NCBI GenBank assembly: GCA_012295275.1 | Contig: CM022672.1 | Location: 12,462,001-12,526,000, forward strand | Origin: Chrysomallon squamiferum | Lineage: Eukaryota > Animalia > Mollusca | Direction: 5' to 3' | DNA length: 64,000 bases | Notes under the pieces: model-generated | The model's input: the letters and a program-made list of their open reading frames with translations, nothing else | Told to the model about the DNA's origin: nothing | The model's database searches: none | Program-made: the position numbers and the translations under genes | Shown here: piece after piece, positions 1 to 64,000 of the stretch | Layout: each line of letters starts with the position of its first letter | Position numbering within the stretch: the stretch's first letter is position 1

Positions 1-69
1 GTGCTTTCTTTTTTATATATATTTGACAGAGAATTATTTTATATTTTTTTGTTTCTATTTCATTTTTAG

Positions 70-1123
70 ACTGACTGAATCAGGATTATCTATGGTTGAC
101 TGGCGGCTTGTCAAAGACATGAGGCTACCAAGAAATCAGAAAGAATGGGAAGAAGAATTTGAGAATTACAAAAAATTCCCAGAATACCAGTAGTAAGTTT
201 TTGTTAGTAAATTTTCTAGTCTTTGTCTTCTTTACTGGACCTTGACAGACATTAATTAGTTAATGCCTGTGATTTTTAAATTATGAAATGAATTTTTTGT
301 ATTCAGCAATATATGTAAAAATTTGTCTTAAATCATAAACTTTAATTTCTTAATATTAATTAGTATTGTTTTAAAGGAAAACATGAATTTTGATGCATTC
401 ATTAATACAATATTAAATCATAATATATATTTTTCAGCTTTTCAGCTCAGAGAGAAGTGACTCTTTCAGATTTCAAGTTCATATATTTCATGGAATGGTT
501 TCATCGAATTTGGGGTCGAACAACTGGGGTTGTGTTTGCATTGCCTGCCATTTATTTTTGGAAAAAAGGATGGATTGCTCAACAGATGAAAAAGCGTGTT
601 TTGATATATGCAGCTCTGATTGGATTTCAAGTCAGTGGGTTTAGAACTTTACCAAAATGAAATAGTTTATATTCTGCTTTTCTTTCTGGATATTGTCATT
701 TCTTTTTTTACATTTTTTTTCTTGTCAACTATCCCTTATTTGTAATGTATGTCTATCCAAAATTAACATATGCTGCATTTTACCAAAAAAAAAAAAAAAA
801 AAAAAAAAAATTCAGTTTCAGTAATAAAATAGAATTCTACAGAAATATTTGAATTTGTAAACTAATGGGGATTTTTCTTTCATTTCTTATTTTAAAAAAT
901 TTTATATTTTTTTATTTCAGGGATTTATGGGCTGGTACATGGTAAAAAGTGGGCTGAAACATGACATAGACATTCCAAGAGTGAGCCAGTATCGTCTTGC
1001 TGCACATCTTGGTACAGCCATTTTTCTCTACAGCTTGTTCCTCTTTGCTGCTCTTGGACATTTGACTAAACCAGCCCTGGTATGAATTTAACTGAGATTT
1101 ATATTTTTATATTACAGCAACAT

Positions 1124-1155
<32 letters not shown>

Positions 1156-1798
1156 CTTTCTTTAAATACAACTTTGGGTTATAATTCTACAAATTCCAAA
1201 GAATATATTTAGAATTATATCAGTTACCACCACTGATTTGTAGTTAATAACAATCTGAAAAGTTTTTTTATACTCTTGGTCTGAATGTGTGTAAAACAGC
1301 ATTTTAGTAATTTCTTTTTCGTGTTAAATGTTTTGTCATTAAAATGGTAAGAATACTTACTTGTTTGAGAAAATATTTTAATAATTCTTCTTCATTCATT
1401 TTTTTATATTATCTACATAACAATTTTATTTTTGCAGCTTGCATCTACAAAACAGATAAGCCGTCTTAGAGGCATGGCTCATGGTGTACTTACAATGACA
1501 GTCGTCACAGCCATGTCAGGTGAGAACACACAATTTACTTGTGAGTCTCAAACAACAGATACATTTAGTAAAAACAGTAAACTTACTGTTTTACTTGGGA
1601 TTTTGAAATCACTGTGTTCAGCTATTTTATTATTCTGCAGGTGCCTTTGTGGCTGGACTTGATGCTGGACTGACATACAACAGCTGGCCAAAGATGGCTG
1701 ACAAATGGATCCCTGATGATCTCTGGGCTTTTGTACCAAAATGGAAAAACATATTTGAAAATCCAACCACAGTACAGTTTATCCACAGACATCTTGTG

Positions 1799-1847
<49 letters not shown>

Positions 1848-2673
1848 ATTTGTCAGTTATCTGTAGTAAAATAACAGCCAGAAAGAAGACTGTGTTACTA
1901 GAAAAGAAATAAACATAAACAGACATCCTGCTGTTTACTAGCAGACAAAACTGTACAATTTTATTTAAATGCTTAACCTTTAAAAGAAGATATTTCACTG
2001 CCATTTAAAATTATTTTTTTCTCCTTTTTTTTTATAAATCAAAATGGGTTTAGTGTTATGATATTATTAAAAACTATCCCAAAAACTCCATGAATTTTAT
2101 TAATATTTTACAGGCAGAGGCAACAATAATATTTATTGGATATTTCTGGTGGATTTGCCGAAAATCACCAGTTCCACACAGAGTAAAACTGGCTGCTGCT
2201 TGCTGCATGTGGATGAGTGTTATTCAGGTTTGTCAAAACATTATGTAACAAAAACTTTCTCCCAAAAACCCCAGTATTTGTTGATATTATATCATGTTAA
2301 GGGACAGTCATTTTTTTCACATTTCCTGTCAAAAAGCAGGATCTAGTGACCAGAAGAATGCTGTCTTACTATTTTGACTCATTCTTTCTTTATTCCTTTT
2401 TGAGCTAAAAGATACATATGCAAGAGATGGTGACAAATTTAGTGTAAAGTAAAGAAATGAAATCAAGCTACAAAGAACATATTTAATTAGTAAATTAAGA
2501 ATTTAAGAGAAGTAAATCAAAAATGTTTTTATTTTTAGGTTGGACTTGGAATTTCAACATTACTGATGTATGTCCCCACACATTTGGCTGCCACCCACCA
2601 GGGTGGCTCTCTTGTTCTTCTTGGGTTAGGCACTTGGCTGGTGCATGAATTGAAAAGGCTGCCAAAAGTCTAA
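70..2673 (+). CDS. COX15: Heme A synthase COX15, 3' part (7 exons; 5' end is upstream of the window)
   Basis: Phase-consistent GT-AG exons 70-192, 438-630, 921-1079, 1438-1519, 1641-1795, 2114-2227, 2539-2673 (TAA). Motifs [77 protein letters not shown]. Confidence 0.96.
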
Positions 2674-4375
2674 ACTGTTTCAAATGTATGATAAACTACA
2701 TATTTTTTGCTTCTTTTTAAAAACTTTATTTGAGGATCTGAGATTCAAAAAAATATTTGAAAAGCTGGTCTCAGATATTTATAGCATCTACGCATTATAC
2801 AGTGACTGTTTTCTAAAAAGTATTTTAAGATTTTGATACTTTGTCTGATATTTTATTGTGTGAACTTGAATGGATATGTTAAAGATATACTTAAACCATG
2901 AGAAACATTGTTTTCAGAACACATAATTGGCATTCAGCAGTTTTGACATATACACAAACCTCCGTACATGCACATGCATACACACATGCACACATAGTCA
3001 CACAATACACAATTCTAAGCATCTTGTGGCTGTAAGAATCATGCTTTTATTTAAGTGTTGCCTGTTAACTCTTTGTTAATAATTAGTGTTTTGTTTGTGT
3101 CTGAAACATAATCTGGTGCATTGCGATTACTGAATCAATTTAGTGTTTCTTATAAAACTAAACTTAATTATGATGTAAGGGAATGAACAATAATTCCCAA
3201 ATGTAGATTATTCTTTAATTGTAAATCTTATTAAGTAATAAAAGAATGAAACATTTACATATTAACAATTTCTTTTTTTCTTTTTTCTGTGAACATCAGT
3301 CAGAAATTATTACATGCTGTCTACAAACTAACCAGAATAAAAAAGTGTGTTGTTTATTATTTATTAATTAAAACTAGTATAATGATAATTGTCGTTATAC
3401 CAGAGTTCACTCTACTGAATTGAAGAAATGTTATTATTATTTTTAATTTATTTTTGTTTATTTTATTATAGTTTTTAAAATTATTATTAATATTATTACT
3501 TTCTTTAAGATGTTTTTATATTTTATTATTATTATTTTATTTTTTTAACTAAATATATTTTACAAATGATTATTCTTCAATGAAATGTGAAGACCAAGTA
3601 ATTTTAATAATGTAAGTCATTGTAGGCTAAGTAATGATGAATTTTGAAAATATTTGTTATAATAATAAACGCTGACTTGCTTGCAAGCACTATGTAATTT
3701 CTAGAAAATCTTAGTTGGTTAATTGATCTTAATGGTTATCTTAAACAATTTTGGCGAAAATATATTTACTTAAGTTGTTGATTTCCTTGCATTTTTTATG
3801 CTTGTTTCATTCGTACTACTGGCGGCTTTATGATAAATGTCAAAAGATTACCAAACTTTAGTTTTTCCCATAATGGAAATATCCGTATCAAATTAAGTTT
3901 CCAATGACACCAATTTCATCGAAATCGCCCCACTTGTTACCAAGATACCGAGGTCTAAAACGAAGCAAAAAAACCCATCAAAAACGTTGAGGTCTCATGC
4001 ATCCAAAACTACTGCCATCACTGAACTAATATTTGAGTGATTTGACCCAAAACCATTAAAAGTTACTGGTATTTTGTTTTGCTGCCACGAACCCATTATC
4101 AATGCATCCAGCGACACACTAATAAAATGCAATCAGCTGATCTCTGCAGTCGTGAAGTTTGTGTAAATCATCAAGCACACTTGTTTTCATTTTGTGTCAT
4201 ATTTTTTGTAAGTACTTATTTTCGAAAACGTAAGAGAAAATCAATTTGACATCAAGCTGGTACCTTTGATACTATCAGAGTATTGCAATTAGCACAGTTG
4301 AAAGTTTGATGACATGAGGAAAAAGTCGTCATCGTCTTGGTGAGGGACCGTTCAAAAATTATTACGTATTTAAAA

Positions 4376-4419
<44 letters not shown>

Positions 4420-4825
4420 TTTTTTTTTCTAACATAAAGACGTGTCATTAAAATTTGCATCTATTCCAATAGATATATGAACTAAAAATGCTACCTAGCT
4501 CTATACACAAAACCCCCACCTTGTATCCTTTCCTTACGTATTGTTTAATATGAGGTTTGTTGCTTAAGATTACCTATAATCTTATCTAAAATGTTTATGT
4601 GTTTTTTTTTTAATTGTTATATATATGCTTTTTTTTCAACATTTTTGAAAGGGAAGTGACATCATTAGAAGCCTCTGGTCATTATTATAGAGCTTTAAAT
4701 GTCACATTTTATGACACCACATTTTCTTCCTGGATTATTTTCATATTTCTTTATGTAAAAAATTAATATGTACACCATATTTATTTCAAACCAAATGCAA
4801 AAGTTTAAAATAATATAATCATGTA

Positions 4826-5039
4826 CAGTGGCGGACCTACATTTTTGGACTTGAAGGGCTGGGTAACTATTTTTATCTTCTTCTATGGCATGTTGTATGA
4901 CAGGTTTTAAGAATTTAGACACATTTCCATTTTGATTAGAATGTTGAAGAAATGTGGACTAAAGTCGCTTCTGTGATTATTCTGGCATTAGGGGCACTGA
5001 AGCTTAAGCTTCATTAATTTCATAATAGATTCTCTCCTG
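4826..5039. mobile_element. Degenerate hAT-like MITE (~214 bp)
   Basis: Starts CAGTGGCGGACCTAC and ends TAGATTCTCTCCTG (decayed inverted terminus). Flanks ATCATGTA / ATCATATG look like an imperfect 8-bp TSD. Subterminal palindrome TGAAGCTTAAGCTTCA. Confidence 0.45.
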
Positions 5040-5086
5040 ATCATATGAAGTGTTTAACTGAAAGAGTCTTGGTCATGGGATATCAT

Positions 5087-5129
<43 letters not shown>

Positions 5130-5272
5130 TTGTTCGGATTTCTCCCGCCGTGACATATGATAGATGTCTATACTATGATATTACTTTAATCTTTCCTTTC
5201 TTTTATACTTTATAATTTTACATTTACAAAGTATCTTAACTGTAATTTTTTGCTCTCCTTGCTTTTAAACAA

Positions 5273-5311
<39 letters not shown>

Positions 5312-5690
5312 TTATTTTTTTTTTTTATCAGTGTAAATGTAAGATAAAATTACAGTGTGTATATATTAAAGATATTTAATGTGCTTTCATTTCCTGTAAT
5401 TTGATATATCATGCTGTGGGATTTTCCCATTAAATTAGACCATTTAATTTAAAAAAAAAAAAACCCAGAAATTCTGAACGTAAAATATTAACCAAAAACT
5501 ATTTAAAATATATTCATAAGATTGTAATTAGTTTACGAAACATGATTTAAATGAAGTTTGGGTGTGCATTTAATAAACTTAGAACAGTTTAAAAAATATG
5601 AGCGCTGCTATTTTTATGTAATCGCTATATAATCGAACAAGGCGGGGCGATTTGGTCTAAATTGCTTCAGAATAAAAAAAAAAAAAAAAA

Positions 5691-5736
<46 letters not shown>

Positions 5737-6877
5737 TCAAAAAAATAAATAAATAAATGAACAAATAATAATAATAATAATAAAGCTGTATGTTTGCCAT
5801 GTGTCCGATATGTCACGACTCTAATCGCTGGTAAAGGGGCAAAAATGAACGTTTCGTATGTTTTGTAACTTTATTATTTTGTCTTACTTCGTTGTGAGCG
5901 ATCATAAAATAATTAAATAATTAATGAACGCCAACATTTGCTGCCAAATAAGTATGTGCTTATGTACATTTTACATAAGAATTTGTAATACAAGTAATTT
6001 TGTTCTTAATTGTCTTCTGGGTATAAATAATTGCGACACTATAATGCATTACCAGAAGATAACTGCAACTCTATAATGCATTATCAGAAGATTATTATTA
6101 GTATCAGTTGATCACGAAAGGGGATTCACCTAAAAGTTAAATGACTGCAGCTATTGGTTCATCAAAACTGTCAGCAACGCTTTAGTATTGTGTAATATTC
6201 AATGGATTGCTAAACACAATGTACAAAAAATACTGACATCATCAATAAAAAACGGATGTGTATGTGTGAAAAATTATCAGCAATGTGTTCTTTATATACA
6301 TTCAAAGAGGTAAGATAAGCTGCTGCTTTGATAAACCAGTAGTGGCGAACTGGATGAAACTAAACATACAGAGGATTCGGTTTTTTCGAGCTGGGTGTTG
6401 TCATCACTGAGATGCAACTTACCACCACAGTATTCTGAGTTTAATGTTCACCTAAAAAGTTATCGATGTATATGAAATAAGAAATTATCTATGATTGTAC
6501 ATTCATACTAACAGAACATTCGTACATACACATATGCATGTACATTAAACAGCTGAAAAGAAACCCACAAAATATCACTCTAAAACTACTCGTACAACAT
6601 ATTAATTATTTTTAATTTATTTCAGTCATTATTATTATTATTATTATATAATAACATTATGATTATCATTGTTGTTTTTGGTATATCTTATTAGAGTTGT
6701 GTATTATTAATATCACTTTAATTAGTTACTGTGTGTGTACTTTTACAGTTTGGAGCATCAAAAATATGTTTTTGCAGAGACTTAAACAACCACAATTTTT
6801 TTTTTCGGAAACGCGCATCGATTTTGGGTTTTTTTCAGGATTTTGCCTATACATGTATATAAGACTTCATAGACATA

Positions 6878-6888
6878 GGGAAATCCCC
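6878..6888. promoter_or_regulatory. NF-kappaB/Rel consensus site upstream of the PARP gene
   Basis: GGGAAATCCCC matches GGGRNWYYCC in a locally CpG-richer patch, followed by a candidate 5'UTR-exon donor GTAAGT at 7044. A second site GGGATTTTCC lies at ~5418. Confidence 0.4.
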
Positions 6889-8171
6889 AAAGTTTTCCGA
6901 AAGAAAACGATTAGTTTATTAATAGCCCCGCCTGGTTAAGAGATAAACTGAGTAAACTGCTTTTCTTTTTTTTTTTTGTTCGCTTCCTCATTTTCTAATC
7001 GCTTTTCGTTTCTAAATGATATGTGTTTTCTAGAAAGGAAATTGTAAGTACGCTTTATATTAGTCCAGATGATTATTATCGAAATAAACCAGAATTTTTT
7101 GGATGTAAAATAATCATAGTAACACATGTAAGTTTTTACTGTGAAGATCAAAAAGTAAAGGCAAATGTAATTAGAAGTACGTTAGATGTATACTCTAAGA
7201 CGTGCATTTAGTCTAAGTTACTTTTAATAAAACTAAATTTATATCTATTTACATGAACGTAGTACAGGTAGCATATATGAATAAATAAAAATACTCCCAA
7301 CTGTGAAACAAATAAAATAATAATAACATATAAAATAAAATAAAGAAAGAAAAAAGTAAAGAAAAAGAGAAAAAGCAATGTCTCCTTTTATTTTATATTA
7401 ACGAATGCAGTCTTATGTTTGTCCGTAACAGAGAGTGAGAGTAATATCAGTATTCAAACTCACTGACATTAATTTTATCTTCTCATATACCCTGAAATAG
7501 CCTGTCTGTTATAGTTTATTGTAATAAACCATTTTATTGTTGTTTTTCAAACGTCACTTTAAGCTGAAATATAATCGGTTTGAACTTATCAGAGGTAGTC
7601 GCTATATTATTAAATGTATTTATATTATTATTATTCTCTAAATTTTTTACTCAAAGGACAATGGAAAATAACTGAATGTAAACAGATTTCATAAAACTCA
7701 GACTTTTATCTTGCACTGTGGTAAAAACCGATTATCTTAGAGGTCGAACTCGTAAAAACAATTAATTAAAAAACACCTTTTCAACCACATTATAATTTTA
7801 TGTTTAATCAGTAATAGTTAATCTCATATTATACGAAATAAAGAAAACATTTACAATAAAGCAACAAAAAAAAAAAAAAAAAAAAAAAAAAGAAATCAAC
7901 ATTTTCTTTCCAACCCCAAAATATTATGTGTTTACCGCCCTTTCTCGATTTCCATCAAAGTATTCGTTGAGTTTTTATATATGCATATACTCTTGTATTT
8001 TATTATGTATTTTCTTCATCAATGATAACATTACTTAAATGAATAGGAAATATAATACGTCAATGTATTAATGATGCAATTGCTGCCTCTGACAAAGTTA
8101 CATAAATGTACGATCAGTCAGAATACACCGAAGAGTCGTCAACACATTAGGTGACCATGAAAACATGGTAT

Positions 8172-8205
<34 letters not shown>

Positions 8206-8546
8206 GAGAGAGAGAAGCTAAGGTTGTTAATGACAACCAGGCGAGGCCAGGTAAGGGATACATTATACAGTGTCTCAGAAAAGAGGGAGTAATTTCTGTG
8301 GAGTGTATTTGTAAGATGCAATTAGCATCGGAACGATAACTAACTCTTTCTTTCATATATCTAAAACACATTTTTAGTTTTGTTTTAGATTTTTTTTGCA
8401 TGCGTAATAAGGAGGCTGCTACCTGTTGTTGTACAAAAATGTCAATGATTTGGAATTATCCTACAAAGTACATACACACACACAAAACACACTATTATAA
8501 TAATAATAGAAATAAATACATAACATTAATAAACTTTCTTCTTCTA

Positions 8547-8603
<57 letters not shown>

Positions 8604-8626
8604 TAGAGCCATCAGTTTAAAACAGA

Positions 8627-10911
8627 ATGCCGGTAGAGTTGAAAATTCAGCTGATTGCTGGAGACATCACAAAACAAATAGTAAGTCGATCATCGGAACA
8701 CTAATACTAAACTGCTTCGTCCTTTTACATACTAATTTATATACCGTAATTATAACATCGGTTCTACAAACTTTTTAAGATAATAAATAGCCTAGCAAAG
8801 AAATAGTAAAGAACTGGACAGTACTTTGTTTTATTTCTTTTTGTGTGTTTGTGTCTGATTATACATGTTTGTGTGTATGTGTGTGTGTGTGTGTATTAAC
8901 TTTACAGATTTGGTGCTGAATATAATGATTATTTAAGCGTCATACTTTATTATTAGCACAGTTTGATCTATTTAATAATAATAAAATAATAAAATTCACC
9001 CAAAATCAACAAACAATATCAACAATAAAATAAAAATAAGTAGAGGATAAAACAATCACTTGAAAATATAACTACATTATTTAAGTCATTGTTCTTTACG
9101 AGTTTGATACATTCTGATGCATATTGCAGGCCGGCGCAATAGTAAACAGCACAAACAAGCAGTTAGATCTTTCCAAAGCTATAGCTGATGCTGGTGGGGT
9201 CAAGTTACAAGATGCAATAGTTCAGTATAAAAAGAAACACCCCGAAGACATGACAAGAAACATTGCAGTGACAGACGCTGGAGATCTTCCGTGCTCAAAA
9301 GTGTTACACATCTCTCTACCACGGTGGTCTGATGCAATGTCTGAAAATAATGAAACGGTCAGTATAATAACTTTAAAACATACTCAGACAAACAAAAGCA
9401 TACACACTTACAAATCTATAAATAAACAAGCACGGACGTATGTACATACATTATTCATTCATTCATTCAGGGTGAATATTAAAAAAAAAAAAGTAGAAGA
9501 AGAAAAAAAGAAAGAAAGCAGCATAATAATCTATGGAAACATCATAAAGGTAATAAAATTTCGTAATGCTGATTAATCCCTTACTTTAATGTTTTGACAT
9601 TCCTTAATTTTTAATGATGTCATATAGTCGAATATTATTATATATAATGCGTTGGTTTTTCTATTTGTTACAGACACTGAGCGAGTTTATTGAAATGTGT
9701 CTCATAGCTGCAAACAATCTAGGATTACAAAGCATTGCCTTTCCATTGCTAGGTGGCGGAGATCTTGGCTATCCATTAAAAGTTGTAGCTAGGGCATTCG
9801 TAGACACGTTGTGGATTTTCAAGACCATTCAGGAAGAATCATGCCTTCACTTAGTAAAAATACTAGTCGATATCTGCGACAAAGAATTCAGACAGGTATG
9901 CCGATAATAAAAAGTAAGGTTGTAAAACAAATACTGAAAGTGTACAAGATATCTGGTTAAAAAAAAAGAAAAGAAATTATATCATAATTTATTTTTAAGC
10001 ATCACCACAATTTATGTATATTATGCATCTACATGTACAAGATGCTATTCTCATAAACTTTTATAAGTAACTCATGCATTTATGGTCTTATCGTTTGATT
10101 TTACACGCAGAAAAGTACATAAAAACTACACAATAACTAAAACAATGGCAACATGAAGAAGGAGAAGAAACATTTCACTAATAATAAAAATATGTGTATT
10201 TAGGCATATATATGTATCAGACTATCAAAATATTGACACACACACATGTACTCACTTAAAAGTTCATATATTTTTATTTAAAATAAAAGCCTGTTTTATG
10301 TTTTATTTCAGCATTTTGCAATTGAGATGGCAAAACACGATAAGTCAGAAGTCTACACAAATGGTATTTATTTATTTATTTATTTATTATTTTTTGTTTT
10401 GTTTTTAGCTACTTCATGAGTGTAAGATTAAGCATCCTGTACGTGCTATATACATACATCTTTTTGTCTCAGCAATTTCAGATTTTGAGATTTGGTATGT
10501 AAATTATTTTGAGAGAGAAAGAGAGAGAGAGCATTACAAGCACTCAGAATGTATATAATATATGTATGTATGTATGTACATATTCTCACTTAAAATCTTG
10601 CACATTTGAGCTAAATACAAAATATTACAATATTTTAAAAATGAACATTATTAGTTTGTCCATGTTATTTACAATAATGTGTGTATATCTTTTCCTTTTT
10701 TTCTTAATGTATTATTATCTTATTTTTTTACTTTATTTTATTTTATTTACTGATTTATATATTTATTTATTTGATTGTTTATTTCTCTCCCTTTCTTCAG
10801 ATAACCAAATAGAAGCTGTTCTTGTTAGTGGAAATTTAGAAAGACAGTCAGTAAGTCAGATATGTTTTGATTTGGTGAATTAATTAGCCTACAATTATTA
10901 AAAAAAAAAAA

Positions 10912-10946
<35 letters not shown>

Positions 10947-13900
10947 AATAAAATATAAATGAATAAATAAATAGATAAATAAATAAGTAAATAAATTAAT
11001 AAATAAATAATTAAATAGAAAATATATAAATGAATAAATAACAATAATAACATTTATGAAAATTTAACAACACAGCAGCAGATTTTTTTAACGCTTATTA
11101 AGTTAAATATAATAAGTTTGTGTGTGTGTGTGTGTGTGCTTACTTACATACATACATACACGCATACATTTTTAGGTTCATGCATTGGTTATTCCATGTT
11201 CAGCTGAAATGGAGCCGACGTGCTCGGTGGCCAAAGCTGTACAAAAAGCAGCAGGCGACATCGTTAGTACTGAACTGAGAACGAACTTCCATCCACCATT
11301 AAAAAATTGGGATTTTGCTGTTACAACGGGTGGAAACCTGGAGGCCAGATACATTTACCACGTCAATATTCCACGGTACTCCGAAGACATATTGATGGAG
11401 GTAACACATTTTTATCCCATTGCAAAGTAAATCATAAACAAAACTAAAACTTCCAAGCCATAATTTTGAAGTCCTAAACTACTGCAAGTTGTAGATGCCC
11501 TTTTTGATAGGTTATATCACAGAATAAGTCTGTGTAACAACAGAACATGGCAAGAATTAATGTTAATAAAATAATTACTTAAATACAATTTATAATAACA
11601 GTGTAAGAAATAAAAATGTATAATATTAAAAGTCTCAGGCACACGCTTGAATTTGTAATTAATTAATTTTTTAATTTTATTTTATTTAGGATTTTATTCA
11701 GATGATAGACAGATGTATGACAGATGCTGTCATAATGAACTGCAAATCAATCGCTTTCACTTTGCCTGTTACTAAAGATTTGAAATATCCTTCAAAATTA
11801 ACTGCCAGCTGCTTTAAACGAGGGTACTGTACTTTCCAAAGATCCCACAACAGTTTAGACTTTTTTGAAATGAGAGTTGTGGTAAAGGAGAAAGATGTAG
11901 CGACTTATGAAGTAAGAATAACTATTTTACACGCGTTTCAATACATAATTTTATTTACACTGAATAAACATGATGTTTAAAACAAATTTAAAAAAATAGA
12001 AGTTATAAAATCAGTCCTCTTTCACATCACTAATGTCATTATTAACTGGAGACCGTTATAAAACGAATGAGAAAATATTACAACTTTTTAAAAATAATCA
12101 GACAAAAATTTCCATTATATTTATAGGCATTCCGACAAGCTGAGTTTGAAACTCATTCTATAGGTATGTCATTTAATATATATTTTACCAATGCCTTCCG
12201 TACCAGCAGTAGTGACGGTAATGTTAATAGTAGTAACAGTGTAGCAGAAGTAATATTAGTAGTACTGGTAACGATAATAATAGTAGTAGCAGTTGTACAG
12301 AAGAAGTAGAAATAGGAGTAGCGGGGGTAGTAACACAGTGGTACCTTGAATTACGAGTTTGACCGAGATCGAATGTCAGTTTGCTCGTATATCAGATAAA
12401 TTTTCCGAACTGAAATTAATTGAAATACCATTAATCCGTTCCAGCCCTCATAAAAAAAAAAAAAATATATATATATTTTTTTTTTTTGTAATGTGTTTTT
12501 AAATAAGAAAAATGTACTTATAAATGACAAATATTGTATAAAAACAAAATCAAAGAGAATATAAAGAAATACATTGGTTTTGTAAAGTGTATTTATGTTG
12601 GAGATCAGACAACTTATTGTAACGCCTTTGGTTGGAGTTACAGCCTTTATCGACTCCTTCAGCTTCAGTACGGTACATATCGTAGAAGTACTTCGCTGGT
12701 ACTGCCTAGCCAAGTCGACTACATGCACGTTTCACTCATGTTTTTCTATGAATTCAAGCTTTAATTCAATGGACATCATCCGCTTTTTCTTCTCAGCACT
12801 GTCCTCTGCACTCATTTCCTTAGGATCCATGGTCAGAAAAAATAAATTTGGCAAAATAATGCACAATACGCGAACACAACACAACAGAGATGCTTCCGCG
12901 GTGAGGTAACCAGGTGAAGTAAGTGAGTGAGACGTGGGATGCTGGCCGGATGTTATGTTGTTCGTTGCGCCAAGTAGCGGCGGCGTATCTGAAGATCTCT
13001 CGTAACTCGGATTCTGGCTCGCAGCTCGAAGCAAAATATTGCTCGGGTGACTGCTCGTAACTTGAAAAAACTCGTTAAGTTGGGGCACTCGTAAGTCGAG
13101 GTACCACTAGTAATAATCTAGAAATACTAGTAGTTGTAGTAGCAACAGCAATAATAGTGGAAATAGTGATAGCAGAAATATTACTTTAGAAGAAAGCGTG
13201 AAAGTAGTACCAGTAGTATAATTGTAGTTGTAATAGTAGTAGTAATAGTAGTAGTAGTAGTAGAAGTAGCAATAGTAATATCAGAATAGTAGAAGTAATA
13301 ATAGGAGAAGTATCAGTTTTTTTATAAATAGTAAAAGTATCAACAATAGTAGTAGCTGCGATGGTAATAACAGTGGAAGTAGTAGCAGTAGTACAGTAGG
13401 AATAGAAATTCAGTATAGTAACAGCAAAAGGTGATGGAGATAGTAATGGTATAATAAAAATAGAAGTAGCAGTAAATGTATGTTTACATATTTTTCACTG
13501 ACTATGAATCTTTCTTCTGAAATTAATGTTCATTCAGTATGATCCATTTGTACATATAGCCTAAAATAGGAACGTTTCTAGAATGGTACACATCGATTAT
13601 ACGGTAGCAAGATGAACTTTCATAATTTATGATAACATAATTTTGGTCTCTAGATTTCAGTAGAGTTCCCAAAACATGGTGTCCAATGACCAGGGAAGTA
13701 GACGTTCTTACTTGCACGCTGTCTTCAAACTGTGCTGAATACAAAGAAGTTGCTGAATTACTGAAAGCAACAGCTTCAGTAAACTACGAGATAAAGAAGG
13801 TTATAATTTTATAACAAATGCAATACAGATTTTACAGGTTGAAGATCCTCTATCCGAAATTGTTTTCAAGTAGCCGAAATGTCAAATTTCAAAGAGGCCA

Positions 13901-13950
13901 TATTTCCCAAAGTATTGGTCCAAAGAAAGTAAAAATTTCTATTTAAGAGT

Positions 13951-13981
<31 letters not shown>

Positions 13982-14429
13982 CAGTTATAAATAAATACAT
14001 TTTATTTTTAAATCGATGACTTATTGCCAACCGTATATTTCTCGTAGATTGAACGAATACAGAACCAAGCGCTTTATCTACAGTACGATGTAAAACGATG
14101 GCAGCTTCATCAGAGAAATAATTGTCAGCCTATGAGCAGTATTGAAAAGAGACTATGGCATGGAACAACTGAAAGTGCAGTGATGAGTATCAACTATCAC
14201 GGTTTCAACAGAAGTTATTGCGGAAGAAACGGTATTAAATCATTAAATATTGTTTAGTTTGAAGGTAAAATAAAAAAAAAAAAAAAAAAATTCATTACAA
14301 AAAAAAAAAAAAAATAAATAAAAGATAGTAGCAGTAATAATAGTAGTAATATTAATAATAATCAAAATTAAACTTGATAAATGAATGGAAGAAAATGAAA
14401 TGTTAATATTCAGGACGGAACAAAACAAA

Positions 14430-14475
<46 letters not shown>

Positions 14476-15010
14476 ACAGTTTATTGAAAGAAATACAAAA
14501 ATCTTTCTTTTTTTTATCTCACTGCGGCCTCTACCATACTAAAATAAAAAACCATGATGCCTGCCTAAGGAAAGGTGTATATTAAGAAAATCTCTCGCTA
14601 CTAATCTAAAAGGCGAAAGATATTGATCGATGCCATATAACGAGTAAGCCATTAGATCAAATATTACCTACCTCTTCACTTTTATCTTTGAGTTTTTATT
14701 TTATTTTATTTTTCTCTTTGCAGAATTAAGATTTGGAGAAGGCGTATACTTTTCACAACAATCAAAATTTGCTTTGGATTCCACCTATTCGGTCAGAGGA
14801 CCGACAGGACTCAAATACGTGTATCTTGCTAATGTTCTGGTAGGAAGATTCACTGTTGGCGACAAGTCAATGAAAGTACCTCCACCCATTGAACCCGACA
14901 AACCACACATCCGCTACGACTCTACAACGAACAGTGTCGATAATCCTAGTTTATTTGTGATATACAACGACATTCAAGCTTATCCGCAATATTTACTGAC
15001 TCTGAAGTAG
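8627..15010 (+). CDS. Macrodomain-containing mono-ADP-ribosyltransferase, PARP14/PARP15-like (Macro-Macro-ART, ~568 aa, 11 exons)
   Basis: Exons 8627-8680, 9130-9357, 9674-9895, 10312-10363, 10801-10850, 11176-11400, 11690-11911, 12127-12163, 13654-13799, 14048-14231, 14724-15010 sum to 1707 nt in frame. Macro motifs GDITK..AIVNS and SIAFP. ART motifs IERIQN, LWHGT, GFNRSYCGRN, GEGVYF, NPSLFVIY, QAYPQYL. The start codon is the least certain part. Confidence 0.9.
12205..13475. repeat. Degenerate (AGT/TAG)n low-complexity tract split by a Tigger-like insertion
   Basis: AGTAGT-rich sequence at 12205-12335 resumes at 13109-13475 on the other side of the element. Confidence 0.75.
12336..13109 (-). 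mobile_element. Non-autonomous pogo/Tigger-type DNA transposon (copy 1), in a PARP intron
   Basis: TIRs CAGTGGTACCTTGAATTACGAG ... CTCGTAAGTCGAGGTACCACT. Minus strand encodes a broken CENP-B-type HTH transposase N-terminus (MDPKEMSAEDSAEKKKRMMSIELKLEFIEKHE*...VVDLARQYQRSTSTICTVLK). Confidence 0.9.
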
Positions 15011-15900
15011 ATACCAATTTTACAAAGCATATATAACTTATTGACTAGTCTTCATATTTTGCAAAAGTTCATAACATTACATAGTACTATTGAGGGTACA
15101 TGTTTTATAATATTTAGAACTCTTATATATTATATCGTATTACGAGTAAAAGCAGCAAATGAAATCAGTTAGTTCAAATGACATCGTTGGAAATTGTTTC
15201 TCATTCCTCTTTACATAGCTGGTAATAATTATCTGTGGTCAAAGTAATAATTAAATGATTTTATTGTATATATCGTATAGCTCGGGTTTTTTAATATTTG
15301 CCAACGACTTGAGGTCTAAAGTCCCTTTAATAACAGTAAAGACTATTATAGTGAGAAAAAAAAATTTACGTAAAACATTTATATATTTTCCTCAGTGATG
15401 TTCTGCTTTCCATTAACGTTAATTTTAAATATTGTTAATCTAAAAAGTCCTATTCCAATAATTACAACAGTGGACCCTGAATAGTAAAATACGTTTTTAA
15501 CTTTTGGGATGAAATGAATTTCCCTGTAATCAACAGATCTTAGCACATGAAATACGGTTATTTATATAACAAAAAAAAAAAAAAAAAAAAAAAAAAAGTG
15601 TTGTTTGATAATTGAGATATATATATACAGATTAATAATAATAATAATAATCATAACAATACTAATATGTGCAAAAATCTTTATTTGAAAACGTTTCCAA
15701 AACAATATCAAATCAATAGGAACAATTATATATATATATATTACAAAATTTCACTGAAATAACTTTACCTGTGCACTTCTTTCTTTTTTCATATGTACTT
15801 TTTGCAACCATTAATCTATTATATATTCAAAGAATCTTTTTAAATAGACTAAACAGTCATTTAAAAGTCCCGTACGTTAATTTCAATGGTCTACGTAATG

Positions 15901-17091
15901 TCAAACTACTGTTTGAAAAACGCTGACTGCCATAGACACTGTAGATAGAAAACCCACAGTAAATGCCATCACCCTTGCAGGCTGAGGTACAGAAACCAAG
16001 TAGACAAAACTGTGAACAAGACGCGATCCAGCGAAGAAACGAAAATGCAGAAGAGCTGTCGATAAACTTGGGTCTGTGGCTACATAAAGCAGACCAATCA
16101 GTACAAATGGAATTACATTTTCAAGGTCATTTAAGTGACATCTGAAAGAAAAGCAAATAAAAAGTGATGAGGAATTTGTTTTTATTGTGCCCTAAATCGG
16201 GAAGAAATAAAGAAGATTAATACGAGTCATTACGGTCTCAAATTCATATAAATTTAAATTATGCGAACTGGAACGAATGTGAAGAAAAAGTTGATTGTTT
16301 TGTTTAAAATATCGTAGTGTATTAAAATCTTAAGATCAATAAACAAAACGTAATAAATTAAGCCAGTTGGATTATTTCGGCACGATATTTTATCTAAAAT
16401 ATCACACACAATCAAAATAGGCCAGGCCAGAAGACAAGGCCATATTAAAACTTCATTATTTAAAAGCAGACATATTATATACATAATACATTTTTATTGA
16501 ATATATTTTTAAATTACCATAATCTTCAACGAGACTTCGTCAATAATTATGCAAAGGAAAACCTATGGGGAAAAAGAAAAAGGAACAAAACAAAATCAAC
16601 ACACACACACACACATACACACACACACACATACACACACACATATATACACACACACATATTCATATAATATATTATTATTCACAATGTACCTTCGAAT
16701 TCTTTCCACCCCTGGGTCGTTGTACATAGGTTTTACGTTTTCACCAAAAAATCGGCAATCTTCTGGATTAATAAACTTCTGAAAATAATAAAATTGAATA
16801 TACATAACATAGGTGGATCTCTATCACAGGTATCGTCCAGTACGTCTTTAGATAATCTACATTAAAACTACGATATTATCTTGGATTGTCCGAAAGCGTT
16901 GAAGGGAGCCTATATTGGGCACATTACGGTAATTATAAACACTTGACTTTTGATAAATATACCTTTTTAATTACTCTGTACGCACCCGTAAGACCACTCA
17001 TTAACATCATTTTTAGAATAACAATAACTGTATAAAATGCAAACTTTGCGAAAACTGGATTTTCTAATGTGTAAGGATTTCCAGCAGCCAT
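15901..17091 (-). CDS. MGST1: Microsomal glutathione S-transferase 1 (MAPEG family), paralog a, 151 aa
   Basis: Exons 17091-16963, 16778-16693, 16141-15901 (TGA). Motifs FINPEDC, DPGVERIRRCHLNDLENVIPF, SRLVHS..Y, PQPAR. Confidence 0.95.
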
Positions 17092-17673
17092 TTTGAACAG
17101 TGACCTGATAATACACCCCACACACAATAATTATAATGACATTCTACCCGTTCAAATTCTACCCTTTTTTGATGTGACCCGCCAACTCAAATTTCGTCGC
17201 CTGAGAGACTGATGACGGTGATGAAGATAAGGATATCCGTGAATTCATATATTCTCCTATCATGTAAAACCTAATTGTGAAAACTCGCGGTATTTGCTGC
17301 TGGGTTTCCCCCTATATAAGAACATAATAACAATAATAATAATCATATAACTAAATAATTACACAGATTATGCATTTATATCATATATTAATTTAATGTT
17401 AATTAAACAAAAACATGGAACAGAAATATTACATTTTTAATTTTAGCGTGAGAGGTGTGAGAAATTTTACGAAGCATAATATTAATGGGAATGAGAGTGT
17501 GGTCCTGGAGGCTATCGTCGGGAAGAAAAGAGATCATCTTTGGTATCTTCTGACACATTTAAAATTATTTTATGTGACCTGCATCGGCCTCATAAAATAA
17601 ATACATAATTAATTGATTTATTTTTTGTGTGTGATATTTCATGTGCTATCTATAGATCATTTTATGCTGTTCG

Positions 17674-17705
<32 letters not shown>

Positions 17706-17772
17706 TGAATAATGAAGTATATCAAATTAGAGTAAAATTATTTTTTTATAGCATGAGTTTTATCGCAAGATT

Positions 17773-17774
<2 letters not shown>

Positions 17775-17823
<49 letters not shown>
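17775..17823. repeat. (CA)n microsatellite between the divergent MGST1a and CMTR2 genes
   Basis: Directly visible. Many other (CA)n, (TA)n, (AAT)n and poly-A/T tracts occur in the window, e.g. 8547-8600, 14430-14473, 37140-37200, 52553-52647. Confidence 0.95.
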
Positions 17824-17826
<3 letters not shown>

Positions 17827-18712
17827 AGAGAAACACGTAGGTAAACCTTTTCTCCTCATTATACAGTAGTTCAGATGCGCGCAAATTTTTCTGGAGGAAA
17901 GAACAAAATACTAAGAAAAGGGAAACGAAACCAGTTGGAACAAACGTTAGGTTCCAGGTAATGTTTGTTTGAATTTTTAAATGAAACTGGCCGTGGTAAA
18001 TATGACATTAATTTTGCCTTATGAAACAGCAGTTTATTAGTTATTTAATTTTGACTGAATTTTATTTCCTAGGTGTTCCTAATGAAATATTAGCGAAAAA
18101 CGTTTCTATTTTCAGTTTAGAACTTACCGTACTACCTGTAAATAAAGTCATTCTCACCGGTAATTTATTTGTTACAAGGGTCCATATATAGCTGTGTAAA
18201 TATTTTGATCAGGTATGAAAAAGCAATGATTTTTTTGAAGAAAAAGTATCGGCACATCTATTTAAGATTACCAATCACAAGAAACATCACTACTGACAAC
18301 CATTTAAAAAAAAAAAAACATCATTCTCTGGGAAGCTTTACAGCAGAGCTGCCTGATCCAGCCCTCAAAGACTGCAATATACACAGTAAAATTCCATGTC
18401 ATTTTAACCTTATTAAATCCTAGAAAAAAAAAAAAATATATATATAGTGTGATTTCCATAGAAAATATTTACATATAGTTTGAAGATCTGTGCATTTGGA
18501 TCATTTCTCCCACACTCAGGGGACCCTGCTACATTCTCAAGCACACATTCAAACTTTAGATCCCTGAAAAAAAAAAATCTTTGTAAATTTTTATGTATGT
18601 AACTTGGACATGAACACATTAAAATTTAAATTGCAGATGGCACAAATTCTAATCAAACACAAAGTCAATCATGAACATTTTTTGCACAGAAAACATGCTT
18701 ACTGTATCACAT

Positions 18713-21700
18713 ACCATGGTCTAAATAAACTTTGATAAATGTTAGTCTCATTCAGTTGATTTTACCAGATGCTGCTGTTTTGTCATTTAAAATTTATGTT
18801 TTTGAGATCATTTTAACACATTATCAATCCTGTTTATATCTTTATAGAGAAAGAAATGTTTGCCAATTGTAAAAGAAATCTGTTGATATGACATGTTAAA
18901 AGGGATTAGTTTGTTGTTTTTGTGTTTTTTTCTTTTCTTAATCACCTTTAATAAAAATTTTTTTTTAAAAAACATTCAATTTTAATTGCATAGCTCATCA
19001 TTTCGGAAATTTGAAAAAATGTATATGTGAAAGTATGTGATAATAAAAGAAAGTTAAACATTTAGATAATTGTTTTAATTTTCAGTTAATCGTTTTTTTT
19101 TTAGATTATCAATGGCTTCAAAACACAGACATTCACCGACAGATGAAGGATCTTTTCAAAAGTAATACTTCTGCTAAGTTAACAATATATACTTAAAATC
19201 ATAATGCATCTAAAATGCTAAACAACTTTTTCTTTTCTACTGTGCATCAGAATGAAGGAAATCCTTTGAAAGTTTTATAAATATTCAGTATGTTATATTT
19301 AATAATTTTAATGATTTTATTTAACAACCTCATTATTATTTCTCTAATTTGTAACTAAAAATGAGGTGACATTACTTTGTTAATAATAATTTTCTTATAT
19401 AATTAATATATTTTTCTTTGTAAAATAATACATAAAGTACCATGGTCTGAATAAACTTTGACAAATGTTCATCTCATTCAATTGATTTTACCAGATACTA
19501 GCTCTTTTGTCATTTAAAATTTGTTTTTGAGATCATTTTAACACATTATCAGTCCTATTTATATCTTTACAGAGAAAGAAATGTTTGGCAATTGTTAGAA
19601 AGAATTTGTTGATATGACATGCTAAAAGTGATTAGTTGCATTTTACAAATAATGAAGATCATGATACCTGTGATCCTTCAGGATACATTAGTAATCACTG
19701 AAACAACCAGCTCTAATAATGTTTTGAATATCTACTGATACTGATGTTTATTTCTTTATTTTTTCTTTTCTTAATCACCTTTAATAAAAAAAAATAAAAA
19801 AACCATTAAATTTTAATTGCATAACTCATCATTTCCAAAAATTGTTGAAAAATTTATATGTGAAAGTATGTGATAATAAAAGAAAGTTAAAAATATAGAT
19901 ACTGATTTTACATTTTAATTCATGTTTTTTTTTTTTTTGATCATCAAAGATTTCAAAACGCAGTTATTCACCAACAGATGAAGGATCTTTTCAAAAGTAA
20001 TACTTCTGCTAAGTTAACAATATATACTTAAAATCATAATTCATCTATAATGCTAAACAACTTTTTCTTTTTTACTTTGCATCAGAATGAAGGAAATCCT
20101 TTGAAAGTTTTATAAATATTCAGTATGTTATATTTAATAATTTTAATGATTTTATTTAACAACTTCATTATTATTTCTCTAATTTGTAACTAAAAATGAA
20201 GTGACATTACTTTGTTAATAATAATTTTCTTATATAATTAATATATTTTTCTTTGTAAAATAAAACATAATGTACCATGGTCTGAATAAACTTTGATAAA
20301 TGTTAGTCTCATTCAATTGATTTTACCAGATACTAGCTGTTTTGTCATTTAAAATTTGTTTTTGAGATCATTTTAACACATTATCAGTCCTATTTATATC
20401 TTTATAGATAAAGACATTTTTGGCAGTTGTTAAAAAGAATTTGTTGATATGACATGCTAACAGTTATTAGTTGCATTTTACAAATACTGAAGATCATGAT
20501 TCCTGTGATTCATCAGGATACATTAGTAATCACTGAAACAACCAGCTCTAACAATGTTTTGAATATCTACTGATACTGATGTTTATTTTTCTTTTTTCTT
20601 TTTTTAATCATCTTTAATAAAAAAAATATTAAAAAAACCCATTAAATTTTAATTGCATAACTCATGATTTTGGAAAATTGTTGAAAAATTGATATGTGAT
20701 AATAAAAAAAATTAAAAATACAGATAATAATTTTAATTTTTAATTCATGTTGTTCTGGTTTTTTTAGATCATCAACAGCTTCAAAACGCAGACATTCACC
20801 AACAGATGAAGGATCTTTTCAAAAGTAATACTTCTGCTAAGTTAACAATATATACTTAAAATCATAATGCATCTATAATGCTAAACAACATTTTCCTTTT
20901 AACACATTATCCGCCCTATTTATATCTTTATAGAGAAAGAAATGTTTGGCAATTGTTAGAAAGAATTTGTTGATATGACATGCTAAAAGTGATTAGTTGC
21001 ATTTTACAAATAATGAAGATCATGATACCTGTGATCCTTCAGGATACATTAGTAATCACTGAAACAACCAGCTTTAATAATGTTTTGAATATCTACTGAT
21101 ACTGATGTTTATTTCTTTATTTTTTCTTTTCTTAATCACCTTTAATAAAAAAAAATAAAAAAACCATTAAATTTTAATTGCATAACTCATCATTTCCAAA
21201 AATTGTTGAAAAATTTATATGTGAAAGTATGTGATAATAAAAGAAAGTTAAAAATATAGATACTGATTTTACATTTTAATTCATGTTTTTTTTTTTTTAG
21301 ATCATCAAAGATTTCAAAACGCAGTTATTCACCAACAGATGAAGGATCTTTTCAAAAGTAATACTTCTGCTAAGTTAACAATATATACTTAAAATCATAA
21401 TTCATCTATAATGCTAAACAACTTTTTCTTTTTTTTTTTGCATCAGAATGAAGGAAATCCTTTGAAAGTTTTATAAATATTCAGTATGTTATATTTAATA
21501 ATTTTAATGATTTTATTTAACAACTTCATTATTATTTCTCTAATTTGTAACTAAAAAATGAAGTGACATTGCTTTGTTAATAATAATTTTCTTATATAAT
21601 TAATATATTTTTTCTTTGTAAAATAAAACATAATGTACCATGGTCTGAATAAACTTTGATAAATGTTAGTCTCATTCAATTGATTTTACCAGATACTAGC

Positions 21701-23825
21701 TGTTTTGTCATTTAAAATTTGTTTTTGAGATCATTTTAACACATTATCAGTCCTATTTATATCTTTATAGAGAAAGACATTTTTGGCAGTTGTTAAAAAG
21801 AATTTGTTGATATGACATGCTAACAGTTATTAGTTGCATTTTACAAATACTGAAGATCATGATTCCTGTGATTCATCAGGATACATTAGTAATCACTGAA
21901 ACAACCAGCTCTAACAATGTTTTGAATATCTACTGATACTGATGTTTATTTTTCTTTTTTTTTTTTTATCATCTTTAATAAAAAAAATATTAAAAAAACC
22001 CATTAAATTTTAATTGCATAACTCATGATTTTGGAAAATTGTTGAAAAATTGATATGTGATAATAAAAAAAATTAAAAATACAGATAATAATTTTAATTT
22101 TTAATTCATGTTGTTCTGGTTTTTTTAGATCATCAACAGCTTCAAAACGCAGACATTCACCAACAGATGAAGGATCTTTTCAAAAGTAATACTTCTGCTA
22201 AGTTAACAATATATACTTAAAATCATAATGCATCTATAATGCTAAACAACATTTTCCTTTTAACACATTATCCGCCCTATTTATATCTTTACAGAGAAAG
22301 AAATGTTTGGCAATTGTTAGAAAGAATTTGTTGATATGACATGCTAAAAGTGATTAGTTGCATTTTACAAATAATGAAGATCATGATACCTGTGATCCTT
22401 CAGGATACATTAGTAATCACTGAAACAACCAGCTCTAATAATGTTTTGAATATCTACTGATACTGATGTTTATTTCTTTATTTTTTCTTTTCTTAATCAC
22501 CTTTAATAAAATAAAATAAAAAAAACCATTAAATTTTAATTGCATAACTCATCATTTCCAAAAATTGTTGAAAAATTTATATGTGAAAGTATGTGATAAT
22601 AAAAGAAAGTTAAAAATATAGATACTGATTTTACATTTTAATTCATGTTTTTTTTTTTTTAGATCATCAAAGATTTCAAAACGCAGTTATTCACCAACAG
22701 ATGAAGGATCTTTTCAAAAGTAATACTTCTGCTAAGTTAACAATATATACTTAAAATCATAATTCATCTATAATGCTAAACAACTTTTTCTTTTTTACTT
22801 TGCATCAGAATGAAGGAAATCCTTTGAAAGTTTTATAAATATTCAGTATGTTATATTTAATAATTTTAATGATTTTATTTAACAACTTCATTATTATTTC
22901 TCTAATTTGTAACTAAAAATGAAGTGACATTACTTTGTTAATAATAATTTTCTTATATAATTAATATATTTTTCTTTGTAAAATAAAACATAATGTACCA
23001 TGGTCTGAATAAACTTTGATAAATGTTAGTCTCATTCAATTGATTTTACCAGATACTAGCTGTTTTGTCATTTAAAATTTGTTTTTGAGATCATTTTAAC
23101 ACATTATCAGTCCTATTTATATCTTTATAGAGAAAGACATTTTTGGCAGTTGTTAAAAAGAATTTGTTGATATGACATGCTAACAGTTATTAGTTGCATT
23201 TTACAAATACTGAAGATCATGATTCCTGTGATTCATCAGGATACATTAGTAATCACTGAAACAACCAGCTCTAACAATGTTTTGAATATCTACTGATACT
23301 GATGTTTATTTTTCTTTTTTCTTTTTTTAATCATCTTTAATAAAAAAAATATTAAAAAAAACCATTAAATTTTAATTGCATAACTCATCATTTTGGAAAA
23401 TTGTTGAAAAATGTATATGTGATAATAAAAAAAGTTAAAAATACAGATAATAATTTTAATTTTTAATTCATGTTGTTCTGTTTTTTTTTTAGATTATCAA
23501 CAGCTTCAAAACGCAGACATTCACCAACAGATGAAGGATCTTTTCAAAAGTAATACTTCTGCTAAGTTAACAATATATACTTAAAATCATAATGCATCTA
23601 TAATGCTAAACAACATTTTCTTTTTAACACATTATCCGTCCTATTTATATCTTTATAGAGAAAGACATATTTGGCAATTGTTAAAAAGAATTTGTTGAAT
23701 TTTAATGATTTTATTTAACAACTTGATTATTATTTTTCTAATTTGTAACTAAAAACTTAGTTATGTTAAAAATAATTTTGTTTTGTAATTAATAATTTTT
23801 TTCTTTGTAAAATAATACATAAAAT
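18713..23825 (+). repeat. Higher-order tandem repeat (~830 bp and ~533 bp monomers; ~1361 bp dimer) carrying 7 copies of a 57-nt CMTR2 exon
   Basis: The block TTCACCRACAGATGAAGGATCTTTTCAAAAGTAATACTTCTGCTAAG recurs with exon starts at 19105, 19940, 20768, 21301, 22129, 22663, 23493 (spacings 835, 828, 533, 828, 534, 830). Confidence 0.97.
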
Positions 23826-26800
23826 ACTTGGAGAGTTTGACTTTATTCCTTCAGAGCAAAGAAAAGATTTGTTCCAATTCATTTTGATGAAGAACGTGAA
23901 GATCTTGATGACAGGTCCATAGAAAAAGTTCACAAGATATTTGAAAAGAAATTTAAATACAAATCAGAAGAAAACACCACGTGGAAATTACCACAGATTT
24001 CAGTAGTGGAACCTTGGCAGGTTGAAGAACTGGCAAACGTGAAAACAGAACTGAACAATCTGAAAGACCTGCTGAATAATAAGGAACTGGGTTCTTGGCA
24101 CGAACATACGAACCGCACCAATATTGCTGGGAAAGTTATTTCAGAACTGCGCAATAAATATCACGTAGAGATGTGTACACAGGCTTGGAGCAAATGCTAT
24201 GAAATATTGTCTTCCTATAAACCTGTCGATGTCAACAGTCCTGAGATTAATTCTATTCATCTCTGTGAGGCACCAGGAGCTTTTATTGCAGCCCTGAATC
24301 ACTTTCTTGTAAACCATGGTAAAAATTTTCCTATAGTGAATAAAAAATAGGTGAATGTATGTTTAAGTATAAAATTTGATTGTTTTGAAATTGTGTGATA
24401 CTTACAATAAATTTAGTTTGATGCAAAAAGTTAAAGTAAATAGGTCTAAGACATTAACAAGTTCTATCAGTAATGTAAATTCATATGTTAATATATCTAG
24501 GCTAATTATTTAAATATTTTTATTATTAATACTTACACTTTAATACTTAATTGATAAAAATATAATATTCTAAACTAGTTTTTGGTATAAATATACATGT
24601 TACATTTTGTTAATTTAATTAATACAAAAATAAAATATAATAAAATTGTCAGAAAAGCTTTTTGTTTACACCAGTTACCATTATGAAAGTATCTTTTACT
24701 GTTGTCTTTGATTTTCATGCTGTTGGTCAGTTATAGATTTTTGATTTGTTACTTACTGCTGTTTACCATGGAATATTTTCGTCACATTTAGATTTTTCTG
24801 GCCACTGGGAATGGTTGGCAACAACGCTGAATCCTTACTATGAAGGTAACAGTCTTGGACAGATGATTGATGATGACAGATTTATTCGATCTACCATGGA
24901 CAACTGGTCCTTCGGTCCTGATAACACAGGAGATCTCATGAAACTAGAGAATTTCCAAAGCTTGCTGAAAGAAGCCAAATGCATCGGAAATATTGATTTG
25001 GTTTGTATTAAAAAACATTTTAAACACTTTATGATTAATTTTTATACAAATTGTTCAAATGTAATTCTGGTGGCTAATAATCATGGACTGAAAATGTCCT
25101 TATTGTTCATAATAAAAATTATTCTTTCTGACATGAGAAGACATTTGACAGCTTTATGAAGTTTTGATTTCAGATACATACTAAATACTATTAGCAAATG
25201 TATTGAAAGACCTGATGAAAATCATCAGCTAAACTTGAACATTTTTTTCTTAATGAAAAATCTGAGCAGATACTTATCTATGATTACCTGACATAATATA
25301 TGAAAATTGAAAATATTAAAAACAATTGATTATATTTCACTTCAAAAACCCAGATAATTTTTATAATTACAGGTAACTGCAGATGGCAGCATTGATTGCC
25401 AGTTCAATCCATCTGAACAGGAAAGTGTTGTTTCACGTCTTCACTGGTTTGAAGTGTTAACCTGTCTGTGGATGCTAGGTCCAGGTGGATCATTTGTCAT
25501 CAAACTGTTCACCATGTATGAGGCACCATCCATTTGCATGTTGTATCTTCTGAATTGTTGTTTCAGAGAGGTTTGTTGTATTTCTACAGCAGCCATATTT
25601 TTATATTGTGTAGTGTACAATATACCACATTCTGCTAAATTAAACTATGTGAAGTCTTTTCATTTATTGCGAGTCACTTGTCAGTGAAGCTTTGTTGCTT
25701 ATTAAAATAATTCTTATTTCTGTTACATGTAGGAATGGCTATTATTGCAACTACGAAAGAAAAAAGTTTCCACCAATCAGAATTTGATAAAAACAAAACC
25801 AAAAAAAAAAATCCATGCAGATGGAAGATATAATTAGTTAGATGTAAAAAACATACAAATTCATTGTGCATTAATTCAGGCCTATATACAAGGTTGATGT
25901 ATTGTTGGTTGATGGATATTTCTATTAATATACCTTTATCTTTTTTAACATTTAGAATCATCCTTTCAGGTAAATGTCTACAAACCAGCAACAAGCAAAT
26001 CTGGAAATTCAGAAGTTTATGTTGTTTGTCTGGATCACAAATCCTTGGATTGTACATTCCTCGATAACTTGAAGAATACCTTGTTCAGTAAGTTGGATAT
26101 ACTCAAAAATTAATCATATTATTTTTTTTATTTATTACTGTGAGGTTTTTATCTTGTTTTTTTTTTTTCTGGACAAACATGTTTTCATATTTGAAGAATT
26201 ATTATATTTATATTTATATGACTTTTTCCAAAAATGGTATACTGGATCACTAATGCATCTAGGATATTTTGTCTACAAAGTAAATTGGTAAATAAATGAC
26301 AGATTTCAAATTTTGAAAAATGTATTTAAACTATTAGTAATTACAATAAATACTGATGTATATTCTTTTGGTTTTTGCTTCAAAATCATGTTCAGTTATT
26401 TCTACAGGACTTTTTATATTGAGGAATACATCAGTAAGTAAATTAAGTGTGTAAGAATCATGCAGTTTCTGTTTCATTGCTGACCACACTGCATGTTATA
26501 TTTGTGTACAAGTTTAGAAATCTAAATATTTACTGGTTCCACATGATGCAGTGCTCTTGTTAATGTTGTATCCTTGCAATCTAAACTGTGTTTATTTTAT
26601 TGGTAGCTATAATAATGTTTCCTGAATAGTAACGGATTAATGGAACATCAGCTGCATTTTTTTTTAAAGTCAATTTGTCATGCAAAAAAACAAAAAGGTA
26701 CAAATTCTGTTTGAGAAATCCTTATCCAAAAACTGTTTATCAAACATCTGAGTAATATCTTAGAAATATTCTTAGAAATATTATGTATAAAACTACCAAC

Positions 26801-29800
26801 AAACTATCTGCTGATTTTGTGTTTATACTCAGGCCATTTCTGGTGTTCCAAAATTCCAAAACTCTTTTGAATAATACATATTGACTTTGTATTTTTATAT
26901 AATAGATTTTTGATTTTCTAATTCATTTTAGGTCATTATAAAAATGTGTTTTCTTATTTATGGTATATATTTTTCGTTGTCATCTAATTACAGGTAAAGA
27001 AGGTGACAAAATGTGTCTGTTCAGAAAAGAAGACATTCCAGAAGACTTTCTTGAGCAGCATATCAAGTGTTGTAAGCTTTTCTGTGAGTACCAATCTGAT
27101 ACAATCAACACCAACATTGAATTGTTCAATACCATGACAGAAGATGATCGTCTCCGTTTTGAAGCTATGAGAAGTTATTGTACTGACGAGTATGTCAGAA
27201 AGTATGGAATTGACTACATTCCAACTCGTTCTAAAGTTGTACAGAATTCCTGCACGGTAACTTATTTTACTGTAATTTTATAAGTGTATTTATTTGTGTG
27301 TGTGTTGGTATTTTCAACAACTATTTTATAATTTGTACCTTTTGAGACAGGAAGATATTGAGGTTTGGACTGGATATTTTTTTTTTTATCTGCAGCATTT
27401 TGTTTGAAACAAAAAAGGAAAGAATCATAATTCTTGTTTGATAACATTCAGCCCATGTACAAATAAAATGAAGACTGAATCCAAATTTTCATTTTTGTTT
27501 AGAGCATTGCACTTACTTAATTTACAAATAGTGTAAGAAAATATTTTCTTTCTTTTTGAAACTTAATCCTATTTTTGTTGTCATACGTTTTTGTAAACAT
27601 TTTTGATTTTTCTATAACTGATTTCTTTATTTTTCATAATTCTTTATGTCTTTAGTCAAAAAGGAGATTTTATTTTGAGAAAAACAAGGACAATTTAGAT
27701 GGACATAGAAGGCGAGTTGTACAGGAATGGCGATATTGGAAGTACACTGGATCATTTGAAGACAGACAGCAACAGAAAGCATTACCATGGAACCAGCAGC
27801 TTCAGCAAATGAAAAAATATGATTATGGATTTGAAAGCACCATCAATCTCACGGTGTGAATAAAATTGTTTAAAAAAACAATTTTCATATAAAATGTATA
27901 AATTATTTTCTTTATTCAGCTTAATTGTCTAAATTTATGTCTCAGTCAAATGCTGTTTTATTTTCTGGAACTATTGATCTAGCCATAATGGAAAAAGAAC
28001 TGAAAAAATCAATAGATTTAAGATGTCTGGCAACTATATTAAAAATATATTTAATAAGTTGCTCAGGCAGCCATTTGCTAAAGTACATTAAGGTGGTCAT
28101 TGCTGCAGTCATGGACATCTCACAGGAGTTAAGATTTGAAGTTGTATTTGCTGATTTAGCCAGTCAAAACCTGGTATTTTTCTCAAGTCATGGTAGAATA
28201 AATAACGTGTGTTCAGAGATTGTTTTTGTATATCTCTTGGAATAGTCATTTTGGCAATAAAACACATTTGTCAACAAGCCTTTAAAGTTATTTGCATAAC
28301 CTAATCTTAGAGTTTAAATGTTGTTTGAAATGTCTGCTTTTTTGAGACTCGGGTTTGATGGCTTTGAAATATACACCAACAGATTTGTTTAAATTAATTC
28401 ATAACTTGAATAATGACAATCAAAGGCAAGTTTAAGAACTTTTTAATTTTAAAATAGCTAATCTGTTATTAAAGTAATTGGTTATTATTTTGTAAATGTT
28501 TTTGGACAGCCTTCTTTATTTTCATTTCTGAATATCACAACCATTTTCAATGATTATTGATGTTTGCTCAGTCCCTTTTCACATTTTCATCTGAACTAGA
28601 TTTTATTTATTTTGTAATTTATTCTTAGTTCTTTTGTTGTTGTTTTTTTAGTGTTCGGATTCATTGAGCTATGATGAAATAACTAACTGGAGGCGTTCTA
28701 CAGGGCAAAAGTTAAAACAGATACAGAGCTCCAGGTTCTGTGAAGGAAAGCTTATTGAGCATATGAAAGAAATGTTGTCGAACTGCCAGGTTAGACATAT
28801 GCTAACAAGTTAATGTTTTAGATATATTTCAGCTGAAAAATAAAAATGTTATTCAGGTCTTTCCAAGTTCAGTATAGCTTTAGTAGGTTTAAAGCTAAAA
28901 ATTTAATCTGGGTTGTTACATAAAAGATGAACTAGTAAATTACACTACTTTGATGCAATGACCATGTTGGTCTTTATGAATCTACACTGAAGTATTAAAA
29001 TTCATTTGTATATGTTACTTTGTTTTCTTCCATATTTATTTCTTTTTGACATTTGATTTGGTTTACAGATTAAGGATCACAAGACTGCAAGTACAAACAG
29101 AAATGAGAAAAATTTATTGACGGAATTAACAGGTTGTCTTCGTTCAGCTCGTAGATCTGTTGACACTCTGTATTTCTGTGACATTGATAAAAAAATTGAA
29201 GACCACTTGAAACACAAATACGACATGTTTGGTAAAGGAAACTTTGTGACATTATCCAGTGTCAGTTTACTCGACAAGATTTCCCAGACAGAAGTTGCCT
29301 GTGTGGTTTGTGATCCTCTGAAACAGTCAGAGTTCGTTCCAGATGAAGAAGAAGTTCTAACCCAGCAGCAACTTTTTGAACTAGTTTTGCAGTTGGTGAC
29401 GGTAGGTCACAGTATTTATCCTTCTCTCTGAACCCTGTAAGCTATTTCTTACAAGAAATAACAATGTTATTTGTCAAAATTTCATTTCAGTATTAAATCA
29501 TTGTTGTTTTTTTGCTTTTGAAAGATATCAGTGAAAAAGAATGTTCTTAAATTATTCATCTTTTGACAAAAAATTATCCCGTTTCTTGCTCATATTTATT
29601 GAATTAAAAGTAATTCAAGAATTTTTAATTTGCATTATTTTAGCAAGATTATACTGAATCATGCTTATTTATGGGTTGTTTAATATCCTTGTGACATATT
29701 TATCATGTTTCTGAAAAATGTTAATGACTTTTCTGTGCTGGAATTTTATTCATCAAAATGTTTTGTTACAGCATCTTCCTGAACACAGCAATGTTATAAT

Positions 29801-31741
29801 AATTATTGGCAGTGCATTCACTCGATTCACAGCGGGACTGCTGTACATTCTGGCATCCAGTTTCAAACTGGTAAATAGAATTAATACACAAGTCTCACAT
29901 TTGAACTTAATTTATCAAAATAAATGTTGATATCCTTCTGGAGTGAAGTATCTTTATTATATTATGCCAGCTTTAAAAAAAAAAAAAAAAAAAAAAATTC
30001 CTTATATACAAGAGAAAAAACAACAAAAAAAACCACATTTATGCAGTCATGTTAGTTTATTATCTTATTATAAGTTGTTTTTAGATTTGGAAATGTACAA
30101 AATGTATTAATCTTATTTCATTGTGCCAACAAAAGCACATTTCAATATCTTGCTGTTATTACAATATTGTTGTGGATTCACATAATACAGTAAATGTTTA
30201 AATTTTTATTTTATTAGACTGCTGTTTCTCCAAAGCCTGGAGGTCTCTCATTTAGACAAATTCTCACACTGACAGACTTCACCGGAAAGTTTCCAAAACT
30301 GATAGAGTACCTTGAGAAAATTAAAACTAAAACTGATAAAATGCAAAGTGACATGGCTGTTTTAGAAATTGTTCCTACATCTGTCCTTATTGGTGGTATG
30401 TTTTTGACTGAGTTTTAGTAAAACTATTATTATTTCTATATATAAACTGTTTGAATTAATAAATCTTCGTTTACCCTACTAGAACACATTATTATTATTA
30501 AATGCTATTGAATTTTATTGTTATAAGCAGGATCTGAAATGCATTCATTTTATTACTGATCAGCAGAAAGGGCTTCTTTATAAGCACCAAGGAAAATGAA
30601 TTTCAATAAACTAATTACTGGATGTAAAAATGAGAAAATAAGCCTAGTTAGGATCAAGGTCAGATTTCCCACATAGGCTAGAGCCAAGGGGTGGCAGTTT
30701 ATCAAAATTGTTACTGGCCAGTGTTGCCAACTGTGTGCCTTTTATGCTCATTTGGACGCTTTTTTAGGAGATTATTTGCTAAATTATCGAGTTATGCACT
30801 TTGTTAAAATTTGGGCTCTTTTGACCTAATTCAGTTAAATTATTATGACTAAGAATAAATACCAATTGGACAGAAACTTTGTAAAAATATTTTTTGAGGT
30901 GTGCACTTTTTCAGTAAGAATTTGTGCAATTTTCCATAAGTTATAAAAAATCATATATTTCATATTATATAGTAAACAAAGTGGGAAGGGTGAAGTGGGC
31001 TTCAAGAGGGGGTGGTAAAATTTCTATAGCCTATGGGCGACTAGCACAATAAATCCATTACTGCATAGGATCGATTCTGTGAATTTCATTGCCTCAGGAT
31101 TTCCACCTAACCATAAAGCTAGACTTTCTTAGGACATAATATATTTATATTATTGACATTATCTTTTTTTTTTTTTTACCAAGTATTATTAATAAACCTT
31201 AACAACAAATAAATGTTTAGAAAGTTATGTTTATTCATTTATTCAAACCTGGCTGAATTATTAAAACAAGTGGTAAAACCATTGTGTCCATCCCATGGAC
31301 TAGAAAAGAGACAGGAGGGTTTTTGATAAATATGTTATGGCACAATAATCTTACAGTGGACCAACTAAGTACATCTGAATCCGTGACCAGTAATGGATCA
31401 GAACTAATGACATATTTGTAACGTAAACCACGTAAATTTAAAATTTGTTAAATACATTTGAATACATGCAATAAATGTTTTGGTTTTTAATTTTTATTCT
31501 CTATTTTCTGATTGTTTTTACTTAATTTTGTTTATTTATTTAGCAATATTTGTGCAATTTTGAATAGAGAGTCAGTAGTGAATGTAAGCAATAAGAGATA
31601 ACACTGTAAACAATGTATTTTAATTCTCTTTCAGATTACAACTTCACTGATTGGCTGATGTCTGTTAATCGCAGTCTCACTGTGAGTTTCATCAATGCTG
31701 CTATTGACTGTGAAAAGAGATATCTGCCAGGTCCAGAATGA
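19112..31741 (+). CDS. CMTR2: Cap-specific mRNA (nucleoside-2'-O)-methyltransferase 2 (FTSJD1), ~784 aa without the optional repeat exons
   Basis: Exons 19112-19161, 23855-24318, 24792-25000, 25373-25570, 25970-26087, 26994-27256, 27656-27853, 28652-28789, 29069-29401, 29772-29870, 30218-30395, 31635-31741 (TGA) total 2355 nt in frame. Motifs [58 protein letters not shown] give the K-D-K-E tetrad. Confidence 0.94.
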
Positions 31742-32238
31742 AGCTAACACTGTGAAAATGTGAAAAACAATGAATCATATTTAGATGTTGTTAACGTAAA
31801 ATCATTCCATTTACGTTCAATCATTTTTACTCTGCTGTACATTTATTTTGTTCAGATTCTGTCTAAAGTCATAGCTTTTTTAATTCTAGCACTGGTAATA
31901 GCTTTATAATTTCTGTTACATTGGAGGTTTTTTTATATATACAATTTTTGTTTGCTGTTGCTTTAGCAAATGTAGATATTCAAATAATGTGCCATACTTA
32001 ATTGTTTTTTTTATTTTCTTGGGTGTTTAACCCATAGTCTTTCTAAAGTGTACTGTGTAAATTGTACATTGTCTTCTTATTTTATCTTGTGAACCAGATT
32101 TTATATAGTCATTTTTAAGCATAATTATGTAGAAATATATTTTGTTACTTCTTTTGCTGAATGAATATATTGATAAGTCTCTGTACGTGTGTAAATTCAA
32201 ACTCACGTTGCACACACATGCATACATATACACATACA

Positions 32239-32273
<35 letters not shown>

Positions 32274-32611
32274 TGTGTGTATGTGTATACCATTAATATA
32301 TGTAAGCAGAATGTTTTTAATGTTTGATTTGAATATATAATTTTATTTACAGGTTGTTTTTTATTACTATTATATTTTTTTGATTCATGCTTTTATTTTT
32401 AATCAAATACTTTTATACATTTATTTTTAAATACAATATTTTTTTTCGTGATCCTTTACTTTGTTAAAATGCAAATATTTTTGCATTTTCTAGGACTCTT
32501 TACAGCTTTTCTAGGACTTCATAAAATTGAAATGGTGAACAGCCCCTATTGCTGGTCTGCTTTGTTTTATTTTGTTTATCAAATTATAATATGGGAATCA
32601 GTGTTATTCAT

Positions 32612-32845
32612 GTGCATAAGAGGTTCCAGCTGGTATCTTCCATGTGCTGATGTGGAGAACTAGAACAGATGACTGAACATGTCACTGAAAATTACACAAA
32701 CCTACAGGAGCTTAGGGAGACTAACTGCAACAACTCTCCAGAAGAATCTGCATGGCACAAGATGTGATCTACAGAGAACAGTATCATTCATTGTCACTGC
32801 TTACATTGACATCTAGTGAACAAGAGAACAAAAAAAAATAATAAA
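32612..32845 (+). mobile_element. 5'-truncated non-LTR retrotransposon (LINE) 3' remnant
   Basis: Decayed reading HKRFQLVSSMC*CGELEQMTEHV..N..LQELR resembles the C-terminal CxC..H..C zinc knuckle of I/Ingi/Nimb-type ORF2. It is followed by an A-rich tail. Confidence 0.55.
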
Positions 32846-34579
32846 AAATTAGTGTTATTTATTTAGAATTCCTATTTTAAATATTTCTCTATGTATATAT
32901 AATGGCAGAAGATGACTAAAAGATTAACTTTTGATTGGGAACTTGAACATAATACAAAACCTAATAAACCTAATGTTAATAAATACTTCTCTAAACAACA
33001 GTTATTTTGTTTGCTGTTGATTTAGTTTAAAGTATGTAATGGAACATTATTGAAATTAATATTAATAACAGCACATTACCATGAATATGTATTACATTCA
33101 AACTAATGATATATTAATGTCCATGCAATTATAAAATGGCATGAATTACTGACTGCTTTGAAATGCTTTAACATGTACTGTTTTACAGATCATATATAAT
33201 ATTATTGTTACAATAAAATGAGAAAGAAAATATATAACTTTAACTTGACAAAAATAGATCTTTTATGAGTGCAGTCCCAAAGATAGGTGAGTATTTTTAT
33301 TACTAATCATACAGTGATATTAACTGGTAAAGAAAAACTGATGTAAGAACATTTAAAGTAAGTACCATTTTAGGCTGGACATCAGAAATATTCAGAGTTT
33401 ATTAAGATACTTAAAAGTAGAGTTGTGCAGCTTATCTACAGACAAGAAGTGATCTTTTATGTTGCATAATTATATATTGATGATTATCATATTGTTTTAC
33501 TGCAAGATACAAATTTTTTTTAAATAAACTTGCAGTTAATTTTTATACTATTGCTGCTAGTAATAATAATAGTAATGGTGTTTAAAATAGTATTCATGAA
33601 ATATCGTGGTGTTTAACTAATTTATGTGAGAATGTTATTATTCGTAGTAATAAAATTAATAGAATATCTGTTCTTTGGTTGTCTTTAAAAAAAAAAAAAA
33701 AATAATAATAATAAAAAAAAAAATAAATAAATAAAAATACTGAATAAAGCATTGTGTGATATTATTACTGAATATTTCATCTGGTCAGCAATTTCGGTAA
33801 ATACTTCATTACTATAGACAGTCGTAATTCGGACATCTATCTTTATACGTTTACAGAATCCATATTGTATATATAATTCTGTACATAATCACATTATCTA
33901 AACATATAAGTAACCCTTTTTTTTTTTTTTTTTTTATATAGTAAACCATTTAATTAGGGTAGATCAAACAAGTTTCGTAATCAAACTGTTTTTTAATACT
34001 ATCTACGAAAAACAGAAATCGGACCAAACATGTCGATGACTTTTCTTGTTGCTGAGAAATCTAACAGTCGTAAGTCGACAACTGTCTGTAGTATTGTTTC
34101 TCAGCAAACACACACACTATAAATTATTGCTGTTGTCATTATTATGCGTGAATAATATATATTTACATAATTACAGATATCTTTGTTAATTATTTCCGAA
34201 AATGTTATTCCACACCATTTTTACACCAACATGGCAGGTTGTTTTGATCACAAAAACCATGCCCGATTACTGTGACAAACAAAACAAACGTTAATTGATT
34301 ATATTCATGACAAAAAGCAGCTTCTTCTCTTTTTTTTTTTTAACGTTATTTTTTTTAAATTATAAAAGTTATACACTACAGCCTATGAGAAATATATCGT
34401 GTTGCGATTCTAGATCGGGAAAACCAACGAGTGCACATCGATCTTACAGTACATAACGACTTGGGTGAGCTATATCTTTCCATGTAGTCACAGCCCGCGT
34501 CAATTGATCTAAAATAAAATATAACTGTACTCCTGAGTCATTCACTGAACAAACTGAAGGGTAAACGGGTTAGAAATAC

Positions 34580-34606
34580 GCAGTGTCATTGAGGCATGAC
34601 AGGGCA
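34580..34606. promoter_or_regulatory. Pair of inverted antioxidant response elements upstream of MGST1b
   Basis: GCAGTGTCAT (reverse ATGACACTGC) and ATGACAGGGCA both fit RTGACnnnGC. AP-1 site TGAGTCA at 34534 and TATA-like TATTATA at 34612. Confidence 0.55.
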
Positions 34607-34719
34607 AAAAATATTATAGTCTGAACACGTTGAACATTCCATACAACTAGAGAATTAAAAAAGAGAGATACCCGGCTCGACGTTACATAATTTAAAAACT
34701 AAAGTAACATCCTGTTAAC

Positions 34720-36140
34720 ATGGCTGGTCAGTTGAGTTTCGACAATCCTGTTTTTTCCAAGTTTGCACTTTATTCAACAGTTGTGTTGGGCAAAACAATG
34801 ATGATGAGCCAGTTAGTTACTATCAACAGAATTCGAAAAGAGGTCAGTAGCATTTTCAGTAAAGATAATCACAACTCTTAGTACAAAGTCATGTTCAAAA
34901 AATACTTAACCTTGCTTTCACTTCCATGTGTTTGTATATATGATATACATTTTTTTGTATTAAAATTAAGGTTTGTAAACATTTATATATGGGGGTGTAT
35001 GATAGAGCATGCGTTATCGTCTTGAGAGGCTGTTTTCTAATCTGGTCTATGTTTGACAGCTGTTACATGTGGTATTTGATTTCTTCTCATTATTTAAAAC
35101 TGTATAGGCTATGCATGACACATAGCAACCACTAACGTTAAAACATACTAAAGTATCACATAAAATGCAGCCTGATTATTGTCCGCATGCAAACTTACGT
35201 TTAATGTCCTTTCTATAGACTATAGCTCCACATTGATATATCGTTTTTATTTATTATTATTACTCGAAAAATGCTTACATGGTACCTGTAGACCTATTAC
35301 AGCTTAAATTAATAGTGTTAAAATAACTAACAAGCTGAAAAAAAAAAATCTGATTTTATATAGCATCACTTATCATGGCTGTGCTTTAAGCATTAGGTAT
35401 TTGAAAATGATCGACTGAATTAATGATTAACACAAAAGCTAAATGAACAATTACCAATAAATACTCTTCTATTTTATCATTTACGAATATTGCAGCAAGG
35501 TTGTCATTACATTTTTATTACAGGCATTTGCCAACGAAGAAGATGTCAGAACTTTTGGAAAAACGAAAGGATTGGCAGTAATAAATGATCCTACAGTTGA
35601 ACGAATTAGAAGGTAAAATGTATTTAATAACAACAATAATAATAATAATTAAGAAAGAAAAAAGAGGATTCATCAGTTATTTCTTTAAGAGTAATATTTA
35701 GTTTATTTATATCATTGTAAAAGAATAATACGAACCGTATTTTTGTTGTATAAAAACTGAATTATGTACCTTTGATTATGTCTTTACCGACACTTATTAA
35801 CATACACATGCAATTAATATTTATTTGTTGTAAAATCTTTTTTATGTTTTTTTTTTTTTCCCCCTTTTTTTCCAGGTGTCATTTGAATGATTTGGAAAAT
35901 GTTTTCCCATTTGTCCTTGTTGGATTATTCTATGTCTCCACTGGTCCAGATTTATCTTTAGCAGAGTGGCACTTTAAAGTATTCGTCGGAGCAAGAATAT
36001 GTCATACACTATCCTATCTCCTGGCTTTACCCCAGCCCTGCAGATTTTTATGTCATACAACTTGCTGGCTGGTCACAGCATCTATGGCTGTTGCTGTTTT
36101 CGCGAATGTTCTAGATTTCAAACTTCCTTTTGTGCAGTAA
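34720..36140 (+). CDS. MGST1: Microsomal glutathione S-transferase 1, paralog b, 158 aa
   Basis: Exons 34720-34842, 35524-35612, 35876-36140 (TAA), with the same intron positions and phases as paralog a. Motifs FANEEDV, DPTVERIRRCHLNDLENVFPF, ARICHT..Y, PQPCR. Confidence 0.95.
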
Positions 36141-36358
36141 CACGATGTTTTGCTTTCATTTTTATTCATATACCACAGACTTTTCAATTTGTAATTTATA
36201 CCTGTCACTTTCATTAAATTGATATACTTACTGTTAATATGTATACAATAATAATAAATGGTATATTTTTAAGCCATGAAATTTGTTATTACCTGCAGTA
36301 GATCCTTAATGATGACACACATACACGAATCTTTTAAGTTATGTAATGTATCTTATCA

Positions 36359-36400
<42 letters not shown>

Positions 36401-37149
36401 TTGTTACTATGTTTTGAATGTAAATAAAATACCTTGTTAACATAATTTCTTTAAAAACAATAATTAAAAAAAAGTGATGTTAGCCTAATTAAAAATTAAT
36501 ACTTATAATCTACAGACAACGAATAATATGTGCCTAAACAGACGAAAATTATTCCACAAATGTTTAAAATTACAATATTTACTTCTGGTTACAGCTTTGA
36601 TCTAAAACATGATAGGACACAGGATTCTGCAGTAGAAATTACACATAAAAAAAGAATATCCATTTCTAATCCAAAAGACAAAATGTCATCAGCGGCTTTA
36701 TCATCGCATATTTCGTTACATACTATTACTTACATATTATACGTACGTAGGAACGCACACAGAAACACACACACGTTGTCTCAGTATTCGAGTGGCATCG
36801 TTCGCCTCCGGAGTGTGGGCGAATGGTTGCGACACTACGAGTCTTGTCAGAGGGATCTGACGTTTATAAGGTCATGATTGATTGAACTTTGTCCCGTTTC
36901 CAAATATTATCAGAACATTAGTCTAATCAGACATACAGAAGACAACAGAATAATCTTTACTAAATACATACATGCATATTCAACGAGAATTTAGCTAATT
37001 ACAAAGTAAATTCAAAACCTTTACATTCGTGGCCGTTTTATTTCTGCGCAGTCCATACTTGAGCTGAATAAAATATATTCTGAACGCATTTTTCCAGAAC
37101 ATATAGGCGTGTGAAAATTTCATGCATTTCTTTTATAAAAAAATAAATA

Positions 37150-37205
<56 letters not shown>

Positions 37206-37506
37206 TATATATAAATAAATAAATAAATAAATTATAACTCCAATAATGGAATATTTTGATGTTAATATTAATGTCCTTAAAAGACAATCCTTTGTCATTA
37301 CCCGAGTTCACCATATCTGTGCCTGCGCTTGTATTCATCTGACATTCATAACCTCAAGAACTCCGTTTATAAAATTTCCGGAATAAAAAGCTTTTGGGTA
37401 ACTTACTATGTGTATGCAGTATAAATGAAGTGTTTATGTGTGAACTGGCTATCGATTTCTTGTACCAGTTGTTGTTGTTATTTTCTTAAAGTCATTTATC
37501 TTATTG

Positions 37507-37540
<34 letters not shown>

Positions 37541-37868
37541 TCTGTGTAATCTAATCTATATAAATGTTTACAGACATTCTCATATTGCCACTTGCTGTTG
37601 GATATTTCATGATTTGACAATGTTGGTAATTTATAATTAGATCAGTTATTAAATATAATCAATTCTAAAAAAATAAGCAATCCTATAGTAATAATTGACT
37701 TTGAAATTACCCTGAAAACTATGTCATTCACTATAACTTGAGCAAATGTATACCTTTAAACTCGTACCAATGAATTTGATGTTCTCCAGATTTAAGTTTT
37801 TTTTTTTTTTTACGGGAGATACATAATTTAATTTCAAACACGCATTGCCATTTATTCTGTAAAGATTG

Positions 37869-37900
<32 letters not shown>

Positions 37901-38213
37901 CCCAAAACGACAGCAATTTTCGGATTGTAGAACTGCCATTACTCCGTTATTTTTGAAGTTACCATCATAAATATGATATCATTTTATGTTTTTTTTTTTT
38001 TTTTGTCCCACTAATGGAGAAATAATATTACTATACATGTATTCTCGTGCATTCTCATTGGTTAACAAAAAAGAACCCGGTAAACACCAGAGTTTATATA
38101 ACTAACGTAATACCTTGTTTATTTAGGATATTAAACAGAATTATTTAAATTATAGCAAATGGTAATTTAGGGAAATTAAAATTCGTTTATAGTTGAAGGT
38201 GACAAAGCAAGGA

Positions 38214-38801
38214 ATGTCTGACAAGGAAGATTTCGATGACCGTAAGTTAATAACACTAACTTAGTAACAACTAGTAAGTTGACAATGACAGGAATACTGT
38301 CAATACGAATGGTGCACCTACATAATATGTACTCAGTACAGTAGTAGTAATAATAATGTTAGTAGTGACTAAAGTAACTTGTATTAAGATAGAGTTATTA
38401 GGAAACTGAATAATAGTAAGAAAAAAACATCATCAACAACAAAGAAAAAAGTACATAGGAATAATAAAAATAAAGAAAGAACAAATTAATATAATTATAT
38501 GTTGTTGTTGCTGTTTTTTTTTTTTTTTTTTTTCTAATATATGACTTTGATACCTTAAACGTGCTATTAGGTAATCGATTTAATAAAATTTAGCACACTT
38601 GGACAAACTTGTGTTATAAAGTCTTGATAAAGATATAACCTTTCTATGCATATTTAAAAAAAGTTTAAACAGAATATAACTTTTAATACATTTTCCAAGA
38701 TATATAACCAGGTAATGTGAAAATTTCATTTGGCTGAAATGTCACAGAATAATAACTGGTTAAGAATTATTTATAATGGTGTTTGTCTTGTGACAAAGCA
38801 G

Positions 38802-38839
<38 letters not shown>

Positions 38840-40397
38840 AAAACTGAAAAAAAGATAACATAAATGTCTTTAATCATTATTAAATGATAATTTAAAAACT
38901 ACCATGGTTTTCCCATGACATTTCTAGTCCATTTTGCAATCCACATGTTGCAGTGTCTCATTGATTTGTGTTGAATATTCAGTTTGCATGTTACATTTAT
39001 TATAAAATATTGGTAATAAATATTCTGAAATATGATGATGAAAAATCATAAACAGGTCTGATAGATGCAAGAAACATGTTATACATTTACAAGTACCAAT
39101 AGATTCTGACCTTTTAACATATAAAAATATGTTTTTTTCAAATTAATTAAAGTGGAAAAATAGAAGAACAGAAAAACATCACCATGCAATAACAACAAAC
39201 CAAAAAACCAAAAACCGAACACTGCTAACAAATTACCAATAAGTTTCAAACATTGGTGTGAATATTCCTTTAAAGTGCTTGTTTATTACCAATGCATGGC
39301 ATAAAAATGTACAAGTATTAGTTTTATGGTTAATTGATTGAATTGTTAACAGCACATCTGGCAAAAAATAAAAAAAAAAAAAAAAGCAACACAGCACAAC
39401 AAAAAATAAAAAAAATAAAAAGTAAAACATTTTACTTCACATTCAAAAAATGTTATAACTGTTGCAATTATATTTTCAGTCAAGGCAACACCCAAGATCA
39501 CTGTAGAAGTAATAATAGTTGCAATTATCACTATAGAAGCAATTCTTGTGATAACCATTGTGATTCTATGTTGGTGTCTGAATAGGAAGAAAACGGTATC
39601 ATCAGGGACAGTTTCTGCAGTGACAAGTACAACAAAAGACCAGAAGACAGGATCTTACTGTGCACCCCCTCAGACAACAAACAATATACCGCCTCCACCA
39701 CCCCCCCAGACTCCAAAAAATATACCGCCTCCACCACCTCCACCACCTCCACCATCATCAGTACCAGTACAACTCAAAAAAGTTTCAGCAGATGACAGTA
39801 AGCCAACTGGGCAAGGAGGTATTTATAATATAGATATAACAATATTTCCATGATTCATGAACTCTTTAAAATAATTTCATGAAGTAAAAGCAAAATTATC
39901 ATTCTTTTATTTATTTATAAATGAAAGCTTTGGTAATGTTCCCTGTTTTGCTTATTATATCAGTTTCTTTAAAATAAACTATTATACCGTTAATTATTTC
40001 AAAGTCAAAAATGAAAAAAAAATGAAAAAAAACCCAGAGAAAATCTATTTGTTTATGTTAAGGTTCTCCCCAAAAATAGGAAAAAAACCAGCACTAGCAG
40101 CAGGTTCCATATTCCTCACTGAAAGTACAAGAAAGTATATGTTGTTTAAAATGTATACATTCATTCATTGCAAATAACTTATAGTCACAGATTTCTTGTT
40201 CACAATAAATATTAGTAAAATAATACTTTTATTATTTTATTTTTTCAGCTCCACCATCCTTTTTTTTCCTTCCTCCAGTACCTAGTAATAGATTTCCTCG
40301 TAATAAAGTGAAGACACAAACTAATTTTCGTCCAAGCACACCGCCGATAAGATTTGAAACTCCAACACTTCGACCACCTCCACCACAACTTTACTGA
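38214..40397 (+). CDS. Uncharacterised single-pass membrane protein with proline-rich cytoplasmic tail (~171 aa, 3 exons)
   Basis: Exons 38214-38241, 39480-39818, 40249-40397 join in frame through two phase-1 GT-AG introns: MSDKEDFDDLKATPKITVEVIIVAIITIEAILVITIVILCWCLNRKK...NIPPPPPPQTPKNIPPPPPPPPPP...RPPPPQLY*. Reverse CCAAT (ATTGG, ~38056) and TATATAA (~38095) lie upstream. Confidence 0.7.
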
Positions 40398-41462
40398 GAA
40401 TGTATGATTCGTGATTTCTTTTTTCAAATATGGTCTCTTGTTTGGTATTCTCTTTGGTGATATAAAAGAACAGTCTGAAAACATTTTCTTAAAACATTAT
40501 CATGTATTTGATTTTTGCCTTTCAGTATTAATTAACACTGAAGTGTAACAACAAAAGAGTACAGTTTAGAAATGTCAAGATGCTGCTGTTTCATCTGTAG
40601 TACTGACATCATGTATGCAGCTGATGGACCTGCTCTGATTTCTTCTAGTATAAATAAAATATAACTTTCACTCTGCTGTATGATTGTGAAAAGGTAAAAT
40701 GGTTGCATTCAAATGTTTTATTATTGTTTATTTTACTGAAGAAAATAATAATTTTTGGATCATTCAGTTGTTCCACTTTAAGTAATACCTTTGACTGTGT
40801 GAACAAATAGCCTAAATACTTTCTGTATTTTTTAATTTTGTTATTTGCCAATTTTAAAATACTGGGTTATGACAAATAAGAAATCAAGCTCTTGAGAATG
40901 AAGAGATACCATTTTCTTTTGTTTTTTCTTTTTGTTTTTTAAGCATGACATTAACTCGTCTTTAAAAATTGAAGAACAGTTATAAACTGAATGTACATCA
41001 AATTTGCAGTGAGTACATTGGCAGATGTGAACTGTTATAAAGACAGTGATTATATAATTGATGCTACTTTAGAACCTTGTATGTGTGTTTATTTATTAAT
41101 GCAGTCCAATTGAAATGCAAGAGAAAAAAACCTTAAAAGTATATGTTACAAGGCTTTTTGTTTCTGTCACCAAATATATGTTTTCATGGCAGAAGTTTAA
41201 AAGAAATTTAGACGTGAATACTGTAATTCTGTACTGACTGAAATTCATATATCTATCTAGTCTCTTTTGGATATAGTTAATACATTTTTATGTTTGTACT
41301 TGATGTAGGCAGTCGTGTGACCCTTTATTAACAAAATTTGAATTTTACTTTATTTTTATCACAGTATATTATAACAAAAACACATTTAAATTCTAGAAGA
41401 GAAGTCTGGTCTCTTCCAGACATAACTATGCACTGTTCTATTCCAAGGCCAGATGTGGCCTG

Positions 41463-42502
41463 ATGAAAGTAATCACTTAATCTTCTATATTATTTATAAA
41501 TATCAATTTCTTATATAAATGAAATTTAAAAACCTGTAATATAAAATGTGTAAAATGCCTGTAATATAAAATATGTAAATTTCATTTATGAAATTGATAT
41601 TTACCGTATATACTTGTGTATAAGTCGAATTTTTGGGAGACTATATTAAGGTAATATTTTGGGGTCGACTTATACATAGGTAATGCTTTTGTAGCTGTTG
41701 CTGAAGAGTCGCCATTTTGACTATTTTTTGCTACGGGATGCATCTAAAATAATCGCGGTCTTTCAGCTTTTCAAAAATATAATTTTATCGTTTAAAATTT
41801 TTTGAAAAATTAAATAACAAAACCAAATATGAATGTAAAACATGATATTCTTCCGTTTAATGACAAAAATACATTTTAAAGCGAGAAAACCGTCAGTACG
41901 GCGTTTTGCAATGATCTACTCTAGGAATGCAGACTTCTCTGCCAAATTGCACTAAATATCGGTCCTAATTTTATAAACAAAACTCACTTGTGTAATTGTA
42001 AAGAATTTGGTGAAATAATATTGCAATCGTCATTAATATCCACTACCGACAAATCGAAAACAAACTAAATTTCTATAAACGTTCTGCAACAAAAATCAGT
42101 TCAACTTCTCGCCATATTTGTTATTCTAGTCGGTTGCCAAGTGCGCGAAGCCTCGGCCAATTAGCGCGCTAGGAATAGGATCGGGGGCGTGTCTTGTAGC
42201 AGAGTTTCGATAGAAAAAAATATTGCTGAGGTTCCGAAATTATCTTACTTTGAATTGCACGTGCAAGTTACAGCTCGTGCAAGTTATGTTACAGTAGGCG
42301 TACAATGTAGGCCTTCATGGCACTGTCACACTGGTCTAAAAATAGTGATGGTGCCTGGAATCTACAGTCGACTTATACACAAGTAATACCTAAAATGACG
42401 CAATTTTTGGTCTTAAAATACACATCGACTTATACATAAGGTCGCCTTGTACACAAGTATATACGGTATAAAAAATATAGACGATTAAGAGATTACTTTC
42501 AT
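41463..42502. mobile_element. Older short foldback/inverted-repeat element interrupted by the Tc2-like MITE
   Basis: Left arm ATGAAAGTAATCACTTAATCTTCTATATTATTTATAAATATCAATTTC..TAAATGAAATTTA is the near reverse complement of 41576-41603 joined to 42469-42502. Confidence 0.7.
41604..42466. mobile_element. Tc1/mariner-superfamily (Tc2/pogo-like) MITE, 863 bp
   Basis: TIRs CCGTATATACTTGTGTATAAGTCGA ... TCGCCTTGTACACAAGTATATACGG, TA target duplication on both sides, repeated subterminal TCGACTTATAC motifs, no transposase ORF. Confidence 0.92.
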
Positions 42503-45500
42503 ACCATGGCTATTTTTATGGAGGTATATTTTTTTTAAATTTTTTTAAAACCTGTTTTTGTTTTCAGAGTAAAATATTTTAATTATAATCACAGCTTGGA
42601 AACTGAATCTTTTCTAAATATTTATTTAAGTACATATATTATTAGATAATATGTTTTGGCTTATTGTGGTGTTAGTGATATTTTTACTTGTACATTTTTT
42701 CAGATTATTTCAACCATCATTTATCAAAATTTCTCTTAAAAGTTGAACTGGTGTTATGTGACCATGTTTAGAATTAATTAAAATAGTTTAATGGAAATGT
42801 GCAATACTATTTATTTAAAATTTTAAAATATCACTGATATTGTTTATTGTTAAGAAAAGATTGTTTTGTTGATATTCATTGTTTATTAATGTGAAGCTAG
42901 AAGTGATGAATATATTTTATTTAAGCTTTATTTTTTAAACAGTTAATATTCAGGATGTGATAATGTGAATTACTATATTTGTTTCAAATCCAGTCGTTAC
43001 AATGATAGTATTTTCTTTGCTATAAGGTGTATTTGTCTCATTTTCTTCTTAATATTAACATTTAATATTCACTTTTGTAAAATCTTTATTAGTGTTTTAA
43101 ATTGTAAAAATGGTTTTTTTTGTTGTTTTTTTTAATGTATTTTTTAATCATAGATTTAAAATTTTATTTGCTATTCTTAATTTGTTTAAAAGTGAAAATT
43201 CAGTTGTTCTATTTATCTGCATTAATGTGTTTCAGTTATCAATTATATATATTTTTTATTTTTGAGCATTAAGGTAAAGAAAAACCACAACAAATGTTTG
43301 TTTTTTAATTATCTTATTGTTAGAGTAACGAACTATGACTATACTTTTATTACTTCAAGTTATTGTTCCACTGCAATTTTCATACTAGTGTTTAGTTTGT
43401 ATATAACAAAACACATAACCAGTCTTTATATAATTTTAATGAGATTTTTATTATCTTCGTTGCTTGTTTGTTTGTTTTTTGTTTTTTTTGCTTTTATTTT
43501 CTTGCAATAAATATAATAAAACATTTTGGGGAAAAAATCCCTTTCTTACACATTTGTTCTTGTTCCACAAGAATAATGCTTTATATGTTTACTATTTTTG
43601 TAGAATTCTTGCTTGTGAAAGCACTGGACATACACATGTCCATGCAGTCAACACATTTTACTGTAAGTCTGTATCTGGGTTATGCAACAATCATCTACAG
43701 ACCTATATTAATAACAATAAACTTTAAATAATGTTTATTTATGTAACATTTATGTGAGATTACTAGCTAAAGAACTTTTTTAATATATATTTTCTTGCAG
43801 CTCCAAGATATAAAGTATATTTCTCTACAGACCAAGGACAAATCAAAACTGATTTTAATTTTTATGTATCTTTTTACACACATACATAAACACATTCGTA
43901 GACACAACAGATCCACATAGTCTATTTATCTCATGTTCAAATTTTCTTCAATAACAGAAGACAGTTTAAAAAAAAACAGATTTCATTACCTTTGAAGTTT
44001 CTGTAATGGAAATAAAAATACACAATTTAAGTATTAATGACTTTGTAAGAAACAAAAGTTAAAAAAAAAAAAAAAAAACCCCCTCCCCTCCAAACAACCC
44101 TAAACCCTTGGCATTCTCCACATACAACAGTGAGTCTTTTTAAAAACATTATAAAATCAAAGCTCTGTTTTGCATTAAAGTGCTTCAAATAGTTTACAAT
44201 TATTATCTGAAGCAAGAAATTTCTGGGTAACATGGAATAAAATTATTAGTGAGAAAGAAAACAGATATTCATGTCATAATCAGATAATGACACACTGAAC
44301 ATGGAGGAAACTGAACAAAATTTCAGGGAAATCCATTTTTTATCAGGATTATCTGTCAGAAACATATCCATATTATAAAATTAATGAGACTTGTTAAAAA
44401 GGAATGTACTTGTATAATAATATATTGTTAGCAATTACCTGTCGTCAGTAGATAAACTATTCATGTTATTTTAACATCTATTTATCTACTTTCAGTAGGA
44501 AATTAATAACAATGCTCTACATTTATAAATATTAAAAAATATCAGTAATGATGATAATTCTATACACAATATCAATCAGAATAATTCCTATTAACCAAAT
44601 ACATTATTAATTTTATTTTTCCCTTAACATTTTTTATGTTACACCAACACAAATCTCTTTTATGAATAAATACTAAGAACCATATATGAATAGCTTTATT
44701 TATTTAACATGACCCATCACTTCATGTTATATTTACATTTATTTAACATTTAGCTGTGTACAAACTTAAATGTGCACCAAAAAATCATTTTAGTAATAAA
44801 ATGTAGTTATTATTATCACAAATAGAAAAAGAACCCAGATTTTTTTATGGACATATAACATAAAATTACCTTTTAACTTGGATTTCTTGAAGACATTTAG
44901 TTTTTAACAAAGTGAAAAAAATTATCTACAGAGAAGCGGATACTAATATATAAATAAATAAGAAGCTTGGCACTGTGGGAAAAGTTTAAGATAATAAATT
45001 AACTGTTTCTACTTGCAGTTTTGACTGTGTGAATCAAACTATTATCTGGATATAAACATGTTTTATTCTTAAAAACATTTTTTAGAACTTAACTGGATTT
45101 TATGGATTTTAAAATAATTCTATAATACATAGCATCTGACATCATCAAATTATCAAATGTACAAAATAATATTCACTAGTGCTTTTTACAGCAGCTCTTG
45201 ACAAAAATAAAATTCAGATAACTGAAATATAAATATTTTTATAGTTGCCAATGAAATATCTTAATAATTCTGAAATAATACATCACTGGATTTCATTTCC
45301 CTGTAACAATAATTATATCATAGTATTTTCCTGTAGCAATATGACACTTGATTTCATAGTAACATTGAAATATCACTGGAGTTCACCTTAACAACATATC
45401 ATATTTCACAATAACAATACATGTACATGTATATCAGTGCATTTCATTTTAACAATATAATATAATGCATATTCACTGAAATGAATTTGGGCAGAAACAA

Positions 45501-46628
45501 TATCGTATTTCCCTGAAAAAAACATATCATTGTTCTTCAGATCATTGTTAACAGAAAAAAATAAAAAATATGATTTAACATTTGGAAACGAAAAGGTAGA
45601 TCTACATCATTAATAAGATATGTAGTTTCAACAGAGAAAACCATCAGTCTAATCCTTGTATTAGTTTTAATAAACTGCAGTCAGATGTTACAGAGATAAT
45701 CACAGTGTAATAAAATATTAACATCCTTTAACATCCTCTTAAATTTTAATCTTACATTTCAGTTCTTTTATATTCATTGCAACTATACATTTTATATATT
45801 TAAAAGACATCTTTATACTAAAGCGACTAAAACAACACACTCCTGTTTTTTTAAATATTTAAAACTAAAATTTTGAAAGACCATGATTTCGATATTTGAA
45901 ATATCTAAACAAAATATATAAATAAATTTTACTATTCTAACTTGTATCAATTCTGCTGGTTAATGTGAGATGATGAGTGAAGTGTAAAAATGTCTTATAT
46001 GATAGAAAATGATTCCTAAAGCAATTTAGAAAAAAAAAAAACAGGCATATTATTGAGAACAGATTTTCCACATCTCTATTCTCTTATTATTACATCTCCT
46101 AATATATATAAATTGTTTTCAGAAAACCAGAATTTCTGTTTATCATGATAATTTTATTTTGTTTTGATTCATTTCAGTTTTACAACTTGATGATCAGTGA
46201 GAATACAATATTCTGTATAATGAAGTTAACAATAAAAAAGCAGTACAAACTAATATTTCAAAGCAACGCCAATTTCTCAGAACTGGAAATTTCTTCAAAA
46301 TTCCAGTGCATACATGACATATATATATATATTGCTTGGGTCCAAAATATCTTTATTACAATTAAATAGTTCATTTTTTGATGATACACATGATAATTTT
46401 GGTTCAATGTTCTGTATTATTCTAACTAACAGTCAGGATATCAATGTACAGTTTTTATTCATTGTTTTATTGTAAGTATCTTATAATTAAAACTACTCTC
46501 AGATTTAGAGAACTCTGTATAATTAATGATATAAAAAAAGTACTTCAAAGTGAGAACCACACTGGTAATTATAAAAGGATAATGGTTTGGTTATCAAAAG
46601 CTGTCTCTTGTATATTAATCACAGCATG

Positions 46629-49600
46629 TCATAAATCTGGCGAAAGTCTTTCAGTTGCAATTTTACTTTTAACTTTGGCATTTTTCAAAATGTCCTCAGC
46701 AAGATCTTCAACTGTTGTATATCTTGAACACTCAAAACTAAATATATCACTGATGAACCCCACAACCAAACCCTGAAAACCAAACAATGAATATTAAAGC
46801 TAAATAAATTCAGATTCTGAGACATTGTTAAAAAACCTGAAAATAATGTACCTCTGTTTGGTAAATTAAATCCAAAATTCAACTTTTTATAGTTTATAAT
46901 TTTGATTTACTATTAGGAATAGAACAATGCTAAATGCCAATTTGTTCAAAACTAAAAAGAATGCATCAACTGTTTGGTAAATTAAACCTAGACATTTAAA
47001 CTTAAAATTTTATAGAAAAAATAGAAGAATTAAAAACTTCATTAAATTACTCTTCCATCAAAGGTGTAATAAGAAAAAAGAAAAAAAAAAGTTTCTTAAC
47101 AAAGCATTTTAATCAGAGTTACACTGTTAACATTGATATTTATAAAAATGAAAAATGTTGGATATTTACCCTGAAAAAGTGACAGAGATCTTTGACATCT
47201 GAATCTGGTCCCAAGAACCCCCAAGCTAACACTGGAGTAATGTGTTCTGTTATACCATAGAAGTGAGCAATAAAGCCATCAGAGTACTAAAAACAGAATA
47301 ATGAAAGAAATAATGTAACGTAGTCTAATGTATTGCATTTAAACTATACATCTCATTTGTTGTGCTACAAAATGAATGTATGATAAATTGTAATATAAAA
47401 TAACCATATATTAATAACTCATAATACAAATATTTACAAGCCACTTGATAAATAATATAATTTTTTTTTCTTTTTTATTATGAATGCATAATAAAATAAT
47501 GATAATTCTATTGCTAATATCTATTATCAATGAAAGGAAAATAAAATTACTAATATATTTTTTACAGAACTTTTATTTACCTTCAGCATTCTTCTTTTTG
47601 CTTTAATTACAGACCATACAGCTGTTGCCAATGCCTGAAAAAAATAAATAAAAAAATAAAAATTAGATTATATATCTTTAATAATAACAATTAACAACAC
47701 AGACAAAAGAAAAGAAAAAGATACACAACTACACACACATATGTCACCATCCTGCATCTCGCTCATTTATGTCACGTGGTTACTCACCCGCTTTAAGCAT
47801 CTCTGTTTTTGTGCTCACATTTTGTGCAGTATTTTGACAATTTTTTGTTTTTTCTGACTTTGGACTTTAAGAAAGTGAGTGCAAAGGACAGTGCTGAGAA
47901 AAAGACGCGGATGATGTTCACTTTAATTAAAGCATAAAATCATAGAAAAACATGAGTGAGGTGTGCATATTGTCAACATGGCTAGGCAGTAAGAGCATAG
48001 TACTTTTACGATATGTACCATACTGAAGCAGGAGTAGTCGATAAAAGCTGTAACTCAGCCAAAGGCGTTAAAATAAGTTGTCTGATCTCCAAGACAAATA
48101 TACTTGACAAAACCAATTTATTTCTTTACATTCTCTATTATGTTGTTTTTATACAATATTTGTTATTTATAAATACAATTTTCTTATTTAAAAACATGTT
48201 ACAAAACATTGGGGCAGATTTTGGGGGCTGGAATGGATTAATGGTATTTCAGTTAATTTCAGTTGGGAAAATTGATTTGATATACGAGCAAACTGAGTTA
48301 TGAGCTCAGCCATGGAACGAATTCAACTTGTAAGTCAACGTACCACTGTATATAAAATTGAACGGCTGTCCTAAATAGTAAATAATTTTCTATCACAATG
48401 TTATGGAAAAAACCCACATTAGAAACAACAAACAATATCAAGTTTATTTTAGAGTATGAAATATGAAGATTTAATTTAAATGACGTACTGTCTCTTTGAA
48501 TCCATTGGACAACCATCTGTTCTGAACAACAGCTGTGACTGATCGGGGAGGTGACTCTAAATCATCAAAGGCATCCATCATAATGAAATCCAACACAATG
48601 TCATAAAATGACATCACTTTAACCTGTTATAAAAGATCATAATTAACGAATGAATAAAATCCAAATTATCAGTGAATAACATTTCTTTTTTTTTTTGGAT
48701 GTTAATCAATTGTAAATTCATACCAAAACATTTCATTTTTAAATTCGAATTTCCCAATTACAAATGTTCTGTCCATGCAAATTCACCAAATATACAAGCT
48801 TAATACAAGAATGAAAAAAAAAAGAAGAAAAAATGTATATATTAAATTGACCCTTTTCTGAAAGTATCTCTCTACAAATTTAGATACAGGATTTTCTTAA
48901 TATGCTACCGTAGTTATAAAAACAGAGATAACATACTCCTCTGCCTTTCAATTCCTCTTCTATTTTTAGCCAGTTGTCTTCATTCTTCACAAATTCAATA
49001 CATTTGTCATATGCTACACAGAACTCTTCAGGATCCTTTAAAGAAAAAAAGTAATAATACAAAAAAATTATAATAATAATGAAATAATAACTAAAAAAAA
49101 TTAAAATACAAGAAGAAAAAGTTAAAAGGAAAATAAATAAAAACTGAACTGTATTTTTATTGTTATTATTATTGTTTATTATTAAAAACCAGACTGAATG
49201 TTAATAATTTCTTAATTTTTTTTTTTTCCTGCACAGCTTTTATTTTCAATTTTTACATATAGTTTGGAGAAGGTTGTAGCTCAGGAAAACAGTACATAAT
49301 AATTTTTTTATTTTTTTAACATTAATAACAAATTAATGTAGCTGATCAGAAAATCTAATCAGTGTCTATGGTAAAAAGTTAATTTCAAACCTTGTCAGCC
49401 TGGACTAGCAGATCTGAGAGCAGTTTTTTACCCATGGAACAAAACCAATTACGCTTTTCTTCATTCTTAAGTAAACACTGGAAAAATAACAATATCAAAA
49501 AATTTGTTTAAAAAAAAGGAGATAGTCAACCATAAATATTATTTTAAATTAACAGGAAAACAAATGTGCAAGTAATATAATTATCTGCAAATATTATAAT

Positions 49601-52557
49601 ATTAGATGCTGATTTAATAAATAAAAAAAATAAAAAAAATAAATTTGTAATGTTTTTTTTACCCTGACAAATACTGGTAACTATTCATATGGGCACTTAT
49701 ACTTAAACAGATGTTTCCTAACTATTAATTTCAGAACAAAAACCAAAATAAGTGTACTTTGCTCTGAAGTTTTGTTCCAATTTGTCAAATATCTTAAAGT
49801 ATACATATAGTGGTACAAAAAAATATTCTAAATACAATTCTTTATACTGTGAAATTATAATTTTTTGGTTTTGGGCAACCTGTCATTGTTAATATCTATA
49901 ACAATAAAATAATACTGTTAGAAAACATCTGAACATTTTATAACTTCACAACTTGAATTATGTCATCACTGCACACATGATGGAGTATTAGCAGTATTTT
50001 TTCTGACATGAAGAATCTTTGAAGAAAATCAACTTGTACTGAATGTGATAAAGTCATGATTACAGAAAAATGGTATTTTTAATAGTGCTCTTTTGTTGTT
50101 AGACGTTATTGTAATATTTTAACTATACCTTTGTATCATGAAAGAAAAATTTTAAGACATAATTAAATTTGTCATTGTTCAGTATAAATATGTAAGCACA
50201 CAGCTAGGTGTGTAGATATCTCTTCATTATGTACTTACATCAAATGCTAACCTTATTCCAAATAACTTAGCCAGGAACTCTGTATCAGAAAGACATTCAG
50301 CCATCTCGGTCCTAAGAAACAAAAATAATTAGGATAAACCCCAAAAGGTATTTACACCACTTTGAAACTGCATTTCAATTTAATTAGGATCAACATTTTT
50401 GTTCACTAATCATAACTGAATTTAAAGATGTATCAGTTTCTCAAATAGAATGATCAAAGACTAGCAGCTATTAAAAAACATTAGCTAATGACTTGAAAGC
50501 ATATAAATCTAATATCATATAATGCATAATGGTTCTTAACAGCCAGATGTTTTATACTGTATTTTAATGATTTTTCTTCAAGTCTAATGCATAGCAGTAA
50601 TTAATTAACAACCAGATTTTCATGCATCTTTTTAATTGTTTTTCTCCATCTACAATACATACCTGAGTGACCTGAAAGGCACATTACTGTGTTTGAGTTC
50701 CATCAAACCAGCCTCATAGAGAGGAAAGTATTTCAGCATTTCTTTCTGACTCTCTAAATCAGCTAGATGAGCTAACTAAAAAATAAAATACAAGATAAAA
50801 GAAACTTTAACAATCTGTCATTTCAGTCTTAGTCAAACATTGTATGATTTCTTCAAGAAATCAGATGTTAAAAAACTGTAAATAAATTGCCTTCCTTTTC
50901 ATTACTATCTAATGTAACTATGCACTTTTTCAAAGTACAAAACATCATTATAATTGTACTTTTTATTCTCTCATTCTTCTCCACAAAGTGTTATCATACT
51001 GGTAAACCATGAGTAACTGAATGCACTTACTGAGGAATAAATAAATAAAAATGGCTAGCTTAGAAGTTTGAATATCACTTAAAACTATTTAATCCTCATA
51101 AAAAAAAAAAAAAAAAGATGTGAAACTTTGAGTCCAATCCTCAACAGGCTGCTGTTTGGTCTATTTCCAATCCTAACTAGTTTCATATGACTGCAATATC
51201 AATGTGCTGTACTATGAACGGGAAGGTGAATAGATTAAATATTTCAACATCTCTGTTTTTAACAATCCATGTGCCATAAATTAAAAGACTGTTTTGCAAC
51301 CCTTCAGTCAAAACACTTACGTCAGCAGCAGAAACATACGACTCTTGGTCACTAGAAGAATCATCAAGACTACGTCTTTCCAGCATCCGATCCATCTCAG
51401 CAAATGCGGAAAGAGCCGACTCGAGAGCCACCTGGTCCCCATATTTCTCATACTCTCTCTCGTAGTTGTCTTGCATCCGATAGGCAAGATCAAGCAAATG
51501 TTCAAGGCGATGCTGAAGGGCAGCTGTGTCAGTATCCTAATAATACAAGTACGTATTACTTATTACATTCTTTAAACACCAGCATTTAGCATTCAATAAT
51601 GTAAAAATTAAATGTATTCAGAAATTACTTCAACTATGCCTTTTTAAAAACATTCTCTAAGACTAATTTATATTTGGTGCATGTTTTAAGAATATTCAAA
51701 TTTGTGGTCAAACATTAATATTATTAGCAGCCAAAAGGCTTGCGTCTTGTTAAGAATTTGGCAGTATAATATACTCTGATAACAAAACATGCTGAAATCA
51801 TTTAATTAACATTACACAAACACATGTACAAATGTATGTATGTATAAATAGTTAATGTGGTATATTGCAAAGGACTGATTTACTGGTATTGCTAAATATG
51901 GTTGATCATTTTCATCACTGAGGTAGCTGAGTTTCATAATGCCTTCTTCCCAATAAGACACAGCATGGGCCAGACTTTCCATACCTTAAAATATAAATTA
52001 TTAATATTAAAAAAGAATATTTATCTTTTAATCATTTATTTAATAACAAAATATAGTAACTAGATAAATTTCTGTATTTTAAGGCATTGACCAAAAAATA
52101 TAGCTTTTTGGAATGGAACCACAATTATTTAGATACATTTTTTGTTATTTACATACATATATCTATGTACAAGTTATTTCTTTAGTGTTTAATTGCTGAT
52201 TCAGATCTTAAAATACTATTTTGAAAAAAAAATGTATTTAACAAATAAATAAATTGCTCTTATTTAAGAACTATTTTGAAAAAAAAATGTATTTAACAAA
52301 TAAATAAATTGCTCTTATTTAAGAACTATTTTGTTTTGATATGTAGGCAACAATAAAATCAATAAGCACAAATCTACTACTCTCAAAAGCCAAGAGTTGA
52401 GAAATAAAACATTTAACTTTTGTATTATTTAGTATTGCAGGTTAAAAGAAATGGCTGCTTACTGTCTTAAGATATCAGGTTTATGCTGCTCAGCACAGCC
52501 TTGACATCAGCAGGATAAAGATGGTATCTTAAAACGACAGTAACCAGTTATTCCACA

Positions 52558-52632
<75 letters not shown>

Positions 52633-54422
52633 ACACACACCCACACATAATTTTTTGACTGAAAAACATGTTCAGATCTATTAAATTTTTGTTAACTATT
52701 TGTTTTTAATTATTATTATTAACCTGTACTACTGTTTGAATTATTCCCAGGTCTCCTGCTAAAGAATATATTATTTTCAGCAAATGATTGTCTAGAGTAC
52801 CATTGAAACTGTCATTGTTGATGTTATAATTCATTATCACACAAAATATTCAGAATGTGATACCATCCTGTTTGATAAATCCAGCCACAATCCACAAAAC
52901 ATTTCCAAACAATGACTTTGACAATTAAAAATGTATATTCTGATGGAAGCAAATGATGATATAAGGCTAACCCTGCTGACATAGCTGCAATGGTGACATA
53001 TTTGTGGTGTCAAGAAGAGGATGGGTAACCGTAGATGACGATGCTGCACCCAAGCTAGAAAGGGAAGAAGACATTGACCTCTGTTGTATAAGATTTTTGA
53101 TATCGTTGATGTCACTGCAGCGGCTCCTTGATCTAAGGTCTGAAAAAATAAAAAATTTCCCTTTAATTAAATGTTATTATTTATTTCTGAAGATAAATTA
53201 TTTGGATCTGACATTTCTAGTTTGATAGAGATATTTAATTTTAATATGTACAAAAGATACTATGAAAACACAATCGATAAAAATATATATACAGTGGTAC
53301 CTTGACTTACTAGTTTAATTTGTTCCATGACTAAACTTGTATCTCAATTTGCTCATATATCAAATCAATTTTCCCAAACGAAATTAATTGAAATACCATT
53401 AATCCGTTCCAGCCAACCAAAAACCATCCCAAAATTATTTTTTTCTCTTTTTTTTGTAACTTGTTTTTAAATAAGAAAAATGTATTTATAAATGACAAAT
53501 ACTGTAAAAAAAACAAAATAAAAGAGAAAGTAAATAAATAAATTTGTTTTGTAAAGTGTATTTCTCTTGGAGATCAGACAAATTATTTTAACACCTTTGA
53601 CTAGAGTTACAGCCTTTAATGACTCCTTCAGCTTCAGTATGGTACATATTGTAGAAGTACTACGCTCTTACTGCCTAGCCAACTACATACACACCTCATT
53701 CGTGTTTTTCTATGAATTCAAGCTTTACTTCAATGAATATCATCTGCTTCTTCTTTTCAGTACTATCCTTTGCACTCACTTTCTTAGGATCTATGGCCCA
53801 AAAAAGAAATTTGGCAAAATACTGCACAAAACCTGAGCAAAACACAACAGAGATGCTTCCGTGGTTAAGTAACCATGCAAAATAAACGAGTGAGTCGCGG
53901 GGTGCTGTTATAGTGGTGGCATATCTGAAACATGCATATAACTCGGATTTTGGCTCACAACTCAAAGCAAAAAATCGATTGGGCGACTGCTCGTAACTTG
54001 AAAAACTCTTAAGTTGGGGCACTCATAAGTCGAGGTACCACTGTATGTATATTTACATACATATAAATTATATATATAAAAATAGTATTACTATTAATAA
54101 ATAATTTCTGTTATAAATACATACATGCATTCACACACAATTATTGATGACAAACACTTTTAAGGAAAATCAAACCTCCATTAGGACTGGTCACTTTGGA
54201 GAATTTTTGATTTTGTTGAGCTGCCCCAGTCTTTTGTTTACTGTCTTGTTTTGGTAATCGTTTAACAGGTCGTCTTCTCCTCCTGCGAAACAACACAGCA
54301 AGAATTCCAATCAGTGCAAAGCCCAGTGACACTGTGAAGGCTGTTAGTTTGACAGGCTGTGACAAATGTACATGGGGTACTGATGGTAACTTGCTCTGAA
54401 GCTGCAGCAAGCTTTTAAACAT
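46629..54422 (-). CDS. MIGA: Mitoguardin (FAM73/MIGA), mitochondrial outer-membrane lipid-transfer protein, ~517 aa, 12 coding exons
   Basis: Exons 54422-54176, 53139-52972, 51984-51884, 51536-51321, 50775-50663, 50311-50239, 49477-49391, 49035-48937, 48623-48489, 47634-47581, 47286-47170, 46772-46629 total 1554 nt in frame. N-terminal TM plus RRRRRR, FFAT-like DDSSSDQESYVSAAD, RGVKVMSFYDIVLDFIMMDAFDDLESPP, NRWLSNGFKETALATAVWSVIKAK, PVLAWGFLGP. Confidence 0.94.
47745..48348 (+). mobile_element. Non-autonomous pogo/Tigger-type element (copy 2, one end eroded), in a MIGA intron
   Basis: Reverse-oriented homolog of copies 1 and 3. Ends CTTGTAAGTCAACGTACCACTG followed by TA. Start coordinate is approximate. 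Confidence 0.85.
52215..52332. repeat. Perfect 55-bp tandem duplication in a MIGA intron
   Basis: ACTATTTTGAAAAAAAAATGTATTTAACAAATAAATAAATTGCTCTTATTTAAGA at 52215 and 52270, with a partial third copy at 52325. Confidence 0.9.
53292..54043 (-). mobile_element. Non-autonomous pogo/Tigger-type element (copy 3, complete, 752 bp), in a MIGA intron
   Basis: TA|CAGTGGTACCTTGACTTAC ... ATAAGTCGAGGTACCACTG|TA, with the same broken transposase N-terminus (IDPKKVSAKDSTEKKKQMIFIEVKLEFIEKHE*). Confidence 0.93.
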
Positions 54423-55242
54423 GTTGGATTATTTAACTTTCCTACAGTCTTCATATATGAAAACTGAAACACAAATTTAATAAATAATGTTATATATTTA
54501 ATAGAGATACAAATATTAGTCTTGAACTAGAATAAGTAAAATGTAAGAACTAAGATCACACACACACACACATTTGTAAACATTTCTCTTTTATTTAAAA
54601 AAATGTTTTATAATTAGTCAGTTATTTAAAATAATGAATTACTATGATGACATTAATAGTAAGATATTTGATTAAGATTATGCTACTAAACACAAAATCG
54701 TGCAATTAACCATTTCACTGGCACGCCGCAATTCGCCAATTACTGAATTAGTATTACTAAGAGTAAGGCTAAGCCGCTAAGGATTCCAATCACTTTTTCA
54801 CTTTAATTGGTTTTTAGAACAAACAAATCGAATAAATTTACAGCATTTAAGAAAATACAAATAAAAAGCAAAATGACTGACACATTTACTAAGTGTAAAA
54901 TACTTCTAAGAAAACTTTTTAAGTATCACTGACTAGAGACTAAAATCCGTAATTCCTAAAAGTAACCAATTTTAGAATTCGATGTGCCCTTGGACCGATG
55001 CACTGGTATACAACAACAAACAAAAACGTATTCAATTCAAGAACATCAGTTGTATTATTACATACAAAGCAAACATATTTTATATTAAAAAAAAAAAAAA
55101 AAAATCATTATTAATTCAAAGGAAAATTTACTGTTCCGAATTATTAGATTGTTATGTATAAACAGTATTTTATATCTTCATTTTTACAGTAAAATAATTA
55201 TATAAAATATTTAAAATATCGAAACTGACTTTACTTAGCAAT

Positions 55243-55260
55243 AAAAATGGCGGCCGCCAT
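55243..55260. promoter_or_regulatory. YY1-type motif / palindrome at the INTS5 start codon in the MIGA-INTS5 head-to-head region
   Basis: AAAATGGCGGC is the YY1 consensus, and ATGGCGGCCGCCAT (55247-55260) is a perfect 14-bp palindrome. Confidence 0.5.
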
Positions 55261-58200
55261 AGAAAATCCGAATCCCTTAATGCCCCAGGTAGATATATAC
55301 TCTAAACCTAGATCTGAGTTTGTTTTGTGAATGTTTGCATCTGTATGGACCACTTGTTTCTCACTTTTACCAGTGTCTTTTTATATAGAGCGCAGGAGCA
55401 AACAAAAAAAAGTTACTTCGACACTTTGTGACTTGTCACAATGTCAGTATCACTATGATATTGTGTCACTTAGTGTCAGTGTGACAGTGACTTACACTGT
55501 ACTGTGTACAGTCACTAAGTTCAAGAGTTTGAGTTTTAGAGTGTGTGATTTTGTTCTGTTATTGTTTATGTTATTAATGGAATAATTCTCGTAATATTAT
55601 CTTGAGTATGAGTTCTTTGGAATTATTTTAAATGAAATGAAGTTTGATAGTGATACTATGATAATCATAATTATCACAATCACTGAATCAGTTTCAGTTA
55701 TAAGCCTACACATATGTGGATAATCATAATCATATTGACATTGCAATATTTAGTCTTATTAAGTTATTACTTTTGTAATATTTGATTTTGATGAATATTC
55801 AATATTGTTTAAACTAATAAAAAGATCACCGTCAATGATCAAATCTTAACAAGCAGACTTCTTTTTTCCCCCTTTCTTTCCTTTTTTTTTTTTTTTTAGG
55901 AGTATTATCAGTATATAAATTAAGCTAAGATCTTAAGTGTGATAATGACAGTCTTCTTTACATTTAAAATTTGCAACAAACATTGTTACTTTCATGTTTT
56001 ATTTATAGGATATATTGAATGAAGTGCACAAATTTCTCCAAGGTACTAGCAGCAAGGGCAATGTAAATAGTGAAGCCTTGACTCAGTCAGCTCTGTTTCT
56101 CCTGAGAACAGTGCCTGTGGCTCGACATGCTGTTCTGGAACATTTTTTTAATGTCTTTGATGAGGCTGTTCATGAACATCTTTTGCAAATGCAAATTGGT
56201 CATACAGTTACAGGTTAATTAGTTTAATGTATTAAACTTTTAAAAGACTGAGAATTATATTTTAAAATAAACAAGTAAAAATATAATTTTCATGTGCAGT
56301 TTATAAATCTAATTGAATTTCAATGATATTTGTTCATTCTGTAGTTATGAATTTATATAAATAATAATGATATGATAAAAATTATTAAGATGATAAAGTT
56401 CTCCTAATTGTTGTTTATATATTCTTTAATAATATATTAATCCAGTTAATTCCATTTATTACATTCTTCTTTTCTTGTTATTTTTGTAGACGAAAGAGCA
56501 AAGGATATTGAAGGCATTCTTCGAGACATATCTGGTGTTCTGCTCAGTTTCATCCAGACCAATCCTGAAGCATGGGCACCAATATTATCAAGTGTGAGAA
56601 TTTAGCTTAGCTTACTTCTTTTTTCAAGGAGGCAAACAGAATGTGTATTTAAATTACTTGTAAACACAACTAAGGGTGGTTGTATTAATTAAACTGAATC
56701 TTGGAAATCAATTTTTTTAATACAGCTAAGAATGGACATTGGAAAATTAGCTAAACTGAACATTAGAAATATCTTGTTAATATTACTGAGATAGGATGTA
56801 TGCAAATTAATAATTTAATCACATTAAACTTTTATAATATTTTATTTTTACAGTGGTCACTGGAGCTTCTTGGTCATGTGAGCTGTAAGTATGCAAAGAA
56901 GAGAGGAATTCCACATTCTAATTCACTGAATGAAATACTTCAAGTGTGGATGACTTGTCGCCCCACCCAGCTACTCATGGAGCTTGCCACTGAGTGTTTC
57001 TCTGCAATGTAATAATGTTTTTGTTTTTCTGTTATCTTGAATGATCTGTTTTTATACTAGAGTAATATCTTAAATGTGATATAATACAAAATGGGTATTA
57101 CAAATTGAAAAAAACAAACATTATAATTTTGTGTTAGTATATTTAGATTTCCAACTGTCACATAATATTGGTGCACAACCACATTATAGGACATTTAAAT
57201 TTGTAACCTATGTTTAATCTATAAATATTGTGTTATAAACATGTCTTTCAATTAACAGGAAAGGAATACAAATGTTTTATATTATCTTTTTATTTATTTG
57301 GTATTAATGGAAGATGTGCTGATTATAACTACTTCATTGTAATACATTAAAGTCTAAATTAGTTTCAGTTTAAAATGTATTGATAAAATCAATTTCCAGT
57401 TTGATATTATTTAATTAGCTGTTTGATAATTATCCAGGGTTGGTGGAGCCCCAGACAAATGTGTGGATGCACTGTTAGAAGCTTCTGTGAAATACTCTCC
57501 TCATTTTGATTGGGTTGTCGCTCACATTGGGTATGCAGCATAACACAGAATATCACAGATATTAAATCTTTTAAAAATACTCTATTCTTTTGATAGACTC
57601 TAATATGTAAAACATATTAAATATGAAATCTTTTAATGTGTCTCTTCTCATTTTGATTGTATAGTCAATCACATTAGGTATGTAACATAACAGAATATAT
57701 TAAACTTTGAATTGCTGAAAAAAACTCTTTTATTTTGATGGATAGTTGCTCACATTAGACAAGTAATTGGATGTAGAAGGTCATTTAAACTTCGAATCTT
57801 TTAAAAATACATTGAGTTTGACAAATAAATTATATTAATTTGAAATCTTTCAAAAATATGCTCATCATTTTGTTTAATTAGGTTTTCACATTGAGCATGT
57901 AATCTGGAATTTAAGTTTGATTAAACATTTATAATTTACATTTGAAATCAAAACAATTATTTAAATTATTATATTCTAATTATTTTAATGACAAACAATA
58001 AATAATAAATAGAGTTGATTAAATGAAAATTAATGTTTTAAATCACACACAACACAGCAGAGACAGAGCACACCACAGCACACCACACTTGCATACCTGT
58101 ACAAACACATTTTTAAAATCTAATTACTCAAATATAACAAAATAAAATACAATTAATTGTCAATTATACTGTTATTTAGGTCTTGTTTTCCTAAGATGAT

Positions 58201-59078
58201 AATTACTAGAGTACTGAACTGTGGTCTCAAGGATTTTTGCAGTGCTGAGAATGACCCAGCAGGTCGCGATGCTTCTGCTCGTATGAAGATTCCTAAGATG
58301 GCTTCTGTTGTAGGAATTCTAGGGCACTTAGCATCTAAGCATGGACAAGATATTCGTCAGGCTTTAATGAATTTATTTGAGGTGATAGATATTATATTTT
58401 AAACTTTATTTTTTTATTATTATTTTTTTTTAACCTTAACTAATCTTATAATGTATTTGACTTGTTAACAACTCTTGGCATTCTAACATGTTCTCTAACA
58501 GTTGCCATAAATGAAAGTGGTATGAATCGGTTTCAGAAATAGATTTAAAGAAGATCTAAGAATCTCCTTTGCATGTAAAAATAGTACTGGCATGTTACAG
58601 TTTTTAGTAATACAGGATGCCAAATGTTAAGTATTATATTTAATACTTGTTTTATATATTTCATTATGAACAATTGATATTTCCAATAAATATGTTTCTA
58701 CTCAAAATTCTAGCCTTCAGACTGACATAAATTAATAACAATAATAGTAATAGTAATAACAATGTAATAATGATGATGCTGATGATAATTATGAGTATGA
58801 CATTGGCAATAACACTTTATTTCAACAGCAAATGTATTTTACTCAAAAAACAAACAAACATAAAAAATAAAAAGTTTAATGTATATTTTTAGATATTTTC
58901 TGTCTCATTTTATAAAATAAGTTTATTTCTCATGTTGCAGAACAGTCTACAAGGTGACTGCAGTCCAGTCAAAGTGACAACAGTGCCTTTTCTGCTTCAG
59001 CTTGCCTCAATGTCACCCATGTTACTTCATGTTCTAACCACTGACATGATTAAATCATGTAAGCTTTTTAATTACCTG

Positions 59079-59115
<37 letters not shown>

Positions 59116-62100
59116 CAGACACACACATACATACATACACACACATGTACATACACACACATATACATGTACACACACAATGTGTAAATAAAAGGGATAT
59201 TTTGAGGTTAATGTTTTATCATTTAAGTAAATTTTAAGTTTATGTTTAAATAAGTTTTCAGATGTTTAATTATTTTTTGCACTCTTGAAAGAATAAGATT
59301 TTCTTTATATGTAATTTTGTTTTGAGTAAGACCTATGCAAAATGTGTACATTAGTTTTATAATCAGTGTTAAAACTAATAACTGAATTTCAGTAACACCT
59401 GCTGTATTAAATAAACTTCACAGACAATTTGCTTCTTGGAAGAAAACTAATTCACAGGAGTATTACAGGTATGAGTTTTTAAAATAATTATTTTTATAGT
59501 TTTATTATTAGTTCTGTGTTCTGAAAGGAGGAGATGACTATATCTTAAAATAAAATAAATATGTGCAAGCAATAAACAATATTATATCATTGTTTCTTGT
59601 AAAACAGTCTTATAAGTTTGATATAAAGCTTCTCTTGAGAGATTTGTTTTTCCAAAATTTCTTTTAAGAGATTTTACCCACATAGCATATTACTGGTTGG
59701 GACAAGTGCAAATGCATCTAAATTTTACACTTTTTTCCCTTTATTTGCCACAGGGTCTCTGTTTCATTATTATTATTATTTTTTTTAATACAAAAATTTT
59801 AATTAAAAATTGTCAGGTACTCCATTTTTTCATTTCAGTTCTTTTTGTTTTGGTAATTTTGTTAAACGTATATTTGGCCACCTTTGAAGAGTACAAAATG
59901 CATTACTGTTTTCTCTTCAGTCTTCTAAGCCTTGTGGTTCATCTGGCCATCAAAACTGATACTGGAAGCTTTGACGTTCTTCATTTTCTTGTCACTACTG
60001 CTTCACCTAAAGTCCATTCAGGTGAGTGAGTTACTTACCAAAGTAATGTGTTCAGATGGACATTCCAGACTCTGTTTTAACAGAACTCAGAAACAATAAA
60101 TCAGTAGTCATGTTTTCTTTGTTTAGAAGAACTTAATGTTGTAAGAAATTAATATTAAATGGAGTATTTGTGTTTTTGTGTATCTTATAAATTTAATTAT
60201 TAATTTTTGGACTGCACTATATTTTTCTGTTTATACCTAAGGAAGTACACATTTTGTTTTATTAATGATTATTAACTTTATTTAGTTAATGAATACAGTA
60301 AATAACTTTAAAAGAGATAAAATAACTTTGCTGTAGGTAATCACCATGTTTAGTTAGACTTTCTATAAACAAATTTTCATCCTCTGTTTTTAAAGAATTA
60401 ATCTAAAAACATCTTTTTTTCACAAAATATTTTGGAATGAATTGAAACGAACTGGAACCTCAAACCATGAAGGAAATAAGAAAGTAATTTTTTTCTTATT
60501 TTTCTCCAGATGACATGGATGTTGAATGTCCAGAGAAAGAGGTTCAGGAAACTTGCTGTGAACTAATGGTATGAGCTTTAATTAAATACGTCACAGACTT
60601 TAATAAAATTGGACAGTAACATCTTTTTTAATGATATAAATTACATATAGTTTTATAACTGTGGAATAAAACTTTTTTTATTGAAACAAATATGGCTGAA
60701 ATGAAATAATATAATTATTATGAAAGGAGTATTGTTTTAAATAATTAAGGTTATAACAAGTTAAGAAAATAAAAATATATTCCACAAAAAGAAATCTTTC
60801 TTTCATTGATTTTAGGTCTTTAAATTTTAAATACATTAAAATACATAACAGAATTAAAACTTACTATTTCATTTATTCAATATATGTTCATTATTTTAAA
60901 TTGTTGAGGGAAAAAACATCCAAACTTCTTAATAGTCAAAAAATTTAGCAATTTAGTTTGAGTTATCTGAATGTTTTGACAAATTAATGAGAAGGACTTT
61001 GACTGGGAATCTTTCCTAATGTTTTTATGCTGTTTTGAGTGTGTTTAATAATATTTAGGATTATCTTGTATTTCAGAATAAACTGCTACAAGAAATGCAG
61101 CGTCTGGTTCACTGTAAGAAACGAGATCCAGCTGCCTGTGACATTCCTCTCATCACAGGACTAACTCCATCCATCAGTAAACTTGTTGACCTGCTGATGG
61201 AAAGTGAGGGTCAGAGGTAACTGATAATTTCAAAATAACATATACTACATACAAAGTAAAATTAAAATTGATATCTTTTTCTTTCTGTAAGGGTCTTTCC
61301 AATGAAACTTTTCAAGTATAAAAAGTCTCAAAGGAAAGTGAGAAATCATGCTAATCTAAATGTGTCTTCATCCTTGTATTTTTAAATTAATAGATGAAAC
61401 TTCTCCACTGTAAATGTAAGTCATGCAATGGTTGCACATTTTTTGTTTTATTCTAACACATTTTGTTATTTTCATCCATTATGGTCTGGCTAAAAAAAGA
61501 AGAAGAATTTTTTTTTTTTTTTTTATCTAAATGAGCATGTTGCCAAATAGCATTTTTTATTTCATTAGTAAAGTTCATATCATTGTCAGATTTTTTAAGC
61601 CAATGTTATGTTTACTAATGTTTTTGAGAAATAAATTTTAAAGGCTTCATTAATCTCACTGAAATAAAATAGTTATTTCAGCTGATATATTGTCTTTTTT
61701 CTTCTTTCAGTGTTGTATGGCTTCAAAAACTGTTAATATGTGTTGCTTTGTATTGTGGACAAGCCTCTGCTGCATCCATATTGGCTGGAGTTATTGCGCA
61801 TGCCAAGAGAACACCCCAGGTATTAAATTATTATATATCAGAAAATAACATGGCTGCTGTGCTGGAACAATTTTACTGAGTAGTATTTGTATTTAGACAG
61901 GTGGGGTTTTTTTGTTTTTTAAATAGCAGTTGCAGTAGTTTGATTTTATTTAAAAATGCACAGTTATGTTATGTTATATTGTTATAACTGTTAGATAGTA
62001 TTTTCTATATGTTATGTGATTAGCTTATTTTTATAGCCAAACTAAAAAACATTAAAAATGAAATCTTTAGAACTGGATACATTGTAAATTTATAATGCTT

Positions 62101-64000
62101 TACATATATGTATGGATTTTGATATGTATCCATATCTAATTTCATGAAATTTCTTTTGTGGTTTTTTTTAGTCAGTTGTAAATTTTGTATGGATATAGAT
62201 AGAAACATACCTACTTATTTACAACTTGTCATACATAATACATATTGTTTCATTTTATTACTTTTGTAAATGTATGGATATAGATAGAAACATGTCTACA
62301 TATTCAGATGCTGTATGTAGCACAACATTTCTTTTATATGTCTTTTTTTTTCTTCTAGTCAATTGTATTTTTACGACTACAAAAGGGAATTGAGACAGCT
62401 TTTCCTGACATTATAACTGTCACAGTTGAACATGTGGTCAGCTTACTTCTTCCACACAATACAATCAAACATCTTCAGCTATTGAAGAATCTTCTTTTTC
62501 TTGTCCAATGGGAGAAAAAAACAGAATCATTTAAGAATAAGACAACAAGGTTTGTTTCAAATTGGAATATGTTTGTGTCCAGGTCATATATATATATAAT
62601 TTTTTTTTAACTAAATGAGCATGTTGTCAAATAGCATTTTTTATTTCATAATTTTTAATAACTGAAATTGGGGACTTAACTATAAAAGTGGAAGCTTCAA
62701 CCAGACATTAATATTAAACATAAACTGAACAGGCCAATGAATTTTATATAGTATTTTATTTTCTTGTTGATTAAATTTAATTTTCAAAGAAATTGGATAA
62801 AGTATCACAACTCTGCCTCCTCAAAAACTCAACACCCTCAGAAATACCCCTATCCAATTATTTTTCATGAATGTATGGTTGAAAATTTCCCTAATTAAAT
62901 TTGATAAATTTTAATGGTAAAACTTGGAATACAAAATTCAGTAATTTTAACTTAAAGCTTCCAACTGGCATTATAATGTAAGTTAACATCCACATAAATA
63001 AAATAATTAATTAAATATATATATAATTTAATTCAAAGACTAAAGTTTACTGGGATGAATATTGTAATTTGTTCAAAAAACTTTACTGCTGGTTATATTT
63101 TTTCAGTTCACGACTTCGCCATTGTCTTCAGGAACACATCACATCACTTTCATCTCTTCTGCTGCATCCAGACCAAGACATATCTGTCTCGGTGCTGAGT
63201 ATACTTGGACACATCAACATCCCCACAAAACTTTCTGCAACAACTCTCTCACAACTGTGCAGTACCTTGTCCTTCACATGTTTCAGAATAATTCAAATAT
63301 CTGGTATGTTTGAAATCATATTCATCAAATACTGAGCAAAACAAAGTTAAGAAACATGAACTCTTTTCTGTGGTGAAATGACAGTATTCATCCAACAGAT
63401 ATGAATCACTGATATGAGAGAAACATTTTTCTGGAATCATTCACTAACTTGAGCACTAGTAATCTAAACAATGTAAAGAAGTAGTCCACATTCACTCAAG
63501 TTTTATTTTCTATATAAATCTGTAATATTAAATCAATTAGCTCAATCCGTATTGCATATTGTTATTATAATTATGCATAACTGCTTAAATTAATCCTGAT
63601 TTATTATCGATTACTATTAAAAGCATAAAGCATCACGTATAGAGTCATACTGAAAATATATTTTGTTTCATTTTTATGTTACCAATTTTATTTAATGTTT
63701 CTCTTACAAAGGAGTCACAAAAACATTTTACTGTCTGTCCAAGGGGAATATTGAGCTGACTGTTTTATTTAATTTTTTTTAACAGGTTTATAAGTTTTTA
63801 TGAAACATAGTGACATGTTTAATTGACTTCCGCTGTTAAATGGTATTTACAGTTTAAAAATAAAATTTTCTTTTACTTTTCAACAGACAGTTCTCTGATG
63901 TTGCGTAGAATACGACTGTGTAAGAACTGTTGCCGTCAAGTACAGCTACTACCAATGGCAAAGTCCATGTTGCTGCAGATTTTAATGGAGGGGTCTGTAG
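55247..64000 (+). CDS. INTS5: Integrator complex subunit 5, 5' part (continues beyond the window)
   Basis: Exons 55247-55288, 56009-56213, 56490-56593, 56854-57008, 57438-57530, 58180-58381, 58941-59058, 59393-59468, 59921-60021, 60510-60568, 61077-61216, 61711-61819, 62359-62549, 63107-63303, 63887->64000. Motifs [90 protein letters not shown]. Confidence 0.93.

Follow-up and report, generated by a model that had tools for sequence, protein, structure and literature searches.

The gene for the cap-modifying enzyme CMTR2 in the mollusc Chrysomallon squamiferum raises the question of whether tandem copies of its start-codon exon are used as exons, how many of them enter one mRNA, and what the protein tail that they encode may do. 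In the stretch of DNA analysed here (the window, 64,000 nt of contig CM022672.1), this exon is present in seven tandem copies of 57 nt apiece, each in phase 2/2 and free of stops, within a 5-kb array. We consider it probable that the start-codon exon and its flanking intron, forming seven tandem units, are spliced in series, with a main mRNA that includes several, probably most, of the modules.

Identity of the gene

CMTR2 enzymes are cap2 2'-O-methyltransferases with an FtsJ/RrmJ fold (PF01728). The gene was delineated from open frames, homology and RNA data, the latter being assembled spliced contigs of runs X7 (study P1) and X9 (study P3), and comprises the following parts outside the array:

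17875-17957, + strand: candidate upstream exon with a GT donor at 17958, proposed from sequence only
23855-24318, + strand: first constant coding exon of the CMTR2 body, with a GT..AG joint to a module end in run X7
24792-25000, 25373-25570, 25970-26087 and 26994-27256, + strand: four catalytic-domain exons, all four GT..AG joints of the body being spliced in both runs
27656-31800, + strand: six further exons, of which the 27656 start is a loose end in both runs and the rest is predicted (AG/GT, frame, homology)

With one module the open reading frame is ∼781-784 aa long, and its coding sequence is distributed over at least 12 exons. The named best matches of the gene are CMTR2 proteins, the nearest being from abalone (38.8% to Haliotis rufescens CMTR2 across residues 19-784 of the joined frame), while single exons score under the Pfam FtsJ cut-off. 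In the alignment to a primate CMTR2 (43% over 422 aligned positions), K117, D235, K275 and the Glu of NSEVY, which we take to be the catalytic tetrad K-D-K(-E), are conserved. Likewise identical are the residues matching K74, L77, W85, T89, H142, E145 and K307, named as functional CMTR2 residues in PMC3941023. The frame aligns to the end of Haliotis CMTR2, including the second, non-catalytic C-terminal Rossmann domain, with its last exons being predicted. Judged by its sequence, the gene is an intact CMTR2, a predicted cap2 methyltransferase. The candidate upstream exon has an ATG at 17875 that shares the reading frame of the array (phase 2), and transcription may start downstream of it.

Organization of the exon array

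The repeated unit of the array is exon plus intron, rather than the exon alone, and the units follow one another in the order 0, B, A, B, A, B, A':

18711-23827, + strand: whole tandem array of exon and intron units, delimited by self-BLAST
19105-19161, + strand: copy 0, ancestral-type exon, with the sole ATG of the array at 19112
19940-19996, + strand: copy 1, B-type exon with a TG acceptor
20768-20824, + strand: copy 2, A-type exon
21301-21357, + strand: copy 3, B-type exon (B-type splicing behind a module is seen, the B copies being indistinguishable in it)
22129-22185, + strand: copy 4, A-type exon
22663-22719, + strand: copy 5, B-type exon
23493-23549, + strand: copy 6, A-type exon whose base at position 3 matches copy 0
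19533-20893, + strand: higher-order dimer 1 (B unit and A unit, 1361 bp)
20894-22254, + strand: higher-order dimer 2
22255-23698, + strand: higher-order dimer 3, with the beginning of another unit at its 3' edge

The B units (∼828 bp) and A units (∼533 bp) together make up the 1361-bp dimer, which is repeated three times. The three dimers are 98.6% identical, whereas A units are only ∼85-91% identical to B or 0 units, and the dimers are thus higher-order blocks, more alike than adjacent monomers, built from tandem, frame-symmetric monomers of exon and intron. The array escaped Tandem Repeats Finder, whose longest period was 500. A 22-nt exon core occurs at exactly seven sites on the + strand of the whole window, all of them array copies.

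Each of the seven exon copies is directly followed by the donor GTAATACTTCTG, and six of the seven are preceded by a poly-T/AG acceptor, with 13-15 pyrimidines in 17 positions, where six constitutive exons of the body have 9-13; the A-copy acceptors look equal in quality to those of the B copies. The TG acceptor of copy 1 differs from the other two B copies by a single A-to-T change at 19938, which may be a private mutation or an assembly error; if real, the copy would be skipped. All copies join in frame to exon 23855, and any number of them keeps the frame, since each exon is divisible by three in length and begins and ends in phase 2. The open frame is unremarkable by itself: in a simulation, nine random substitutions left the exon stop-free 53% of the time. 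On re-checking, the coordinates, length, phase, open frames, donors, acceptors, peptides and in-frame joining given in a preliminary description of this DNA were all borne out; in addition, copy 0 alone has the ATG.

Between unit types, the exon differs at 4-8 of 57 positions, the upstream intron at 17-38 of ∼175, and the downstream 76 nt at 2-4; in this comparison, which has little power, purifying selection on the modules was not detected. The seven units were likely born of recent unequal crossing-over: one duplication would have made an ATG-less copy, which later diverged into the A and B types, and the B+A pair would then have been amplified as a block.

Splicing of the array copies

The copies had been proposed to act as exons, for which two junctions would be diagnostic, one of them a module end followed by ATCATCAAAGAT. 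Contigs of both X7 and X9, from two studies, hold this junction between positions 23549 and 23505, with a module end joined to a B-type start, and neither strand of the window DNA contains it. Since spliced contigs from two studies contain a junction that the window DNA lacks, at least some of the array copies are genuine exons, and a B-type copy is spliced straight behind another module. With the junction present in two of two runs, more than one copy enters an mRNA, and the number per mRNA can be estimated as below.

The junction might instead be a side product (from RNA circles, from transcripts cut short within the array or from a processed copy at another locus), with a coding mRNA that has copy 0 alone and dimers that are perhaps partly an assembly over-expansion. 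Circles do yield go-back joints, the base separating copy 0 from A and B, at 5-6 letters from the end of the contig, is not given, and the dimers are 98.6% alike; yet copy 0 joined to the body only would extend the X7 contig into the upstream exon, while this contig stops after 29 module letters. The three dimers also differ from one another at many private sites, unlike a duplicated contig, and five runs of DNA or unclear type (three studies) contain 0.78-0.82 of the words sampled from 17800-27300, one of these runs being perhaps the source. We regard such a side product as highly improbable.

Number of modules in the mRNA

The 2586-nt mRNA contig of X7 ends after 29 module letters upstream of the body, a break that comes from X7 alone, X9 having no listed contig over 23855-24016. 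It was compared with a k-mer simulation of 13 isoform sets without pruning, six of which give 29; every one of the six lacks a direct isoform and has at least two duplicated modules in tandem. Splicing of all transcripts from 19161 straight to 23855, named in the preliminary description as the outcome contrary to its proposal, gives an unbroken contig in the simulation, unlike X7. A mutually exclusive exon cluster (copy 0 plus one other) was rejected on the module-to-module junction, the break (31 predicted versus 29 seen, in one run) and the depth ratio (0.4 versus 3.6-4.5).

The depth of the junction contig relative to the body is 117.7 versus 26.3 (4.5x) and 163.1 versus 44.8 (3.6x), which hints weakly at joint inclusion of most copies, contig depth being unfit for ranking gene parts and mRNA coverage being uneven. 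The simulated ratio is 2.0 for six modules and 3.0 for seven; that the measured ratio is above the seven-copy value is either a loose hint or a sign that the sampled animals carry more copies than the window.

A tunable ladder of zero to five or six modules had been suggested, in which regulated or stochastic skipping produces isoforms of different module number and tunes CMTR2 localisation or phosphorylation. Joint inclusion of several copies matches the X7 break and the depth hint better: for an even 0-5 ladder the simulation returns a break of 23 and a depth of 1.0, where 29 and 3.6-4.5 were observed, and the direct form from copy 0 to the body is not evident in X7. Symmetric exons do permit any in-frame subset, and skipping is common among exons as short as 57 nt. 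If 10% pruning is applied in the simulation, including each module independently at p=0.5, 0.8 or 0.95 yields 29 as well, under which partial skipping would remain compatible with the break. No second isoform with another repeat number is found among the contigs, which hide minor forms and lose rare variants, and protein repeats are widely subject to alternative use (10.1101/2023.04.29.538821). The copies, with identical donors and near-identical acceptors, are nevertheless too young and too alike for separate regulatory signals, and only one of nine variable exon sites is silent, about as expected by chance (mean 2.2, P=0.31), so that this weak test, too, does not point to purifying selection. 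The ladder is considered unlikely.

Among the listed contigs the junction leads into B-type exons only, and is silent either way on A-type use. Efficient use of one type, with B copies in series and short-intron A copies mostly skipped (e.g. 0-B-B-B, with a shorter tail), would explain this; the X7 bin depth over copy 6 equals that of the B contig plus the body contig (44.2 computed, 44.2 seen), and the 0-B-B-B set simulates a break of 29 and a depth of 3.0. It is quite unlikely all the same, the A acceptors being as good as those of B, and the A-type unitigs in the simulation being just 53-61 nt long and in a bubble with the B path, where the assembler or contig placement could lose them. In the favoured serial splicing of several, probably most, modules, every copy would have inherited working splice sites and be included by default, with no regulated choice.

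The predicted N-terminal tail

The main mRNA would likely encode a Ser/Lys-rich, predicted-disordered tail of up to ∼131 aa ahead of the methyltransferase. Its hydropathy of 0.324 is under the boundary of 0.449, which is obtained from the charge-hydropathy formula. The case for a basic NLS-like patch in each module, as had been suggested, is weak: the classical monopartite NLS consensus K-[KR]-x-[KR] has no match in residues 1-140 of the seven-module protein, and the basic patch that aligns with the N-terminal KRKR of relatives sits in the constant exon 23855, outside the modules. The S-P site also ascribed to each module is indeed present in 7/7, as is S-P-T-D, with R-x-x-S-P in six of the seven. 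The three B copies have gained S-Y-S-P-T, five residues ordered as in the RNA polymerase II CTD heptad junction.

The tail might thus be a functional, dose-variable, CTD-like phospho-module that arose de novo on a capping enzyme, its repeat number tuning nuclear recruitment, which we think very unlikely. If true, splicing or copy-number alleles would tune the pull of the normally nucleo-cytoplasmic CMTR2 toward the nuclear CTD-binding capping machinery. Mammalian CMTR2 is without an NLS and turns fully nuclear once given one (10.64898/2026.07.28.741271), so that a tail with basic and phosphorylatable residues could shift the site of cap2 formation. The default expectation is a near-neutral, tolerated extension, which may modestly alter localisation or phosphorylation.

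Its position in front of the folded domain, in a region of widely varying length among CMTR2 proteins, would be the reason that the tail is tolerated. At least 190 residues precede the anchor Trp in 8 of 292 anchored CMTR2 relatives, clear short repeats are present in two (P0282 and P0191, downstream of the F-x-K-K/I-F motif and unrelated to the modules), and one (P0206) has a low-complexity N-terminal repeat. Since several relatives have long or repetitive N-termini, the tail is probably tolerated rather than tuned. Mouse CMTR2 carrying an N-terminal 3xFLAG-HA tag is viable (10.64898/2026.07.28.741271).

Comparison with related systems

CMTR2 proteins share full-length homology and active-site and cap-binding residues with the protein described here, which differs in its N-terminal array of exon-encoded 19-aa repeats: such a tail is found in 0/292 relatives, a set without close species, the closest being just 61% identical over one exon. 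In the literature outside most subscription journals and supplements, no repeated N-terminal exon was found in any CMTR2. The mouse CMTR2 coding sequence lies entirely in one exon (10.64898/2026.07.28.741271), as against at least 12 exons here.

The array is a new, young example of a known process, exon-bordered repeat expansion. Supported by RNA data, it shows such an expansion at an early stage in an essential housekeeping enzyme, and lends itself as a clean natural example to the questions of how protein repeats begin and whether newly made symmetric exons enter the mRNA by default. The tau repeats are an example of alternatively spliced protein repeats. Repeats in the ASPRING set are likewise exon-bordered and could vary in number by splicing, with about a third being disordered, but they are conserved between species and their alternative use is demonstrated (10.1101/2023.04.29.538821), while the CMTR2 array is very young and its alternative use hypothetical. 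Tandemly duplicated homologous exons are also found in Dscam1, tropomyosin and MHC, where the choice is mutually exclusive, whereas the CMTR2 copies are spliced in series; duplicated exons occur in about 10% of animal genes (PMC9013439). Similar in architecture, with no sequence relation claimed, is NBPF/Olduvai (PMC9584774), with monomers of exon(s) and intron, recent higher-order amplification and tandem protein repeats. There the higher-order block is a triplet and here a dimer, and the Olduvai monomers are ∼1.6 kb long with two exons, in a multigene family, compared with one 57-nt exon in units of 0.5-0.8 kb, added to a housekeeping enzyme, in the present array.

CMTR2 identity and the exon array

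With the first constant coding exon (23855..24318) as query, CMTR2 proteins are returned throughout the matches listed (at least 120 listed; 130 hits among 654 candidates). With one module, the 19-aa repeat encoded by a 57-nt exon copy, the joined exons stay open for about 781-784 aa, and the closest counterpart of this frame among the matches listed is Haliotis CMTR2 (38.8% over residues 19-784). Judged by such best hits, a mollusc is the likely host. Lys, Asp, Lys and Glu, which we take to be the catalytic tetrad, are all retained relative to a primate CMTR2. The cap- and cofactor-binding residues named in the part of PMC3941023 available are likewise retained in this alignment, and the enzyme reading frame is shown, at the level of sequence, to be intact.

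The seven copies between 19105 and 23549 sit exactly where the preliminary description had placed them, each of 57 nt and with a common GT donor context; its account of the acceptors (poly-T/AG in six of the seven copies, TG in copy 1) and of the frame (phase 2 at both ends, stop-free, all copies in frame with exon 23855) also holds. An ATG is present in copy 0 only. Self-BLAST shows that the duplicated unit comprises exon plus intron, spanning about 18711-23827, and that unit 0, of ancestral type, is followed by units in the order B, A, B, A, B, A' (B about 828 bp, A about 533 bp). The 1361-bp B+A dimer occurs three times at 98.6% identity, while the unit types are about 85-91% alike. The dimers carry many private differences; one of these, an A-to-T change at 19938, abolishes the acceptor of copy 1. 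In the 5' part of unit 6 (23361-23495), several bases are common to unit 0 or the B units, unlike other A units, as expected at the crossover edge of an array.

Splicing of the copies

The CMTR2 array is real and transcribed. Of eleven runs listed, nine cover some of the region; they come from three studies, and all are assembled contigs. Splicing was compared in two of them, X7 (RNA, study P1) and X9 (labelled 'DNA?', study P3, yet spliced at all four body joints), over 23200-27300, which covers copy 6 and five exons of the constant body. Each holds a contig running from module end 23549 into ATCATCAAAGAT and then back to 23505. A B-type copy begins with these 12 letters, whose sole occurrences in the window are at 19940, 21301 and 22663, and neither strand of the window DNA contains the joined form; a B-type copy is thus shown, in two studies, to be spliced directly behind another module. 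In X7, a GT..AG joint links a module end to 23855, and since the last 29-31 nt are identical in all A and B copies, this end may be that of any of them.

No junction into an A-type copy is listed in the X7 or X9 contigs over this interval, and the B and body contigs together account for the whole X7 depth over copy 6, so that either A copies are skipped or their short contigs were lost. Use of B copies only would fit both observations; we find it improbable, as simulated A-type contigs reach only 53-61 nt and may have been dropped. Within a CMTR2 exon, the X9 mRNA contig carries a G-to-C difference at 24947, probably an allele.

Number of modules per mRNA

The X7 mRNA contig (2586 nt) ends after 29 module letters upstream of the body, and this break was compared with 31-mer graphs simulated for 13 isoform sets. 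Without pruning, six of the 13 give a 29-letter break; each of these six lacks a direct isoform and has at least two duplicated modules in tandem. An unbroken contig results when copy 0 is used by itself or with one fixed copy. We find it very improbable that the spliced copies are side products, with copy 0 alone in the mRNA, or an artefact. A mutually exclusive cluster is rejected, because a one-of-many choice breaks at 31 rather than 29 and a module-to-module junction is present.

Sets containing a direct isoform break at 23. A 10% pruning of low-level branches brings independent inclusion (p=0.5, 0.8 or 0.95) to 29 as well, which would accommodate a tunable ladder of isoforms differing in module number, whereas an even ladder and a 50/50 mix remain at 23. 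The junction contig is 4.5 times as deep as the body contig in X7 and 3.6 times in X9, against simulated ratios of 3.0 with all seven copies, 2.0 if copy 1 is omitted, 1.5 under independent inclusion at p=0.5 and 1.0 in an even ladder. The tunability proposed earlier is not borne out for an even ladder, and the ladder in general appears unlikely. Since the depth of contigs is no basis for ranking parts of a gene, these ratios are a weak hint, in both studies, toward inclusion of most copies; they may also point to a functional copy 1 or to longer arrays in the sampled animals.

We consider it probable that the array would have originated by unequal crossing-over, that most copies would be included by default, given the identical donors and strong acceptors passed on to them, and that the disordered tail would be tolerated ahead of the folded domain, as the variable N-termini of relatives and the viability of mice with N-terminally tagged CMTR2 (available part of 10.64898/2026.07.28.741271) suggest.

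The tail peptide

Unit types differ at 4-8 of 57 exon positions, 17-38 of about 175 upstream intron positions and 2-4 of the downstream 76 nt, which puts the exon between its two flanks. One of nine variable sites is silent (chance mean 2.2, P=0.31), and nine random changes leave the exon open in 53% of simulations; there is thus no sign of constraint on the module peptide among these nine sites, in a test with little power. The seven-module tail (131 aa; 35 Ser, 27 Lys+Arg, 14 Asp+Glu) is predicted by the charge-hydropathy line to be disordered and contains S-P-T-D seven times, R-x-x-S-P six times and S-Y-S-P-T three times, S-P motifs that we presume to be putative kinase and CTD-like sites. 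The suggested NLS role finds no support, as K-[KR]-x-[KR] has no match in this tail; the basic patch homologous to the N-terminal KRKR of relatives lies in the constant exon.

All seven modules (19105-23549) can also be read without a stop in a second frame (+1), and each has an out-of-frame ATG that leaky scanning could use; on a seven-module mRNA the first such ATG would open a 142-aa ORF ending in exon 23855.

Relatives and known systems

A conserved Trp serves as anchor in 292 of 297 proteins, at median position 87; here one module places it at 98, seven modules at 212. It lies at 190 or beyond in eight of the 292, via non-repetitive extensions or insertions. Two carry clear short repeats in the loop that follows the first helix, one carries a low-complexity repeat; the repeat scan found an N-terminal array of this kind in none of the 292. 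The closest relative shows only 61% identity, over one exon.

Tandemly duplicated exons are common, occurring in about 10% of animal genes (in the part of PMC9013439 available). In architecture the CMTR2 array comes closest to the NBPF/Olduvai exon-intron higher-order repeat (PMC9584774, in part). It is not a mutually exclusive exon cluster. Alternative use of protein repeats is a described class (10.1101/2023.04.29.538821, in part), of which the array is a candidate member. The literature searched holds no report of such an N-terminal structure in CMTR2, and the available part of PMC13343190 adds nothing on this N-terminus; the array is new for CMTR2 as far as this literature reaches, the process of exon repetition being already known.

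Upstream region and neighbouring genes

Pfam matches place the following genes around CMTR2:

1607-1909, + strand, COX15
9118-15007, + strand, macro-domain PARP (PARP14/15-like)
15904-16191, - strand, MAPEG (MGST1-like) gene
35754-36137, + strand, MAPEG (MGST1-like) gene
48883-54428, - strand, mitoguardin
58157-58399, + strand, INTS5

The MAPEG pair, flanking CMTR2 in opposite orientations, is possibly an old inverted duplication. A head-to-head promoter is likely at 17841-17957. There the candidate first exon of CMTR2 is separated by no more than about 30 bp from another candidate exon, on the - strand (about 17860-17848), which has an ATG and a GT donor and probably belongs to the MAPEG gene of 15.9-16.2 kb. 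The TTTGCGCGC element between the two resembles what we take to be an E2F site. On the + strand, 17875-17957 has an upstream ATG in the reading frame of the array, from which the protein would gain 28 basic residues; were this exon transcribed, the start would not depend on copy 0.

Three related degenerate stretches (12351-13106, 48001-48303 and 53331-54022) read like what we presume to be Tigger/pogo-type transposase remnants, and the three ORFs tested from them gave no match in a Pfam search. The ORF at 39419-39853 (+), also without a match in the Pfam search, encodes poly-Pro followed by V-Q-L-K-K-V, presumably a WH2-like actin-binding motif. In a mitoguardin intron, a 55-bp unit (52215-52333; 2.2 copies, 100% identical) is either a very recent duplication or an assembly slip.
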